From a virus: DNA of 43,000 nucleotides. The stretch spans positions 1 through 43,000 of the IMG/VR virus record IMGVR_UViG_3300045938_000052. The stretch is one strand, 5' to 3'. Positions 1 to 43,000 of this stretch are shown here, in pieces. Below the pieces are notes generated by a model that was not told the origin of the DNA, did not search any database, and saw only the letters and a list, made by a program, of their open reading frames with translations. Each line of letters starts with the position of its first letter. Within the stretch, counting starts at the first letter, position 1. The translations under genes were made by a program, and so were the position numbers.

Positions 1-127
1 CCCCCGGCGGGGGGGTGGCCGGGTTCGATGAGGTGTTCGCCGAATACCCGGTCAAGGCGAACCGAGCGAAGGCCATGCGGCGATGGATGCGCATCGCGCC
101 CACCGAAGCGGATCGCGCGGCGATGCT
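1..127. repeat. Left copy of the 127-bp identical window ends (circular wrap)
   Basis: Read base by base against 42874-43000 and found identical. The repeat starts mid-ORF. Confidence 0.95.
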
Positions 128-437
128 CCGGGCCATCGCAGCACAGCGCAAGACGGCAAAGTGGCGCAAGGAGGGCGGGCGCTACGTGCCCGAGTTCGCG
201 ACCTGGCTGCGCAACCAGGGCTGGACCGATGACGCCGGCCCGGTGGTGCTGGCCGACTGGTGGCAGGACTCGGACGGGATCATGGCCAAGGGCGAGCAGC
301 TCGGTATGCCGTTCACGCTCGCCGCGCTGGGCAACGCCTACACCGACGACCAGCGCACCGCCCACTGGCGCGCCTACCGGTCGAAGGTGTTCGCCGCGGC
401 CGGAGACGGTCCGTGGTCGGAAAGGCGCGCGGCATGA
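1..437 (+). CDS. Replication initiator (O-like), C-terminal part; continuation of 42399..43000 across the circular junction
   Basis: The frame of ORF 15..437 is open back to base 3. It is in phase with 42399 once 42873 is subtracted. Stop is TGA 435-437. The joined gene would be 303 aa. Confidence 0.8.
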   Translation, partial: PGGGVAGFDEVFAEYPVKANRAKAMRRWMRIAPTEADRAAMLRAIAAQRKTAKWRKEGGRYVPEFATWLRNQGWTDDAGPVVLADWWQDSDGIMAKGEQLGMPFTLAALGNAYTDDQRTAHWRAYRSKVFAAAGDGPWSERRAA

Positions 438-661
438 CGCGCGACGAGGCCATGACCAAGCTGCTGGCGCTCGGCGAGCTCAGCTTCGAGGACCTGATCG
501 TGTACTGCGGCTGGCCCTTCGATGAAGTTCGTGCCGTCCTCGGTCGACACGTCCAGGCTGGGCGCGTCACCCGAATTCAACGCGGGCGCGGGTATTCGTA
601 CCGGCTGCGCAGCGACATCCCCAAGGTCCCATTTGAGAAGGAAACAGCACATGCTGCATGA
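434..661 (+). CDS. Small hypothetical protein, winged-helix-like (75 aa)
   Basis: ATG 434 overlaps the upstream stop (ATGA). Sequence is MTRDEAMTKLLALGELSFEDLIVYCGW...RIQRGRGYSYRLR. GC-rich third positions. Confidence 0.6.
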   Translation: MTRDEAMTKLLALGELSFEDLIVYCGWPFDEVRAVLGRHVQAGRVTRIQRGRGYSYRLRSDIPKVPFEKETAHAA

Positions 662-1349
662 CGAGCGCCCCGGCGTGGAAGAGAACTACCTGGTGGCGAG
701 CAGCTCGTCGAACCTGCGTGTGGAAGCGGACCGGCGCGGTGATGGCGACATGGTCATCGTTGCGGGATGGACGACCTCACGGATCGGCATGGCACTGCTG
801 CGACTCCATTCTGAGTGGGACCGTGCGGAGAAGCCGCGCAAGCCGCTACCTCCGCTGGTTGCCCTCGTCGCTGCAACGATGCCGCGCGTCCAGCCGACCC
901 ACTTCGTGATCAGCGCGAAGGCGATGGACAAGCACTGGAGAAAGGAACCGGCGCGACGCATGGAGCTGGCGCAACAGCAGGCGCAGCGCTGGTACATGAG
1001 CGAGATGGTCAGGCTTGTCGGTAGCCTTTCGAGCCTCGCTTCGGTACGCCATCAGCTGACGGAAGCCGGGTTGCGCTGGGGTCTGGAGCACGCGGTCGAG
1101 GTCGTGCCTGCGACCATTGCCTACTGGCTCGATCAGACGTGTCCGCATTGCCATGGGCTGAAGTTCACGCAGGTGCCCGGTGCACCAGCGCTGTCGGCGA
1201 AGGCGTGCAAGCACTGCGGCGGCACTGGTGTGGCGCCGGTTCCGCATGGCCAAGCAGGTCGACGTCTCGCCAACTACATGGATGATTGCGTTTCGCGCGC
1301 GCAAAGTGCATTGAAAGAAAGATTGCGAGGGCTGATGCCTCGTGAGTAG
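651..1349 (+). CDS. Zn-finger protein; last early-right gene, candidate Q-like late antiterminator
   Basis: ATG 651 is preceded by AAGGAAA. Two CxxC pairs are present (CPHCHGLK ... CKHCGGTG). A hairpin terminator and the late genes follow directly. Confidence 0.7.
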   Translation: MLHDERPGVEENYLVASSSSNLRVEADRRGDGDMVIVAGWTTSRIGMALLRLHSEWDRAEKPRKPLPPLVALVAATMPRVQPTHFVISAKAMDKHWRKEPARRMELAQQQAQRWYMSEMVRLVGSLSSLASVRHQLTEAGLRWGLEHAVEVVPATIAYWLDQTCPHCHGLKFTQVPGAPALSAKACKHCGGTGVAPVPHGQAGRRLANYMDDCVSRAQSALKERLRGLMPRE

Positions 1350-1462
1350 AATCGCCGCCGAGGAATGCGCTGGCTGCTGAGTCAGCTGCACCTCGACTCT
1401 CTGTTGAATGCCCGAAAGAGCCTAGGCTCTAAGGTAGCTGCCGATGGAGTTGCTCGCCCTCG

Positions 1463-1494
1463 AAAGCCCGCCATGTGCGGGCTTTGTCGTTTCT
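1463..1494 (+). terminator. Rho-independent terminator between the early-right operon and the packaging/late genes
   Basis: Stem AAAGCCCGC (1463-1471) pairs with GCGGGCTTT (1477-1485), loop CATGT. The T-rich tail is tttgtcgtttct. Confidence 0.7.
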
Positions 1495-1498
1495 GCCC

Positions 1499-1861
1499 AT
1501 GCCCACCGCTGCTCCTCGACCCTGTAGCGCAGTCGGATGCAGATCGCTCGCCGTCAACGCTGGGCGCTGTGCTGACCATCAGCGAGAGCCCTGGACGAAA
1601 CCGCCTGATGCCACGAAGCGGATCACCGGCCGCAGGTTGCAGGCGATGCGTGCTGACCTCTTCCGTCGAGCGCCGCTCTGTGCGGAATGCGAGCGGCTGG
1701 GTCTGGTCGCCCTAGCAACGCAACGAGATCACATCGTCCCGCTGGCCGAAGGCGGCGCCGATGAAGACGCGAACGTGCAAGGGCTGTGCGAAGCGTGTCA
1801 CGAGGCCAAGAGCCTGGCAGAGGCTCGCAGAGGCCGTCGGCGGGCCATCCGGCAGCGTTGA
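1499..1861 (+). CDS. HNH endonuclease (packaging-associated)
   Basis: Sequence is MPTAAPRPCSAVGC...CAECERLG...RDHIVPLAEGG...NVQGLCEACHEAK. This is the classic HNH/Cys motif set. The gene lies directly upstream of terS, as in HK97-type cos phages. Confidence 0.9.
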   Translation: MPTAAPRPCSAVGCRSLAVNAGRCADHQREPWTKPPDATKRITGRRLQAMRADLFRRAPLCAECERLGLVALATQRDHIVPLAEGGADEDANVQGLCEACHEAKSLAEARRGRRRAIRQR

Positions 1862-1976
1862 AGTCCAGGGTAGGGGGGTGTGGGAAGTCCAGCCTTGGCC
1901 GCCGGAAACCGACCGGTTCCCCGGGAATTTATGGGAAGTGAAAACTACCCCCCGGGGGTTTGAGAGAGAGATCGAT
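1860..1976 (+). promoter_or_regulatory. Candidate cos/terminase-recognition region
   Basis: Non-coding gap between HNH and terS. GAAGTCCAG occurs at 1860 and 1884, and TGGGAAGT at 1881 and 1932. A near-palindrome GGAAACCGACCGGTTCC lies at 1904-1920 and a C6G5 palindrome at 1948-1958. Confidence 0.35.
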
Positions 1977-2459
1977 ATGGACGACAAACCCAGCTTCGCT
2001 GCCGCGCTACCCGCCGTCGGCGCAGCCCGAGTCTCGTCCGCCTCGGAGATCGTCTCGCCCAAGCCGCCGCTGATGCTCGGCCTGACGGCCGACGAGCAGC
2101 AGCTCTACGACCACATCTGCGAGACGCTGCGCCAGGCTGGCATCGAGCACCTCACCGCCGGCATGCCGATCGCGATCATCGTTCGCACCTTCGCCGACTG
2201 GCTGAAGGCTTGTGCCGAGTGCGAGGAGAAGGGTCGCACCCAGACGTCGAAGACCGGTTGGGCCACGCCCACACCCTGGGCCGACGACGAGAAGCGTTTG
2301 AAAATGGAGCTCGGCCAATGGCTGCCAAAAGCATGTCTCACGATCCCGTCGCTGGCTCGGGTTCGCAAGGACACGGGCGAGCTGGGCAAGCAGGACGACC
2401 TGTTCGGCGATCTCGTAAACCACGGCATGTCCTCACCCGCGCACGCGTCGCGGCACTGA
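1977..2459 (+). CDS. terS: Terminase small subunit, P27 family
   Basis: ATG follows GAGAGAGAGATCGAT. Sequence is ...LTADEQQLYDHICETLRQAGIEHLTAGMPIAIIVRTFADWLKA.... Position is immediately before terL. Confidence 0.85.
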   Translation: MDDKPSFAAALPAVGAARVSSASEIVSPKPPLMLGLTADEQQLYDHICETLRQAGIEHLTAGMPIAIIVRTFADWLKACAECEEKGRTQTSKTGWATPTPWADDEKRLKMELGQWLPKACLTIPSLARVRKDTGELGKQDDLFGDLVNHGMSSPAHASRH

Positions 2460-2497
2460 CGCCCGAGCATCTCGAGGAGTGGGACGAGCGGTACGGC

Positions 2498-4153
2498 TTG
2501 CCCGTGCTGCGCGGCGAGCTGTTGACCGGACGACTGGTCTACCTGGCGGTGCTGAGGCACTACCAGGACCTGCGCGACGGTGCCAAGCGCGGACTGGTAT
2601 TCGTGCCCGCGCACGGGTGGCACGTCATCACCTACATCGAGCGGTTCTTCGTCCACATCAAGGGGCCGCTCGCCGGGCACCCGATCCTGCTCGACCCGTG
2701 GCAGAAGTTCTGGACCGCAGTGCTGTACGGCTGGCGCCGCGTCGACAGCGGGCATCGTCGCTTCACCCGGGCCTACGAAGAGGTCGCTCGGAAGAACGGG
2801 AAGAGCACGTGGAAGGGCCCGCAGGGCGCCTACCTGCAGTCGATGGATGGCGAGATCGGTGCCGAGGTGTATGCGGTGGCCACCACGCGGGCCCAGGCCA
2901 TGACGGTGTTCAAGCCGGCCTTCGACAACATCAAGCGCTGGGTGCGCCGCTCGCCCGGCATCGCACGGTCGTTCAAGGTCTTCTCCGGGCTGAACCAGGA
3001 GAAGGTGGAGATGGACACGAGCGTGTTCGCACCGCTGCCGGCCATGGCCGAGAACCTCGACGGCCTGAACCCGAGCGCCATCCTCTTCGACGAGCTGCAT
3101 GCGCAGAAGACGCGGGATGTGTGGGACGTGATGGAGTCCGCGCTCGGCGCCCGGGCGCAGCCGCTGCTGTCTGCCATCACGACGGCCGGCTTCATCCTCG
3201 ACGGCATCTGCACCGAGGTGCGCGGGTATCTGGTGTCGGTGCTCGAAGGCAAGCGGCAAGACGACTCGTTCTTCGGCTACGTCTACACGCTGGACCCGCA
3301 CGACGACCCCTTCGACGAGCGCAACTGGCCGAAGGCCAACCCCGGCCTGGGTCGGTCGAAGACGCTGGAGTACATGCGCGGCATGGCCCGCAAGGCTGCG
3401 GCGCTGCCCGGCGCCAAGGTCAACTTTCTGACGAAAGACCTCAACGTCTGGTGCAACAGCGCCGACGGATGGTTCGACAAGGACACATGGGACCTTGGGG
3501 CGAAGAAGTTCGACCCGGCCTTGCTGCGTGGCCGTCGTTGCTTCGGCGGCCTCGACCTCGCCAGCACGCGAGACCTGACGGCCTTTGCCCTGATCTTTCC
3601 GCCGGAAGAGTCCGGTGGCCAGTGGTATGTGTTGATCTGGTTCTGGTGCCCGCAGGGCAAGGTCGATGTGCAAGAGCACGACGACGTGGCGCCTTACAAG
3701 CGGTGGGTGGAGGAGGGCTGGTTGACCGCCACGCCCGGCGACGTGACCGACTACGGTCCGGTGCGTCGCACGATTCAGCAGGCCCTCGAGGACTACGACG
3801 TGGTCGACATCGGCTTCGACCGCTGGAACGCGCAGCAGCTGTGCAACGAGATGCTCGAGGCTGGTGTGCCGCTCGTAGAGATCCCCCAAAACACGGGTGG
3901 CATGTACCCGGGCTCACGCAGCCTTGAGGAGCTCGTTTACGGCCGTGGCTTGCGCCATGGAGGCAACCCGGTGCTGCGCTACTGCGCCATGAACGTGGCA
4001 CTTCTGTTCGACACGAATGGCAACTTTCGGCCGGACAAGAAAAAGAGCAATCAGACCGGCCGCATCGACGGGGTCGTTGCACTGGTCATGGCTCTGTCCA
4101 GGGCGTGCGCGCAGCAGGACTACGACAGCTTTTTTGAGAGTTTCGCCAAATGA
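2498..4153 (+). CDS. terL: Terminase large subunit (Terminase_1 type)
   Basis: The 647-aa open frame contains a Walker-A-like motif EEVARKNGKST, plus ILFDELH and a C-terminal nuclease region. The start is uncertain: TTG 2498, GTG 2504, or ATG 2318/2333, which would overlap terS. Confidence 0.9.
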   Translation: MPVLRGELLTGRLVYLAVLRHYQDLRDGAKRGLVFVPAHGWHVITYIERFFVHIKGPLAGHPILLDPWQKFWTAVLYGWRRVDSGHRRFTRAYEEVARKNGKSTWKGPQGAYLQSMDGEIGAEVYAVATTRAQAMTVFKPAFDNIKRWVRRSPGIARSFKVFSGLNQEKVEMDTSVFAPLPAMAENLDGLNPSAILFDELHAQKTRDVWDVMESALGARAQPLLSAITTAGFILDGICTEVRGYLVSVLEGKRQDDSFFGYVYTLDPHDDPFDERNWPKANPGLGRSKTLEYMRGMARKAAALPGAKVNFLTKDLNVWCNSADGWFDKDTWDLGAKKFDPALLRGRRCFGGLDLASTRDLTAFALIFPPEESGGQWYVLIWFWCPQGKVDVQEHDDVAPYKRWVEEGWLTATPGDVTDYGPVRRTIQQALEDYDVVDIGFDRWNAQQLCNEMLEAGVPLVEIPQNTGGMYPGSRSLEELVYGRGLRHGGNPVLRYCAMNVALLFDTNGNFRPDKKKSNQTGRIDGVVALVMALSRACAQQDYDSFFESFAK

Positions 4154-5394
4154 ATTTTCTTCGCCAGGCGATGCTGCGGCTGTCGCTCAAGGGTATGGAC
4201 CTGTCCCTGCAGTCGCCGCAGGGCTGGGACTTTCTCCAGGGTCGGCAGCCCAACTGGGCGAATGTGCGCGTCGACGAGAACACGCAGCTGGCAATCTCCG
4301 CAGCCTTCTCCGCCATCCGGCTCATCGCCGAGACCGTCGGGACGTTGCCGCTGCACCTCTATCGCAAGACGCCGAAGGGTCGAGAACGCGCGACGCGGGA
4401 TCCGCGGTATGCGCTGGTGCACGACCAACCGAACGAGTACATGACGGCCGTCGAGTGGAAGGAGGCGATGTGCGTGAGCCTCGCCTCCATGGGGCAGTCA
4501 TACAACTTCGTCAGCAGCATGGAATCGACGGGGCGGGTGATCAGCATCCAGCCGGTGCACAAGCATCGCGTTAGACCTGAAGTCGTTGCCGACGGCTCGG
4601 TGATTTATCACCTGACGATGCGCAATGGGCAGCCGCTGCCATTGACCCGCCGGCAGATCTGCCCCATCCGCGGGTTTGGCGGGGTGGGTGATCTCGAAGG
4701 CTACGCGCCGCACCAGCTGCACTCCAACAGCCTGGCGCTGACGGTCGCGATCGAGAAGTACGGCGCAGAGTTTTTCGGGGGCGGCAGTCGTCCGAGCGGC
4801 GTGCTGACGACGGAGCAGGAGTTCAAGAAAGACCAGCGCGACAGCATCCGCGATGGCTTCCAGAAATATGTGCGAGAGAGCTGGCTGCACGGTCGGCTGC
4901 CGCTGCTGGAAAACGGCGTGAAGTACCAGGCGGTGACGACGCCCAACAACGAGGCGCAGTTCATCGAGACCCGCAAGTTGCAGATCGCCGAGATCGCCCG
5001 GATCTATCGCGTGCCGCTGCACATGCTCATGGAGATGGACAAGGCCAGCTACGCGAACACCGAGCAGGCCAACAAGCATTTTCTCGACTACACGCTGCTG
5101 TCGTACTTGAAGCGAATCGAGGCGGGTCTGAACAGCTCGCTGCTCACCAATGCCGAAAAGGTCGACCACTACTTCCAGTTCGATGTGCGCGGACTGCTGC
5201 GCGGCGACAGCACGCAGCGCGCCGCGTACTACGTGACCATGCGCAACGCCGGCGCCATCACGCAGAACGAGATCCGCGACCTGGAAGACATGGAGCGCAT
5301 CGAGGGAGCGGACGACCTGCACGTCCCGCTCAACATGGCGCCCAGCGATCTGCTGGCCTCCATCCTCACCCACAAGCAGCAAGGGAAAGAATGA
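4150..5394 (+). CDS. Portal protein, HK97 family
   Basis: ATGA overlap with the terL stop. Conserved portal segments include ...FFGGGSRPSGVL...EAQFIETRKLQIAEIARIYRVPLHML.... Confidence 0.93.
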   Translation: MNFLRQAMLRLSLKGMDLSLQSPQGWDFLQGRQPNWANVRVDENTQLAISAAFSAIRLIAETVGTLPLHLYRKTPKGRERATRDPRYALVHDQPNEYMTAVEWKEAMCVSLASMGQSYNFVSSMESTGRVISIQPVHKHRVRPEVVADGSVIYHLTMRNGQPLPLTRRQICPIRGFGGVGDLEGYAPHQLHSNSLALTVAIEKYGAEFFGGGSRPSGVLTTEQEFKKDQRDSIRDGFQKYVRESWLHGRLPLLENGVKYQAVTTPNNEAQFIETRKLQIAEIARIYRVPLHMLMEMDKASYANTEQANKHFLDYTLLSYLKRIEAGLNSSLLTNAEKVDHYFQFDVRGLLRGDSTQRAAYYVTMRNAGAITQNEIRDLEDMERIEGADDLHVPLNMAPSDLLASILTHKQQGKE

Positions 5395-6029
5395 TGGAAC
5401 GCCTCACTGCACCGATCGAGATCAAATCCGCGGAGAAGGACGGCACCTTCACCGGCTACGCGGCCGTCTTCGGCAACATCGACCTGGGCTACGACGTGAT
5501 CGAGCCCGGCGCTTTCGTCAAGGCCAAGACGACGAAGGACGGCATGCTGCGCATCGCGATCGGCCACCGGCTCGACCAGCTGGCCGGCAAGGCGACGTTC
5601 CGCCAGGACGATCGCGGCCTGTACGTCGAGGGCAAGCTGAGCCTGGGCGTGAGCTACGTGCGCGACCAGTACGAGCTGATGAAGGACGGCGTGCTCGACG
5701 GCCTGTCCGTTGGCTTCGACATCCTGCGCGACGGCGCCGACTACGAGGAGCGCAGCGGCAAGCACGTGCGCGTCATCAAGTCCGCCGAGCTCTGGGAGTT
5801 CTCCCTGGTGCCGTTCGGCATGAACCCCGAGGCCCTGATCGACACGGTCAAGGCTGCCTCCATTCGAGATTTCGAGGCCCAGTTGCGCGGCCTCGGGTAC
5901 AGCCACACCGAAGCGAAGACCCTCGCTTCGGGTGGCTTTCGGTCGCTGGGTCCGCGGGATGCGGATTCGGACAGCGGGATGCTGGCAGACCAACTCAAAG
6001 CGCTTCGTTCATCTTTCACCTGGAACTGA
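5391..6029 (+). CDS. Prohead maturation protease, HK97 family (S78/U35)
   Basis: ATGA overlap with the portal stop. Sequence is GTFTGYAAVFGNIDLGYDVIEPGAF...GLSVGF...ELWEFSLVPFGMNPEA. Confidence 0.92.
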   Translation: MMERLTAPIEIKSAEKDGTFTGYAAVFGNIDLGYDVIEPGAFVKAKTTKDGMLRIAIGHRLDQLAGKATFRQDDRGLYVEGKLSLGVSYVRDQYELMKDGVLDGLSVGFDILRDGADYEERSGKHVRVIKSAELWEFSLVPFGMNPEALIDTVKAASIRDFEAQLRGLGYSHTEAKTLASGGFRSLGPRDADSDSGMLADQLKALRSSFTWN

Positions 6030-6034
6030 TTCAC

Positions 6035-7396
6035 ATGCATTCCCTGCTTTTCCCCACCATCCGCCGCAACCCCGTCCCGTGGGCCATCTTCGGCCTGCTC
6101 GCCGTCCTTGCGGTGCTCGCGCTGACCGGCCAGATCAGCGTTCCCTACGAACTGTTCGCGGCGTCCGTCATTCCGGCGGCGCTGCAGGAAGAGTTCACCA
6201 AGCTCAGCGACGTCGCGAAGGCAGCCAAGACCGCGATCGAAGAGGTCAAGAGCGCCCACAAGGATCTCGACGGCCGCGTCGCCAAGATCCACGACGAACT
6301 CGGTACCGGCAAGACCGATGCGGTGACCAAGTCGGCTTTCCAGTCGGCTGTCGAACGGGTCGACAAGGCCGAGAAGTCGCTCGACACGCTCAACCGCGAA
6401 GTCACCGAGCTCGCGCAGAAGGCCGCCAACCTGCTCAAGCAGCCCGACGGCCGCAAGAGCCTGGGCCAGCTGGCCAGCGAGTCGCCGGCGGCGAAGAGCT
6501 ACAAGGGCGGCAACGTCGAGCTCTGCACGATGGCCGGTCCGCTGTTCGGCAAGGCCGTCAACAGCGGCGCCACCAGCGCTGGCGCGCTGATCGAGGCCTA
6601 CCGGGTGCCCGGCATCCTGAGCGAGCCCGATCTGCCGCCGACCGTGCGTGATCTTTTCACCGCCGTCTCGATCAGCACCAACGCGATCGAGTGGGTGCAG
6701 GAGAAGCTCTTCACCAACAACGCGGGCCCGCAGAACGGCGAGGGCACCAACAAGCCGCAGTCGGACTGGACGTTCGAGAAGAAGAGCTCGGCGGTCGAGA
6801 CCATCGCCCACTGGATCCCGGTGAGCCGCCAGGTGCTGGCCGACGTGCCGCAGCTGCGTGGCCTGATCGACGGCAAGCTGCGCACCGGTCTGAAGATCAA
6901 GGAAGACCTCGCGCTGCTGTTCGGCGACGGCACCAACGGCAACCTGCTCGGCCTGGTGCCGCAAGCCACGCCGTATTCGGCGACCCGCATCCCGGCCGGC
7001 GCAACCAAGATCGATCACCTCCGCTGGGCCTTCCTGCAGGTCGCCAAGGCGCAGTACCCCGCCACCTTCGCGGTGCTGAGCCTGGAGGACTGGGCGCTGA
7101 TCCAGATGATGAAGACGACCGACGGCGCCTACATCTTCGGCACGCCGACGGACGGCGCGGCGCCGCGCATCTGGGGCAAGCGCGTGGTCGAGAGCTTCGG
7201 CATGGACACGGGCGACTTCCTCGCCGGTTCCAGCCTGGCCGCGACGATCTACGACCGCGAGGACGTGACCGTGCGTGCGTCGGAGCACCACGCCAGCTTC
7301 TTCATCCAGAACATGGTGGCGCTGCTGTGCGAAGAGCGCCTGGCGTTCACGGTCGAGCGTCCGAAGGCCATCGTCCAGGGCTCGTTCCCGGCCTAA
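6035..7396 (+). CDS. Major capsid protein, HK97 fold, with N-terminal delta (scaffold) domain
   Basis: A coiled-coil delta region is followed by ...TVRDLFTAVSISTNAIEWVQE...ETIAHWIPVSRQVLADVPQLRGLIDGKL.... The start is uncertain: ATG 6035 gives an odd hydrophobic N-terminus. Confidence 0.92.
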   Translation: MHSLLFPTIRRNPVPWAIFGLLAVLAVLALTGQISVPYELFAASVIPAALQEEFTKLSDVAKAAKTAIEEVKSAHKDLDGRVAKIHDELGTGKTDAVTKSAFQSAVERVDKAEKSLDTLNREVTELAQKAANLLKQPDGRKSLGQLASESPAAKSYKGGNVELCTMAGPLFGKAVNSGATSAGALIEAYRVPGILSEPDLPPTVRDLFTAVSISTNAIEWVQEKLFTNNAGPQNGEGTNKPQSDWTFEKKSSAVETIAHWIPVSRQVLADVPQLRGLIDGKLRTGLKIKEDLALLFGDGTNGNLLGLVPQATPYSATRIPAGATKIDHLRWAFLQVAKAQYPATFAVLSLEDWALIQMMKTTDGAYIFGTPTDGAAPRIWGKRVVESFGMDTGDFLAGSSLAATIYDREDVTVRASEHHASFFIQNMVALLCEERLAFTVERPKAIVQGSFPA

Positions 7397-7425
7397 GCCG
7401 CGACGGTCCGACAACGCCACCCGAA

Positions 7426-7459
7426 GGCCCGCACGGCTCGCCCTGCGGGCCTTTCTTCA
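7426..7459 (+). terminator. Rho-independent terminator/attenuator after the capsid gene
   Basis: Stem GGCCCGCA (7426-7433) pairs with TGCGGGCC (7444-7451), followed by TTTCTT. Confidence 0.75.
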
Positions 7460-7476
7460 TCCGAAAAGGAAATCCC

Positions 7477-7869
7477 ATGAAAGTCCTGAAACCCTTCAAC
7501 CGCGGCGGCCAGCACTACGCGCGCGGTTCCGCTGCGCCTGCCGACCTCGACAAGGCCACCATCGCGCACTACCGCCGTCACGGCATGGTTACCGCTGAAG
7601 ACGCGAAGGCCGCCGAGGGTTCGAGCACGACGTCGCCTGTCGCGCCCGCACGCAAACCTCGGCAGCCGGGCTCGTCGGAGACCAAGCCGGCCGGTCCGAC
7701 CGAGACCAAGCCGGCCGGTCCGACCGAGACCAAGCCCGCAGCGCCGGCGGGCGCCGCCGCAGGCGACGGCAGCACGTCGGGCGACCCGACGCCGACGACC
7801 ACCACCGCGGCCGGCGGCGAGGGCGGGCCCGACGCAGTGACCGGCATCACGTCCGCATCGCTCGGCTGA
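7477..7869 (+). CDS. Hypothetical protein with Pro/Thr-rich tandem-repeat tail (130 aa)
   Basis: ATG follows AAAGGAAA. The N-terminus is MKVLKPFNRGGQHYARG..., then ETKPAGPT x2.6 and a low-complexity PT/G tail. Confidence 0.7.
   Translation: MKVLKPFNRGGQHYARGSAAPADLDKATIAHYRRHGMVTAEDAKAAEGSSTTSPVAPARKPRQPGSSETKPAGPTETKPAGPTETKPAAPAGAAAGDGSTSGDPTPTTTTAAGGEGGPDAVTGITSASLG
7678..7741 (+). repeat. Perfect 24-bp tandem repeat, 2.6 units (GAGACCAAGCCGGCCGGTCCGACC)
   Basis: Units at 7678-7701 and 7702-7725 are identical. A partial third unit runs to 7741. The repeat is in-frame (ETKPAGPT). Confidence 0.9.
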
Positions 7870-7874
7870 TCACC

Positions 7875-8282
7875 ATGCAGTACTCCACCGACATCCGCGA
7901 CGCCCAGGGCGACGTCATGGAGACCGTGATCGGGCAGTCTCCGCTGCTGCGGGTCTTCAATGGTCCGACGCCGGCCAATGCGGCGGCTCCGCTCGTCTCG
8001 GGCAACAAGCTGCTGGCCCAGGCCACGCTTCCTGCCGACTACCTGACGCCCAGCTCCAATGGCGTGAAGTCCAAGCAGGGCACGTGGACGTTGGTAGGCC
8101 AGCCCGAAGCTGGTTCCGGCACCCCGGGCACCTTCTTCCGCATCTACGACGCGAGCGGCTCGATCTGCAAGGTTCAGGGCACGTTCGGCGTGGGTCAGGA
8201 GATGGTTCCTGACAACAACAGCATCGCGAACGGCCAGGTCTCCACGATCAGCGTCTTCTCGATCTCGCGAGCGAACGGCTGA
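7875..8282 (+). CDS. Hypothetical protein (135 aa), probable virion-associated
   Basis: ORF with GC-rich third positions, tightly packed in the structural operon. No recognisable motif. Confidence 0.65.
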   Translation: MQYSTDIRDAQGDVMETVIGQSPLLRVFNGPTPANAAAPLVSGNKLLAQATLPADYLTPSSNGVKSKQGTWTLVGQPEAGSGTPGTFFRIYDASGSICKVQGTFGVGQEMVPDNNSIANGQVSTISVFSISRANG

Positions 8283-8297
8283 GAAGGAGCACGGGCA

Positions 8298-8774
8298 ATG
8301 GCGCACATCCTTGAGAACCGAGTCTGCGAACTCAGCACGACCGAAGGCGTCGGCGCCTTCGCTCTCACGCCCGCCATTGCCATGCAGCGCTTCGGCGCGG
8401 TCATGGCGGTCGGCGACACGTGCTGGTACGTCGCCTCCGCGGTCAATGCGTCGACCGGCGCCCCGACCGGCGAGTACGAGTACGGAAAAGCGACGTATCT
8501 GGGCTCGAACTCGCTCGGCCGCACCGCGCCCTACGGCTCAAGCAGCGGGGGCGCGGCCGTCGCCTTCAGCGCTGGCTTGAAGCAGATCGCGATGACCATT
8601 TCCGCTCCGAGCTTTCGGACCAACGAAGACTGGTTGCGTGCCCTCGGGATCCTGACATTGCTCGAGGGCAAACAGGACGCAGGCACACCCAGCGACGCGG
8701 CCGTACTGGCCCTCCTTATGAGCGCGTCCACCTTCGCGCGGACCGAAACGCAGCAACTCAAGATCGGCGCTTAA
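8298..8774 (+). CDS. Hypothetical protein resembling N-terminal anchor domains of phage fibre/spike proteins (158 aa)
   Basis: Sequence is MAHILENRVCELSTTEGVGAFALT...GDTCWYVA...GEYEYGKATYLGSNSLGRT...SSSGGAAVAFSAGLKQI. This pattern is recalled from fibre N-termini. No search was possible. Confidence 0.6.
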   Translation: MAHILENRVCELSTTEGVGAFALTPAIAMQRFGAVMAVGDTCWYVASAVNASTGAPTGEYEYGKATYLGSNSLGRTAPYGSSSGGAAVAFSAGLKQIAMTISAPSFRTNEDWLRALGILTLLEGKQDAGTPSDAAVLALLMSASTFARTETQQLKIGA

Positions 8775-8776
8775 AA

Positions 8777-11700
8777 ATGGCTTTCGACCCGCAACTTGCC
8801 GACCTCGACCAACTGCACCAGGATTTTCTTGCTCTACAGGGCACGGTGACGTCGACCGAGGAGACCGTCAACCTCACGCTTAACCAGGTGACCAGCGCGA
8901 TCGCGCTCTGGCTGCCAATCGTGGTGAACGCCGAAGCGTTGGCCGACAGCCTCGACGATGGCAATGGCGAGGTGATTACGCCTCCGCCGGATCCGACGGT
9001 CACGGGCTACGTGATCGAGGGCGACAGCATCGATGCCGGCGGTGGCACGAATAGCCAGTCGTGGCCATCGCAGTTCGCCACACTCACTGGGTTCAGCGTT
9101 CGCAATGTGGCCACACAGGGCGACACGATCAACAGCATGATCAACGGGTTCGACAACCCGGGCGGCATCGGTGCGGCGTATTCGTCCGATTACGACAAGG
9201 TGATCATCGGCGGGCTCACGAACGATATTGCGCTCGACAACACACCACTCTGGCGCCTGAAAGAGCTGCTCTACGGTATTTGCCACAAGGCACAGGCCAA
9301 GGGGTTCAAGAAAATTTATCTGATGACGGTGCCGCCACGGGTGGTGGGCACCTCGATCTGGAATCAGGAAAAGGAAGATCGGCGAATCGCGCTGAATGCG
9401 TCGATGCTCACCGAATTCACGTCCTACGGCGCCGATGGTGTGATCGATCGGACCGCTGGGTTCACGACGGCCGATCTTTTCGATGGCGTGCATCCGACCA
9501 ACGCGGGTGCGTTCAAGATTGCACAAGCGGTGAAGGCGGCCCTGACTCAGACGCAACAGCCGGGCACTATTACGCCAAAGGGCGTCGTCTTTGAAGGTGA
9601 CAGCATCACTGCCGGTACGAGCGGCAATACGGATCCATACCCGGCGCAGTGGTCGCGCCTGACCGGCATCTCGTCGTCCAACATCGCCTACCCGGGTGAC
9701 CAGATTCGCTCGTTACTCAACAATTTCGACTCGCAGGCCGGGCCGAAATTCAACGCCCAGACGTGCGACATCTACATGTTCAATGGCGGGTCGAACGACA
9801 TCAGTGACAACAGCGCCGACAAGAACAGCATCGTCGATGTTATTCAACTGATCATCGATAAGGCGCATACCGCGGGCTTCAAGGTCATTCTCTCGACCAT
9901 TCTGCCGCGTGGTTTCAATGCGGCGAACGAAGCCATTCGGACATCGGTGAACCAATGGATTCGCACGAACTGGCGGAACGTCGCCGAAGGTCTCGTCGAC
10001 TTCGCCGCGGCCATCACCGACACGAGCGGTATGCCTGACGGGGTGCATCCGAGCAATGCAACGGCGGCCATCATGGCGGCCGAGGTGGCGAAAACCTTGG
10101 TTGCTTCGGTCACAGCGGGCGATGTGGTCAACAGCGACGGCTCGCTCAACGAAGCGAACTTCCTTGCCATCGCCAACAACTACTGGCAAGCGTTCGACTA
10201 TCGCTTCGGTGCAGCACCGACCAAGCCCACCGGTGTGCCCACGTACACCGAGCCGGTCAGCCGGTATATGCCTGACGGTTCGCTCACGCCTCCGACTGGA
10301 GGGGACATTCGTTCCTACCAGTTCGGTAATTACCGGGCTGGCTATACCGATTTCTCTTCCAACGAAGAGCACTTCATCTGGGCTCCCGACAACCAGGTCA
10401 AGTTCACTGGTGTGACCGGCATCCAAGGTTCCAGCACTTCGCACGACTGCCATTCTTTCAAGCCTGAAAGCAACTGGGTGCGTTACCTGCGTGGCGAGAA
10501 CCAGCTCAAGGGCGTGGAGGTCGAGTACTGGCGCAATCATGGACAGCCGAATCTGTCTCGCCCCACTTGCATGGGTCGCGCGCACGGTCGCCCCGGTTGG
10601 GCTGTGCAATCTCTGGTTGGTTTCCAAGATGGTTTCATCTGCACCATCGGGGCCAACACGATGTACAACGTGGCAAGCACTCGCCTGCCCGCCGGCATGA
10701 TCCCCACGGACATCGCCATCACATCGTCTAACGAGTTCGCCATCGTGACCTACTGGAGCACGGTGGACAAGCGTGGCGGCATTGCTGTCCTAGCCCTGTG
10801 TGGTCTGGGTCAGAACATGACTCTGGACAGCCCGACGCCGAATCCGGCAAACACCAATGACGGCTGGTGGGGTGAGTGGGAGCATGTTCGTTGGGGTCTG
10901 CACAACCTCGGCAACTTCGCTGGCATCAAGTATCTCGGCAAGTACGAGATCCCCGGCATGCTGGCGCCTACGGCTGCAAGTGCAACGACTGGCTACTACC
11001 GTCGCGGTTACCTCAATGCCAATGAGCCGGAAGGCACATGCGGCAACACAGGTGACTGGCTGCAGAACGAAGCACATCGTCAGATGTGGATCACCGGTCG
11101 CTTCGCCGGACGTTGGGCCAAGCAAGGTGCTGTCGTTGTCATCTCCAAGTCGGAGAAAAAGGCTGCGATCATCAACCTTGAGCCGCTGTTCGAACAGATC
11201 ACGAAGATGTATTTCACGACTCGTGAGCGCTTCTTGGAAACAACGACCTACGGCTATGCGGACAACCAGTATCCGTATGGCTTCGAGACAGTGCCAGCGC
11301 AGAAGCCGCAGTTCGTGAAAATGTTCAACCTGGAAAGCAAGCCGACCGCTTGCCATATGTACAGCTACGGCATCATCAATGATCCGAAGCGTTGGTGCTA
11401 TGTGGCAATGGAGAACGGTTATATGCATACCATTTCAATGGGTGGATATTCCTCGTTCCCTGGGCCAAACGATCCGCCGGATGATCCTTCGCAGGTTCAA
11501 ATCATTGGGCGTACTTTCGTTGGTGCGAACCCAGTGTCAATCAACCAAGTGAAGGAAAAAGCCGGTAACAAGTACGGTTTGCTGCGTGATGAGCGGGATA
11601 CGTTGCTTGTTGCTTCTCGTGCCGAATGCGCTGTCCGTTGGATCGACTTCAATACAGCCAACGGTACTGAGATTCTGAAGCTGCAGGACAGTCGAATCAC

Positions 11701-11929
11701 CGATATCACTCATGCTGAGGATATGGATAACCACGGGACAGAAAGCTATACCGTTGGTATTTCTGACATGAGCGGTGGGTGCATCCGTCACTATGCATGG
11801 GGCGATACCTATCTCCATACAGAGGGTGGTCTCCACTACCCGCTGGTCAATGGCGAGGACTTTAACTATGGCGGTGCTTTCAGCGTGCCGGGCAAGCCAT
11901 TCAAGAACGACAGCGCCAACGTCTCTTAA
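8777..11929 (+). CDS. 1050-aa multidomain protein: N-terminal coiled-coil-like segment, two tandem SGNH/GDSL hydrolase domains, and a C-terminal ~450-aa repeat/propeller-like domain
   Basis: The ATG at 8777 lies 3 nt after the previous stop. Domain 1 has GDSIDAGGG, GGLTNDI and DGVHPT. Domain 2 has GDSITAGTSG, GGSNDI and DGVHPS. The C-terminus is paralogous to 27639-29024. Confidence 0.85.
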   Translation: MAFDPQLADLDQLHQDFLALQGTVTSTEETVNLTLNQVTSAIALWLPIVVNAEALADSLDDGNGEVITPPPDPTVTGYVIEGDSIDAGGGTNSQSWPSQFATLTGFSVRNVATQGDTINSMINGFDNPGGIGAAYSSDYDKVIIGGLTNDIALDNTPLWRLKELLYGICHKAQAKGFKKIYLMTVPPRVVGTSIWNQEKEDRRIALNASMLTEFTSYGADGVIDRTAGFTTADLFDGVHPTNAGAFKIAQAVKAALTQTQQPGTITPKGVVFEGDSITAGTSGNTDPYPAQWSRLTGISSSNIAYPGDQIRSLLNNFDSQAGPKFNAQTCDIYMFNGGSNDISDNSADKNSIVDVIQLIIDKAHTAGFKVILSTILPRGFNAANEAIRTSVNQWIRTNWRNVAEGLVDFAAAITDTSGMPDGVHPSNATAAIMAAEVAKTLVASVTAGDVVNSDGSLNEANFLAIANNYWQAFDYRFGAAPTKPTGVPTYTEPVSRYMPDGSLTPPTGGDIRSYQFGNYRAGYTDFSSNEEHFIWAPDNQVKFTGVTGIQGSSTSHDCHSFKPESNWVRYLRGENQLKGVEVEYWRNHGQPNLSRPTCMGRAHGRPGWAVQSLVGFQDGFICTIGANTMYNVASTRLPAGMIPTDIAITSSNEFAIVTYWSTVDKRGGIAVLALCGLGQNMTLDSPTPNPANTNDGWWGEWEHVRWGLHNLGNFAGIKYLGKYEIPGMLAPTAASATTGYYRRGYLNANEPEGTCGNTGDWLQNEAHRQMWITGRFAGRWAKQGAVVVISKSEKKAAIINLEPLFEQITKMYFTTRERFLETTTYGYADNQYPYGFETVPAQKPQFVKMFNLESKPTACHMYSYGIINDPKRWCYVAMENGYMHTISMGGYSSFPGPNDPPDDPSQVQIIGRTFVGANPVSINQVKEKAGNKYGLLRDERDTLLVASRAECAVRWIDFNTANGTEILKLQDSRITDITHAEDMDNHGTESYTVGISDMSGGCIRHYAWGDTYLHTEGGLHYPLVNGEDFNYGGAFSVPGKPFKNDSANVS

Positions 11930-11947
11930 CCAAAACCGGATCAAAAC

Positions 11948-12871
11948 ATGAGCCAAGAGCAACTCGTACAAGCGGCCGCCCAACTGGCCAAGGATCTGCG
12001 CGACACGCGTGACGCGTATGGCGCGCGCGCCGCGGCCGTGATTGCCAGCACGTCGCAATTCCCCGCCAAGCTGGCGGAGTTCTCCAGCTTGCTCACGCGA
12101 TACGAGAATGCGCGCGATCGGATCGAGTCGGCAATGAGTGGTTCGAATCCCGGCACGGGCACCATGCTGGCTTATCTCGATTTCAGCGAGGCTGCCGATC
12201 GTGAGCGTCCGGATAATTGGATCAACAAGGTGCCGACCGGGGGCATCTATCGCAATTACGGGTCCGGCAAAGTGGCCGGCGGTCGAGGTGATCCTTACGG
12301 CCCCTTCCCGGGAATGTCGTGCATGACGGAAAGCGCGACGAATGGAAATATCGCCATTTACGGCGAGGACATCTATTCAATTCCAGATGTCGTGACATTC
12401 GAAAATGCTTTTCGTGCGGGCAACGGTGAGGGCAATATTCTGTCTTTCAGCGACATGGGTGCAATCGAAGGCGATACCTACTTTAGCGTCTACAAAATTG
12501 CGCAAGAGAATCCGGGGAAACGCCGTTTTCGTCTGACTGCAAAGGCTTTCGGCCTGTTCGATGACTTCATTACCGACGAAGTCGACGCATTGATGATGAA
12601 CGGCGAGAGCTGCTACTGGCCGAAAATGCGGCGCGAGGCAGACAACCGCTTTTCGTTGCGTGTGAACGGCAAATACCTCGGCGCCACAGACGTTCAATTC
12701 CCGGGCGTATTGCAGGGGCGGTTCGGTGCATGGGGTCTTTTCCAGCAGGATGGCTTTGGCGTCGACGGCAGCTTCCGCTGCGGCCTGGGCCTGGCCATCT
12801 GCGACAAGCGTTTGGAGAACCTCGGCACCGGCGACTATGCCGTTCCGACCGTTCGTCCCGCCTATCCCTGA
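11948..12871 (+). CDS. Hypothetical protein (307 aa) with helical N-terminus
   Basis: Clean ORF in the lower-GC block. The N-terminus MSQEQLVQAAAQLAKDLRDTRDAYG... is helical. There is no catalytic motif. Confidence 0.7.
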   Translation: MSQEQLVQAAAQLAKDLRDTRDAYGARAAAVIASTSQFPAKLAEFSSLLTRYENARDRIESAMSGSNPGTGTMLAYLDFSEAADRERPDNWINKVPTGGIYRNYGSGKVAGGRGDPYGPFPGMSCMTESATNGNIAIYGEDIYSIPDVVTFENAFRAGNGEGNILSFSDMGAIEGDTYFSVYKIAQENPGKRRFRLTAKAFGLFDDFITDEVDALMMNGESCYWPKMRREADNRFSLRVNGKYLGATDVQFPGVLQGRFGAWGLFQQDGFGVDGSFRCGLGLAICDKRLENLGTGDYAVPTVRPAYP

Positions 12872-12928
12872 TTCGATTGCTGCCGGACCCATCCCTTGAA
12901 CGCCGCTGCTCGCAATTAAGGTTCCACC

Positions 12929-13417
12929 ATGTTTGCAACGACTCCATTCAGCGCGACGGCATTCGGCAGCGAGGGGGACAGTCTTCAGCCGGATACAGGG
13001 TGGAGGCTCACCATCGTCGATGCGCCCGACGTCGTCGTGGCCGCCGTGCTGGTTCGGAACACGCTGGCGCTCTCCGTTCTCGATGCGGCCGACCAAGTCA
13101 GCGCATCCATGGTCGCCGGTGTCGCGCCGATCGACATCACGCTCGCAGTCCAGGACGAGCCGGACACGCTGCAGTCCGCGTTCGCCGCCCCTGCCGGCCT
13201 GACCCTGGCGCTGAGCGTCGCAGACGCGCCTGACACGCTGCTCGCTGCGGTAGAGCGCGCCGGAATGGCCACGGTTGCGCTGGTCGTGCGGGACGCACCC
13301 GACACGGTCCAGGGGGCCAGCATCGGGGGACGCCTGATCTTCGGCGCGATCCCGCGGTGCCGGCCCGCGCATGCCGGGTCACGCTGCCGGCCGCCCAACA
13401 TTCAACACAGGTGCTGA
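12929..13417 (+). CDS. Hypothetical repeat protein with five D-A/E-P-D turns (162 aa)
   Basis: ATG follows AAGG. GC3 is high in this frame. The motifs are VDAPDVV, LDAADQV, QDEPDTL, ADAPDTL and RDAPDTV, spaced about 20-25 aa apart. Confidence 0.6.
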   Translation: MFATTPFSATAFGSEGDSLQPDTGWRLTIVDAPDVVVAAVLVRNTLALSVLDAADQVSASMVAGVAPIDITLAVQDEPDTLQSAFAAPAGLTLALSVADAPDTLLAAVERAGMATVALVVRDAPDTVQGASIGGRLIFGAIPRCRPAHAGSRCRPPNIQHRC

Positions 13418-13419
13418 AC

Positions 13420-14007
13420 ATGGCTTTCAAGGTCGTCGAGCGCCCAACTGCCGAGCCGATCACGCTCGAGGAGTTGCGCGCCCATCTGCGCCTGGATGCG
13501 AACGGCGAGGTGCCGTCGCATCCGGACGACGCGCTGGTGCTGGGCTATCTCAGCGCCGCCCGCGAGCACGCGGAGCTCTACGTCGGCTTCGCACTCGCGC
13601 CGCAAACGCTCGAGCTTGCGTTGGACGAATTTCCATGCGACGGCGACGCCCTCGAGCTGGAGGGCGGAGAGGTTTCCTCGGTCGCCTCGGTCGTCTACGT
13701 CAGCGGCGCCGGCGAGCTCGTGGCGCTCGATCCGACGAAGTACGTGCTCGATCCATATTCCACGCCTGCATGGCTGCTGCCGGCCTACGGCTCGGCATCG
13801 TGGCCGGAAACCCTGCCGGTGGCCAACGCGGTTCGGGTCCGCTACTCGGTAGGCGCGCAGCCGCTGTCGCCGTCCATCCGCGCAGCGCTGCTGCTATTGG
13901 TGGGCCACCTGTACGAGAACCGCGAGGAGACGTCCGCCGTGCAGACATATGCACTGTCGAAGGGCGTCAATTCGCTGCTGCGCCTCCACCGGCGCATGGG
14001 GGTCTGA
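13420..14007 (+). CDS. Head-tail connector protein (gp6-like)
   Basis: Sequence is MAFKVVERPTAEPITLEELRAHLRLD...ALVLGYLSAAREHAELYVG...LLLLVGHLYENREE, a typical gp6-like signature. Confidence 0.85.
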   Translation: MAFKVVERPTAEPITLEELRAHLRLDANGEVPSHPDDALVLGYLSAAREHAELYVGFALAPQTLELALDEFPCDGDALELEGGEVSSVASVVYVSGAGELVALDPTKYVLDPYSTPAWLLPAYGSASWPETLPVANAVRVRYSVGAQPLSPSIRAALLLLVGHLYENREETSAVQTYALSKGVNSLLRLHRRMGV

Positions 14008-14333
14008 TGCGCGCAGGAACCCTCCGTCACCGCGTCACGGTCGAGCAGCCCGTCCGCGGGCGGGATGCGGCGGGTCAGCCTCTGACGGACTGGAAGCGGG
14101 TCGCAGAACTGTGGGCGGACCTGCTGCACAAGAACGGCGCCGAGACGATCCGAGCCGATCAGGACGCCTCCACCGTGCAGGCCAGCATCCGGATCCGATA
14201 TCGCACCGATCTCGACGCTTCGATGCGGGTGGTGCACGGCACCAAGATCTACCGCATCACGGCCGTCCTGCCGGACGAACGAGCTCGGCAGTACGTCGAC
14301 CTAGTGTGCGAGGTGAGTGGCAATGGCCGGTAA
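14007..14333 (+). CDS. Head-tail adaptor / head closure protein (SPP1 gp16-like)
   Basis: The ATG shares its A with the last base of the upstream TGA stop (1-nt overlap at 14007). Sequence is MRAGTLRHRVTVEQP...DWKRVAELWADL...IRIRYRTDL...YRITAV. Confidence 0.85.
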   Translation: MRAGTLRHRVTVEQPVRGRDAAGQPLTDWKRVAELWADLLHKNGAETIRADQDASTVQASIRIRYRTDLDASMRVVHGTKIYRITAVLPDERARQYVDLVCEVSGNGR

Positions 14334-14811
14334 GTCGGTTTCGATCGCATTCGATCGCACGGGCGCCAGTGCCGGCTTGACCGAGCTGGAGAGCGAGATG
14401 CTGGCCCTCATGCGGCCTGCGGCGCAAGCCGCGGCCCAGGTGCTCTACGACGAGGTGAAGCTGCGCGCCACTGCGCTCGGCTCGGTAAGCGGGAACCTGA
14501 AGGATTCGATCTACCAGGTCTTCAGCGCCGACCAGAGCAACGCCACGCGCTCGACCTATCACGTCTCCTGGAATGCGCGCAAGGCGCCGCACGGCCACCT
14601 GGTCGAATACGGGCACATCCAGACGCGGAAGGTCTACCTCGGCAAGAACGGCAGGTGGTACACGAGCCCGGTGCTCCTGCCGGCGCCGCGCCGCGTCGCC
14701 GCGCAGCCGTTCGTGCGGCCCGCCTACGACGCGAAGGCTGGAGCGGCGACCGCTGCTGCAGCGGCGCGCTACACCAGCGACCTGCGCAATCTCCTGGCGA
14801 GGCTGACATGA
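14323..14811 (+). CDS. HK97 gp10-family tail-completion/neck protein
   Basis: The RBS GAGGTGA precedes ATG 14323 (GTG 14317 is also possible). Sequence is ...HVSWNARKAPHGHLVEYGH....AQPFVRPAYD. Confidence 0.8.
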   Translation: MAGKSVSIAFDRTGASAGLTELESEMLALMRPAAQAAAQVLYDEVKLRATALGSVSGNLKDSIYQVFSADQSNATRSTYHVSWNARKAPHGHLVEYGHIQTRKVYLGKNGRWYTSPVLLPAPRRVAAQPFVRPAYDAKAGAATAAAAARYTSDLRNLLARLT

Positions 14812-15182
14812 CGGTTGAAACTGAAATCGTGGCGCTTCTGGAGACCGTGGTGCCGCAGGCGAACCCCGAGATCCCGAGCGTCTACGCGGACGTCGCGCCG
14901 ATGACGGCGCTGCCACCGTATGCCACCTACCAGCAGGTCGGCGGCCAAACCCTGCGCTATCTGGGTCGCGAGCTGCCATCGAAGAAGAACGGACGTTTCC
15001 AGATCACCGTCTGGGCCACCACGCGCATGCAGGCCTCGGCCCTCGCGCTGCAGATCGAGAACGCGTTCCTGCTGACCGACGTGATGCAGGCCGACCCGCT
15101 CGGCTCGCCGATCGCGACGGTCGAGGAGGGCACCAATTTCTACGGAACCCGACAGGACTTCAGCGTCTGGTCGGATCGATAA
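14808..15182 (+). CDS. DUF3168-type tail terminator/neck protein (gp11-like)
   Basis: ATGA overlap. Sequence is ...VYADVAPMTALPPYATYQQVGG...GRFQITVWATT.... Position is just before the major tail gene. Confidence 0.75.
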   Translation: MTVETEIVALLETVVPQANPEIPSVYADVAPMTALPPYATYQQVGGQTLRYLGRELPSKKNGRFQITVWATTRMQASALALQIENAFLLTDVMQADPLGSPIATVEEGTNFYGTRQDFSVWSDR

Positions 15183-15217
15183 CCAGTTTTCCGGCCCGTC
15201 AGGGCATTCAGCAACCG

Positions 15218-15239
15218 GCCGCCCATGCGGCTTTTTTTT
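15218..15239 (+). terminator. Weak rho-independent terminator (5-bp stem plus T8)
   Basis: Stem GCCGC/GCGGC with loop CCAT, followed by TTTTTTTT (15232-15239). Confidence 0.5.
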
Positions 15240-15261
15240 CGTCCACGAAGGGTCTTCCACC

Positions 15262-15903
15262 ATGTCTGCAAAACTGCCGGACGGCGCAACCGTCTCCATC
15301 GCCACGGGCCTCGGCCCCATCAGGCCCGTCACCGCACTGAGCAGCGCCGCGCCGCCGGTCGCGTCGGCGGTCGCCAACGGTCTGGCCAACAACGACCTCG
15401 CCTGGCTCACGTCGGGGTGGCAGCAGCTGCACGACCGCATCTACAAGGTCGGTGGTGCTGCTTCCGACTCGTTCACGCTGGTCGGCGCCGACACGACGAA
15501 CGCCACCAGGTTCCCCGCCGGCGGCAGCGCAGGCACGGTCCGCAAGATCACCGCCTGGCAGCAGGTCACGCAGATCCTGGGCTTCGAGACGAGCGGTGGC
15601 GATCAGCAGTTCGCGAACTTCTCCTATCTCGAGGAGGACTTCGAGCGCCAGCTGCCCACGATCACCAGTGCGCAGTCGATTGCGCTCACCATCGCCGACG
15701 ACGCGACGCTGGCCGGCTACATCGCTCTGAAGGCGGCCTCGGACGCACGGGCGCTCACGCCGATCCGCCTGGCGCTCGTGGACGGCTCCATGGTGCTCTA
15801 CAACGGAATCATCGCGCTCAACGAGACGCCGACCCTGACCAAGGGCCAGGTGATGTCGGTGCGCGCATCGATCTCGCTGCAGTCGCGCCCGGTCCGCTAC
15901 TGA
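15262..15903 (+). CDS. Major tail (tube) protein
   Basis: 213-aa ORF at the canonical position. Sequence is MSAKLPDGATVSIATG...TAWQQVTQILGFETSGGDQQFANFSYLEED.... Confidence 0.85.
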   Translation: MSAKLPDGATVSIATGLGPIRPVTALSSAAPPVASAVANGLANNDLAWLTSGWQQLHDRIYKVGGAASDSFTLVGADTTNATRFPAGGSAGTVRKITAWQQVTQILGFETSGGDQQFANFSYLEEDFERQLPTITSAQSIALTIADDATLAGYIALKAASDARALTPIRLALVDGSMVLYNGIIALNETPTLTKGQVMSVRASISLQSRPVRY

Positions 15904-15911
15904 TCTGCCAG

Positions 15912-15939
15912 GGCCCGCCACGCGCGGGCCTTCCTCATT
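15912..15939 (+). terminator. Hairpin attenuator after the major tail gene
   Basis: Stem GGCCCGC (15912-15918) pairs with GCGGGCC (15924-15930), loop CACGC. The U-tract TTCCTCATT is weak. Confidence 0.45.
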
Positions 15940-15955
15940 CACGCAAGACACCGAC

Positions 15956-16345
15956 ATGCCAAAAAAAATCCAGCTGGGCAGTGCGCCCAAGACCTTCCAG
16001 CACAAGGTCGTGTTTCCTCTCGTCGAAGGCGGCGAGGGCGAGATCGTCGTCGACTACCAGTACCGCACGCGGGCGCAGTTCGCAGCGTTTATCTCTGAGG
16101 TCTATCCGGACATCAAGACCGGTCGGGCGGCGCCGTCCGGGCCCGGCTTCGATGTGGTCGAGACAGCAGAGCAGCAAATGGCCAGTGATGTGAAGCACAT
16201 CCTCGGTGCGGTGAAAGCGTGGGATCTGAGCGACGAATTCAACTCGGCCAGCGTGCGCCGCCTGGTCGACGAGTACCCGGCCGCCTCAGCCGCAATCATC
16301 ACGGGGTACCGCGACGCCATCACCGAGGGCCGCACAAAAAACTGA
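15956..16345 (+). CDS. Tail assembly chaperone (gpG analogue)
   Basis: 129-aa acidic ORF between the major tail and tape measure genes. It ends with the slippery ACA-AAA-AAC-TGA. Confidence 0.8.
   Translation: MPKKIQLGSAPKTFQHKVVFPLVEGGEGEIVVDYQYRTRAQFAAFISEVYPDIKTGRAAPSGPGFDVVETAEQQMASDVKHILGAVKAWDLSDEFNSASVRRLVDEYPAASAAIITGYRDAITEGRTKN
16336..16342 (+). promoter_or_regulatory. Programmed -1 ribosomal frameshift heptamer A-AAA-AAC (G to GT fusion)
   Basis: The zero-frame codons are aca aaa aac tga. The -1 frame is open from 16219 to 16656. A -1 slip would therefore give a 15956..16656 fusion, as in lambda G/GT. Confidence 0.7.
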
Positions 16346-16656
16346 TGGCGGTCGCTCGAGCTCTCTACGAGCGCGAGGCGACCGCCGCCGAGCTGGCCGC
16401 GTTCGGGCTCAAGCCCAGCGACTACGCGGGCGTGGTCTGGTATTGGCCCGATACCCGCCAGGCCGTGGATCTCTTCTCACGCGTGCGGACGCAGTGGCGC
16501 ATCGGGCTCAACGGCGCGACCGGCTTGAGCTACGGCGACATCTGCCCGCTCATGGACCGCATGCGCCTGTCGGAGGACGACTGGGATGCGTTGTTCGCGG
16601 ACCTGCAGCTGATGGAACAGGAAGCGCTGGATGCGATGTATCCGGCAACGGAGTGA
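16345..16656 (+). CDS. Tail assembly chaperone T-portion (DUF1799-like); probably made mainly as a frameshift extension
   Basis: Sequence is ...FGLKPSDYAGVVWYWPDTRQAVDLFSRVRTQWR...LSYGDICPLMDRMRL.... The -1 frame relative to gpG is open across the slip site. Confidence 0.75.
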   Translation: MAVARALYEREATAAELAAFGLKPSDYAGVVWYWPDTRQAVDLFSRVRTQWRIGLNGATGLSYGDICPLMDRMRLSEDDWDALFADLQLMEQEALDAMYPATE

Positions 16657-16680
16657 CCTGCGGGTCGCAGAAAGAATCTG

Positions 16681-19620
16681 ATGGCTGGTGATCTGAAAAC
16701 CCAACTCGAGGTATCCGTCGACGGCACGGGCGTCGAGGCGGGCGTGAGCGGCATCAACAAGTCGCTGGACACGATCGGGAAGAAAGCCACCGAGGTCGGC
16801 AAGCAGGCGTCCGCAGGCATCGACCAGGTCGGCTCGGGTGCGGCTTCGACGGCGCCGAAGGTCGACGCGGCGACCAAGAACATGATCGGCTCGATCCAGC
16901 GTCAGATCGCGGTGATGGAAGCCGGATCGAAGTCCGGTGCCGACTACTACCGCGTGCTGGCCGGGCAGCGCGGCATCGACACGTCTGCACTCAAGCCCTA
17001 CCTCGACCAGCTCGAGGCGCTCACCGCGAAGCAGAAGCTGGCCGAGAGCGCGCTGCAGATGACCAGCCCGATCCTGCAGAAGGTGGGCGTATCCGCGGCT
17101 CAGACTGCCGCAGCGCTGCGCCAGCTGCCGGCGCAGTTCTCCGACATCGCGGTGAGCCTGCAGGGCGGGCAGTCGCCGCTCACCGTGCTCCTTCAGCAGG
17201 GATCGCAGATCAAGGACTCGTTCGGAGGCGTCGGCGCGGCGGCGAAAGCGCTGGGCGGCTACGTGCTCGGGCTCATCAACCCGTTCACCGTGGCGGCAGC
17301 GGCGGCCGGCGCGTTCGCGGTCGCGCTCTACCAGGGCAGCAGCGAATCGCAGGGCTATGCGAAGGCGCTGGTCCTCACTGGCAACGTGCTGGGCACGACG
17401 GTCGGCCAGCTGCAGAACACCGCGACGCAGATCTCCAAGACCGTCGGCACGCAGGCCGCAGCAGCCGAAGCGCTCACCGCGCTGGCCAACAGCGGCAAGA
17501 TCGCCGCCAGCTCGCTCACCGAGGTCGGCACGGCCACCGTGCTGATGCAGCGCGTCCTCGGCACCGCGGCCGACAAGGCCACCGACCTCTTCGAGAAGCT
17601 GGCCGACGAGCCGGCGAAGGCCTCGGCCAAGCTCAACGAGTCGATGCACTACCTGAACCTGACGACGTTCGAGCGCATCCGTGCGCTGGAAGAGCAGGGC
17701 CTGAAGGAGGCCGCGACGGCCGTGGCGCAGAGCGCGCTGGCCAATGCGCTCACGAGCCGGCTGCAGACCGTCGAGGCACAAGCCGGCTCGCTCGAGCGCG
17801 GGTGGCGCACGCTGGCCGATGGCGCCAACGCTGCGTGGAATGCGATGCTCGGCGTCGGCCGCACCCAGTCGATCGGTGAGCGGCTCGGCCAGGCGCAGGC
17901 GAAGCTGCAGGAGAGCCAGGCGCAGGCCGGGCGCAGCGGCGCATTCGCTGCCTTCTACGCGCCGGCGATCGCCAAGCAGACGCAGGAGGTCGCCGACCTG
18001 TCGCGCCAAGCCCTGCGCGAGCAGGAGAACGCCGCGGCCCAGGGCGAGAAGGCCAAGACCGACCAGGCGCAGATCGGCGCCTCCACGCGGCTGAAGATCC
18101 TCACCGAGGAAATCAAGACCAACGCGGACAAGCGCAAGAAGGCGATCGCCGAGCTCAATGCGGACTACCGCACGCTCGGCAAGGAGCAAAGCGGTGCCGA
18201 ATACGACCAGCTCGTCGCCAAGATCAACGACAAGTTCAAGGATCCGAAAGCTGAGAAGGCGAAGGCCTACCAGGACGACGCGGCCACGAAGTTCCTGCAG
18301 CAGCAGCGCGAGATCGAGGCCTCGCTGCGGGCCCAGCTCGAGGGCGTCAGCAAGCTCTCTGCAGCCGAGCAGGAGCAGGTCAAGTTCGCTCAGCTGCTGG
18401 CCGACCTGAAGGGGAAGACGGCCTTGACTGCCGATCAGCGCAGCCTGCTCGCGGCGCAGGACCGCATCAAGGCCCAGCTGGCGATCAACGTCGGCTTATC
18501 GCGCGAGGAGGAGCTGCAGCAGCTCGTCGCGAAGCAGGAAGAGAAGCGCGCGAAGGCGGTCCTTGCGACGGCCAATGCGGCCGACGGCGTGCGTCGGCAG
18601 ATCGCGGACGACCAGCGGCAGCAGCGCGAGCAATACGACGACCGGCTCGGCGTGATCGGGCTGGGCAGCGAGGCTGCCGAGCAGCTGCGTTCGCGCGAGC
18701 AGATCGAGCGCCAGTACGCGCGCACGCAACGCCAGTTCACCGAGGAGGCCGCTCGCAACAAGACGCTGGAGACCGAGGTCTATGTCCAAGGGTCCAAGGA
18801 CATCCAGGATGCGCTGAAGGTGGCTCTCGAGGCCAACCGGAACTACTACGCCGACGTGAAGCGGCAGCAGGCGGACTGGTCGCTCGGCGCCGCGGCTGCC
18901 ATTGCGAACTATCGGGATGAATCGGCCAACGTGTTCAAGCAGACCGAGCAGCTGGTCGGCAACGCGTTCAAGGGCATGGAGGACGCGATCGTCCGATTCG
19001 CGACCACCGGCAAGCTCGACTTCAAGAGCCTGGCGGATTCCATCATCTCCGACTTGGTGCGGATCCAGGCGCGCGCCGCGATCACCTCGGCGCTGGGCGG
19101 CGGCAGCGGCAGCGGGCTGGGCTCGCTGCTCGGTGCCATCTCCGGCGGGCTGTCGGGCAGCTCCGCGGCCGGCATCGCCAACGTGGTCGGCGGCAACGAT
19201 TCGCTGGGCACCATGCTCAGCCTGATGAACCTGGTGAAGAGCGCGAACGGCAACGTCTTCAAGGCGCCAGGCCTGAGCGCCTACTCCGGCCAGATCGTCG
19301 ACAAGCCGACGGTCTTTCCGTTCGCCAACGGCATCGGATTGATGGGCGAAGCGGGGGCGGAGGCGATCATGCCGCTGCGCCGCGGCGCCGACGGCAAGCT
19401 GGGCGTCGCTGGAGGTGGCAGCCGCGGCGACGTGATCATCCAGAACTTCGCCGGCGTCGACGTCCAGACGAAGGAGGAGCCCAACGACAGCGGCGGCATC
19501 GACACGGTGGTGATCCTCCGCCAATTCGAGGGCGCGCTCGCCAAGAACGTCGCGAGCGGACGCGGTCCGCTGGCCAGCGCCATGGAAAGCCGCTTCGGCC
19601 TCCGCACCTCCACCCGATAG
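16681..19620 (+). CDS. Tail tape measure protein (lambda family)
   Basis: 979 aa, Ala/Gln-rich and helical. It has a hydrophobic Gly-rich C-terminal segment and the motif ...GLMGEAGAEAIMPL.... Confidence 0.93.
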   Translation: MAGDLKTQLEVSVDGTGVEAGVSGINKSLDTIGKKATEVGKQASAGIDQVGSGAASTAPKVDAATKNMIGSIQRQIAVMEAGSKSGADYYRVLAGQRGIDTSALKPYLDQLEALTAKQKLAESALQMTSPILQKVGVSAAQTAAALRQLPAQFSDIAVSLQGGQSPLTVLLQQGSQIKDSFGGVGAAAKALGGYVLGLINPFTVAAAAAGAFAVALYQGSSESQGYAKALVLTGNVLGTTVGQLQNTATQISKTVGTQAAAAEALTALANSGKIAASSLTEVGTATVLMQRVLGTAADKATDLFEKLADEPAKASAKLNESMHYLNLTTFERIRALEEQGLKEAATAVAQSALANALTSRLQTVEAQAGSLERGWRTLADGANAAWNAMLGVGRTQSIGERLGQAQAKLQESQAQAGRSGAFAAFYAPAIAKQTQEVADLSRQALREQENAAAQGEKAKTDQAQIGASTRLKILTEEIKTNADKRKKAIAELNADYRTLGKEQSGAEYDQLVAKINDKFKDPKAEKAKAYQDDAATKFLQQQREIEASLRAQLEGVSKLSAAEQEQVKFAQLLADLKGKTALTADQRSLLAAQDRIKAQLAINVGLSREEELQQLVAKQEEKRAKAVLATANAADGVRRQIADDQRQQREQYDDRLGVIGLGSEAAEQLRSREQIERQYARTQRQFTEEAARNKTLETEVYVQGSKDIQDALKVALEANRNYYADVKRQQADWSLGAAAAIANYRDESANVFKQTEQLVGNAFKGMEDAIVRFATTGKLDFKSLADSIISDLVRIQARAAITSALGGGSGSGLGSLLGAISGGLSGSSAAGIANVVGGNDSLGTMLSLMNLVKSANGNVFKAPGLSAYSGQIVDKPTVFPFANGIGLMGEAGAEAIMPLRRGADGKLGVAGGGSRGDVIIQNFAGVDVQTKEEPNDSGGIDTVVILRQFEGALAKNVASGRGPLASAMESRFGLRTSTR

Positions 19621-19626
19621 GTCGCC

Positions 19627-19998
19627 ATGCCCTCTCTACCTTCCTACGCCCGACTCAAGCTCGGCAGCGCCAGCGAGAAGGCAACGCCGATCGTGGAGCG
19701 CTCCCAGATGGAGCGGGGTGTGCCGCGTACCCGGCGCACCGCCACCGATCCGCTGCTGACGCTGAGCGCGACGCTGGTGTTCCGCTCGTGGGCGGACGCC
19801 GAGTCGTTTCGCACGTGGTTCTACAGCCCGGTGGGCGCCGCCGCCGGCGCTGCCTGGTTCGACTGGCGGGATCCGCGCACCAACGCCATGCGCAGCGTCC
19901 GCTTCGTCGCTTCCTCCATGGGCGATGTCGTCCCTCTATCGGCCAGCTTCGGCATCTGCGAACAGCCCTGCGCCATCGAATACGTCCTGCGGACCTGA
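19627..19998 (+). CDS. Minor tail protein (gpM position)
   Basis: 123-aa ORF immediately after the tape measure gene. The call is positional only. Confidence 0.65.
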   Translation: MPSLPSYARLKLGSASEKATPIVERSQMERGVPRTRRTATDPLLTLSATLVFRSWADAESFRTWFYSPVGAAAGAAWFDWRDPRTNAMRSVRFVASSMGDVVPLSASFGICEQPCAIEYVLRT

Positions 19999-20000
19999 AC

Positions 20001-20480
20001 ATGCCCACTCTCTCTCCCGCAGCGCGTCAGCAGCTGCAGCGCGTCGACGACCCGGACGGCCTCCTGGTGCTGGTGCTGATCGACCATCCCAGCTTCGCCG
20101 GCGGCGTGCGCATCGTGCAGGACACGCGCGACTGGACCATCGGCGGCACGTCGTTCATCGGCCTGCCGCTGGCGATCCAGCTGCCACAGGACGTCGGCCG
20201 GGAAGCGAGTCGCGCGCAACTGCGGCTGGACAACATCGGCCGCGATCTGCTGGCCGAGTTCGAGGGCCTGCCGCCCGGCGCGTCGCTGGACGTCATGCTG
20301 CGGCTGGTGAGCCGCGCCAGGCCCGACACCGTCGAGTACGAGTACATGGCCGGCGCGTCGGTCGCCGAGGTCGACGTCGACGCGATTACGCTGACCCTGG
20401 GCGACGAGGAGCTGCTGCGCCGCAACGCCGTGGCGCTGCGCTACGACCCCACCACCGCGCCCGGCATCTTCGCAGGCTGA
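20001..20480 (+). CDS. Minor tail protein, DUF1833-like (gpL position)
   Basis: Sequence is MPTLSPAARQQLQ...LLVLVLIDHPSF...VRIVQDTRDW...FIGLPLAIQLPQD...RAQLRLDNIGRDL. Confidence 0.75.
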   Translation: MPTLSPAARQQLQRVDDPDGLLVLVLIDHPSFAGGVRIVQDTRDWTIGGTSFIGLPLAIQLPQDVGREASRAQLRLDNIGRDLLAEFEGLPPGASLDVMLRLVSRARPDTVEYEYMAGASVAEVDVDAITLTLGDEELLRRNAVALRYDPTTAPGIFAG

Positions 20481-20484
20481 TCGC

Positions 20485-23400
20485 ATGAATACTCCCACCT
20501 TGCGCGACGCCGAGCGCTATGTCGGCCGCGCCTATGTCGAGGGCGAATTCGACTGCGCCTCGCTGGCCGTGCTCGTGCAGGCCGAGCTGTTCGGCCGTCG
20601 GATCGATCTGCCGGTGGCCGCCGATCGCCACCGCGGCCGTCGCGGTCAGGCCAGCGACATCCAGCGGCTGCAGCCCGAGGTCGCCGACCTGGTCAGCGAG
20701 CCACGCACGGGCGACGCCGTCATCCTGTGGGCCCTCGTGCCCGAAGGTCTGCCGCCACTCAACCGTCAGTGGCATGTCGGTACCGTCTTCGTGCAGGGCG
20801 GCGAGACCTGGATCCTGCACTGCGCGAACGAAGCGCAGGGCGTCGCGCTCCAGCGCCTCGACCATCTGCTGCAGCTCGGCATGCACCTGGACGGCTTCTA
20901 CGCCTGGCGTGTGGCGGCACCGGCCGCGATGCTGAACCTCGCGATCGCCGCACATCCGCTGACGGGCCAGGTGGAGGTGCGCCAGGCGCTGGCCGGCCGC
21001 ACCCTTGCGGACACCCTGGCGGCTGAGGGCGTCACCGGCACCGGCTGGGTCGTCAGCGTGGGCGGACTCACGGTCCCGCCGGCGCTGTGGTCGAAGACCC
21101 GCGTGCGCGCCGGACACCTCATCGAGGCGCGATCGGTCGTGCGCAAGAAGGCGCTGGCGGTCGTTGCCGTGCTGGTGCTGAGCTACTTCACGTTCGGTGC
21201 GGGCGGCCTCGGAGCGGGCGGGCTGTTCGCCGCCGGCGGTGCGGTCGGCGGCGGGTTCCTGGCTGCTGCTGCTGTGTACGTCGGCGGCTCGATGCTGATC
21301 AGCAAGCTGCTCGCACCGAAGGCGGGCAGCGCCGGCGACAACTCGTCGAACCAGCCCGCGCCGACCTATGCGCTGCAGGGCGGTCGCAACCGCGCGCGGC
21401 CCTACGAGCCACTCTCGCTCGTCCTCGGCTACACGAAGGCGGTGCCGGACAACGCGAACCAGCCCTACACCTGGTTCGAGGGCGACGACCAGTTCCTGGC
21501 CACGATGTTCCACGCCGGCATCAACTGCCGCGCGGTCTCCGAGATCAAGCTGGGCGACACGGCCATCGAGAGCTACGAAGGCGCACAGATCAGCCGCTAC
21601 GGGTTCTCGGCGGGCAACACTGGCGTGCCGCCGATCGTCGGCACCTCGGTCGACAGCGTCGAAGGCGGGCTGCTCGACGCGCCGACCGCGCCGGGCCCCT
21701 GGGTGACGCGAACCAGCAGCCCAGGGACGGTGCAGCTGGGCGTGGACCTGGAGATGTCGCTCAGCTTCCTGAACGAGAAGGGGAAATACCAGACCGCCAA
21801 CGTCCAGGTCGAAGTGCAGGCCCGGCAGATCGGTGAGCCGCAGTGGACGGCGCTCGGAGCACCGGTCTTCCAGAGCAACAGCGCGACGCCGCTGCGGCGC
21901 ACGCTCATGTTCGTCGTGCCGTCGGGACAGTACGAAGTGCGCCTGCGCAAGCTGGCCGACGCGAACTACACCATCCCCGGCGCGAGCAACGTGGTCAGCT
22001 GGTCCGCGCTGAAGAGCTACCAGCCCGACACCGCCGACTACGGCGGCCAGCCACGGGTCAACGTCCGGTTGAAGGCGACCGGCCAGCTCAGCGGCGCACC
22101 CGACGAGATCAACTGGATGGCCTTGGCCGAGACGATGCCGTACTGGAACGGGTCGGCCTGGGTGACGGCCACCGAGCCGGGCGCTGCCGGCGTGAGCAAC
22201 CCCGGTGCGCAGATCCTGATGCTGCTGCGCGGCATCTATCGCCCGAGCGACGGCCGGCTCATCGCCGGCGCCGGCCTGGCCGACAACCGGATCGACATCG
22301 AGAGCCTCAAGGGCTTCATGGTGCGCTGCGCGGCCAAGGGCTTCCGGTTCGACAGCTTCATCCAGCAGGCGATGAACCTGCAGGATCTGCTCGAGAGCAT
22401 CGCGTCGGCCGGCCTGGGCTCGCTGTCGCGGCACTCCGGGCGCATCGGCGTGATCTGGATGGCGGAGGACCAGCCGATCGAGGGCGTCATCAACATGGCG
22501 GCGATGAAGGCCAGGTCGTTCGGTGTGCAGTACGACCTCATGGCCACGGCCGACGAGTACCAGCTCGAGTTCTTCGACGCCGACCGCGGCTGGACCTGGC
22601 AGCCGGTGCGCGTGCAGGCGCCGGGCATCGGCACGCCACAGCGCACCAGCACCGAGAACGTCCGAGGCGTTACGCGCGCCGCGCACGCCGCGGTCATCGC
22701 ACGCTTCGCGATGGGCCAGAACATCTACGGGCGCAAGTCGATCACCTTCGACATGGACCTCGAGCACCTGACGTTCAGGCGCGGCTCGGTCCTGGCCATC
22801 TCGCACGATCTGACCCAGTGGGGATACGGCGGACGCGTGGTCGCCGTCATCACCGGCGCCGGTCAGTTCTCCGTGGAGGTCGACGAGCCGGTGCCGGTGG
22901 CGCTGCCGGCGACCCGGACACTGGGCTTGCGACTCTCGGGCGAGCAGCAAATGCGCGTCTTCAACGTCGCCTCCGTCTCGGCCAACGGCCGCGTGCTCAC
23001 CGTGGCGCAGGGCTGGCCCGGTGGCGCGCTGCTGCCCGGAGTGGGTAGCGCCGTACAGGACACCGTCTGGCTCTACGACTTCAAGGCGACGCCAGGCTAC
23101 CGGGTGCGGGTCACCAGCATCGAGCCAGTCGACAACATGGGCGGAGCCCAGGTCACGGTGGTGCCCGAGTCGCCCGAGTTCTGGAACTACGTGCTCAACG
23201 GCGCCTACGAGCCGCCGCCGAACAACAGCTTGCTGTCGGAGCAGCTGCCGGTGGCCAGCAACCTGCGCATCTCGCGTGCCCGGGTTCGGCAGGGCGAAGG
23301 ATGGGTGCACGAGCTGACTGCCGTGTTTGACGTCGTAGGCAATTACGACCATGCCCAGCTGTGGACTGCCAGCGGCGGCATGCCGCTGTCGCAGGTGGGC

Positions 23401-25665
23401 GGCTCGATCTTCGGCACCCGGGTCACGTGGACCGTCGCGGTCGACCAGTCCTGGACTGTGGAGATCCGGCCGTTCGATGCGCTGGGCCGCATGGGAACCC
23501 GCGTCTCCGACGTCTTCGTCGACCCGAGCGAAAGCGTGGTAGGTGTGCTGAACTTCTTCGTCCGCATCGAGGACGCCGGCGCGGTGGCGCATTGGTCGGC
23601 GCCGGCGGGCCTGTCGTCGATCGACTGGGCCGTGACGCAGATTCGCACCGGCGCTACCTGGGAGGGTGGGCTGGTGGTGTTCGAAGGTCGCACCGATCGC
23701 GCGCTCCTCGGATGGCTGAAGGCCGGCACGCAGCGCTTCTGGGCCGCCCATCGCAACAGCGCCGGCGACTGGTCGATGCCGGTCACCTACGCGCTCGAGA
23801 TCCTCCCACCGATCCAGCCCATCGTCGATGGGAAGGCCTGGCGCGACCAGGTCGAGCTCGCCTGGCAGGAATGCACGAGCACGCAGCCGCTGCGCGGATA
23901 TGAGATCCGTGTCGGCCCGATTTTCGCGCAGGCGCAGATCATCTCCTTCGTCACCGGCCTCGGCTACGTCCGCACCGAAGCCGAGCCAGGCAAACGGTTG
24001 TATTGGGTCATCGCTGTCGACATGGGCGGCAACCGCGGCGCGGCGGGCTACAAGGAAGTCGAGACGCTGCCGAGTATCGGCGAGGCGCTCGATCAGCTCC
24101 AGGAAGGACTCGACGAGCAGATCGATGAGATCCGCGACTTGGTGAACGCGAACGGCTCGGCGGTGCGCGAAGTGGTCGAGGTCTCCGAGCAGCTCGAGGG
24201 CAAGCTCTCCGCCAGCTACACGCTCGCGGTGTCGGCCGGAAAGCGAGTCTCAGGACTGCGCGCTTTCGCCGATGAGCAGGAAAGCTCGCTGGTGTTCTTG
24301 GCGAATCGTTTCGCGTTCGCGATCGGAGACGCCGACCAGGCGAAGCAGCTGCTGACCCTTGGCACCGTGAACGGAACGCCATCGGCCGGTCTGGCAGGCA
24401 ATTTCTATCTCGACGGCGTGCTGAAGTCGCGCATGGTCGACGCAGAGCAGATCCTCGGCACGCACATCCGCGGCGACGAGATCGAGGCGCGCCATGTAAA
24501 AACAGGGTCGCTCACGACTGACCTCTTGAATGTGGGCATGGGCAGCAACTTGTTGGCGAACTCGACCTGGCTGAACCGCCAGATCGGCAGTCAGTTGCCG
24601 CAGGGCTGGAATGTCTTCAGCACCATCGACCCGAGCGTGGCTCAGGTGCTCCGCGTTGGCGACGCTTCAGGTCAGTTCCCCGAGTGGATGCCCGAAGGTG
24701 CAGAGGGCACCTGCCTGGTCCAGCTCGATGCCAACCCGAGCACGCTCGCCGTGCTTTACAGCGACACGCCGGCCATCGGCGGTAAGCGGTACGAGGCGAG
24801 CGCTTACGCGGGGGCACACCGCTGCAGGATGTCGGTGGGCATCGAGTTCTACGACCAAAGCGGCGGCAATCTGCCGGCCGCGCTGGAGAATTCCGTCGAT
24901 CACAACGGCAACACCGATGGCAGCAGGCCGGGCGGCCGTTTGCTGTCCGCCTTCAAGCGCGTCGGCTGCTTTGCGATTGCACCGCCCACGGCGGCCAAGG
25001 TGCGCATCACGCTGTATCGCTCGGACGCGACCACGCAGACGAGCTACGCGTTCTACCTGAAGCCGATGCTCGCCGAGGCGAGCCCGCACCAGTCCGTGTT
25101 TTCGCCATATCAGCCGAGCGGAATCGGAACGCAGATCACGCCGACAGGAATTACGACTCCCAGCCTCTCGGCGCTCAGCGGAAATATGGGCACGCTGTCT
25201 GCGGGTCAACTCGACATCCACAGTGACGCCATCGGCGGTGGCGGGTGGGGGTGGGTCCGCTCGCCAGGCAAGTGGAGGGACGGCAATCACGGCTGGATTT
25301 TGGCGCGTCACGCCAATGGCGACATGTTCGTCGACTTCACGATCGGTGGGCTGCAATTCGCGATGCAGAAGCTCGGTGGCGTCGACACAGCGTATATGGA
25401 TTGGGGCGGCATCGCGATGGACAACGCCGGCAATCTGTCCGTGCGCGCGCTGAACGTGATCGGGACTGGGAACATCGTCCCGGGCTCTGCGACTTTGCCC
25501 GCATTTGCCTCGGCGGCAAACCTTGTTGTCATGCGGGCAACTCCCGCGGACAGAGCTAGTGACTTGAACATCTACAACTACACCTCGGGCGGTGCGCCAA
25601 TACGTTTTTCAATTGGCGCAGTCTCAGCGTCGCAATCGCCGGGTGAGCCTGGAGGAGGGGAATAA
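20485..25665 (+). CDS. Tail tip / host-specificity protein: single 1726-aa fusion of K-like (NlpC/P60-type), I-like and J-like regions
   Basis: The N-terminus has FDCASL...WHVGTV...ILHCAN. Next comes a ubiquitin-like segment with the hydrophobic Gly-rich stretch RKKALAVVAVLVLSYFTFGAGG. It is followed by YALQGGRNRARPYEPLSLVLGY... (J-like) and a C-terminal jelly-roll-like region. Confidence 0.88.
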   Translation: MNTPTLRDAERYVGRAYVEGEFDCASLAVLVQAELFGRRIDLPVAADRHRGRRGQASDIQRLQPEVADLVSEPRTGDAVILWALVPEGLPPLNRQWHVGTVFVQGGETWILHCANEAQGVALQRLDHLLQLGMHLDGFYAWRVAAPAAMLNLAIAAHPLTGQVEVRQALAGRTLADTLAAEGVTGTGWVVSVGGLTVPPALWSKTRVRAGHLIEARSVVRKKALAVVAVLVLSYFTFGAGGLGAGGLFAAGGAVGGGFLAAAAVYVGGSMLISKLLAPKAGSAGDNSSNQPAPTYALQGGRNRARPYEPLSLVLGYTKAVPDNANQPYTWFEGDDQFLATMFHAGINCRAVSEIKLGDTAIESYEGAQISRYGFSAGNTGVPPIVGTSVDSVEGGLLDAPTAPGPWVTRTSSPGTVQLGVDLEMSLSFLNEKGKYQTANVQVEVQARQIGEPQWTALGAPVFQSNSATPLRRTLMFVVPSGQYEVRLRKLADANYTIPGASNVVSWSALKSYQPDTADYGGQPRVNVRLKATGQLSGAPDEINWMALAETMPYWNGSAWVTATEPGAAGVSNPGAQILMLLRGIYRPSDGRLIAGAGLADNRIDIESLKGFMVRCAAKGFRFDSFIQQAMNLQDLLESIASAGLGSLSRHSGRIGVIWMAEDQPIEGVINMAAMKARSFGVQYDLMATADEYQLEFFDADRGWTWQPVRVQAPGIGTPQRTSTENVRGVTRAAHAAVIARFAMGQNIYGRKSITFDMDLEHLTFRRGSVLAISHDLTQWGYGGRVVAVITGAGQFSVEVDEPVPVALPATRTLGLRLSGEQQMRVFNVASVSANGRVLTVAQGWPGGALLPGVGSAVQDTVWLYDFKATPGYRVRVTSIEPVDNMGGAQVTVVPESPEFWNYVLNGAYEPPPNNSLLSEQLPVASNLRISRARVRQGEGWVHELTAVFDVVGNYDHAQLWTASGGMPLSQVGGSIFGTRVTWTVAVDQSWTVEIRPFDALGRMGTRVSDVFVDPSESVVGVLNFFVRIEDAGAVAHWSAPAGLSSIDWAVTQIRTGATWEGGLVVFEGRTDRALLGWLKAGTQRFWAAHRNSAGDWSMPVTYALEILPPIQPIVDGKAWRDQVELAWQECTSTQPLRGYEIRVGPIFAQAQIISFVTGLGYVRTEAEPGKRLYWVIAVDMGGNRGAAGYKEVETLPSIGEALDQLQEGLDEQIDEIRDLVNANGSAVREVVEVSEQLEGKLSASYTLAVSAGKRVSGLRAFADEQESSLVFLANRFAFAIGDADQAKQLLTLGTVNGTPSAGLAGNFYLDGVLKSRMVDAEQILGTHIRGDEIEARHVKTGSLTTDLLNVGMGSNLLANSTWLNRQIGSQLPQGWNVFSTIDPSVAQVLRVGDASGQFPEWMPEGAEGTCLVQLDANPSTLAVLYSDTPAIGGKRYEASAYAGAHRCRMSVGIEFYDQSGGNLPAALENSVDHNGNTDGSRPGGRLLSAFKRVGCFAIAPPTAAKVRITLYRSDATTQTSYAFYLKPMLAEASPHQSVFSPYQPSGIGTQITPTGITTPSLSALSGNMGTLSAGQLDIHSDAIGGGGWGWVRSPGKWRDGNHGWILARHANGDMFVDFTIGGLQFAMQKLGGVDTAYMDWGGIAMDNAGNLSVRALNVIGTGNIVPGSATLPAFASAANLVVMRATPADRASDLNIYNYTSGGAPIRFSIGAVSASQSPGEPGGGE

Positions 25666-25667
25666 AC

Positions 25668-25877
25668 ATGGCAGCCACGACGACGACGTGTCGCGTCTAC
25701 CGGAACAACGTCGAGATCTTCCGGGTTCAATTCCAAGGGGCGACTGAGGTCTCGTGGACTCCTCCCGATGAACAGCCGGCAAACTATCGGTTTGAGTATT
25801 CCGCGGACGGCGCGTCCCCGGAAGTTCCGGGACAAATTGCGCGTCGCTATGCGGGCCTGGTGGGGCATCGGCGATGA
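25668..25877 (+). CDS. Small hypothetical protein (69 aa)
   Basis: The ATG lies 3 nt after the J stop, and the 3' end overlaps the next gene by ATGA. This packing suggests translational coupling. Confidence 0.55.
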   Translation: MAATTTTCRVYRNNVEIFRVQFQGATEVSWTPPDEQPANYRFEYSADGASPEVPGQIARRYAGLVGHRR

Positions 25878-26476
25878 AATTTGCAACGCTCTATGACGCG
25901 ACGACGGGCGTTATCGCTTGCACGACATCGATCCAGTTGCCGCTCGGTGTTGATGCGGATTCGGCAACTGCCGAGCAGTGGGCCGCAGCCATCGCCGATC
26001 TTGAGCAGGCGGCCGGCATGCCCTGCGTGCTCGGCGAGCCGAAGCCGAATCAGCGTGTGCATGCCGGTGTGTTTGTCGACGTCGTCCCGGAGCTCCCGTC
26101 GCTCGAGGACGCGAAGCTCGCGAAGTGGGAGCTGCTGAAGGCCGAACGCGATCGCCGCGAAACGCTGGGCTTCACGTACATGGGCAAGCTCCTGCAGAGC
26201 GATGAGCGAAGCGTGCTCAGGATCAACACTCGGGCGCAGGCTGCGCGCGATGCACTGGGCGCCGGCGATGAGTACCAGACGTACTGGAAGGCTACCGACA
26301 ACTCGCTCCTCCTCCTGGACGCACAGCAGATGGCTGACATGCCGCGCGCCCTGTCCGACTATGCGAACGGCCTGCACGTCCTTGCCGAAGGGCTTCGCCA
26401 GCAACTGCTCAGCCCGGCCACGAGCACTCTTGAGATGGTCGCTGCTGTGCAGTGGCCACCGACAAACCCCCAGTAA
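25874..26476 (+). CDS. Tail fibre assembly/chaperone-like protein (DUF4376-like)
   Basis: Sequence is ...LEDAKLAKWELLKAERDRRE...YQTYWKATDNSLLLLDAQQM...LRQQLLSPATSTLEMVAAVQWP. Confidence 0.7.
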   Translation: MKFATLYDATTGVIACTTSIQLPLGVDADSATAEQWAAAIADLEQAAGMPCVLGEPKPNQRVHAGVFVDVVPELPSLEDAKLAKWELLKAERDRRETLGFTYMGKLLQSDERSVLRINTRAQAARDALGAGDEYQTYWKATDNSLLLLDAQQMADMPRALSDYANGLHVLAEGLRQQLLSPATSTLEMVAAVQWPPTNPQ

Positions 26477-26494
26477 GAAAAGTTCACCCAACCA

Positions 26495-26517
26495 ACCCGC
26501 TTCGGCGGGTTTTTTTA
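26495..26517 (+). terminator. Strong rho-independent terminator after the tail genes
   Basis: Stem ACCCGC/GCGGGT with a TTCG tetraloop, followed by T7. Confidence 0.85.
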
Positions 26518-26534
26518 TGTCCGAAGGAACCACC

Positions 26535-29027
26535 ATGCTCCGACTGAAAACACTTCTCCCGCTCGCCGCGCTTCTGAGCGCTGCGGCGATCGCAGCGCCG
26601 CCGGCGGTGAAGCCCGCTGGCGGGCTTATCGCCGTCGCCTTCGCCAAGTCCACCCACTTCACACTCACCGCGTCGACAACGGTGAGCTATGGCAACGGTG
26701 AGGTCTGGACACAGAAAGATCTGGGAAAGGGCATTTACCGCTGTGGCCCTGACACGTTCGGCCTTGCCTCGTCGGTAGCGACGGGCGGCGAGCAGTGTCG
26801 CTACACCCGCAAGGGCGGCGGTCTGGTCGTCGTCGCGCCGCCGGTCGTCGTGCCCACGCCAGCACCAGCGTTGGTGAAGATCGCGGCAGAGTTCGCCTCG
26901 TTCAACCTGTCCGCGCCGACGATCGTCACCTACGGCCTGAACGGCAAGACCGTGGGCAAGGCGCTGCCGGCCGGCACGCATACCTGCGGCAACGAGACGT
27001 TCGGCAGCGATCCGCTGCCCACCGTCGCGAAGGAGTGCACGGCGCCGGCGACCGCCACTGAGGTTTCACCCAGCAAGCCGGCCGACCCCGTCGTCGTCGC
27101 GCCGGCGCCGTCGACCGGCGCCTCAATCCGCGAGCCCAGCGAGTACCGGCGCGTTGCCGCCCTCATGGGGACGCAGGCAGGCATGGACTATCTCTACGGC
27201 CAGGCGTCGTCGAAGGTGCTCACGAACCTCTACCCAAGCGTGCCGGCCAGCAAGCCGATGAACATGGTCTCGATCCAGAACCCGAACGGGCTGGGGAACC
27301 GCGGCTGCTCCTGGACGGGCTGGTGCGGCACGTCCCAGTTCGGCGAGCTGGAGTACGCCTCCGGCGACTACAGCTCCTCGGTCGCCAACTTCGGCTACAT
27401 CCCGTTTGCCGTCCCGGACCGGACGATCTTCAAAGCCAACCGCTACTGGGGGATCGGTGCGATCCAGCAGATCTCGGTGGCCCACAGCACGTTCTCGGTC
27501 GTGCCGGAGCCGTCCTGGACCGTCTACGAGGGCGAGACGCGCAACAACGCGCACAACGAAGAGCAGCTCATGCGCCAGATCGAGGGCACGGCGGCGCCGG
27601 GCACCAATGGCAAAGACATCTTCGAAGGCAAGCCCGTGGCCTGCGCTCGAGGCTACGGCCGCGGCGGCTGGATCAACAACGTGCTGTGCGTGCAGAGCAA
27701 CGGCTCGATCACGTCGCATGGTTCAAACACCTCGCGCAACAACATGCTCGTGCGGCTGCCGGCCGGCGCAGGCACGCCGACGGCTATCTCCGTCACCAAC
27801 AGCGGCGAGTTCGCCTTCGTGACGACCTGGGACACGGTCGCCTTGCGCGGGAAGATCTGGACCATCGGTCTGAAGGACGCGTGCCAGGACTGCCGTCCGG
27901 AGGACGAGTCCAAGTGGACCGCGAACTGGGGTCAGTGGAACCGCGTCTACGTGGGCTTGCCGAACCTCGGCAACTACGTCGGCGGCAAGGTGCTCGGCCC
28001 GGTCGACCTGCCCGAAGACATCATCGCGCCGACGGCCATCTCGGTGACCACCGGGCGGTCCTCGGAGCGCCATGACGGCTACGAGACCGTGATGCGCCTG
28101 TGGGACGAGCCCATCGACGCCGCCTCGCAGCGCGCTCGCTACTTCGGCGGCGACTTCAAGAACGCGATCGCCAACACCGGTATGGCCGTCGTGATCTCGA
28201 AGGGCGAGAAGCGTGCAGCCTTCGTCGACCTGAAACCACTGTTCACGCAGGCACGCCAGAACTGGTTGGCCTCGATGAGCGACGACGAGTTCAAGAGCCG
28301 GGTCGCCGCCCGTGGTGATGGCGACAGCCAATTCCCGAAGGGCTTCGCGTCCCTGCCGTCGCAGAAGCCGGTCGTCATCAAGACGATGGCGTTCGAGTCG
28401 GCGCCGACGTCGCTGCGCACGATGCTGACTGCACCCTTCCGCAGCGTGATCGGCACGGAGGACGGCAACCTGCACGTCGTCGACCTGGGCGCCAACTACC
28501 TGAACCAGACCAACGCAGCAGCGGTCTCGGGCTCGCCCAGCGACATCAAGGAGCTCTCGACGTTCAACGTCGGCGGCAACCCCACCAGCATCGCGTTCGT
28601 GAAGGGCAAGTCGTCGCAGCGCCCAGACGGCCGCCGCGCGCTGTGGGGTTACGAGAAGGACGACTCGTTCCTGTGGGCGGTCTCGCGCGAGGAGAAGAAG
28701 GCGTCGATGATCCAGTGGAATGCCGACCGCACCGCCTTCTCCGGCGCGTACCTGGCAGTCCAGGACGCCCGCATCAGCGACCCGATCGTGATCGAGGACG
28801 CGGACAACCACGGCACCGAGAGCTACGTGGCCACCATCGGCAGCGGCAGCAGCCTCTTCAACGTCCTGTACGGCCCGATCATCGCCTACACCTACAAGGA
28901 CGCGAAGAAGCCGTTCTGCCAGCCGGACGCGCCCTGCGGCCCGATCACTCCGAAGTCGATCATGTTCGGTGGCGAGTTCAAGGTGCCGGGCAACGTGTTC
29001 TACGTCGGCGGCGGCAACATCAATTGA
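26535..29027 (+). CDS. 830-aa secreted (Sec signal peptide) protein; two Cys-containing N-terminal repeats plus a C-terminal domain paralogous to 8777..11929
   Basis: GAAGGAA precedes ATG 26535. The signal peptide is MLRLKTLLPLAALLSAAAIA/APP. Shared motifs with the paralog are RLPAG..P..I..T.S.EFA.VT.W, VVISK.EK.AA...L.PLF and ED.DNHGTESY. Confidence 0.85.
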   Translation: MLRLKTLLPLAALLSAAAIAAPPAVKPAGGLIAVAFAKSTHFTLTASTTVSYGNGEVWTQKDLGKGIYRCGPDTFGLASSVATGGEQCRYTRKGGGLVVVAPPVVVPTPAPALVKIAAEFASFNLSAPTIVTYGLNGKTVGKALPAGTHTCGNETFGSDPLPTVAKECTAPATATEVSPSKPADPVVVAPAPSTGASIREPSEYRRVAALMGTQAGMDYLYGQASSKVLTNLYPSVPASKPMNMVSIQNPNGLGNRGCSWTGWCGTSQFGELEYASGDYSSSVANFGYIPFAVPDRTIFKANRYWGIGAIQQISVAHSTFSVVPEPSWTVYEGETRNNAHNEEQLMRQIEGTAAPGTNGKDIFEGKPVACARGYGRGGWINNVLCVQSNGSITSHGSNTSRNNMLVRLPAGAGTPTAISVTNSGEFAFVTTWDTVALRGKIWTIGLKDACQDCRPEDESKWTANWGQWNRVYVGLPNLGNYVGGKVLGPVDLPEDIIAPTAISVTTGRSSERHDGYETVMRLWDEPIDAASQRARYFGGDFKNAIANTGMAVVISKGEKRAAFVDLKPLFTQARQNWLASMSDDEFKSRVAARGDGDSQFPKGFASLPSQKPVVIKTMAFESAPTSLRTMLTAPFRSVIGTEDGNLHVVDLGANYLNQTNAAAVSGSPSDIKELSTFNVGGNPTSIAFVKGKSSQRPDGRRALWGYEKDDSFLWAVSREEKKASMIQWNADRTAFSGAYLAVQDARISDPIVIEDADNHGTESYVATIGSGSSLFNVLYGPIIAYTYKDAKKPFCQPDAPCGPITPKSIMFGGEFKVPGNVFYVGGGNIN

Positions 29028-29052
29028 CGTCGTCGGATAGGAGGAAACGCCT

Positions 29053-29565
29053 GTGAACGTCAAGCACCTGAGTGCTGATCTCCTGCGGGGATGGGCCGAG
29101 AAGGCCATCCCCGTCGCCGACCAGCAGGACCGACTCGAGGTCCGCCTGCTCTCGCTGTACATCACCTGTTCGTTCATTAACGACCAGCTGGGCCCGATCA
29201 CCTACGTGCTTAAGCTGCCGCCGTCGATGCTCTACAAGGTCGCCACCCTGGCGCACACCTCCTGGCTGGTCGGTGCGATGTTCGCCGCTGCGGTGGTGCT
29301 CGCACTGCCTCATGCGATCGCGCTGATGGTCTTTCCGAGGACGCTGGCCGTTCGGTGGCCACGCAAGTGCGCGACGTTGGCAGCCAGCATCGTGATGGTG
29401 ACCTGGGGATACCTGGCGGTGCTGGCCATGCCGATCGACGCCGGGCCGCTCTTCTGGCTCTACATCCGCCAGGCAATCGACTCTGCCGGGCTGGCCTTCA
29501 TCTACGCCATCTCCCTCAACGCGCAGCTACTGCGCGCCCTCGTCCATAAAGGCCGGTCTCCATGA
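29053..29565 (+). CDS. Membrane protein (3 predicted TM), lysis-cassette associated
   Basis: GTG follows AGGAGGAAA. The hydrophobic helices are SWLVGAMFAAAVVLALPHAIALMVF, LAASIVMVTWGYLAVLAM and LAFIYAISL. Confidence 0.7.
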   Translation: MNVKHLSADLLRGWAEKAIPVADQQDRLEVRLLSLYITCSFINDQLGPITYVLKLPPSMLYKVATLAHTSWLVGAMFAAAVVLALPHAIALMVFPRTLAVRWPRKCATLAASIVMVTWGYLAVLAMPIDAGPLFWLYIRQAIDSAGLAFIYAISLNAQLLRALVHKGRSP

Positions 29566-30038
29566 AGCACAAGCTGGCAGTCAACTCGCTCATGTTCTTC
29601 TGGGTGTGCTGCGTCTCGCGCATGGCCTACGCGTCGACCTTCCTCCAGGAAGTCCAGATCTTCGACTACCCGTCGCTGCTCGCGGCGGCCGTGGGCGGCC
29701 TCTTCGGTGGCTTGCTCAAGACGATCTACACGCTCGCCACCGACAGCCGCGCGGTCTTCGAGATCCTGATGGAAGCGCGCAAGGACCTGGTGCTGTCGTT
29801 CCTCGCCGGCGGCGCCGCCTACATCGCGATGATCATGATCGAGTCGAAGTGGCCCGGCTCGGTCACGCGCGAGATCCGCTTCGGCGGTGTGCTGGTCGCG
29901 GGCTGGACGCACTCGGCCATCTTCGTGCTGGCCGAGCGCTTCGGTCGACGCAGGATCGATGCGGAGTTCGCACGTCTGCACGACGGCGCGCCGCTGGACC
30001 CGCCGAGCTCGGCCGCGGTCCCTCTCAGCAAGGACTGA
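29562..30038 (+). CDS. Membrane protein, holin-like (3-4 TM)
   Basis: ATGA overlap. The helices are LLAAAVGGLFGGLL, LVLSFLAGGAAYIAMIMI and GGVLVAGWTHSAIFVLA. It lies directly upstream of the endolysin. Confidence 0.65.
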   Translation: MKHKLAVNSLMFFWVCCVSRMAYASTFLQEVQIFDYPSLLAAAVGGLFGGLLKTIYTLATDSRAVFEILMEARKDLVLSFLAGGAAYIAMIMIESKWPGSVTREIRFGGVLVAGWTHSAIFVLAERFGRRRIDAEFARLHDGAPLDPPSSAAVPLSKD

Positions 30039-30040
30039 CG

Positions 30041-30619
30041 ATGGATACATCACTCCTCGCGCGCTGCACCGGCGCGCTGCTTCCGTTCGCCCAGAAGTTC
30101 GCCGAGCCGCTGACGGCCGCGATGGACCTCTACGCGATCGACACGCCCCTCCGGCAGGCAATGTTCCTGGCCAACGTCGGCCACGAGTCGGCCCGGCTGC
30201 GGTACACGACCGAGCTGTGGGGACCGACGCCCGCGCAGCGCGGCTACGAAGGCCGGCGCGACCTGGGCAACGTGAAGCCCGGCGACGGCAGCCGATATCG
30301 CGGCCACGGCCTCATTCAGACCACCGGCCGCGCCAACCATGCGGCCGTGCGCGATCGCCTGCGCAAGCGGTTCCCGGACGTGCCGGACTTCGAAGCCGAG
30401 CCGACGCGCCTGGCGGAGACGCGCTGGGCATGCCTGTCGGCCACCGACTACTGGGACATGCGCGGCCTCAACAGCTGGGCCGACCGAGGCGACTTCGACG
30501 GCGTCGTCGACCTCATCAACCGTGGCCGCAAAACGGCACCCATCGGCGACAGCAACGGCTGGGTCGAGCGCGTGCGGCTTTATGCAGACGGCCGGAAGGC
30601 CTTGGGGATGGACAAATGA
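30041..30619 (+). CDS. Endolysin, glycoside hydrolase family 19 (chitinase-like)
   Basis: Sequence is ...RQAMFLANVGHESARLRYTTE...YRGHGLIQTTGRANH..., the GH19 phage lysin signature. Confidence 0.9.
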   Translation: MDTSLLARCTGALLPFAQKFAEPLTAAMDLYAIDTPLRQAMFLANVGHESARLRYTTELWGPTPAQRGYEGRRDLGNVKPGDGSRYRGHGLIQTTGRANHAAVRDRLRKRFPDVPDFEAEPTRLAETRWACLSATDYWDMRGLNSWADRGDFDGVVDLINRGRKTAPIGDSNGWVERVRLYADGRKALGMDK

Positions 30620-31188
30620 TCGATATCGACTGGAAGAAATTCGTGGGTGGTCTCGCGCCCGTGCTCGGCCTGGCCCTTGGAGGGCCGCTGGCACAGAGTG
30701 CGGTGAAGGTGCTTGCCAGCGCCGTCCTCGGCGACGACACCGCCAGCGAGGCTGACGTCGCTGCCGCCATCACCGGCGGGCAGCTCAGCGGCGAGCAGAT
30801 CGTCGCGATCAAGACCGCCGAGCAGGCCTTCGCCGTGCGCATGCACGAGCTCGACGTCGACCTGGTGAAGATCAACCAGTCGGCCGAGGACGCGATGCTG
30901 CGCGACGTCCAGGATGCCCGGGCGCGCCAGGTGGCCACCAAGGACTACATGCCGCAGATCATCTTCTTCCTCTTCCTGGCCATCTATGTGGCCGAGGTCG
31001 CGATGTTCTTCTTCGGGCGGATGCCGACGGACGAATACGTGCGCGCCCTGATGACGCGTGCATTCGGAACGGTGGAGGCGGGGGTCGTGGGCGCGGTCGC
31101 CTACTTCATCGGCTCGAGCCGTGGCTCGAAGAACTCGGGCGACGCGATCCGAAAGATCGCGGAGCAGGCCGGCGGCCGCGCTGGCTGA
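30616..31188 (+). CDS. Holin-like protein of the '3-TM GTA holin' (DUF3154) type
   Basis: ATGA overlap with the endolysin. Sequence is MIDIDWKKFVGGLAPVLGLALGGP..., then a helical middle, then IIFFLFLAIYVAEVAMFFFG and VVGAVAYFIG. Confidence 0.7.
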   Translation: MIDIDWKKFVGGLAPVLGLALGGPLAQSAVKVLASAVLGDDTASEADVAAAITGGQLSGEQIVAIKTAEQAFAVRMHELDVDLVKINQSAEDAMLRDVQDARARQVATKDYMPQIIFFLFLAIYVAEVAMFFFGRMPTDEYVRALMTRAFGTVEAGVVGAVAYFIGSSRGSKNSGDAIRKIAEQAGGRAG

Positions 31189-31365
31189 CCTTTGCGCTCG
31201 AGGAGGGCACTAGCACCGCGAAAAAAGACAGGGCGACCCTTTGCAGTGCGTCAACACCGCATCGAGCCGCCTCTCCACAGACGCAGCCTGTGAATTAGCC
31301 GAGGCCCTGCCACCTGTACAGGCGGGCCGAGTGTAAACGACCGTTACAGGTCTTCTAAGTTCACC

Positions 31366-32154
31366 ATGGCCACACCCATCATCCCGTGGCTGGGCGGCAA
31401 GCGCCGCCTGGCCGACACCATCATTCCGCGCTTCCCAGCGCACACCTGCTACGTCGAGGTCTTCGCCGGCGGCGCCGCGCTGTACTTTCTCCGGCCGCCG
31501 GCGGAAGTCGAGGTCATCAACGACGTCAACGGCGACATCGTCAACCTCTACCGGGTCGTGCAGAACCACCTCGAGGAGTTCGTGCGCCAGTTCAAATGGG
31601 CGCTCTCGAGCCGCGAGATCTTCAAGTGGCTGCAGGACACGCCGCCCGAGACGCTGACCGACATCCAGCGCGCCGCGCGTTTCTTCTATCTCCAGCACCA
31701 TGCGTTCGGCGGCAAGGTGTCCGGCCAGACCTGGGGCACGGCGACGACGGCGCCGCCGGTCAACCTGCTGCGCATCGAGGAGCAGCTGAGCGCGGCCCAT
31801 CTGCGGCTGGCCACCACACAGATCGAGCGTCTCGACTGGAAGGAGTGCATGCGTCGGTACGACCGGCCGCACACGCTGTTCTATCTGGATCCGCCGTACT
31901 GGGAGACGGAGGGCTACGGCGTGCCGTTCGGGTGGGCCGAGTACGAAGCCATGGCCGCGGCACTGCGCGAGCTCAAGGGCAGGGCGATCGTCAGCCTGAA
32001 CGACCATGCAGCGATTCGGGCCTGCTTCGAGGGCTTCCACATGGAGTCGCTCGACATCACGTACCAGGTCGGTGGTGGCCACCGAGGCGCCGATCGGAAG
32101 GAGCTGCTGATCTTCAGCTGGGACGTGATCAGCGAACCCGCTGGATTGTTCTAG
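31366..32154 (+). CDS. dam: DNA N6-adenine methyltransferase, Dam/D12 class
   Basis: Motifs are WLGGKRRLA, EVFAGGAALYF (AdoMet motif) and FYLDPPYW (DPPY catalytic motif). Confidence 0.9.
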   Translation: MATPIIPWLGGKRRLADTIIPRFPAHTCYVEVFAGGAALYFLRPPAEVEVINDVNGDIVNLYRVVQNHLEEFVRQFKWALSSREIFKWLQDTPPETLTDIQRAARFFYLQHHAFGGKVSGQTWGTATTAPPVNLLRIEEQLSAAHLRLATTQIERLDWKECMRRYDRPHTLFYLDPPYWETEGYGVPFGWAEYEAMAAALRELKGRAIVSLNDHAAIRACFEGFHMESLDITYQVGGGHRGADRKELLIFSWDVISEPAGLF

Positions 32155-32471
32155 GGCGCCGTGGTGTCGTCGAAGGCACCAGGGATGCACCACCAGATCT
32201 GAGGCACTGCCGGCTTTCCGTACGCTGGCACCTCCTCCTGGCCATAGATCAATATCCCGCCGCGATCGACCTTTTTCACGTGTGCGTGAATGAGGGGTTC
32301 GATCGCATCGGACTCGAGGCGACTGTTCTTAAACAGTCGCGCGCTGATCTGTGGATAATGCCGACGCGAGTCCTGCCCAAAGATCAGCCAACCGACGTGC
32401 GGCCGGTTCTTTATGATGTCGCTGGGCAGCTTTTGCCCAGCTCGGCGGAGAAGATAGACGGTGCATTGCAC
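32151..32471 (-). CDS. Hypothetical protein (106 aa), second gene of the minus-strand accessory cassette
   Basis: GTG start with a poor SD. GC3 is reasonably high in frame. The 3' end converges on and overlaps the dam stop by 4 nt. No recognisable motif. Confidence 0.4.
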   Translation of the reverse strand: MQCTVYLLRRAGQKLPSDIIKNRPHVGWLIFGQDSRRHYPQISARLFKNSRLESDAIEPLIHAHVKKVDRGGILIYGQEEVPAYGKPAVPQIWWCIPGAFDDTTAP

Positions 32472-32509
32472 TGTGAAAACCTAAGGAAGTACGGCGTACG
32501 ACGCCTCTC

Positions 32510-33250
32510 CTAGTCGACTGGTGGCAATTTGAACTCCGGCCAGAAACGGGGAGAAAGGCGTTCATGTGTTTCAGTAAGAGACCAATTCGGCAGCTCTGCA
32601 AGTCCCCCATCGAAAGCGACTTTCACGCCGCCAGCGCGGAAATGTGGATACTTGTATACGATTGGATCCATTAATGATTGCATCAATGTCCCAATGTTGT
32701 CTTTTCTAGGGTCTGTTGCTGCGTAATGGGCTGAAACTTTATTTCGCCAAGCGTGGATTTCGGGTATTGCTTCGATTACATACTCGCCACAATGCGTTCT
32801 AACTTTGTTCGCAATTGACCTATCTAGCAAGGAGCTGAAGGCAAGTTTTTCCGAGATAAGGAATTCTATGAGTCCAAGTGCCCTTAAATAATTTACTAAA
32901 GTCAGAGCGTACCAATTAAAAGCGTTAGGAATTATAGCTGGATATATTAATCCATACGCCAAGACAGTATGTTTCGCGTGTGGATCTTTTCTAACTGCCT
33001 CTATTTCATTTTCTCTAACAGTTTCTGCGAGCATATGTAGTCCCGCATAGCCTTGAGCAACAGCACGAAGATTGATAGGTGGATTATTTTTATCGAACCT
33101 GATATTTCTTTGCCAATCGACCGTAATAAATTCTGTCTCACTGGTTTCAGGCATGTCCGGATTGCTTATCGTTATGACGCGTGCATCGTAGTACGGCGGG
33201 GCCATCCTTACCAATGTTCTAGACGAAAGTCGAATGCTCGACTCACGCAT
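32510..33250 (-). CDS. AT-rich accessory (moron) gene: hypothetical protein with an Rx5H (HEPN-like) motif; candidate defence or restriction effector
   Basis: The ORF lies in a sharply AT-rich block; 32881-32940 has 20 G+C out of 60 by my count. The motif WRNKVSAH is encoded at 32726-32746. The start is ambiguous (ATG 33250, 33205 or 33154). Confidence 0.7.
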   Translation of the reverse strand: MRESSIRLSSRTLVRMAPPYYDARVITISNPDMPETSETEFITVDWQRNIRFDKNNPPINLRAVAQGYAGLHMLAETVRENEIEAVRKDPHAKHTVLAYGLIYPAIIPNAFNWYALTLVNYLRALGLIEFLISEKLAFSSLLDRSIANKVRTHCGEYVIEAIPEIHAWRNKVSAHYAATDPRKDNIGTLMQSLMDPIVYKYPHFRAGGVKVAFDGGLAELPNWSLTETHERLSPRFWPEFKLPPVD

Positions 33251-33261
33251 CCGGTGCCATG

Positions 33262-33447
33262 ATCCCGCAAAAATCCCGCACATCACTCGGGAACCCGCAT
33301 GCAGCTTGAGTTTGCGTTCCGGCCTCGGGCACCAATTAGCCGGACTCACATGGAAAGAGTGGACGTTTGGCAGCAGGCGGCTACAGTGACGGACTTTCGC
33401 GGGCAGATAGCTCCCCGCGCAGATTCCCGCACACGATCCCGCACACA
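33262..33447 (+). promoter_or_regulatory. attP-proximal array of direct TCCCGCA(C/A)A repeats (candidate integrase arm-type or regulatory sites)
   Basis: Copies occur at 33262-33270, 33273-33282, 33292-33300 (AACCCGCAT), 33411-33421 (degenerate), 33423-33433 and 33436-33447. All are in the same orientation. The last copy abuts the int ATG. Confidence 0.5.
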
Positions 33448-34400
33448 TGGCATACGTCCGGAAATTCAGAGACGGCTGGCGAGTTGAAGTCCAACGGCAC
33501 GGCCACCGGGCCAGCCACGTCGCCAAGACGAAGCGCGAGGCTCAGGCCTGGGGCGTCAAGAAAGAGCTGGAGCTCGACTCACTCCATTCGACGGGTGGGC
33601 ACACCTTCGGCGAGGCCGCCGAGCACTACCTGAAAACCGTCAGCACGCAGAAGGAGAGCGTGGACTGGGAGCGAAGGCGGTTCGACGCATTCCGCAGCTA
33701 CTTCGGCGACCAGATGGAGTTGGCCAGCATCACGTCCGCGGAGATCGGAACATGGCGGGACTGGCGCCTTTCGGGCGATGAGGCGACTGGCCGAGGTGCG
33801 GTGAGCGGGTCGACTGTGAAGCGAGAAATTAACCTGCTTCGGAACATGTTCAGCATCGCGCGGCAGGAATGGAAGTGGATCACCCACCATCCATTCGAAG
33901 GAGTCAGGCTGCCGGCCGACAACGATCCGCGGCATCAATTGTGGCGCTGGCAGCAGATCAAGCGGGTGCTGCGCTCCGACCGCGGCGGCAAGACTGGCCA
34001 GGTCATCAAGGCCTTTCACATTGCCCTGCACACCGGCCTGCGTCTGTCTGAGGTGCTCAGTGGAACGTTCGACGCATCACGCCGGGTGTTCGTGCTTGCG
34101 CGGAGCAAGGGAGAGGGGACCCGTCAGGTTCTCGTTCCGATCCCTCGACGCGGTTTGAAATTGCTGCCTGCAACCTTCACTGTCGATGCGAACGAGGCGA
34201 GCACGCTGTTCGCAAGGTTGACGAAGCAGCTGCTGATCGAGGGCCTGACGTTCCACGACTCGCGAGCTACGGCCCTGACGCTCTTGTCACGTCGAATGGA
34301 CGTCCTAACGCTCGCGCGGATCAGTCGCCACAAAGACCTTTCGATCTTGATGAACACCTACTACCGCGAAAGAGCGGAGGACATCTCGGCGCGGATCTGA
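33447..34400 (+). CDS. int: Tyrosine integrase
   Basis: The N-terminus is MAYVRKFRDGWRVEVQRHG.... Catalytic residues appear in HTGLRLSE, FHDSRAT and RISRHKDLSILMNTYY. Confidence 0.93.
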   Translation: MAYVRKFRDGWRVEVQRHGHRASHVAKTKREAQAWGVKKELELDSLHSTGGHTFGEAAEHYLKTVSTQKESVDWERRRFDAFRSYFGDQMELASITSAEIGTWRDWRLSGDEATGRGAVSGSTVKREINLLRNMFSIARQEWKWITHHPFEGVRLPADNDPRHQLWRWQQIKRVLRSDRGGKTGQVIKAFHIALHTGLRLSEVLSGTFDASRRVFVLARSKGEGTRQVLVPIPRRGLKLLPATFTVDANEASTLFARLTKQLLIEGLTFHDSRATALTLLSRRMDVLTLARISRHKDLSILMNTYYRERAEDISARI

Positions 34401-34588
34401 CGCTTGGGTGTGGCCGACTTGCGGGTGACGAAGGATCTCACCTCGGCTCGCAGCCATAGCCGGTTGCGCGGCGTGCTGGTCGGTGCTTCGGGAGGGAAGC
34501 CAGGCAGCCGCACGAGCACGTCGCGCGCGTGGCGTTGCGAGCAGTGGTGCATCGTGGCGATGTCTTCGAGGGTCAACAGGTCGCTCAC
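34361..34588 (-). CDS. xis: Excisionase / AlpA-like HTH DNA-binding protein
   Basis: 75 aa. Sequence is LLTLEDIATMHHCSQRHARDVLVRLPGFP...RLWLRAEVRSFV. It is convergent with int and overlaps its 3' end. Confidence 0.75.
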   Translation of the reverse strand: MSDLLTLEDIATMHHCSQRHARDVLVRLPGFPPEAPTSTPRNRLWLRAEVRSFVTRKSATPKRQIRAEMSSALSR

Positions 34589-35562
34589 GATGTCATCCCC
34601 TCAGTGCTGGCTGCAATGGCTGCAGGAAGGTGCATCCACATCGTGTAGACGCACGATTCGCCCTCCCGGATTGCACCTTCAAGCAAATCGCGCGCGTACC
34701 AGCCTGTTTCGATCTTGCGCTTGCCACTGGTCGTCAGAAGCAGCAAGTCTTCGGCGGTGCCTGGCACCGTGTCGATCGGCTGCCACGAGCCCGGCACCTG
34801 TGCTGCGCCCGCCGGATGAGCGTAGAGCGGCTGAGTGAACATGCCTGCAGGGGTACGCCGACACGGCAAATAGCGGCCGGCTTCGGGGTGGTCCAGATCG
34901 GTGTGCGCGGCGGCCTGCTCCGGGCTGACCCAAAGAGCCGGCGCCTGTGGTTCTTTCTCGTAGTCGGTGCAGTCGTCGCAGCCGTTGCATCCGTGCTCGC
35001 ATCGCCTTGCGGGCACCTGGGCCGCGACCGGGAGCGGCGAGTGCTTAGGCTTCGCTGCCTGCTTCGCCCTGATCTTCTCCACCATGGTCCAGATGCGCGC
35101 CAGCTCGCGCTCTCCAGCGGAATGCATGTCGAGGCTGTTCGCCAGGCACAGAGCGGCGAGGGTGATCATCACGCCGCCGACTTCCTGATCGCGCTCACCA
35201 ACGGGTCGGCCGAAGACATAGTCGACGAGCTGGTGCGCTTCGCTGGCAGTGCAGCCGCACGACTGAACCAGCTCAAGCGCCTCCTCGAGGAAGCGGTGGT
35301 TGCGCTCCTCGCGGTCGCCCGCGATCATCGCGCCGAAGCAAGCCATGAGCCACGGCTGCACGCGCGGCTGCAGCAGATCGTCCGCCGTTTGGGTGCCTCG
35401 AGAGCGGGCGTGCCAGCCTGCCCAGTACAGCGTCCAGTCACGCGAGCCCAGCGGCGCCGCAGCGAGGTCGAATGCCGTCAAGCAGTACTTCGCCTCGGCC
35501 GCCGCCAGCTCGGTGCTCTGCTGCGCTGCAGGCAGCGGATGATCCTTCGGGTGGTAATCCAT
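34585..35562 (-). CDS. Fusion protein: all-alpha NTP pyrophosphohydrolase (MazG-like / dATP-dGTP diphosphohydrolase-like) plus Cys-rich linker plus DUF551
   Basis: The pyrophosphohydrolase part is REERNHRFLEEALELVQ...EVGGVMITLAALCLANSLD. The linker is CEHGCNGCDDC. The C-terminus WQPIDTVPGTAEDLLLLT...GWY is DUF551-like. Confidence 0.75.
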   Translation of the reverse strand: MDYHPKDHPLPAAQQSTELAAAEAKYCLTAFDLAAAPLGSRDWTLYWAGWHARSRGTQTADDLLQPRVQPWLMACFGAMIAGDREERNHRFLEEALELVQSCGCTASEAHQLVDYVFGRPVGERDQEVGGVMITLAALCLANSLDMHSAGERELARIWTMVEKIRAKQAAKPKHSPLPVAAQVPARRCEHGCNGCDDCTDYEKEPQAPALWVSPEQAAAHTDLDHPEAGRYLPCRRTPAGMFTQPLYAHPAGAAQVPGSWQPIDTVPGTAEDLLLLTTSGKRKIETGWYARDLLEGAIREGESCVYTMWMHLPAAIAASTEGMTS

Positions 35563-35580
35563 GAGGTACGTCTCCAGAAA

Positions 35581-36060
35581 TCAGGTGGTGCCCACGCGCC
35601 GGCGGATCGAGGCCGTCTGCGCGATGGACCAAAGGGCGGCGCGCTCGGCGATGCCGTGCCGGTCGAGCTCGAGGAGCCCGTCCATGACGTGCGCCGCAGC
35701 GCGTGCGATGCGAAGCTCGCGCGCGTCGAAGCCGATGCGGCCGGTCTTGCGGAAGCGCGCGGCGACGGATTCGTAGGTGTCGAGCTGCTCGGCAATGGCG
35801 GCCACCGCCTCGTCGCTCAGCTCGACGCCGTCGGCGACCAGCAGCGTCGCCATCTGGCTGTACGTGAAGCCGGTCTCGATCCAGTCCCATAGGTCGGCGC
35901 CGGTGGCACTGCCGTCGGTGAAGCGGGTGACCAGGTCCCAGTGAACGATCTGCGCGTCGAGGCGCTGGGTCTCGTCCAGCTTCGGGCGCCAGAACTTCGG
36001 CAGCTCGGACGACAGAAGGGTGCGCTTCTGGTGCGCGGCGTGGCGGCGGTTGCGGCTCAT
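35581..36060 (-). CDS. Hypothetical protein (159 aa)
   Basis: The ATG overlaps the upstream stop (ATGA at 36057-36060). Coding-like composition. No motif. Confidence 0.65.
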   Translation of the reverse strand: MSRNRRHAAHQKRTLLSSELPKFWRPKLDETQRLDAQIVHWDLVTRFTDGSATGADLWDWIETGFTYSQMATLLVADGVELSDEAVAAIAEQLDTYESVAARFRKTGRIGFDARELRIARAAAHVMDGLLELDRHGIAERAALWSIAQTASIRRRVGTT

Positions 36061-37157
36061 GCGGCTTCCAGGAGTGCAGCAGCCTGATCGCACAGACCGT
36101 AGCTCGAGCTGCACCCCGACACCTCGTCCAGTTGGGCCAGCAGGTCGCGTTGCTTGCCGCCGCGCGTGGTTTTCGACCACTCGATGCGGCTCCAGATGTT
36201 CAGATCGGCGAACACGACCCGGCGATCCTTTGCGGGATGAGCGTCGGCCATCATCGTGCTGAAGCCGCGCTTGCTGCACATGCCGACGCGGTGCTCCCAG
36301 TCGGCAATGCGCTCAGGGTGCTGGGGAAAGCGGGTGGCGATGGCGCGCAGCTCGTCCTTGCCGGCGTTGATGCAGGGCATGCAGCCGACGCGACCCATGC
36401 CCTGGAGGTACAGCGGGTTGGGCTCGATGCTCCGTGCGGCCGCGAATTCGAAGACCCTGCGCGCGGTCCAGAAGGCGATCGGGCGAAAGGTCCAGAGGCC
36501 GGTGTCGATGCGTTCAAAGAGCTTCGCGTTGCGCCGGTTGTGTGACTCGTCGCGGCGCACGCCCTGCCAGCTGATCACCCGGTGGCCGGCTTCCATCAGC
36601 GAGAGCTGAAAGTCCACCGCCATGTTCGTCTTCAGCTCCTGGGTGCAGAACTGGGCCATGCGCGACGGAAACCTGCCCTTCCACATGCAGAGGTCGAGGA
36701 AAGGGTTGCCGCTCGGATGCATCGCGCTCAATGCGCGCCGCTTGGCCTTGTTGGTCCAGCGCACCCGGCGACCGCCGCCGACCTTCACGGTTTTCTGCAC
36801 GGGCTGACCCTTGCGGTTAAGGACGATGGCGCCGCGGCCATCGCGCTTCGGTACCGGCGTCACGCCGTCGGCTTCGAACACGGGCCGGGTCTCGTACTCG
36901 CGACGTGTGCGGCGGTCGAGGGCGATGAACTTGCGCTTGACGAGCAGCTGCTGCGTGAAGTCGGCCTTCAGGCGAGTGACTTTGATGCCCATCCTGGCCT
37001 CGATGTAGTCGAGGTATGCGTAGACCGCCTCGTGCTCGTTGCCGGTGTCGCAGAAGATCGGGACCACGTGCTCGCGTGGGCATCGCTCGAGCGCGATCAG
37101 CAGCGTGGCGAGGCTGTCTTTGCCAGTGCTGAAGGACACGACGTGCTTCGTGCTCAT
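36057..37157 (-). CDS. PAPS-reductase-family PP-loop ATPase-like protein
   Basis: SD GAAGGGTG. The N-terminal PP-loop is VVSFSTGKDSLATLL. Also present are ISWQGVRRDES and GCMPC. Confidence 0.85.
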   Translation of the reverse strand: MSTKHVVSFSTGKDSLATLLIALERCPREHVVPIFCDTGNEHEAVYAYLDYIEARMGIKVTRLKADFTQQLLVKRKFIALDRRTRREYETRPVFEADGVTPVPKRDGRGAIVLNRKGQPVQKTVKVGGGRRVRWTNKAKRRALSAMHPSGNPFLDLCMWKGRFPSRMAQFCTQELKTNMAVDFQLSLMEAGHRVISWQGVRRDESHNRRNAKLFERIDTGLWTFRPIAFWTARRVFEFAAARSIEPNPLYLQGMGRVGCMPCINAGKDELRAIATRFPQHPERIADWEHRVGMCSKRGFSTMMADAHPAKDRRVVFADLNIWSRIEWSKTTRGGKQRDLLAQLDEVSGCSSSYGLCDQAAALLEAA

Positions 37158-37597
37158 GCGACACCCTTCGGCACCCGCCGCTCGCTGCCGATCATGCTCG
37201 GCAGCGAGAACGCGTCGTAGGCGCCCGGACGGTGGCACGTGCGGCCCAGCTCCAGTCCGGCGTACCCCGTCGGCGTCCATGTCGACGGCGCTGCAATTGG
37301 TGGCTCCGGCCCGCGCACCGGCGGCGGCGCCGGCGCCGGTGTCGCGCTGTGGGCGTCCAGTGCCACCATGCCCTTGAGCGTGACGGCGTAGAGCGTGGTC
37401 GACCGGCCGTCGCGCTTGCTGCTCTTGTGGATCTTCGCCAAGCCGCGGCTCACCAGTTGCTCGATCGTCGACGCAGCCTCGCCGCACTCGCGCGCGAGCG
37501 CGGCCCCGTCGAGGAGCGGCGTGAGCATGACGACGCGCAGCACGGCGGCCATGGGCGCGGTTAGCTTGGCCGGAGCCTTGCCGGGGAGCGGTCTCAC
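37154..37597 (-). CDS. Winged-helix (MarR-like) DNA-binding protein with Pro-rich linker
   Basis: GTG 37597 overlaps the upstream stop (GTGA); ATG 37552 is the alternative start. Sequence is LDGAALARECGEAASTIEQLVSRGLAKIH. Confidence 0.65.
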   Translation of the reverse strand: MRPLPGKAPAKLTAPMAAVLRVVMLTPLLDGAALARECGEAASTIEQLVSRGLAKIHKSSKRDGRSTTLYAVTLKGMVALDAHSATPAPAPPPVRGPEPPIAAPSTWTPTGYAGLELGRTCHRPGAYDAFSLPSMIGSERRVPKGVA

Positions 37598-38262
37598 GAG
37601 CGCGCTCCCGGGTTGGTCAGGTCGACGCCGAACACCAGCTCGTCGAAGCGGTCGTGGAAGGCCTTGCGCCAGTCCTTCCACGTCATGGCCTCGCGCTCAG
37701 GCGTGTTGAGGTCGATCCAGTCGATCGCATCGATGCGCAGCACTTCGTCGCCGCCGTCGCCCAGAACGGCCCACGGGCCGTTCGTCCCGGCGCGCCAGGC
37801 GGTGAGGTCGCGCCGCTCGGTCGCAAGCGCCTGCAGGTCGTACAGCCGCAGCGCCGCGCGGTTGCCGACGAAGGGCGTCGTGATGCGGAAGTGCTGGCGC
37901 ACATTGCGCGCGTGGATGCTCTCGAACTGCGACCAGGCGCCGGTGCCGCCGCTCAGGGCCGCAAGGTAGTCGACCGCGCTTTTCGCCGGGCTCGACAGAT
38001 CGCTGGTGAAGGCCTCGTGCGCGTCGTGCATCAGCGCGGCGAACTGGACGATCAGGCTGGCGCCGGAGCGCTGCGCGATCTCGCTGACCAGCAGGCTGTG
38101 CTCGGCGACGCTGTAGGGGCGGATGCAGGCGCCGTTGAAGCGGTTGATCTGCGCGAGGTGGTGCGCGATGTCCTCGATGACGACCGGGCACGCGGCGGGG
38201 TCGAGCATGGCGAGGCCCTTGAGGTGGTACTCGGCGCCGGTGGCGGTGATCATGAAGGACAT
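37594..38262 (-). CDS. HD-domain phosphohydrolase (YfbR-like 5'-deoxynucleotidase type)
   Basis: Sequence is ...INRFNG...YSVAEHSLLVS...AALMHDAHEAFTSD..., the H...HD...D metal-binding pattern. Confidence 0.8.
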   Translation of the reverse strand: MSFMITATGAEYHLKGLAMLDPAACPVVIEDIAHHLAQINRFNGACIRPYSVAEHSLLVSEIAQRSGASLIVQFAALMHDAHEAFTSDLSSPAKSAVDYLAALSGGTGAWSQFESIHARNVRQHFRITTPFVGNRAALRLYDLQALATERRDLTAWRAGTNGPWAVLGDGGDEVLRIDAIDWIDLNTPEREAMTWKDWRKAFHDRFDELVFGVDLTNPGARS

Positions 38263-38274
38263 GGCCGCGTTACC

Positions 38275-39102
38275 TCAGACCGCGCCGGCCTTGCCGAGCA
38301 GCACCACGTAGCCGCTCTCCGCGACCTTCTCGACATAGCCTTTGAAGGCGTCCTCGACGGCGGCTTCCGGGCGCTCGAGCTCGTACCAGAACTTGATCTG
38401 GCCGCCGCCGAGCCGGTACTTCAGGCGCGCCTTCAGCCGGTAGCCGTCGCCGTTCTTAAAGATGCGCAGGCCGAGGGTGAACTCCTTCGGAATGGCGAGC
38501 GCGCCGTTGGCGCCGGCGCGCGCCTCGATGTTCTCGTTGTAGGTCAGCTGGGTCTGGCCGTCCTGCAGGCGCTTGGCGCTGCTGAAGTTGATGCCGCTGG
38601 TCGCCTGGATCGTGGTGGCCACGTCGAGCAGCTGCTGCGCGGCCGGCTCGGTGATGTCCGCGAGGTTGTCCTCGACGAACTCGGCGAACTCTGACTGCGA
38701 CTTCGGCTGGCCGCTGTTGTTCTTCCAGCGCTGGTATTCCGGCGTGAACTCGGCCTTGAAGGTCGCGCGGAAGTCGCGCCAGCCGGGCTCGCTGCTGCGC
38801 TGGTCGTTGAGCACCGCGGTGATCGTCATCGCGTCGGGGTCGGCGTAGACGTAGGCGGCTTCCTCCGCGGCCTGGTCCTTGAGGTAGAGCAGCAGGCTCG
38901 GCACGTCCTTGAGCAGCACCTCGCCGCGCTTGCGCACGGGCGCCTGGAGCGACGACTCGTAGGCCTGGGTGAGGTCGATGTGCTTGAAGCCGGGCGGCGC
39001 GAGCAGGTGGAAGCCGTCGCCGACCTCCTTCACTTCGAGCGCGGCGGTGGTGAGGTCGCGCACGAGCTCGTGGCTGTTCTCTGGGGTGTCGTCGGTGATC
39101 AT
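38275..39102 (-). CDS. DUF2303 (YfdQ-like) phage protein
   Basis: 275 aa. Sequence is ...WRDFRATFKAEFTPEYQRW...FAEFVEDN...FSSAKRLQDGQTQLTYNE.... Confidence 0.75.
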   Translation of the reverse strand: MITDDTPENSHELVRDLTTAALEVKEVGDGFHLLAPPGFKHIDLTQAYESSLQAPVRKRGEVLLKDVPSLLLYLKDQAAEEAAYVYADPDAMTITAVLNDQRSSEPGWRDFRATFKAEFTPEYQRWKNNSGQPKSQSEFAEFVEDNLADITEPAAQQLLDVATTIQATSGINFSSAKRLQDGQTQLTYNENIEARAGANGALAIPKEFTLGLRIFKNGDGYRLKARLKYRLGGGQIKFWYELERPEAAVEDAFKGYVEKVAESGYVVLLGKAGAV

Positions 39103-39458
39103 GATTGCTGGACTTCCTTGAAGGTGATGACGCCATCGGCGTCGACGGACTTGGCATCGCGCAGATCGAGCGCGTGCTGGCGGGGGTGCTGGCGGGTGGG
39201 TTCGGCGTCGTCGGTGAGCCAGAAGAAGTCGCTCGGCTGGTCGGGCTTGGGAAGCTCCAGCTTTCGGTCGGCGACGATCGTGATCTTGTCGACCTCGTGG
39301 CCGCCCTTGGTGGCGGGCGACACCTTGATCTTCAGCGTCATGCTGCCGGCGCGGCCGGTGGCCTTGACGGTCTGCAGCAGCTCGGCCATGTCGGCGGTCA
39401 TGCCCGCGAGCGTCTGGCCGTCGTTGAGGTCCGTCAGGAAGACGGCGAAGGATTTCAT
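39099..39458 (-). CDS. Hypothetical early protein (119 aa)
   Basis: GGAG RBS. ATGA overlap with the downstream gene. Coding-like composition. Confidence 0.7.
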   Translation of the reverse strand: MKSFAVFLTDLNDGQTLAGMTADMAELLQTVKATGRAGSMTLKIKVSPATKGGHEVDKITIVADRKLELPKPDQPSDFFWLTDDAEPTRQHPRQHALDLRDAKSVDADGVITFKEVQQS

Positions 39459-39495
39459 CGGGCGTGGCTCCGGTGGTGGTTGGAAAGGGGAGCGA

Positions 39496-39846
39496 TCAGC
39501 CGCGCGCGCTGGCGGCGGTCATCGCGGCGGGTACGCGCGCGGGCATTAGCCGGCAGCCGCGCACCGTGGCGTGGATCTCCGGCGACTGCAGGCCGGGCAG
39601 GCTGCGCGGGTTGAGCAGGTCGAGGGACAGCGCGTCGCCGGCCTTGAGGTCGGGGTGCGCGGCGTGGAAGGCGCGGGCGTCCTCGCCGATCCAGCGCACG
39701 ACGTAGCCTTCCTTGTGCGGGCCCTGGTGGTCGAGCAGGCGCATCTGCAGGACGAACTGGCCGTCGTCGCTGCGGTGCGTGCTGACCGCGGGGTTGCTCG
39801 CACGGCCCTGGCGAACGAAGAAGAGGCCCACGGTGGTGGTCGGCAT
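39496..39846 (-). CDS. Hypothetical early protein (116 aa)
   Basis: A strong AGGAG lies 7 nt upstream of the ATG at 39846. Confidence 0.7.
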   Translation of the reverse strand: MPTTTVGLFFVRQGRASNPAVSTHRSDDGQFVLQMRLLDHQGPHKEGYVVRWIGEDARAFHAAHPDLKAGDALSLDLLNPRSLPGLQSPEIHATVRGCRLMPARVPAAMTAASARG

Positions 39847-39847
39847 G

Positions 39848-40075
39848 TCAGGCTCCTGGAGTGAAGACGAGTGCCCAGACGAGCAGGGTGAAGAGCAGGG
39901 CGCCGAGCCACACGGCGGTGCTCTCGCCGCGCCCGGCGTGTGCCTCGGCGGCGCGCATCAGCGCCATGCGCTTCTCGAGCGCTTGGTCGGGCGTCATGCC
40001 GGGCGGCACGCAGCCGAGCAGCTCGCGGAACTCCGCGCGGATCCAGGCATGGGCGTCGTTGATCGAGGCCATCAC
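39848..40075 (-). CDS. Small C-terminally membrane-anchored protein (75 aa)
   Basis: The GTG/ATG start overlaps the upstream stop. The C-terminal helix is AVWLGALLFTLLVWALVF. Confidence 0.6.
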   Translation of the reverse strand: MMASINDAHAWIRAEFRELLGCVPPGMTPDQALEKRMALMRAAEAHAGRGESTAVWLGALLFTLLVWALVFTPGA

Positions 40076-40245
40076 AGACGCTCACCCTTGGCGATCTGCG
40101 CGCGCACGCGGCGGAACGTCTTGCTGATGTCGGTGGCCACGGCCGGCACGTAGCGGAAGCGCCGGTCGGCGATGCCGCCGATCGGGCCTGTGGGTGCCGG
40201 CGGCATCGCGCGGTAGAGCCGCAAGGACAGGACCTTCGCGCTCAT
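40072..40245 (-). CDS. Small basic protein (57 aa)
   Basis: ATG 40245 overlaps the stop of the upstream micro-ORF (ATGA). Sequence is MSAKVLSLRLYRAMPPAPTGPIGG.... Confidence 0.5.
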   Translation of the reverse strand: MSAKVLSLRLYRAMPPAPTGPIGGIADRRFRYVPAVATDISKTFRRVRAQIAKGERL

Positions 40246-40412
40246 GGCGTGGTCCACCCGTAGATCAGCATCGCGGCGCCGACGACCGGGAAGACGATCG
40301 GCGCGGCCAGCTTGAGCGACGTGGCGAGCAGCTGCGAGAGACGCAGCGACAGCGTCCGCGCGTGTGTGTGGCGTGCGACGGGAAGTCCGGCGCGCACGCC
40401 CGGCGTCTTCAA
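40242..40412 (-). CDS. Micro-ORF (56 aa) encoding a small membrane protein; not in the supplied ORF track
   Basis: TTG 40412 overlaps the upstream TGA (TTGA), and its stop overlaps the next ATG (ATGA). Sequence is LKTPGVRAGLPVARHTHARTLSLRLSQLLATSLKLAAPIVFPVVGAAMLIYGWTTP. Confidence 0.45.
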   Translation of the reverse strand: MKTPGVRAGLPVARHTHARTLSLRLSQLLATSLKLAAPIVFPVVGAAMLIYGWTTP

Positions 40413-40642
40413 CGTCCGCTCCCGATACGGGCTCGGACCCAGTCACGCACCTTGGTGAAGCCCATGAGGAAGACGGCGGCGCCGATCAACGCGAAGGCGC
40501 CGACCGGCGACAGGTCAACGTCGGCGATGTCGTGGTCTTCGGAGAACTTCGCCGACCGGTTGGCGCGGTCGTAACCCGAAAGGTCCGGCTTATCAGCTGC
40601 GGTGTGTGGCGATGCGTCGCGGTCGGTCTTCATGTCGTCCAT
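40409..40642 (-). CDS. First gene of the leftward early operon: small membrane protein (77 aa)
   Basis: The ATG at 40642 lies about 14 nt downstream of the predicted PL start. The helix is VGAFALIGAAVFLMGF. Confidence 0.6.
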   Translation of the reverse strand: MDDMKTDRDASPHTAADKPDLSGYDRANRSAKFSEDHDIADVDLSPVGAFALIGAAVFLMGFTKVRDWVRARIGSGR

Positions 40643-40662
40643 CCGTGTGTTGGGATGGCGCG

Positions 40663-40691
40663 AGTCTAGATAGACTAGACAAATGAATCAA
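40663..40691 (-). promoter_or_regulatory. PL-like early-left promoter with overlapping 17-bp palindromic operator
   Basis: On the minus strand: -35 TTGATT (40691-40686), a 17-nt spacer, then -10 TAGACT (40668-40663). The operator GTCTAG-N5-CTAGAC is at 40664-40680. An extra CTAGAC-CTAG lies at 40698-40707. Confidence 0.7.
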
Positions 40692-40932
40692 GTAAAACTA
40701 GACCTAGCGATAAAAAAAAGTTGAGGTGAGCGGGATCGACAAAAAACGAAGGTTGGCTAGCGGCTACGCGCGTGCCCGCATGTACCGGGTAATGCCCCCC
40801 ACTCAGAGGACGCGGATTCATTTGCGCACCAATACGAGGAATCCTTCACACACAGCCCGCGTGTCCAGCCGGTGGCAATAGTTATCCCTCTTAGTACGTT
40901 TGTTTTCAGAACATAGACTGGCGCGGGGGGTC

Positions 40933-41316
40933 TTACGTCGCTGCTCGCTTTGCTGAGCGCGCAGTTCGAAGGTCGACATCCATGTCGCTCGCCGTCGCAA
41001 GGATGGCGTTTTCGATATTTCGTGCTGCGGCGCCACTCAATGCCACGAATTTTTCATAGTCGATTCGGGGGTATGGCCAGAGTTTGGCTCGGGCCGTTCT
41101 GATATCGATAGCGCTCGTCGCGGCTGGTGCGGCCTGCTCTGGCATCGCATGCCCAGTGATTTCGGAGATCTTCAGCATCTGGGCGTAGCTGGGCTTTGTC
41201 GTGCCGGTTTCCCAAAAGCCAGCGGCAGCCTTCGAGCGGCCCATCTTGTGAGCCAGCTGCTCAATCGTCAGGCCTGCGTGATCTCTTGCGGCCTTGACCC
41301 ATTGCTTTATTTCCAT
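40933..41316 (-). CDS. cI: CI-like repressor, XRE-family HTH, without S24 peptidase domain (127 aa)
   Basis: Sequence is MEIKQWVKAARDHAGLTIEQLAHKMGRSKAAAGFWETG.... It is divergent from the cro-like gene. ATG 41316 was chosen because the longer ORF would run through PR. Confidence 0.8.
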   Translation of the reverse strand: MEIKQWVKAARDHAGLTIEQLAHKMGRSKAAAGFWETGTTKPSYAQMLKISEITGHAMPEQAAPAATSAIDIRTARAKLWPYPRIDYEKFVALSGAAARNIENAILATASDMDVDLRTARSAKRAAT

Positions 41317-41361
41317 GCGGCCATCGTAAAGAACGGCTTTACGTGGCGGGGCTAGTAATGC

Positions 41362-41390
41362 TTGACCCGTATGTCTAGAAATACTAGACT
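41362..41390 (+). promoter_or_regulatory. PR-like early-right promoter with overlapping 17-bp palindromic operator
   Basis: -35 TTGACC (41362-41367), a 17-nt spacer, then -10 TAGACT (41385-41390). The operator GTCTAGAAATACTAGAC is at 41373-41389. A half-site CTAGAC at 41414-41419 abuts the cro ATG. Confidence 0.75.
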
Positions 41391-41419
41391 TTGCTGCAAT
41401 TTCAAGCATAGGACTAGAC

Positions 41420-41674
41420 ATGGATCACCCCATCGACCGCGCCGCCAAGATCGTCGGCTCGAAAACCGCGCTTGCTGTGCGCCTTGGTGTCACGAAAGCG
41501 GCTGTCGGTCAATGGAAGGACGAAGGGCGTCGCGTGCCGGCGGAGCATTGCCCGTCCATCGAGCGACTGACCGCTGGCGCTGTCCGCTGCGAAGAGCTGC
41601 GTCCCGACGTCGCTTGGGATGTCCTGCGCATGCAGTCTGGAGGCAAGCCGGTCGAAGCAAGTGCAGAGGCCTGA
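41420..41674 (+). CDS. cro: Cro-like / YdaS-family HTH regulator
   Basis: AGGA RBS. Sequence is ...GSKTALAVRLGVTKAAVGQWKDEGRRVPAEHCPSIERLTAGAVRCEELRPDV. Confidence 0.85.
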   Translation: MDHPIDRAAKIVGSKTALAVRLGVTKAAVGQWKDEGRRVPAEHCPSIERLTAGAVRCEELRPDVAWDVLRMQSGGKPVEASAEA

Positions 41675-41916
41675 AATGCGTTTGCTGAGTGCCTCCACAA
41701 GGCCAGTTTTCGTGCCTGCCGCCGCCAGACGCGGCGCGCCCTTTTCGTCGTTCGCTATGTGGTTGCCATCGTCGCCTGCGGGCAGGCAGGCGATGTTTGG
41801 CGCGCCGAGGCGGCAGGTGCTTTTCTCTTTCGTTTTCATTTTTTCCCTCACTCCATGCGCCGCAGTGTCTCGCGTGCTCGCAGGGGTGTCAGTCACGACG
41901 AATCAGGACTTTCGCC

Positions 41917-42402
41917 ATGGATATCAAAGCCGCCGCCTTCAACGTAGGGCATGACTTCAACGGCGGCGTGCTCGCGCTCGCGCCGCAGATCGGCAAGAAC
42001 GCGAACACGCTCAACCAAGAGCTCGCCGGCATCGGCACCGCGAAGTTCGGCCTGGCCGACGCGGTGAAGATGACGATCGTCACGCGCGACTATCGCGTCC
42101 TCGATGCGTTCGCCGCACAGTGCGGACGCATGACGGTGCCGCTGCCTGAGATGGTCGACATCGAGACCGACGACTGCATGCATGCGCTGGCTGAGACCGC
42201 GCGCGAATTCAGCGAGCTGTGCACCGAGGTCTGCACGTCGCTGTCGGATGGCCACGTCACCGACAACGAGCAGCAGCGGATCCAGCTCGAGGGCGGGCAC
42301 CTCGTTGCGAAGCTGCAGGTCCTGCTTAACGCAGTCTCGGCCCGCAACAAATCCGGCAAGCCAGGGCAGGGCAGTGCCGCACCGGTATTGCGCGCAGCAT
42401 GA
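41917..42402 (+). CDS. cII: CII-like phage regulatory protein (CP76 type)
   Basis: AGGA RBS. Sequence is MDIKAAAFNVGHDFNGGVLALAPQIGKNANTLNQEL...FGLADAVKMT...DGHVTDNEQQRI. Confidence 0.75.
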   Translation: MDIKAAAFNVGHDFNGGVLALAPQIGKNANTLNQELAGIGTAKFGLADAVKMTIVTRDYRVLDAFAAQCGRMTVPLPEMVDIETDDCMHALAETAREFSELCTEVCTSLSDGHVTDNEQQRIQLEGGHLVAKLQVLLNAVSARNKSGKPGQGSAAPVLRAA

Positions 42403-43000
42403 GCATCAAGGTCATGACGATGGTGTTCGACCGCTACCCGGTGGGTGGCAGCGAGCGCCTGCTGGCGCTTGCCATGGCCGACCACGCGCGCGACGACGGC
42501 ACGCGGATCTGGCCGTCGCTCGACGAGCTGGCGCGCAAGACGCTGCAGAGTCGAAGCACCGTGAAGCGGCAGATCGCGCGCATGCTGCTGATCGGCTGGC
42601 TCGAGCGTGTTGGCGACGGCACGGGCCGCGGCAAGACGAACGAGTACCGCATCAGCCCGGCCTGGATCGCGGGTGAATTGCTGCAGGCGACGCCGCCAGC
42701 GGCGGCTGTTACAGGTGTGGATGGAGTTATCCACAAGGGGTCCAATCTGAACCCCTTTCCCGAGGCCGAAAAGGGGTCCATCCACGACCGAAAGGGGTTC
42801 ATCCGCGATCGAAAGGGGTTCACAGCTGTGCACCCCGAATCTTCAGAACCGTCAAGAACCGTATCCCCCCTACCCCCCGGCGGGGGGGTGGCCGGGTTCG
42901 ATGAGGTGTTCGCCGAATACCCGGTCAAGGCGAACCGAGCGAAGGCCATGCGGCGATGGATGCGCATCGCGCCCACCGAAGCGGATCGCGCGGCGATGCT
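42399..43000 (+). CDS. Replication initiator (O-like, N-terminal HTH), 3' end runs off the window and continues at 1..437
   Basis: ATGA overlap with the cII-like stop. Sequence is MSIKVMTMVFDRYPVGGSERLLALAMADHARDDGTRIWPSLDELARKTLQSRSTVKRQIARML.... The frame is open to 43000. Confidence 0.85.
   Translation, partial: MSIKVMTMVFDRYPVGGSERLLALAMADHARDDGTRIWPSLDELARKTLQSRSTVKRQIARMLLIGWLERVGDGTGRGKTNEYRISPAWIAGELLQATPPAAAVTGVDGVIHKGSNLNPFPEAEKGSIHDRKGFIRDRKGFTAVHPESSEPSRTVSPLPPGGGVAGFDEVFAEYPVKANRAKAMRRWMRIAPTEADRAAM
42735..42822 (+). repeat. Iteron array (candidate ori) inside the initiator gene
   Basis: The core AAGGGGT(C/T)CA occurs at 42735, 42771, 42792 and 42813; the last three are spaced 21 bp apart. 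One inverted copy (TGAACCCCTTTC) lies at 42748-42759. Confidence 0.75.
42874..43000. repeat. Right copy of the 127-bp identical window ends (circular wrap)
   Basis: Identical to 1-127. Confidence 0.95.

Follow-up and report, generated by a model that had tools for sequence, protein, structure and literature searches.

What is encoded between the major capsid gene and the head-tail connector of this phage, and at which site of the virion, if at any, would the products be displayed? Region 7477-13417 of the window (the whole stretch of 43,000 nt of viral DNA that was analysed) contains six plus-strand ORFs of 130, 135, 158, 1050, 307 and 162 aa, which run from the capsid gene to the connector just as the initial annotation had placed them. 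The intergenic gaps from the first of these, a Pro/Thr-rich protein gene, to the adaptor (connector) gene are 5, 15, 2, 18, 57 and 2 nt, and such short same-strand spacing fits one operon; a scan for promoters and plus-strand terminators inside the block returned no internal calls. The gene order is not an assembly artefact, because an identical contig in Logan SRR35356024, subjected to a separate gene call, gave the same 135/158/1050/307/162/195-aa series. GC content falls to 0.53-0.60 across ~9000-12500 against 0.65-0.70 in the flanks, and GC3 is 0.71 in the 1050-aa gene and 0.69 in the 307-aa gene compared with 0.81-0.92 in neighbouring genes, which bears out, at 9.0-12.9 kb, the GC-poor centre (~9000-12870) remarked on earlier.

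The same six genes had been taken as an insert bounded by a terminator, and this boundary did not survive comparison with relatives. The hairpin with its U-tract (7423..7461, plus strand) has a stem-loop at 7423-7454 with a folding energy of -25.8 kcal/mol (z = -3.3 against shuffled sequences), is followed by UUUCUUC and was also picked up by a consensus scan; a GC-rich hairpin of the same kind, usually with a T-rich tract, is found 3' of the capsid gene in 16 of the 16 relatives examined, module-bearing or not. The 130-aa protein (7477..7869, plus strand) starts with a conserved domain of 45 aa and ends in a tail rich in Pro, Thr, Ala and Gly with three copies of ETKPAGPT, which in the DNA form a 24-nt repeat; it had no match in Pfam or PHROG, and its homologues come right after the capsid gene in Acidovorax phage Aval (gp27) and in nearly every IMG/VR relative whose sequence extends past the capsid gene. 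In Aval and at least 16 IMG/VR relatives the capsid gene, the hairpin, the Pro/Thr protein and a short connector all lie within ~0.95 kb, without any insert. As the hairpin and the Pro/Thr protein are common to all close relatives, neither marks the insert: the hairpin is an ancestral attenuator or terminator and no insert boundary, and the 130-aa protein belongs to the ancestral head module.

The mosaic unit is instead 7875-14333 and takes in the 195-aa connector (13420..14007) and the head-closure gene (14007..14333, Pfam Phage_HCP), both on the plus strand. We count the connector in because it is unlike the connectors of close relatives: a tblastn search found no match to it in Aval or in at least 16 close relatives, and where the capsid is closely related the module is missing and the connector is short. 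An arrangement in the same order, namely capsid, bead (the 135-aa protein), anchor (158 aa), a 702-704-aa protein, a DxPD-repeat protein (162 aa in the window), connector and head-closure protein, is present in L036 and L038/39, where bead proteins are 70-75%, anchors 46-48% and DxPD-repeat proteins 36-43% identical to those of the window, and the 702-704-aa proteins share a C-terminal domain with the 1050-aa protein at 29-30% identity. Connectors of these lineages have 195-196 aa and 59-60% identity and their head-closure proteins 68-71%, while in the Aval group such matches are absent or weaker (50% for the Aval head-closure protein); for the capsid proteins identity to that of the window is only 36-38%, the module being nonetheless the same. 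With at least two further HK97-type siphophage lineages carrying it in synteny and a third, L045, in a reduced version, mosaic acquisition, as was proposed at the outset, is supported, with its limits moved to include the connector and head-closure genes. That the arrangement is a one-off was considered and rejected, the module being conserved and syntenic across other siphophage lineages.

Nested within this unit, the low-GC part is the product of a second exchange, which replaced only the distal cassette. The low-GC cassette of anchor, enzyme and 307-aa protein recurs directly 3' of Baseplate_J in a myovirus-type Janthinobacterium prophage, and in lambda-like phages the distal cassette follows the lysis cassette. 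Since homologues sit after tail, Baseplate_J or lysis genes elsewhere, the parts are in use at several sites of the virion, and position in the genome is by itself weak evidence for the site of attachment. In the reading preferred here, the distal cassette (anchor, esterase and 307-aa protein) is an exchangeable unit that came in recently from a source of lower GC, and bead, rope and adaptor are the resident scaffold.

The scaffold is best described from the connector outwards. The 162-aa protein (12929..13417, plus strand; GC3 0.81, native to this genome) starts with the motif MFxxTPFxATxF, continues with about five ~23-aa hydrophobic-DxPD repeats, of which four have the strict form [DE][AE]PD, and ends with an invariant Cys/Arg-rich peptide, FGAIPRCRP.H..S..RPPN.Q.RC; the DAPD-type repeats seen in it earlier, and likewise the Pro/Thr repeats of the 130-aa protein, are thus real (DxPD and ETKPAGPT). 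In L036 and L038/39 the gene of its homologue is the last one before the long connector, and DxPD repeats occur also within 506-590-aa proteins, beside the connector in L045 and beside or near the bead gene in podophages. Its repeats, its adjacency and analogy make the 162-aa protein a candidate for a rope. The 195-aa connector, a gp6-like head-tail adaptor, carries an ~85-aa insertion at about residues 62-147: Pfam Phage_connect_1 covers only residues 14-61, and phrog_40 matches best at residues 148-194. Cys73 of the connector (DxFPCDG) is kept only where the rope protein has a Cys tail, the two occurring together in three of three cases and both missing in L045, four genomes in all. Similarity of the connector to the neck-1 proteins of Milano and 7-7-1 is weak and non-significant, and L028-31 have long connectors without the module. 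We propose the 195-aa connector as the docking site of the fibre.

The bead protein (7875..8282, plus strand) matches phrog_3758, 'virion structural protein', and its AF2 model (pLDDT 95) is an N-terminal helix with a beta-sandwich, a whisker or GP4 Fiber-1-like fold. The best single Foldseek match was 9rkv_A from a tail-fibre entry of phage 7-7-1 (TM 0.74, E 1e-5), which is probably, as assigned by size, the 7-7-1 garland protein located at the baseplate; further matches were the Bas63 connector chains 9mt4_K/L/M and the Sf14 neck chain 9c39_K, whose 102-108 aa fit the whisker protein by size, the text of the paper not assigning chain letters to proteins. The family, with 84 homologues, has a profile matching PDB 44nx_B (E 2.6e-6), that is ORF006 of podophage KPP25, a homologue of solved structure annotated as a virion structural protein; neither sequence nor profile-profile comparison linked the bead family to Pfam Gp80. 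The bead gene adjoins the capsid gene in L083, is separated from it by one small gene in L067 and lies directly 3' of the portal gene in L052, L053 and L057. In Hydrogenophaga/Rhodoferax-type podophages it comes first in the tail-fibre slot, and a 545-590-aa protein with the same DxPD repeats is encoded next to it or one small gene further on. The 135-aa protein is predicted to be a dimer clamping onto an extended rope.

As for the 158-aa protein (8298..8774, plus strand), which had been called fibre-anchor-like, the comparison upholds that description. An N-terminal beta-barrel domain (about residues 9-99) is followed by C-terminal helices (109-157), and phmmer recovered 2,452 cluster representatives of 85-800 aa in which the match is always to residues 1 to ~105-120; the domain, with the consensus MAHIxxDRVLExSTTTGTG..., heads these proteins of varied length, and the C-termini of many match tail-fibre and collar-fibre PHROGs. 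The AF2 model (pLDDT 88) had no fold match in the PDB, and its BFVD matches fall at the N-termini of viral proteins. By its sequence relationships the protein is a free-standing version of a fibre-anchor domain that is very common at N-termini and carries no annotation. In L032-35 a Pfam Gp80 (GP4 fiber I) protein is encoded before the anchor homologue.

The 1050-aa protein (8777..11929, plus strand), a putative distal fibre protein, begins with a helical segment (aa 1 to ~70), followed by a first SGNH esterase domain at aa ~75-260 (nt 8999-9556) and a second at aa ~266-445 (nt 9572-10111); Pfam Lipase_GDSL_2 matches it in two stretches (6e-22). The tandem SGNH arrangement reported before holds: the two domains are 35% identical and both keep GDS and DGVH (DxxH), while block III (GxND) is canonical GSND only in the second, the first having the variant GLTND. 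One homologue, P0002, has a single SGNH domain. The remaining ~580-aa C-terminal domain (nt ~10184-11926, plus strand) had no match in Pfam, PHROG or PDB, and is common to P0002, P0003, the 813-aa protein of L006, the 704-aa and 702-aa proteins of L036 and L038, and to a second protein of the window itself, encoded at 26202..29027 on the plus strand (30% identity over 637 columns by BLASTP, E 1e-60; HMM 2e-152). The true start of this second ORF is downstream of 26202, its GC3 is 0.88 in the ORF's frame, and it occupies the classical side-fibre slot after gpJ-like and DUF4376 genes. The 307-aa protein (11948..12871, plus strand), with an N-terminal segment judged helical by eye rather than by prediction, followed by a domain of ~240 aa, gave no matches in family searches; the sole homologue found is the product of a 299-aa gene right after the SGNH gene of the Janthinobacterium prophage (23% identity, E 5e-12). 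It would be a further subunit of the distal fibre or else a factor in its assembly.

From the gene order, homologies, predicted folds, retained SGNH motifs, synteny and GC structure we infer an attachment site, a pairing of bead and rope, partners for the anchor and a substrate for the esterases, and suggest, with a probability of roughly 45%, that 7875-14333 encodes a module for accessory bead-on-rope fibres with an esterase tip located at the neck. The 162-aa protein would dock onto the 195-aa adaptor, its Cys/Arg-rich C-terminal peptide contacting the insertion that faces outwards, and its approximately five ~23-aa DxPD repeats would form an extended rope, onto which the 135-aa dimers may clamp like beads, each repeat lending strands that complete the incomplete beta-sandwich of the bead. 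At the distal end the 158-aa anchor may use its C-terminal helices to recruit the 1050-aa and 307-aa proteins by their helical N-termini. The SGNH domains would strip O-acetyl, or a similar ester, from a surface polysaccharide (LPS O-antigen, capsule or EPS), and the ~580-aa C-terminal domain would bind the cell surface; together they would make the first contact reversible and receptor-modifying, ahead of engagement by the gpJ-type tail tip.

Fibres of podophages attach at the adaptor and nozzle. According to the Bas63 paper, whisker dimers wrap a rope lying in their grooves, the interface of adaptor and head-completion proteins carries the collar, and the system is homologous to GP4 Fiber-1. 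The proposed module would be the siphophage counterpart of the collar, rope and whisker (Fiber-1) system whose structure is solved for podophage GP4 and myophages Bas63 and Sf14, a variation, in a long-tailed phage and with an esterase tip, on an architecture described recently from phages of other types; no Ig-like collar protein was identified. In Bas63 the whisker gene (gp5) is placed after that of the portal (gp3) and before that of the adaptor (gp9), as is the bead gene of the window. Of what the initial annotation had made of the locus, the mosaic and a virion-displayed fibre and enzyme module, rather than housekeeping head genes, still look right, and the insert boundaries do not.

Less probably, though still plausibly, the products form an accessory fibre on the tail tip (a gpJ-type hub or the distal tail), a side fibre or a garland, and it is the mobility of fibre cassettes that would have brought their genes among those for head-tail joining. 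The homologous cassette of anchor, SGNH and 299-aa proteins right after Baseplate_J in the Janthinobacterium prophage speaks for this, as do bead and anchor homologues after the central tail fibre J in Caulobacter phage Seuss, after minor tail proteins in Mycobacterium phage Papyrus and after tail genes in Pseudanabaena phage Pan4, the top fold match to the 7-7-1 tail-fibre entry, where garland dimers decorate baseplate fibres, and the presence of the ~580-aa domain in the window's own side-fibre slot. However, the module is syntenic with long adaptor and head-closure genes across lineages with such divergent capsids, the repeat protein is always directly upstream of the adaptor, and its most conserved part is the very C-terminal peptide that co-varies with the adaptor cysteine; moreover, the bead fold is that of a neck whisker in Bas63 and Sf14 too, and a complete set of gpJ, DUF4376 and fibre genes is already available downstream in this phage. 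It had been allowed earlier that these might be ordinary baseplate fibres relocated by annotation order only; the cassette does follow Baseplate_J elsewhere, but the relocation is genomic and recurrent and no artefact of annotation.

Much less probable are head fibres or decoration on the capsid shell (at its pentons, for example, or in the centres of hexamers), comparable to the head spikes of RcGTA and the head fibres of phi29 and 7-7-1. The genes begin just after the capsid gene, the bead gene is 3' of the capsid gene with no or one small gene between in several unrelated lineages, and up-facing Bas63 whiskers contact capsid decoration proteins; yet none of the parts is like a decoration fold known so far, the bead fold and its partners belong to fibres or whiskers, and linkage is tightest to the adaptor gene, the module staying the same in L036 and L038 although their capsid lineage differs.

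A non-structural cargo (moron) of the late operon, an SGNH esterase with partners modifying the host envelope outside the virion, is very improbable, and so is its action during infection or lysogeny in superinfection exclusion or release: the SGNH part has as its nearest PHROG a family labelled 'lipase; moron, auxiliary metabolic gene', the 1050-aa and 307-aa genes are GC-poor and a distant relative carries sialic-acid pathway cargo at the same capsid-connector junction, but the block has no promoter or plus-strand terminator call of its own and is on the same strand as, and translationally coupled to, structural genes, the enzyme forms one polypeptide with a helical N-terminus and with a domain that proteins in fibre slots also have, and the genes before it encode a fibre-anchor protein and a protein of the bead fold, whose counterpart in KPP25 bears the annotation 'virion structural protein'. 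The cargo block that had earlier been offered as an alternative is thus unlikely here, though true cargo does exist at this junction in the distant relative, where it comprises NanE, NeuB, a CMP-sugar synthetase, a methyltransferase and glycosyltransferases.

The genes at 7875-14333 most probably build a structural fibre of the virion, and, summed over the possible attachment sites, we put the probability of this reading at about 0.85. It is supported by a widespread fibre-anchor domain, by a bead protein of the whisker/garland fold with an annotated and structurally solved homologue in the Pseudomonas phage KPP25, by distal proteins shared with the fibre slots of other phages, and by the continuity of the operon with the structural genes.

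The window belongs to a lambda/HK97-like siphophage genome or prophage of about 65% GC. The large terminase gene, which carries no annotation here, is placed by position upstream of the portal gene (4150-5394), which is followed by the protease gene (5391-6029) and the major capsid gene (6035-7396; Pfam Phage_capsid, 7e-46). The initial annotation had reported six plus-strand ORFs between the capsid gene and the gp6-like connector gene (13420-14007, plus strand), the first gene 3' of them, and its coordinates proved to be exact: a 130-aa Pro/Thr protein (7477-7869), a 135-aa bead protein (7875-8282), a 158-aa anchor protein (8298-8774), a 1050-aa tandem-SGNH protein (8777-11929), a 307-aa protein (11948-12871) and a 162-aa DxPD-repeat protein, our rope candidate (12929-13417). 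The connector gene is followed by the head-closure (14007-14333), gp10-like, tail-completion, major tail protein, tail assembly chaperone and tape measure genes, and 3' of the tape measure come a gene in the gpM position, a DUF1833 gene and the gene of a 1726-aa gpJ-like protein. The gene order is not an assembly artefact, since a separate dataset yielded an identical contig with the same series. Minus-strand ORFs inside the block were discarded as antisense high-GC3 artefacts, usual in GC-rich DNA. The first ~45 aa of the capsid ORF (6035-6180) are hydrophobic (MHSLLFPTIRRNPVPWAIFGLLAVLAVLALTG...), and the capsid alignment starts at residue 4-9 in some relatives and only at about residue 50 in others, including the Acidovorax phage Aval; the true start may lie further in, or the delta region of the capsid protein may be extended in an unusual way at its N-terminus.

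Comparison with the nearest relatives moves the borders of the acquired DNA. In Aval, the closest isolated relative, the capsid gene is followed by gp27 and then by a short connector gene, and the N-terminus of gp27 is homologous to the 130-aa Pro/Thr protein, so the insert does not begin at the Pro/Thr gene, where it had originally been drawn. Capsids 62-80% identical to that of the window occur in more than 16 IMG/VR contigs; those reaching past the capsid gene have the Aval layout, with about 0.95 kb from the capsid end to the head-closure gene, and the other five genes are absent from all of them. The 195-aa connector gave no tblastn match in the close capsid relatives either. A GC-rich hairpin stands 3' of the capsid gene in 16/16 relatives, usually with a T-rich tract (-25.8 kcal/mol, z = -3.3 in the window). 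Since it is conserved whether the module is present or not, it is an ancestral attenuator of the capsid transcript and not the insert boundary for which it had been taken. The block is not marked by direct or inverted repeats at its flanks, nor by a tRNA or Rfam element. Another hairpin resembling a terminator, with a T8 tract, is found at 15217-15240, between the tail-completion and major tail protein genes. Among 50,697 isolated phage genomes, searched at the nucleotide level and by tblastn, the sole match was to the 3' end of the capsid gene (Aval, 84%), and nothing useful was obtained there for the 158-, 307- and 1050-aa proteins.

Homologues of the 135-aa protein led us to two sister lineages of HK97-type siphophages (contigs L036 and L038/39), whose capsids are only 36-38% identical to that of the window and which have the module genes in the same place and the same order. 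Identity to the window in L036/L038 is 70-75% for the 135-aa protein, 46-48% for the 158-aa protein, 36-43% for a 166-aa DxPD homologue, 59-60% for a 195-196-aa connector and 68-71% for the head-closure protein, as against 50% between the head-closure proteins of the window and Aval. A 702-704-aa protein matches the 1050-aa protein over its C-terminal ~525 aa (29-30%, E 5e-56). Another large protein (596-726 aa, Laminin_G_3) occupies the position of the 307-aa protein, and we rejected it as a relative, as there is no detectable similarity. Three extra genes, encoding 132-230-aa, 614-618-aa SGNH/GDSL and 104-124-aa proteins, are found between the connector and head-closure genes (L036 8558-11468, L038 8976-11592), a position even more unusual, inside the neck gene pair; the similarity of the separate SGNH protein to the SGNH domains of the window is only marginal, so the tandem enzyme was not simply fused from this gene. 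In a reduced version of the module (IMG/VR contig L045) the order is capsid, 134-aa bead, 336-aa, 84-aa, 506-aa repeat protein, 183-aa connector and head-closure. The window phage is therefore a mosaic, in which Aval-like portal, protease, capsid and Pro/Thr genes are joined to an L036/L038-type block running from bead to head-closure. The mosaic acquisition suggested initially is thereby retained, while its character of a one-off insert is not, the module being conserved in the sister lineages and, reduced, in L045.

The central dip in GC is real, with 0.53-0.60 over ~9.0-12.5 kb vs 0.65-0.70 on both sides. It coincides with low GC3 in the 1050-aa (0.71) and 307-aa (0.69) genes, compared with 0.81-0.92 in the neighbours, and the 135-, 158- and 162-aa genes have native values (0.81-0.87). 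The relatives of the 1050-aa protein are very few, and the best of them is an 855-aa protein of a prophage in a Janthinobacterium lividum MAG (38% identity), which has a single SGNH domain in place of the tandem pair. Its gene is preceded by Baseplate_J and then by the gene of a 148-aa protein 45% identical to the 158-aa one, and is followed by that of a 299-aa homologue of the 307-aa protein (E 5e-12). As the same three-gene unit follows Baseplate_J in this prophage and is GC-poor there too (L006 9555-13484; GC3 0.61-0.76 vs 0.89-0.95 in the neighbours), the anchor/esterase/307-aa unit is a mobile distal cassette, and a second, nested exchange accounts for the GC dip. Further strong dips occur at 32000-33500 and 40500-41500, down to 0.48-0.52 and 0.56, respectively. 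The former is flanked by the genes of a DNA methyltransferase (31366-32154, phrog_56) and of an integrase (33447-34400); it holds a 338-aa minus-strand ORF (32510-33526) without a Pfam match and is probably a moron or attachment-site region.

The 135-aa protein matches phrog_3758 'virion structural protein' along its full length (E = 2.2e-17, residues 4-134 on profile positions 6-139 of 140). Its AlphaFold2 model, built with 60 homologues (pLDDT 95), has an N-terminal helix (residues 5-19) followed by a beta-sandwich, which fits the N-terminal helix, small sheet and incomplete beta-sandwich typical for the whisker/Fiber-1 fold. In PDB, Foldseek retrieved a 139-aa chain from a tail-fibre entry of Agrobacterium phage 7-7-1 (9rkv_A, E 1e-5, TM 0.74), three connector chains of Bas63 (9mt4_K/L/M, TM 0.56-0.73, E 4e-4 to 6e-3) and one neck chain of Sf14 (9c39_K, E 2e-3). 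From its size we infer that 9rkv_A is the 7-7-1 garland protein; small homodimeric garland proteins decorate the tail fibres of this phage at the baseplate. The profile of the bead family also matched PDB chain 44nx_B (E 2.6e-6), though phmmer of the single sequence against PDB gave nothing. This chain is ORF006 of the podophage KPP25, annotated as a virion structural protein; its solved structure is named only 'Structural protein' in PDB, and we found no paper describing the entry. The ORF006 gene (L084 8992-9435) lies two genes after a 'head closure Hc3' gene and just before that of a 620-aa virion protein. A sequence-level tie to Pfam Gp80 (PF23140), the family of the GP4 Fiber-1 bead, was considered and dropped: the 135-aa protein has no Pfam match, PF23140 included, even at E <= 10, and hhalign of the bead family against a PF23140 member gave a probability of 0.5%. 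In view of these negative comparisons, the likeness of the modelled protein to the GP4 Fiber-1/Bas63 whisker family is one of predicted fold only.

Bead genes occupy various places in different phages. They lie between the capsid and connector genes in HK97-type siphophages (the window, L036-39, L045), directly after the capsid gene in a podophage (L083), separated from the preceding capsid gene by one (L067) or four (L059, L077) small genes, immediately 3' of the portal gene (L052, L053, L057), and 3' of the large terminase gene with one small gene in between (L050, L051). In Hydrogenophaga/Rhodoferax-type podophages the bead gene comes first in the tail-fibre slot (L040-42, L046, L080; also L048, L054, L082), where the DxPD-repeat protein follows it directly or after one small gene, and in Seuss, the Papyrus group and Pan4 it follows tail-tip or minor tail genes.

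The 162-aa protein has an N-terminal MFxxTPFxATxF motif and about five hydrophobic-DxPD repeats of ~23 aa, four of them with strict [DE][AE]PD. The Cys-tailed form is known in three lineages only; the repeats have diverged between them, and the C-terminal peptide, FGAIPRCRP.H..S..RPPN.Q.RC, does not vary. Further copies of the family were sought in IMG/VR, in GTDB genomes and by a degenerate-DNA FGAIPRCRP scan of JGI metagenomes, which returned chance pattern matches only. The same repeats also occupy the central part of proteins of 506-590 aa, encoded next to the connector gene in L045 and next to the bead gene in podophages. The 195-aa protein, in turn, is an adaptor of the HK97 gp6/SPP1 gp15 type by profile (phrog_442, 3.8e-27; PF05135, Phage_connect_1, 37.4 bits against a cutoff of 21.2) and by position, with the Phage_HCP head-closure gene next to it. 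Since the Pfam match is limited to residues 14-61, the protein carries an insertion of ~85 aa. In a small sample, a conserved Cys of this insertion (DxFPCDG) co-occurs with the Cys/Arg-rich tail of the 162-aa protein in 3/3 genomes, and both are absent in L045; a disulfide between rope and adaptor is possible. Adjacency to the DxPD-repeat protein and co-occurrence with it point, indirectly, to 135-aa dimers that would wrap a collar-anchored rope peptide.

The word-indexed protein search was too insensitive for the distal proteins (2 matches for the 158-aa and 5 for the 1050-aa protein), and exhaustive HMMER was needed. For the 158-aa protein it gave 2,452 cluster representatives and, among the matches listed, the domain (residues 1 to ~105-120; consensus MAHIxxDRVLExSTTTGTGxFTLAGA...) stands at the extreme N-terminus of 85-800-aa proteins with variable C-terminal parts, many of which match PHROG tail-fibre and collar-fibre families, as is characteristic of modular fibres. 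The copy in the window stands alone and has only a helical tail; its model (pLDDT 88) is a beta-barrel with C-terminal helices. We found no Pfam entry for the domain and nothing in PDB by sequence, profile or Foldseek, and in BFVD it matches uncharacterised viral proteins, always at their N-terminus, among them gp35 of Seuss, encoded two genes downstream of the Seuss bead homologue. Another home of the anchor domain is an extra structural module after the lysis cassette of lambda-like contigs L032-L035 (e.g. L032 9555-14002), in which a Pfam Gp80 (GP4 fiber I) protein, encoded directly upstream of the anchor homologue, is accompanied by this 253-aa anchor-domain protein, by 190-, 297- and 230-aa proteins and by a DUF4376 protein.

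The 1050-aa protein is a predicted SGNH hydrolase, matching Lipase_GDSL_2 in two stretches (79.4 bits, cutoff 32.9) and Lipase_GDSL (51 bits, cutoff 23.6). The catalytic blocks, with the GDS Ser nucleophile, are present in both domains, which share 35% identity. The first has GDS at residue 82 and DGVH at 236, the second GDS at 274, GSND at 338 and DGVH at 421. Block III of the first domain is GLTND, a one-residue variant of GxND that was missed by the regular expression and read from the alignment. Vi-antigen acetylesterase tailspikes are deacetylating SGNH tailspikes or fibres, and gp63.1 of E. coli phage G7C is reportedly another; by analogy with such proteins, the esterases would probably deacetylate a surface polysaccharide. 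A third relative of the 1050-aa protein (1543 aa) is encoded after the lysis cassette of a lambda-like phage. The C-terminal domain of ~580 aa and the 307-aa protein have no relative in Pfam, PHROG or PDB.

This distal domain is encoded a second time in the window, in the ORF 26202-29027 (30% identity, E 1e-60; HMM 2e-152), which has native GC3 and lies 3' of the gpJ-like and DUF4376 genes. The DUF4376 protein (25874-26476) and the following protein of ~850-940 aa stand in the classical side-fibre position (25874-29027), and the N-terminal ~330 aa of the latter match no family. The Janthinobacterium prophage also has two proteins with the C-terminal domain, the second one of 813 aa (L006 16151-18592, GC3 0.95). 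From the two copies in both genomes we suggest that a single virion may present the domain in two places or as two variants.

As for the place of attachment, the neck is the site we favour, at somewhat under even odds. The genes for bead, rope, adaptor and head closure travel together through lineages whose capsid genes are unrelated, and the rope candidate always abuts the adaptor gene. Podophage fibres attach at the adaptor and nozzle, and the pair of bead and rope repeat is found in podophages too. The terminal peptide is the most conserved part of the rope candidate; the co-occurrence of its Cys with that of the adaptor also argues for the neck and recalls the collar-adaptor disulfides of Bas63. 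So does the full tail-tip set that the phage already encodes argue for the neck. Two facts count against it: other phages clearly employ the same parts at baseplates and tail tips, and the window yielded no collar protein. With these in mind, we hold attachment at the tail tip to be the main rival, somewhat less likely than the neck. A prophage moron or cargo does not agree with genes that share one strand, are spaced by 2-57 nt, have no plus-strand promoter or terminator call inside 7875-13417 and encode components with structural homologues.

A fibre at the neck would resemble several described systems, each in part. In the myophage Bas63 the whisker protein gp5 consists of an N-terminal helix, a small sheet and an incomplete sandwich, and its dimers wrap the rope extension of an Ig-like collar, mounted at the interface of adaptor and head-completion proteins, "like beads on a string"; the gp5 gene sits between those of portal (gp3) and adaptor (gp9), and its authors see a homologous system in GP4 Fiber-1 with its rope and fibre-tail adaptor. 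The window shares with Bas63 and Sf14 (Felixounavirus myophages; PDB 9mt4, 9c39) the fold elements of the bead, N-terminal helix and sandwich, a bead gene in the head/neck block with head genes on one side and the adaptor gene on the other, and an extended repeat partner available for threading beads. However, its virion is that of a siphophage, sequence homology is undetectable, their Ig-like collar has no counterpart found here, the rope candidate is a separate 162-aa protein and not an N-terminal collar extension as in Bas63, and the block encodes an anchor, a double esterase and a large distal domain, whereas Bas63 whiskers have no enzyme or adhesin. In Fiber-1 of the Ralstonia podophage GP4, made of a fibre-tail adaptor collar, a rope protein and gp80 dimers (PF23140; PDB 8JOU), beads on the separate rope protein link a distal adhesin to the head-tail adaptor collar (PMC11445570, PMC12609058, PMC13243795). 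A separate rope candidate and a putative distal adhesin bring the window close to GP4, and five bead dimers on the GP4 rope compare with about five repeats in the 162-aa protein; but kinship of the bead runs at fold level via Bas63 only, and GP4 is a podophage with a 15-fold collar. The cyanomyophage A-1(L) (gp5 pentadecamer, gp82/81/80 bead chain), like the neck passage structures and whiskers of other phages, offers bead-chain fibres hooked to a neck ring and assembled independently before docking, but in A-1(L) each bead is a trimer, built from unrelated proteins whose genes are remote from those of the neck, and no homology to the window was detected. SGNH tailspikes (G7C gp63.1, Vi-antigen) likewise carry a GDS/DxxH esterase on a fibre-type protein behind an N-terminal attachment region. 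Their genes lie in the podophage tailspike slot and that of the window in the siphophage head-tail joining region, where the esterase is tandemly duplicated (the nearest homologue has one copy) and fused to an uncharacterised C-terminal domain of ~580 aa.

Thus neck whiskers and bead-on-rope fibres (GP4, Bas63, Sf14, A-1(L)), as well as SGNH deacetylase fibres, are already known. New are the siphophage version next to the adaptor gene, a rope candidate that is a repeat protein of its own with a Cys-rich anchor peptide, its coupling to an exchangeable anchor/tandem-esterase tip, and three unannotated protein families with proposed roles. It is tempting, though rather doubtful as a whole, to picture a siphophage with a podophage-style neck fibre, made of an adaptor with an outer domain, a Cys-anchored rope, whisker-fold beads, a universal anchor and a tandem-esterase adhesin, and with a classical tail-tip fibre bearing the same distal domain. 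If so, one virion would carry two spatially separate adsorption organs, both against the same surface polymer, and with the ~23-aa DxPD repeat there would be, for the first time, a sequence signature for finding such bead-on-rope fibres in genomes.

The first resolved collar/rope/whisker assemblies date from 2023-2025 and come from one podophage and two myophages; our analysis suggests that siphophages of Comamonadaceae-type hosts encode an equivalent system beside the adaptor gene, with an exchangeable enzymatic tip. The anchor domain (>2,400 cluster representatives), the DxPD rope repeat and the ~580-aa distal domain are large or recurrent families without Pfam or PDB annotation. In annotation and host-range prediction, the search for receptor-binding proteins should not be confined to the region 3' of the tape measure gene.

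A long connector alone does not predict the module. In the distantly related contigs L028-L031 (e.g. L030 11315-15746; capsid 34% identical) a 205-aa connector is paired with a six-gene sugar cassette, placed between the capsid and connector genes and comprising NanE, NeuB, a CMP-sugar cytidylyltransferase, a methyltransferase, GT8 and a weak GT29-like sialyltransferase; this nonulosonic/sialic-acid pathway may serve glycosylation of the virion or of the host.

Follow-up and report, generated by a model that had tools for sequence, protein, structure and literature searches.

Why would a phage place a large protein with two esterase domains between its capsid and adaptor genes? This is the question raised by the gene at positions 8777-11929 of the window, by which we mean the whole 43,000-nucleotide stretch analyzed (IMG/VR virus record IMGVR_UViG_3300045938_000052; the genes given here with coordinates lie on its plus strand). 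The phage is a temperate, lambda/HK97-like siphovirus of a betaproteobacterium. A tandem pair of intact SGNH domains is rare. The advance is incremental in practice, as proteins of this kind, and the mechanism that they probably use, have been described before.

Architecture and the two SGNH domains

The open reading frame starts with an ATG at 8777, stops at 11927-11929, and encodes 1050 aa. The TAA of the upstream gene lies only 2 nt before this ATG and the following gene begins 18 nt past the stop, and the start is backed by the alignment of MAFDPQLADL with MSFESQITDL, the beginning of the closest homolog. A longer version from a GTG at 8420 was rejected because it overlaps the 158-aa gene upstream and homologs begin at the ATG. 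The translation, two stretches matched by Pfam PF13472 along the whole protein, and an AF2 model (mean pLDDT 81) give the order N-terminal helix, SGNH-1, SGNH-2, and C-terminal beta-propeller. The N-terminal anchor (8777-8992) is predicted by DSSP on the AF2 model to consist of a 55-residue helix (residues 4-58) and a Pro-rich linker (residues 59-72), in line with the helical N-terminus proposed in the initial annotation, and the protein has no signal peptide. The N-terminus of P0023, a protein devoid of SGNH domains, shares 47% identity with this segment, which also resembles the N-termini of P0002, P0024, P0006, and P0007; an hhalign comparison with the N-terminal helix of the 307-aa protein family encoded downstream returned a probability of 42%.

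SGNH domain 1 (residues 73-261; 8993-9559), identified from PF13472, motifs, and alignment to 9otv, carries GDSID (S84), QGD (G115), LTND (N149, D150), and DGVH (D236, H239). Scanned alone, it scored 37.8 bits against PF13472, above the gathering cut-off of 32.9 bits. Its block III is non-canonical (GG-L-T-N-D), a Leu being aligned with the Gly of GxND, with G115 and N149-D150 kept. The lysophospholipase L1-like esterase 9otv matches this domain end to end with the catalytic positions paired, and GDSID aligns with the GDSL of both 9otv and TesA. At 45-46% identity, domain 1 is, judged by sequence comparison, the counterpart of the single SGNH domain of the closest homolog, P0002. SGNH domain 2 (residues 264-446; 9566-10114), defined by PF13472, PF00657, motifs, and PDB relatives, is canonical in all blocks: GDSIT (S276), PGD (G307), GGSND (N340), and DGVH (D421, H424). 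It scored 53.3 bits with PF13472 when scanned alone (cut-off 32.9) and 50.5 bits with PF00657, its best solved relatives are the carbohydrate acetyl esterases 5b5l, 7toj, and 7tog, and it stands closer to the SGNH domains of other family members (40% identity). Both domains also align with the catalytic blocks of what we take to be the sequence of E. coli TesA. In the AF2 model, the SGNH region displays an alpha/beta/alpha secondary-structure pattern and a fold search matches SGNH esterases; pLDDT drops to about 50-56 near S84 and S276 and lies below 50 in segment 277-284.

The initial assertion that one polypeptide holds two complete catalytic sets is thus borne out, as all quoted motifs were found, each domain alone exceeds the Pfam cut-off, and the nucleotide ranges agree with those given above. 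The accompanying description of the pair as duplicated does not hold for a recent event, since the two domains share only 35-36% identity and each is nearer to different family members. That both nevertheless keep Ser, Gly, Asn, Asp, and His at 36% identity argues for purifying selection on catalysis, and on these motifs both appear catalytically intact; the suggestion of two substrate specificities or of processivity is speculation, supported indirectly by this retention and by its contrast with P0009, whose second set has decayed.

The claim that an intact pair is unusual was upheld by our comparisons. Among the propeller-family members considered, 8/164 have an SGNH domain and 2/164 have two, and the sole other SGNH-SGNH-propeller protein found, P0009, has a second domain whose catalytic set has decayed, whereas both sets are kept in the 1050-aa protein. 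This anchor and propeller are found together with no SGNH unit in P0023, one in P0002, and two in the 1050-aa protein and P0009. A tblastn search of the whole protein against 50,697 phage records (INPHARED, E 1e-5) gave no match; with the SGNH pair as query, the tblastn matches were weak and confined to four actinophage "esterases" of one domain each and a hypothetical protein, and a word-based homolog search with the pair gave six weak matches, none of which (0/6) spanned both domains. ReqiPine5 gp21 and Shocker gp30, which appeared as possible tandem SGNH proteins in BFVD (about 360 aligned columns), were set aside because Pfam gives one domain each. No paper using the phrase "tandem SGNH" was found in the literature, and the described SGNH receptor-binding proteins, as far as found, have a single SGNH domain in every case.

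A propeller family with a secreted paralog

The C-terminal region (residues 447-1050; 10115-11926), initially annotated as a repeat domain of ~450 aa, proved to be a beta-propeller of about 600 aa with insertions, belonging to an uncharacterized family. This assignment draws on the AF2 model, Foldseek, and profile A1: model pLDDT is mostly 85-97 across all-beta blades, and the Foldseek matches are 7-bladed lactonase/YVTN-type propellers, while no Pfam, PHROG, or NCBIfam model matches the region. With profile A1 (full-length match, E<=1e-3, clusters at 50% identity), the family numbers 360 cluster representatives; in those listed, the domain always occupies the C-terminus (150/150). Residues E653, K718, P833, R948, and D976 are invariant in the family and present in the 1050-aa protein, and in some other members the propeller is preceded by collagen repeats or Ig-like domains.

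A second propeller protein of 830 aa is encoded in the window at 26535-29027, with 30% identity to the 1050-aa protein over about 580 aa (E 1e-60). Its N-terminus, MLRLKTLLPLAALLSAAAIAAPPA, is a Sec signal peptide, an intrinsic terminator lies just before the gene (26496-26516), and homologs in L001, L023, and L024 likewise start with signal peptides. The open reading frame 26202-29027 had been considered as a 941-aa tail fibre gene following J; this was discarded, as the gene actually begins at 26535, past the terminator, and encodes the signal peptide. Since exported proteins of cells make up the bulk of the family and the paralog in this phage itself carries a signal peptide, the propeller is not intrinsically a virion module. 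The exported propellers of Comamonadaceae (Variovorax and others; for example, P0010, P0012, and P0018) belong to the same family at 27-37% identity and share the invariant E653, K718, R948, and D976. They differ in being cellular, with Sec, lipoprotein, or TAT signals, in having neither helix nor SGNH domain, and in occupying a conserved chromosomal neighborhood adjoining pepP.

Genomic setting and acquisition

Upstream of the 1050-aa gene lie genes for the portal, an S78 protease, and an HK97-type capsid protein, and downstream lies a gp6-like head-tail adaptor. The head-proximal position stressed in the initial annotation is therefore real, but it implies no head function, given the low-GC island, the relatives that lack the block, and the baseplate location of homologs. 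The GC content of the gene is 57.2%, as opposed to 65% in the window, and the low-GC island extends over 8.6-12.8 kb. Some 20 phages that share this head module (capsids 63-80% identical) lack the whole inserted block. From the GC island and this absence, we conclude that the gene was horizontally acquired, and the existence of these cassette-free phages shows that the capsid neither requires the cassette nor co-evolves with it.

Two neighbors travel with the gene. The 158-aa upstream protein (8298-8774) is 41-47% identical to proteins encoded immediately 5' of the fibre-gene homologs of L001 and L005, and longer proteins in a fibre region of IMG/VR contigs begin with a counterpart of its N-terminal ~76-99 residues; its single-sequence structure model was unusable (pLDDT 40). 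By analogy with Possum gp67 (PMC9569702), it is a candidate connector or adaptor for the fibre. The 307-aa downstream protein (11948-12871), with an N-terminal helix and a globular domain, is encoded within the same low-GC island (GC 58.4%), and both L001 (23% identity, pairwise E 5e-12) and L003 (30% identity, E 1.6e-23) encode a homolog immediately 3' of their fibre gene. Searches of the 158-, 307-, and 162-aa proteins against PHROGs, Pfam, and NCBIfam returned no match. The block between capsid and adaptor also includes a 135-aa protein (7875-8282) that matches phrog_3758, "virion structural protein". It is missing from the head-module relatives, and Caulobacter phage Seuss and Pseudanabaena phage Pan4 encode homologs of it in the tail-fibre region past the tail genes; no similarity was detected between it and the Pfam Gp80-like fibre protein of L035. 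A scan for promoters and terminators around the cassette yielded nothing beyond the shuffle expectation, save a hairpin after the capsid gene.

Elsewhere, the cassette occupies different sites. In a Janthinobacterium myovirus-type prophage, the P0002 gene stands directly after Baseplate_J and a 148-aa protein, and that of P0008 belongs to a Mu-like tail operon, with Baseplate_J on one side and Mu gp48 on the other. A third phage contig, L003, holds a partial cassette (fibre and ~300-aa gene) where the structural genes end. The cassette is found in myovirus baseplate operons, at a siphovirus head/tail junction, and in part on L003, a spread that a single conserved attachment site would hardly explain. 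The junction between the capsid and adaptor genes holds non-structural cargo in distant relatives, namely sugar-biosynthesis genes.

Proposed role, alternatives, and known relatives

Taken together, we consider it moderately probable that the 1050-aa protein serves in the virion as a fibre or receptor-binding enzyme and de-O-acetylates a glycan of the host surface, as do G7C gp63.1 and Possum gp66. The fibre component of this reading is based on the helix without a signal peptide, the late-operon packing, the homologs in baseplate operons, and the co-travelling flanking genes, and the esterase component on the Pfam scores, the retained catalytic residues, and the solved esterase relatives; from these we infer virion attachment, the substrate, and the activity of both domains. 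This reading is weakened by the scattered cassette sites, the sugar-biosynthesis cargo at the capsid-adaptor junction of distant relatives, the many exported members of the propeller family, the Leu in block III of domain 1, the low pLDDT near both nucleophile serines, and the missing sequence match to characterized esterase tailspikes in the phage records searched. Experiments have established that SGNH receptor-binding proteins carried on helical connectors deacetylate O-antigen or capsule, and the initial statement that single SGNH domains serve as polysaccharide deacetylases in phage receptor-binding proteins is well founded (PMC9569702, PMC8471582, PMC13123978). The fibre protein would be assembled in the cytoplasm and oligomerized by its long N-terminal helix, which would also tie it to the virion, probably via the conserved 158-aa upstream protein. 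Both SGNH domains would strip O-acyl groups, most likely O-acetyl, from a host polysaccharide such as O-antigen, capsule, or EPS, and the propeller would bind, and possibly cleave, the same glycan. The 1050-aa gene, its 307-aa partner within the low-GC island, and the 158-aa gene would constitute a mobile three-gene cassette, lying within a block that was presumably inserted at the junction of the head and neck/tail modules.

Other locations for the protein have to be weighed against this. That it decorates the capsid or collar as a head or neck fibre, making the first reversible contact with a surface glycan, might be read from its gene lying between the HK97-type capsid and gp6-like adaptor genes; the predicted combination of a long helix and globular domains would suit a head fibre, and neck-anchored fibres are known in other phages (PMC10966104). 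However, this position coincides with a mosaic junction and the GC island, homologous cassettes lie in baseplate operons rather than beside capsid genes and occur with unrelated head modules, and the accompanying 135-aa protein belongs to the tail-fibre region in other phages, so that we regard a head or neck fibre as unlikely. A soluble late enzyme complex, freed at lysis to deacylate, and perhaps cut the sugars of, the envelope or EPS of neighboring cells or debris, would match the compositional island at a junction that holds sugar-metabolism cargo in distant relatives, the presence of the cassette in phages of different tail types, and the mainly exported, cellular character of the propeller family. 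Yet the cassette has no promoter or terminator of its own and is tightly coupled to the late operon, its conserved helical anchor and small partner recall connector-fibre pairs (PMC9569702), and a place flanked by Baseplate_J and gp48 is one that fibres typically take; such non-virion cargo seems unlikely as well. SGNH "esterases" encoded between the major capsid and tail genes of Microbacterium phage Shocker and Rhodococcus phage ReqiPine5, alongside membrane-protein and hydrolase genes, could hint at a lysis-associated esterase of the actinophage type, but we consider this highly improbable, because each of those proteins has a single SGNH domain and lacks the helix-propeller architecture, the 1050-aa gene is not flanked by holin-like or endolysin genes, the host is of Gram-negative type (relatives infect Acidovorax and Ralstonia), and homologs reside in baseplate operons.

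Whether both domains act is a separate matter, as an arrangement with one catalytic domain concerns catalysis only and fits any localization. The other domain, likeliest domain 1 with its LTND block, would then be a carbohydrate-binding pseudo-enzyme or spacer. Domain 1 lacks the Gly of GxND and reaches just 37.8 bits, the AF2 model is uncertain at both nucleophile loops, and the loss of the GDS serine context, Asn, and His from the second domain of P0009 indicates that a non-catalytic SGNH copy is tolerated. Against this, the five catalytic-block residues persist in both domains despite their divergence and domain 1 aligns over its full length with a solved esterase at matched catalytic positions, which leaves a single catalytic domain rather unlikely. 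A further reading, which we hold to be quite improbable, sees a matched pair on one new enzyme fold, consisting of the virion-borne fibre and the secreted paralog at 26535-29027; a Janthinobacterium prophage also pairs a fibre with a secreted propeller paralog. Two differently specialized esterase domains would remove two kinds or positions of O-acyl groups, and this deacylation would let the propeller, as a new glycan-degrading family with its site at E653/K718/R948/D976, bind or cut the host polysaccharide. The paralog, potentially expressed as its own transcription unit in the lysogen, would remodel or destroy the same receptor glycan, resulting in superinfection exclusion or keeping progeny from re-adsorbing.

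If the protein is the deacetylating fibre that we favor, its interest lies in the fact that SGNH esterase domains are emerging among the commonest enzymatic modules of temperate-phage receptor-binding proteins, where they are host-range determinants that modify rather than cut surface polysaccharides. Two diverged, intact esterase domains on one fibre would provide a natural test of stacked deacetylase specificities, for example, on glycans acetylated at two positions or with two acyl types. The protein also offers a handle on a propeller family of 360 clusters that lacks a Pfam, PHROG, or NCBIfam model and is common to phage fibres, prophage-encoded secreted proteins, and exported Comamonadaceae proteins.

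The closest homolog, P0002 (38% identity), is an 855-aa SGNH/GDSL hydrolase family protein from a prophage in a Janthinobacterium lividum MAG, with the same N-terminal helix, the same propeller (39% identity), corresponding flanking genes (148-aa and 299-aa), and a secreted propeller paralog in the same prophage. It differs in having one SGNH domain and in its place after Baseplate_J in a contractile-tail baseplate operon rather than between capsid and adaptor. The metagenomic P0009 (1194 aa, Logan ERR10900137) is collinear (SGNH-SGNH-propeller; 35% identity over residues 80-1050 of our protein), but its second SGNH domain has no GDS and shows GGPD for GxND and DGYL for DxxH, its N-terminus is longer, and its context is limited to a 6.4-kb contig.

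Likeness to characterized esterase tailspikes is functional and architectural only, as the whole protein had no tblastn match in the 50,697 phage records. SGNH receptor-binding proteins shown to be esterases include Klebsiella prophage tail fibres, and gp41 of the virulent Acinetobacter phage Aristophanes is described as a structural polysaccharide deacetylase with an SGNH domain (PMC13123978, PMC8471582); these differ from the 1050-aa protein in a single, mostly C-terminal SGNH domain, in having no propeller, and in their canonical tail-fibre gene positions. The gp63.1 tailspike of Escherichia phage G7C has a single SGNH domain, no beta-propeller, and no detectable sequence similarity to our protein, and belongs to a podovirus branched fibre; nonetheless, according to PMC9569702 and PMC13123978, it is a virion receptor-binding protein whose SGNH domain deacetylates host O-antigen and which is attached via a partner, the adaptor fibre gp66. 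Gp66 of Pectobacterium phage Possum, an N4-like podovirus, differs in its one SGNH domain and its other C-terminal receptor-binding domain, but is similar in architecture, being a large fibre whose N-terminus is helical and whose central SGNH domain O-deacetylates the O-polysaccharide (PMC9569702). Its small proposed connector with a helical C-terminus, gp67 (PMC9569702), supplies the model for the 158-aa partner.

Two SGNH domains in one polypeptide

The gene at 8777-11929 on the plus strand encodes a 1050-aa protein with the N-terminus MAFDPQLADL. The ATG at 8777 was taken as the functional start and a GTG at 8420 was set aside; this ATG lies two bases past the TAA stop of the gene upstream (8298-8774), and the closest homolog, P0002 (855 aa, one SGNH domain, from a Janthinobacterium lividum MAG prophage), reads MSFESQITDL at the equivalent position. 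The Pfam profile Lipase_GDSL_2 (PF13472) matched the protein in two separate stretches, and residues 73-261 and 264-446, each scanned alone, scored 37.8 and 53.3 bits, both exceeding the gathering cut-off of 32.9 bits. Every catalytic block quoted in the initial annotation was located in both domains, namely S84 (GDSID), G115, N149-D150 (LTND), and D236 with H239 (DGVH) in domain 1, and S276 (GDSIT), G307, N340-D341 (GSND), and D421 with H424 (DGVH) in domain 2; in domain 1, Leu (L147) replaces the Gly of the GxND block. Domain 1 aligned over its full length, catalytic positions included, with 9otv, a lysophospholipase L1-like esterase of solved structure, and the nearest solved relatives of domain 2 were the carbohydrate acetyl esterases 5b5l, 7toj, and 7tog. 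The AF2 model of the protein (mean pLDDT 81) was least confident precisely at both nucleophile loops, and its SGNH parts matched carbohydrate esterases in Foldseek. By profile and motifs, the protein belongs twice over to the SGNH superfamily.

Examination of 164 members of the family defined by the C-terminal propeller (see below) with the SGNH profile revealed an SGNH domain in 8 and two such domains in only 2. The other double, P0009 (a metagenomic protein of 1194 aa at locus L025), is collinear with residues 80-1050 at 35% identity. In its second SGNH domain (residues 381-572), the GDS context is missing, and the Asn and the His are gone as well (GGPD and DGYL, respectively); this domain is a pseudo-esterase copy within the same architecture. 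Two complete catalytic sets were therefore present in 1 of the 164 members, the protein of the window, confirming the earlier view of an intact tandem pair as unusual. The phrase "tandem SGNH" was not found in the literature searched, a whole-protein tblastn against 50,697 phage records returned no matching record, and a tandem SGNH arrangement without the propeller occurs in P0005, from a CPR bacterium. Because the catalytic sets survive at 36% identity between the domains, whereas the second set of P0009 decayed, both domains are presumably catalytically active; this argument is indirect and is the sole one for the claim. A role for one of them as a non-catalytic binding module, which is orthogonal to where the protein is located, is the less likely reading but carries appreciable weight.

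The two domains are 35-36% identical, and their nearest relatives differ: domain 1 is the counterpart of the single SGNH domain of P0002 (45-46% identity), and the closest match to domain 2 is P0026 (40%). These values contradict a recent duplication, as the term "duplicated" had implied, and the pair is, judged from sequence, either an ancient duplication or the product of a recombinational insertion. A common anchor and propeller are combined with zero (P0023), one (P0002, P0024, P0026, P0029), or two SGNH units, which indicates that the esterase is a module insertable between them.

A beta-propeller family with fibre-like and secreted members

The AF2 model comprised a single long helix (residues 4-58), a Pro-rich linker, two alpha/beta/alpha domains, and an all-beta C-terminal region modelled confidently (pLDDT mostly 85-97). 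Foldseek matched this last region to seven-bladed propellers of lactonase-type, YVTN, and WD40 proteins, with target-normalised TM-scores of about 0.55-0.64. The part initially described as a repeat domain of about 450 aa is therefore a beta-propeller of about 600 aa (residues 447-1050) with large insertions. Searches of Pfam, PHROG, and NCBIfam yielded no model for it, and an exhaustive profile search (E<=1e-3) collected 360 cluster representatives; among the 150 of these that were listed, the propeller was always C-terminal, preceded by 0 to about 850 residues. The protein thus also belongs to an uncharacterised beta-propeller family, in which the invariance of E653, K718, P833, R948, and D976 across 122 near-full-length members suggests a conserved functional site.

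Carriers of this propeller are of three kinds. Phage fibre-like proteins carry, ahead of the propeller, a MAFE..V.DL-type N-terminal helix (P0002, P0006, P0007, P0023, P0024), collagen repeats (P0025), or Ig-like domains (P0097). Exported cellular proteins of Variovorax and relatives bear Sec, lipoprotein, or twin-arginine signals; in Variovorax and Comamonadaceae (L004, L026, L028, L029, L011-L019), their genes share a conserved chromosomal neighbourhood of pepP (Peptidase_M24), NTP_transferase, transketolase, and GAPDH, and some genomes (L004, L018) hold two tandem copies. The third kind consists of prophage-encoded secreted copies, one of which lies inside the window after gpJ and a DUF4376 gene.

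This secreted paralog (26535-29027, 830 aa) begins with MLRLKTLLPLAALLSAAAIAAPPA, a Sec signal peptide, and is 30% identical to the propeller of the SGNH protein (E 1e-60). An ORF at 26202-29027, a candidate 941-aa tail fibre downstream of gpJ, was rejected, as the real start at 26535 lies behind a terminator and opens a signal peptide. Since its own intrinsic terminator (26496-26516) precedes the gene, the paralog is moron-like. Homologs with a signal peptide occur at three loci, the prophage L001 and the IMG/VR viral contigs L023 and L024. The first is the Janthinobacterium prophage encoding P0002, whose secreted copy is 54% identical to that of the window; that two unrelated prophages each combine a fibre-borne copy of this propeller with a secreted one is the more intriguing lead.

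The capsid-adaptor junction

The window belongs to a temperate siphovirus of the lambda/HK97 type, with the gene order terminase, portal (4150-5394), S78 protease, HK97-type capsid (6035-7396), the block with the SGNH-propeller gene, gp6-like adaptor (13420-14007), lambda-type tape measure, and gpJ (20485-25665), and with a tyrosine integrase at 33447-34400 (plus strand). Its capsid module is similar to that of Acidovorax phage Aval, and its terminase to those of Ralstonia phages. Besides the integrase, the non-structural genes at 33447-39102 include minus-strand genes for a PAPS-reductase-domain protein (476 aa, 36057-37487), an HD/YfbR-like protein (37594-38262), and a DUF2303 protein (38275-39102). 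Near the window end, a 21-bp direct repeat (42770-42822; 2.5 copies, 90% match) may represent an element of the operator or iteron type.

About 20 IMG/VR phages have the same portal, protease, capsid, and 130-aa gene at 63-80% identity. The last of these (7477-7869), conserved after the capsid in all head-module relatives, contains a perfect 24-bp tandem repeat (2.5 copies, 7678-7736) that encodes ETKPAGPT in a Pro/Thr/Ala-rich tail. The genes for the 135-aa (7875-8282), 158-aa (8298-8774), SGNH-propeller, 307-aa (11948-12871), and 162-aa (12929-13417) proteins occur in none of these relatives, whose downstream modules are unrelated to those of the window, so the block sits at a mosaic junction. 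The SGNH-propeller and 307-aa genes form a compositional island of 51-60% GC against 65-70% in the flanks. Between this island and the adaptor gene, the 162-aa ORF has the native high GC, starts with MFATTPFSATAFG, contains repeated DAPD.V..AV motifs, and had no family match. In more distant relatives, the same junction is occupied by genes for sugar biosynthesis and for transferases: in L056-L059 (e.g., L058 11300-15750), with a capsid 34% identical, about five genes between capsid and adaptor resemble by sequence those of sialic-acid-type synthesis and transfer (NeuB-like, CMP-sugar synthetase-like, methyltransferase, glycosyltransferase-like), which shows this junction to be a hot spot for cargo.

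Elsewhere, the cassette lies in tail operons. The order is Baseplate_J, 148 aa, the 855-aa SGNH-propeller protein, and 299 aa in L001, and Baseplate_J, 159 aa, a 681-aa propeller protein, 260 aa, and gp48 in the Mu-like L005; in L003, where the structural genes end, a 664-aa propeller protein is followed by one of 304 aa. The head-proximal site pointed out initially is real, with the capsid upstream and the adaptor downstream, but the inference drawn from it needed revision: given the compositional island, the cassette-free relatives, the cargo at the same junction, and the cassette in tail operons, the position is uninformative.

A putative connector-fibre pair

Identity to the cassette counterparts is 41-47% for the 158-aa protein and 23-30% for the roughly 300-aa downstream protein. 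The C-terminal region of the former is conserved among three cassette copies and is predicted to be helical, in a low-confidence model. Its approximately 76-99 N-terminal residues also head longer proteins (253 and 401 aa) in the viral contigs L032-L036; in L035 (9528-15251), a gp5-like spike carrying lysozyme and peptidase domains and a fibre protein of Pfam family Gp80 (podophage GP4 fibre I) immediately precede this shared N-terminus, and a 1201-aa Ig-domain protein also lies nearby. The 135-aa protein (phrog_3758) is found in the tail-fibre region of Caulobacter phage Seuss and Pseudanabaena phage Pan4.

The absence of a signal peptide, the long N-terminal helix, the conserved small upstream partner, the tight packing in the late operon, and the baseplate-operon homologs lead us to read the SGNH-propeller protein as a virion-borne fibre, an overall reading that we favour with moderate confidence and in which we infer both virion location and substrate. 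Placement on the head or neck, between whose genes the block lies, seems unlikely, as the same cassette recurs beside baseplate genes. A soluble cargo protein outside the virion, at a junction that does receive cargo, appears slightly less likely again, and an esterase acting in lysis is highly improbable. As a virion-borne fibre, the protein would form a connector-fibre pair through its N-terminal helix and the 158-aa upstream partner, its propeller would bind, or possibly cleave, a glycan, and its two esterase domains would strip off O-acyl groups.

Comparable arrangements have been described for Possum gp67/gp66, a proposed connector-fibre pair (PMC9569702), and G7C gp66/gp63.1, a known one (PMC9569702; summarised in PMC13123978), and in both, removal of O-acetyl groups from the O-antigen by an SGNH domain makes adsorption possible. 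The features listed above fit such a pair, and although the SGNH-propeller protein is no sequence relative of any characterised polysaccharide-deacetylating receptor-binding protein, it would work like them.

Follow-up and report, generated by a model that had tools for sequence, protein, structure and literature searches.

The receptor-blocking lipoproteins Llp of T5 and Cor of phi80, N15 and T1-like phages are small (~60–80 aa) exported proteins that bind the protein receptor FhuA. In these phages, llp and cor sit just after tail-fibre genes, and their products protect against superinfection and against the loss of progeny on debris. Morons of the type defined by Hendrix are autonomous promoter-gene-terminator units, often of deviant composition, that are expressed from the prophage. 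Phage depolymerases and deacetylases, among them tailspikes and SGNH fibres of the G7C gp63.1 type, carry glycan-directed modules that can also act in free form away from the particle; depolymerases have a beta-helix fold, and their free form arises as a by-product of the gene for the virion protein. In lambdoid phages stxAB lies directly 5′ of the S-R-Rz lysis genes, and Stx genes are co-transcribed with late genes and their product is released at lysis (PMC8065619).

Here we describe open reading frame 26535–29027 of a 43,000-nucleotide stretch of viral DNA (positions 1 to 43,000 of IMG/VR record IMGVR_UViG_3300045938_000052, here called the window), in which the tail, lysis and SGNH-cassette features described below lie on the forward strand. 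The reading frame encodes 830 aa, has homologues at 40–67% identity and, as judged from its sequence, is well supported as a Sec-exported protein that combines a signal peptide, two lectin-like repeats, Pro/Ala-rich linkers and a propeller. Like Llp and Cor, it is a predicted exported phage protein encoded beside host-range genes, and its family has a lipoprotein version in phage L006; unlike them, it is 830 aa long, is not a lipoprotein, appears glycan-oriented and lies in a lysis operon. With the Stx cargo it shares a signal-peptide gene placed directly 5′ of the lysis cassette, the lack of an independent terminator, presumably late transcription and a periplasmic product that would be released at lysis (PMC8065619). 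However, the two have no sequence or fold relation, the protein does not have a toxin fold and, unlike the Stx cargo, it has a paralog elsewhere in the phage and recurs across morphotypes. The likeness to depolymerases and deacetylases lies in a glycan-directed module joined to SGNH esterases without a signal peptide, in a free form of that module acting away from the particle, and in CBM-type partner domains elsewhere in the propeller family. In contrast to the beta-helix of the depolymerases, the module here is a seven-bladed propeller whose activity is only predicted, it matches no PHROG tail-spike family, and a gene of its own, with a Sec signal, encodes the free form.

Start codon and signal peptide

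The ATG at 26535 lies 7 nt downstream of the Shine-Dalgarno sequence GAAGGA (26522–26527), and both are invariant between the window and the related prophage L001; an alternative upstream ATG at 26517, used in a public gene call of 836 aa, is not conserved there. The gene has a GC content of 66.4% and a GC3 of 0.88–0.90, a native composition that resembles that of the tail genes.

The earlier note on this sequence had proposed a textbook Sec signal peptide, and both the composition of the N-terminus and its recurrence in homologues bear this out. The N-terminus reads MLRLKTLLPLAALLSAAAIA/AP, with the signal peptide at aa 1–20 (26535–26594) and predicted SPase I cleavage at AIA/AP. Its layout (MLRLK, then TLLPLAALLSAAA, then IA/AP), judged by direct reading and a hydropathy heuristic only, has the features of a Sec/SPase I substrate: an n-region charged by R3 and K5, a 13-residue hydrophobic core, A-I-A at the -3/-1 positions and a +1 residue other than Pro. 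No twin-Arg is present at the N-terminus and no lipobox ([LVI][ASTVI][GAS]C) was found at the end of the signal peptide; because the first Cys is residue 70, the product is not expected to be a lipoprotein. Signal peptides or lipoboxes are also present in the close homologues P0002, P0003, P0004, P0005, P0010, L010 and L006; that of L010 is a signal peptide, while P0004 (LVAC) and L006 (LGGC) have lipoboxes, the phage L006 homologue being a lipoprotein (MKLYALILAAALTLGGC). A Sec signal by itself delivers a protein only to the periplasm.

Position in the lysis unit

The last gene of the tail operon (25874–26476) encodes a tail-fibre-assembly-like or tail protein (phrog_2837, phrog_1807) and lies directly before an intrinsic terminator (26494–26516) with a 7-bp GC-rich stem, a GCTTCGGC-type loop and a T7 run, which closes the operon. 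A single copy of the hairpin AACCCGCTTCGGCGGGTT (26494–26511) with its following T-run is found in the window and none in shuffled sequences, so the strong terminator that had been noticed upstream of the gene is upheld both by a terminator scan and by its uniqueness in the window. An identical hairpin precedes the homologue in L001, and in L010 it stands before the holins, not before the propeller gene; on this sequence comparison, the terminator is a conserved tail/lysis boundary, the left edge of the lysis module. Downstream, 25 nt separate the reading frame from a gene for a holin-like membrane protein of 170 aa with 2–3 hydrophobic helices (29053–29565), followed by a second holin-like membrane protein of 158 aa (29562–30038), a GH19-type endolysin (30035–30619; phrog_181, E 2.7e-48) and a 190-aa membrane protein (30616–31188; phrog_1544, function unknown). 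L004 and L010 have homologues of this last protein in their lysis cassettes, and the L010 homologue of the first holin-like protein precedes the lysis genes. We found no recognisable spanin in the window's cassette. A scan of 25600–29700 for sigma-70 consensus sites found no promoter-like site, and the only terminator near the reading frame is the upstream one, with none before the holin genes.

This arrangement recurs. The propeller gene lies directly 5′ of holin-like reading frames and an endolysin in L001 (GH19), L004 (GH108) and L005 (GH24, with RzoQ), and directly 3′ of the lysis cassette in L010, so that it adjoins the cassette in five phages (the window included) with at least three endolysin types. 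In L004 and L005 a tail gene adjoins it on one side and the holins on the other, with neither a terminator nor a gap at either side. In the window it is contiguous and co-oriented with the lysis genes and in a conserved position; gene order thus provides good support for reading it as the first cistron of a lysis transcription unit that runs from the terminator through the propeller gene, two holin-like genes and the endolysin to the membrane protein. Because it is a promoterless first cistron of this unit, the protein is probably made late, together with the lysis proteins. The earlier placement of the gene between the tail and lysis modules was therefore correct in position and understated the linkage: there is no promoter that belongs to the gene alone, and a holin-like gene follows 25 nt downstream.

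This gene order bears directly on whether the protein is a lysogenic-conversion or superinfection-exclusion factor, as the earlier note had suggested: one that is expressed from the prophage, exported, and masks or destroys a receptor glycan so that phages no longer adsorb to the lysogen. Several features fit this idea. The phage is temperate, with an integrase at 33447–34400; the product is predicted to be exported; the gene follows tail-fibre and tail-fibre-assembly genes, as cor and llp do elsewhere; a terminator upstream sets it apart from the tail operon; and phage L006 has the lipoprotein version. However, no sigma-70-like promoter was found in or around the stretch from the terminator to the ATG, and because there is no terminator before the holins, expression from the prophage would risk co-expression of holin and endolysin. 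In L004 and L005 the gene sits between a tail gene and the holins without any signals, and L005 resembles a phage with DNA polymerase A and has no integrase within the 19.6 kb examined. The promoter and 3′ terminator of its own that would mark a moron were not found for the gene, nor was a deviant composition; it is the SGNH cassette described below that deviates. We thus consider lysogenic conversion unlikely: the pattern of gene order, promoterless in the window and lysis-linked in five phages, argues against it and favours late, lysis-coupled expression. On sequence evidence a moron for lysogenic conversion is less likely than an exported factor that is made late, is linked to lysis and either destroys the receptor or aids release; receptor masking or destruction is plausible as a late function.

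A position next to the lysis genes could also mean that the protein is a dedicated lysis accessory that attacks, from the periplasm and independently of any receptor, a layer left by holin, endolysin and spanin. Candidate layers include LPS/outer-membrane linkage, periplasmic glucans and capsule anchoring. A gene that opens or closes the lysis unit in five phages, a cassette in the window without a recognisable spanin, and predicted export to the compartment that houses such substrates would all suit this role. Yet L005 carries the gene despite having an o-spanin (RzoQ), no peptidoglycan- or lipid-hydrolase domain was detected in the protein, most phages lyse without such a protein, and the family is abundant in non-phage chromosomal settings, all of which makes a pure lysis role quite improbable.

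The N-terminal repeats

Self-alignment of the protein pairs aa 31–93 with aa 112–173 (37% identity over 57 aa, E 5e-8), and together with HMM-defined units this substantiates the two N-terminal Cys-pair repeats that had been proposed. Each unit is ~48 aa long with one Cys pair. Repeat 1 (aa 41–89, 26655–26801; C70/C88) is degenerate and has lost the FGDPxxGxxK motif; repeat 2 (aa 122–169, 26898–27041; C151/C168) keeps it as FGSDPLPTVAK and is SUEL/rhamnose-lectin-like. A profile of 41 repeat units matches FGDPCxGxYK in all three domains of the SUEL lectin SUL-I (5h4s), with a whole-sequence E of 0.021 that is below significance. Modelled alone, the repeats retrieve 5h4s by Foldseek at E 0.27, likewise below significance, and the LAT-1 lectin domain (8suf_H) at probability 0.97 with a TMt of only 0.39. 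Two methods, each below significance, therefore point to a resemblance between the repeats and rhamnose-binding (SUEL-type) lectin modules.

The likeness to SUEL lectins (Gal_Lectin; SUL-I, latrophilin RBL) consists of the FGDPxxGxxK consensus, with spacing as in the three domains of SUL-I, of the best Foldseek match of the repeat model, and of the tandem arrangement of units. The differences are substantial: a SUEL lectin has ~95 aa and four disulfide pairs where each repeat has ~48 aa and one, the scores are not significant, repeat 1 is missing the motif, and neither Gal_Lectin (PF02140) nor any other Pfam family matched at E<=1, whether the N-terminal 222 aa or repeat-rich homologues were searched. 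BFVD matches 11, 14 and 16 had suggested an 'Apple domain' assignment, but a model of the repeats alone did not bear this out and led to SUEL lectins in the PDB.

The propeller and its family

The rest of the protein (~630 aa, 27135–29024) models as a seven-bladed beta-propeller with insertions, a prediction that rests on an AF2 model, Foldseek and family motifs (GYGRGGW, GSNTS, SKGEKRAA and EDxDNHGTES). The model (pLDDT 74, pTM 0.73) has serial beta-strand blocks from aa ~280 to 830 and retrieves 633 PDB matches at E<=1e-3, of which the top 50 listed are all propellers. The best are the seven-bladed 1ri6 and 6nau (TMt 0.70), which belong with 3u4y and 3hfq to the lactonase-type propellers (YbhE/6-phosphogluconolactonase; TMt 0.61–0.70). 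These share only 7–9% identity and no motifs with the protein and are cytoplasmic enzymes, and the propeller here, with its large insertions, is ~2x as long. In the PDB and BFVD the full model matches generic WD40 and lactonase propellers only, and no CAZy propeller (PL22/24/25/42, GH145 or sialidase) is among the top 50 fold matches.

Sequence searches with the protein against Pfam, PHROGs, NCBIfam, PADLOC and PDB sequences gave no match; a profile of 57 diverse family members against PDB sequences returned noise only, and no CAZy family match for the propeller was obtained. The protein contains no SGNH/GDSL match (Lipase_GDSL, Lipase_GDSL_2), PADLOC defence and exclusion models matched neither it, its SGNH paralog nor their neighbours, and we found no published description of the propeller family or its arrangement. 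The family comprises 1824 clusters at 50% identity and falls into two main clades, one of exported proteins and lipoproteins and one of phage proteins that lack a signal peptide, start with a coiled coil and carry the propeller at the C-terminus. A strict signal-peptide heuristic is passed by 69 of the 153 full-length members, and many further members have a lipobox followed by a Gly run. Many family entries without a signal peptide have mis-called starts. Richness in Cys pairs, considered as a mark of the exported clade, does not discriminate: the SGNH paralog has 9 propeller Cys and the classes overlap.

Many members of the exported clade are chromosomal (Variovorax, Janthinobacterium). Variovorax genomes have at least 3–4 copies each, and across Variovorax and Xenophilus, which have several copies per genome, 11–15 of these adjoin tkt/gap/pepP; chromosomal homologues lie beside housekeeping genes (tkt, gap, pepP; pheST-ihfA), not polysaccharide loci. 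The gene could accordingly be host-derived cargo, a captured bacterial periplasmic or secreted (lipo)protein released at lysis as a 'public good' or exoenzyme. Its closest relatives include chromosomal genes in the syntenic non-phage loci L002 and L003, it clusters inside the exported clade, Variovorax and Xenophilus genomes have the several copies mentioned, and Stx is a precedent for late-gene co-transcription with release at lysis (PMC8065619). Against this, the position beside the lysis cassette is kept across five otherwise different phages, which suggests a phage-relevant role rather than accidental cargo; the gene also co-occurs with an anchored paralog in two phages, and the family's cellular role offers no nameable benefit. 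We regard simple cargo as improbable.

The SGNH protein

A second propeller is encoded at 8777–11929, in a protein of 1050 aa that starts with an N-terminal coiled coil (MAFDPQLADLDQL...), has no signal peptide, and continues with two SGNH/GDSL domains (Lipase_GDSL/Lipase_GDSL_2, E 6e-22) before the propeller (nt 10193–11923). BLASTP of nt 26535–29024 against 8774–11926 aligns the two with 192/637 identities (30%) at E 2e-61, across aa 217–829 of the first (nt 27183–29021) and aa 474–1050 of the second, making the C-terminal ~615 aa homologous. The paralogy that the earlier note had described is therefore real, and all four peptide pairs that it quoted fall inside the alignment; the shared block starts ~450 nt further upstream than nt ~27639, where it had been placed. 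The two are not close paralogs: their clades separated anciently. The exported protein is 53–67% identical to other exported members, chromosomal ones included, and only 30% identical to the SGNH copy; a neighbour-joining tree places it within the exported clade and the SGNH protein in the anchored clade. Because the window holds one member of each clade, the two copies are deep paralogs and not a local duplication. A recent or local duplication is ruled out by the 30% identity, the separate clades and the differing GC content, as the SGNH protein sits in a low-GC island (57% versus 66%).

The SGNH protein has the features of the anchored class, namely the missing signal peptide and a MAFExxVxDLN-like coiled coil, which the exported protein does not have. 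It is probably virion-borne, although this is only inferred. It travels with a 158-aa reading frame (8298–8774), a candidate adaptor that is 45% identical to the one directly 5′ of the L001 SGNH-propeller gene, where it comes after Baseplate_J. A third cassette member of 307 aa (11948–12871) lies 3′ in the same low-GC island and is 23% identical to its L001 equivalent (E 5e-12). Exported and SGNH-anchored copies co-occur in two phages, the siphovirus of the window and the myovirus-type prophage L001; an IMG/VR scan with a narrow anchored-class alignment found only 2 loci. An obligatory pairing does not hold, as L005, L010, L011, L061 and L062 show one copy in the DNA examined.

Could the exported protein itself be a tail fibre or spike, with its hydrophobic N-terminus serving as an anchor or not functioning as a signal, and be assembled on the particle? 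Its gene does come after the tail-fibre-assembly-like gene that ends the tail module, and family members are fused to phage fibre or J-type anchors (Gp80, Rcc01698_C and Ig_J). This is nonetheless highly improbable: the canonical signal peptide is kept across homologues, lipoprotein variants included, the conserved coiled-coil N-terminus of the anchored class is missing, the terminator divides the gene from the tail operon, and in L010 the gene is placed after the lysis genes. Much as had been proposed, two genes carry one propeller module: a version with an export signal, and a version lacking it on a protein of the phage-anchored class.

A glycan-directed role

Among 57 diverse family members, partner domains include SGNH (6), ricin-B (2), PA14 (2), CBM6 and CBM35. 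One member, P0062, consists of a signal peptide, a CBM6/35 domain and the propeller with nothing else, a layout that suggests a carbohydrate-active enzyme with the propeller as the catalytic module. A glycan substrate is suggested by these partner domains and by the repeats with their likeness to rhamnose lectins. A second, non-secreted protein with esterase domains carries a distant relative of this propeller, so a single sugar-handling module is probably employed by the phage in two places, the virion and the cell envelope.

Our tentative reading is that the exported lectin-propeller protein, encoded by the first cistron of the lysis operon, is a late glycan-directed factor for release and escape. 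The protein would build up in the periplasm late in infection and be freed at lysis, and would then bind, and probably cleave or process, a polysaccharide of the envelope (O-antigen, EPS or capsule). The non-exported SGNH-esterase-propeller protein would address a polysaccharide of this kind too. Removal or masking of this glycan on the dying cell, on debris and in the neighbouring matrix would aid the escape of progeny and prevent their unproductive adsorption; late superinfection exclusion would be a by-product. If this is true, holin, endolysin and spanin are joined in the lysis cassettes of some Burkholderiales phages by a fourth class, an exported protein directed at glycans and working on the envelope or debris. 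'Free depolymerase' activity would then have a route of its own, through a separate gene and a signal peptide. A large propeller family for which Pfam, NCBIfam and PHROG have no model and of which no structure has been solved would become accessible to testing, and a genome that encodes one module in two forms, with an export signal and lacking it, would serve as a paired natural experiment. Should this reading fail, the gene would be a clean case of late-operon capture of an exported protein of host type.

A more specific version, which we consider possible though doubtful, is a two-compartment system in which the SGNH-fused virion copy serves adsorption and the lysis operon supplies a lectin-tagged exported enzyme that destroys or masks the receptor. 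Such a system would parallel, in phages, the balance between haemagglutinin and neuraminidase; it would add a new regular component to lysis cassettes and provide a first function for >1800 clusters of bacterial exported (lipo)proteins.

As to the phage itself, neither paralog had a match among 50,697 phage records by tblastn or megablast. Its J-like tail protein alone places it near Xp10-like siphoviruses.

Gene start and signal peptide

Three things about the target gene (26535-29027) can be regarded as established from sequence: its architecture, the likely export of its product, and its membership of a late, lysis-linked operon. The gene lies in a long open frame (26202-29027), and from ATG 26535 it encodes an 830-aa product beginning MLRLKTLLPLAALLSAAAIAAPP. 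This start, the one adopted in the earlier note, is supported by a Shine-Dalgarno GAAGGA 7 nt before it and by the related prophage locus L001, which shares the ribosome-binding site and the ATG unchanged but does not conserve ATG 26517. The latter, from which the publicly annotated protein P0001 begins (836 aa; 26517-26534 adds six codons), abuts the T-run of the terminator. By direct reading and a hydropathy check, the N-terminus reads as a classical SPase I signal peptide, in line with the Sec signal of the earlier note: a pair of basic residues leads into a hydrophobic core of 13 residues, and A-I-A precedes the predicted cleavage site; it has neither a lipobox (the first Cys is residue 70) nor a twin arginine.

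An undescribed propeller family with two classes

Sequence comparison puts the homology of the target's propeller domain to the SGNH protein (8777-11929) beyond doubt. BLASTP aligns target aa 217-829 with SGNH protein aa 474-1050 (nt 27183-29021 and 10193-11923) at 30% identity across 637 columns (E 2e-61), which upholds the paralogy noted earlier and makes the homologous block ~450 nt longer than first seen. The shared domain has no match in Pfam, PHROGs, NCBIfam, PADLOC or PDB sequences, and the libraries and literature searched hold no description of the family. A word-indexed protein search returned just 17 relatives; an exhaustive profile search raised this to 1824 clusters (E<=1e-3), 258 of them at E<=1e-30, and the domain is nearly always C-terminal. 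That a large family without annotation stands behind the target's propeller is noteworthy in itself.

An AlphaFold model of the target built on 18 sequences (pLDDT 74, pTM 0.73) predicts that the domain is an all-beta propeller with insertions. Foldseek matched it to hundreds of propellers, the best target-normalised TM-score (0.70) being to the seven-bladed YbhE-type structures 1ri6 and 6nau, and a search of a viral structure library added nothing specific. In 57 diverse members, the partner domains include SGNH esterases (6), ricin-B lectins, PA14, CBM6, CBM35, collagen, Calx-beta and Ig-like domains and the phage fibre/J anchors Gp80, Rcc01698_C and Ig_J; the family protein P0062 consists of a signal peptide, CBM6/35 and the propeller, and nothing more. 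Judged from these architectures, this is company typical of carbohydrate-active catalytic modules, and the propeller would bind a polysaccharide and probably process one too.

The N-termini of about 150 representatives fall into two classes. In one, signal peptides or lipoboxes are followed by Gly runs; in the other, there is no signal peptide but a recurrent coiled-coil start (MAFESEVADLN, MAYESQV..., MSFESQITDL...), which in the SGNH protein of the window is MAFDPQLADLDQL. The exported and anchored classes also come out mostly apart when the propeller domains are placed in a neighbour-joining tree. The window's SGNH protein clusters with the anchored proteins, among them the SGNH protein of L001, and the target clusters with the exported ones; that the target is a virion fibre strikes us as very improbable. 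One exception is P0035, a family protein with an anchored-type N-terminus placed among exported proteins. The target is 67% identical to P0002, 55% to P0003 and 53% to P0004, all close homologues, versus 30% to its genome-mate. Because the clades separate and the identities differ in this way, the two proteins are, by these comparisons, deep paralogs brought together in one genome. Local duplication as the origin of the two copies is excluded by their 30% mutual identity against 53-67% to exported members. Exported and anchored copies are paired in two phages with different tails, the window and L001, although such pairing is not universal among phage loci. The presence of one module with and without an export signal in a single genome is noteworthy.

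A conserved place in the lysis unit

The strong terminator reported upstream of the target was recovered as a good intrinsic terminator, unique in the window (26494-26516; hairpin 26494-26511, AACCCGCTTCGGCGGGTT, plus T-run). Three phages that have otherwise diverged share this 18-nt hairpin without a single difference (window 26494-26511, L001 9960-9977, L010 3911-3928). Homology between the window and L001 starts exactly at the hairpin, the tail genes 5′ of it being unrelated, which suggests a recombination joint between modules at this point.

Downstream, only 25 nt separate the target stop from the first holin-like ORF of the window, with no terminator between them, and a scan for the sigma-70 consensus found no promoter-like site near the target in the window. 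A prophage-expressed conversion or exclusion factor would be a gene of this exported kind, but the failure to find a promoter and the fusion of the gene to the holin genes argue against it, and we consider it unlikely.

This arrangement recurs. In L001, from a Janthinobacterium MAG and with a myovirus-type baseplate, the hairpin, unchanged, comes after a tail-fibre-assembly gene and ahead of the homologue; then follow a pair of small ORFs, an endolysin of the GH19 type (80% identity in DNA) and a phrog_1544-like gene. The homologue in phage locus L004 is flanked by tail genes on one side and by 185-aa and 167-aa ORFs and a GH108 endolysin on the other; that in L005 is flanked by large virion proteins and, on the other side, by ORFs of 134 and 112 aa, a GH24 lysozyme and the o-spanin RzoQ. 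Both homologues are packed in with almost no spacer, and terminators are absent. In L010, a tail gene, the same hairpin and holins precede a signal-peptide homologue that ends the unit, with a strong terminator 3′ of it. From these gene orders and that of the window, five phages, whose endolysins are of at least three types, have the gene at one end of the lysis cassette, either first or last, a conserved adjacency that is noteworthy. A lipoprotein version is present in a sixth phage context (L006/L007). The terminator is real and the gene does follow the tail module, as the earlier note had it, but the gene is not outside the lysis unit: the terminator marks the tail/lysis module boundary and not a moron boundary. 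A pure lysis accessory would suit this position, but L005 already has a spanin, and we hold that reading to be rather improbable. Within the window's own lysis cassette (29053-31188; two holin-like membrane proteins, GH19 endolysin, phrog_1544 membrane protein), the searches run recognised no i-spanin/o-spanin pair or u-spanin.

Carbohydrate-binding leads and a proposed role

The two N-terminal repeats noticed at the outset are real, with 37% mutual identity across 57 aa (E 5e-8). With an HMM built from them, 32 family proteins yield 73 units, between 1 and 6 apiece, with the consensus sFTLtxxTtVsYGangxfxqKtLxxGTYxCxdxfFGDPxxGvxKaCY; repeat 1 of the target lacks the FGDPxxGxxK-type motif. Modelled alone (pLDDT 77), the repeat pair has weak top PDB matches to SUL-I, a lectin that binds rhamnose (5h4s, E 0.27), and to the RBL domain, of latrophilin type, in LAT-1 (prob 0.97, TMt 0.39). 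The sole meaningful match of a 41-unit sequence profile, with a weak score (E 0.021), is again 5h4s, via xxxFGDPCxGxYK in its three domains. Pfam, Gal_Lectin included, does not detect the repeats, and unlike SUEL/rhamnose-binding lectins the units here are half-size with one Cys pair. Because structure search and sequence profile converge, a putative SUEL-lectin-like, carbohydrate-binding role is a reasonable lead.

The SGNH protein itself has a coiled-coil N-terminus and two GDSL domains before its propeller, and its gene is the middle one of a three-gene cassette (8298-12871) between a 158-aa and a 307-aa ORF. The SGNH-propeller gene and the 307-aa ORF form a low-GC island (57% versus 66%) between the head genes and the connector (head-tail adaptor) genes. 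The target's composition is native to the phage (GC3 0.90). Since the same trio follows Baseplate_J in the same order in the myovirus-type L001, with flanking ORFs 45% and 23% identical, the cassette has the look of a fibre or spike module that is portable and could fit different virion architectures.

We propose that the target product would accumulate in the periplasm late in infection and be freed at lysis, acting on an envelope glycan related to that addressed by the SGNH-propeller protein. The benefit would be progeny release and the avoidance of unproductive adsorption to debris, with late exclusion as a possible by-product. The exported/anchored pairing in the window and L001 and the conserved SGNH cassette fit this idea. 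In its working, the target would come closest to a free depolymerase of phages, or to a factor that destroys or blocks a receptor (Llp/Cor logic). On the features examined, it does not group with morons, lipoprotein blockers or SGNH hydrolases, it gives no Pfam Gal_Lectin match, and we rate it among the phage-encoded exported accessory proteins.

Chromosomal members

Most of the exported class is cellular. Species-representative genomes, when scanned (L014-L060), yielded 49 loci, dominated by Variovorax, in which several genomes carry at least 3-4 exported propeller copies; the other taxa are Xenophilus, other Comamonadaceae, Janthinobacterium, Polyangium and Hymenobacter. Xenophilus/Comamonadaceae have two tandem lipoprotein copies, and one orthologous copy lies beside tkt-gap-pepP (transketolase, GAPDH, aminopeptidase) in 11-15 loci/genomes. 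The exported propeller is thus a sizeable core-genome family without annotation. The target is placed like stx; to an Stx-like cargo of host origin we give a low probability.

No chromosomal context examined indicates a substrate. P0004 and the family protein P0007 lie in syntenic non-phage loci (2-hydroxyacid dehydrogenase, TctC, RraA). P0004 is directly 3′ of tRNA-Pro(GGG) (L002 9848-9924), in the order pheST-ihfA-merR-tRNA-Pro-P0004; an integrated element may have left this single gene behind, against which stands the downstream 2-Hacid_dh/TctC/RraA synteny common to chromosomal loci L002 and L003. In a metagenomic organism (L008/L009, 2-6935), three tandem propeller genes (at least 582, 886 and 689 aa) precede several DUF285 genes, a local family expansion.

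The surrounding genome

The window is a temperate siphovirus-type genome with 65% GC. Its order is portal, protease, major head protein, head-tail adaptor, major tail protein, tape measure, J-like protein, tail-fibre-assembly-like gene (25874-26476), terminator, target, the two holin-like membrane proteins, GH19 endolysin, phrog_1544 membrane protein, DNA methyltransferase and integrase. The J-like protein (20485-25665, 1726 aa) is distantly related to Xp10-group phages, matching both the Xp10-like ‘minor tail protein’ and ‘central tail fiber J’ (37% identity, aa 8-1011), which by this alignment are fused in the window; the phage collection holds nothing that matches its C-terminal ~700 aa. 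GC content in the window is lowest, at about 52%, across 32200-33450. Overlapping this stretch, a minus-strand ORF (32510-33526, at most 338 aa) is located between the genes for the DNA methyltransferase and the integrase, a classic position for a moron or defence gene beside the attachment region.
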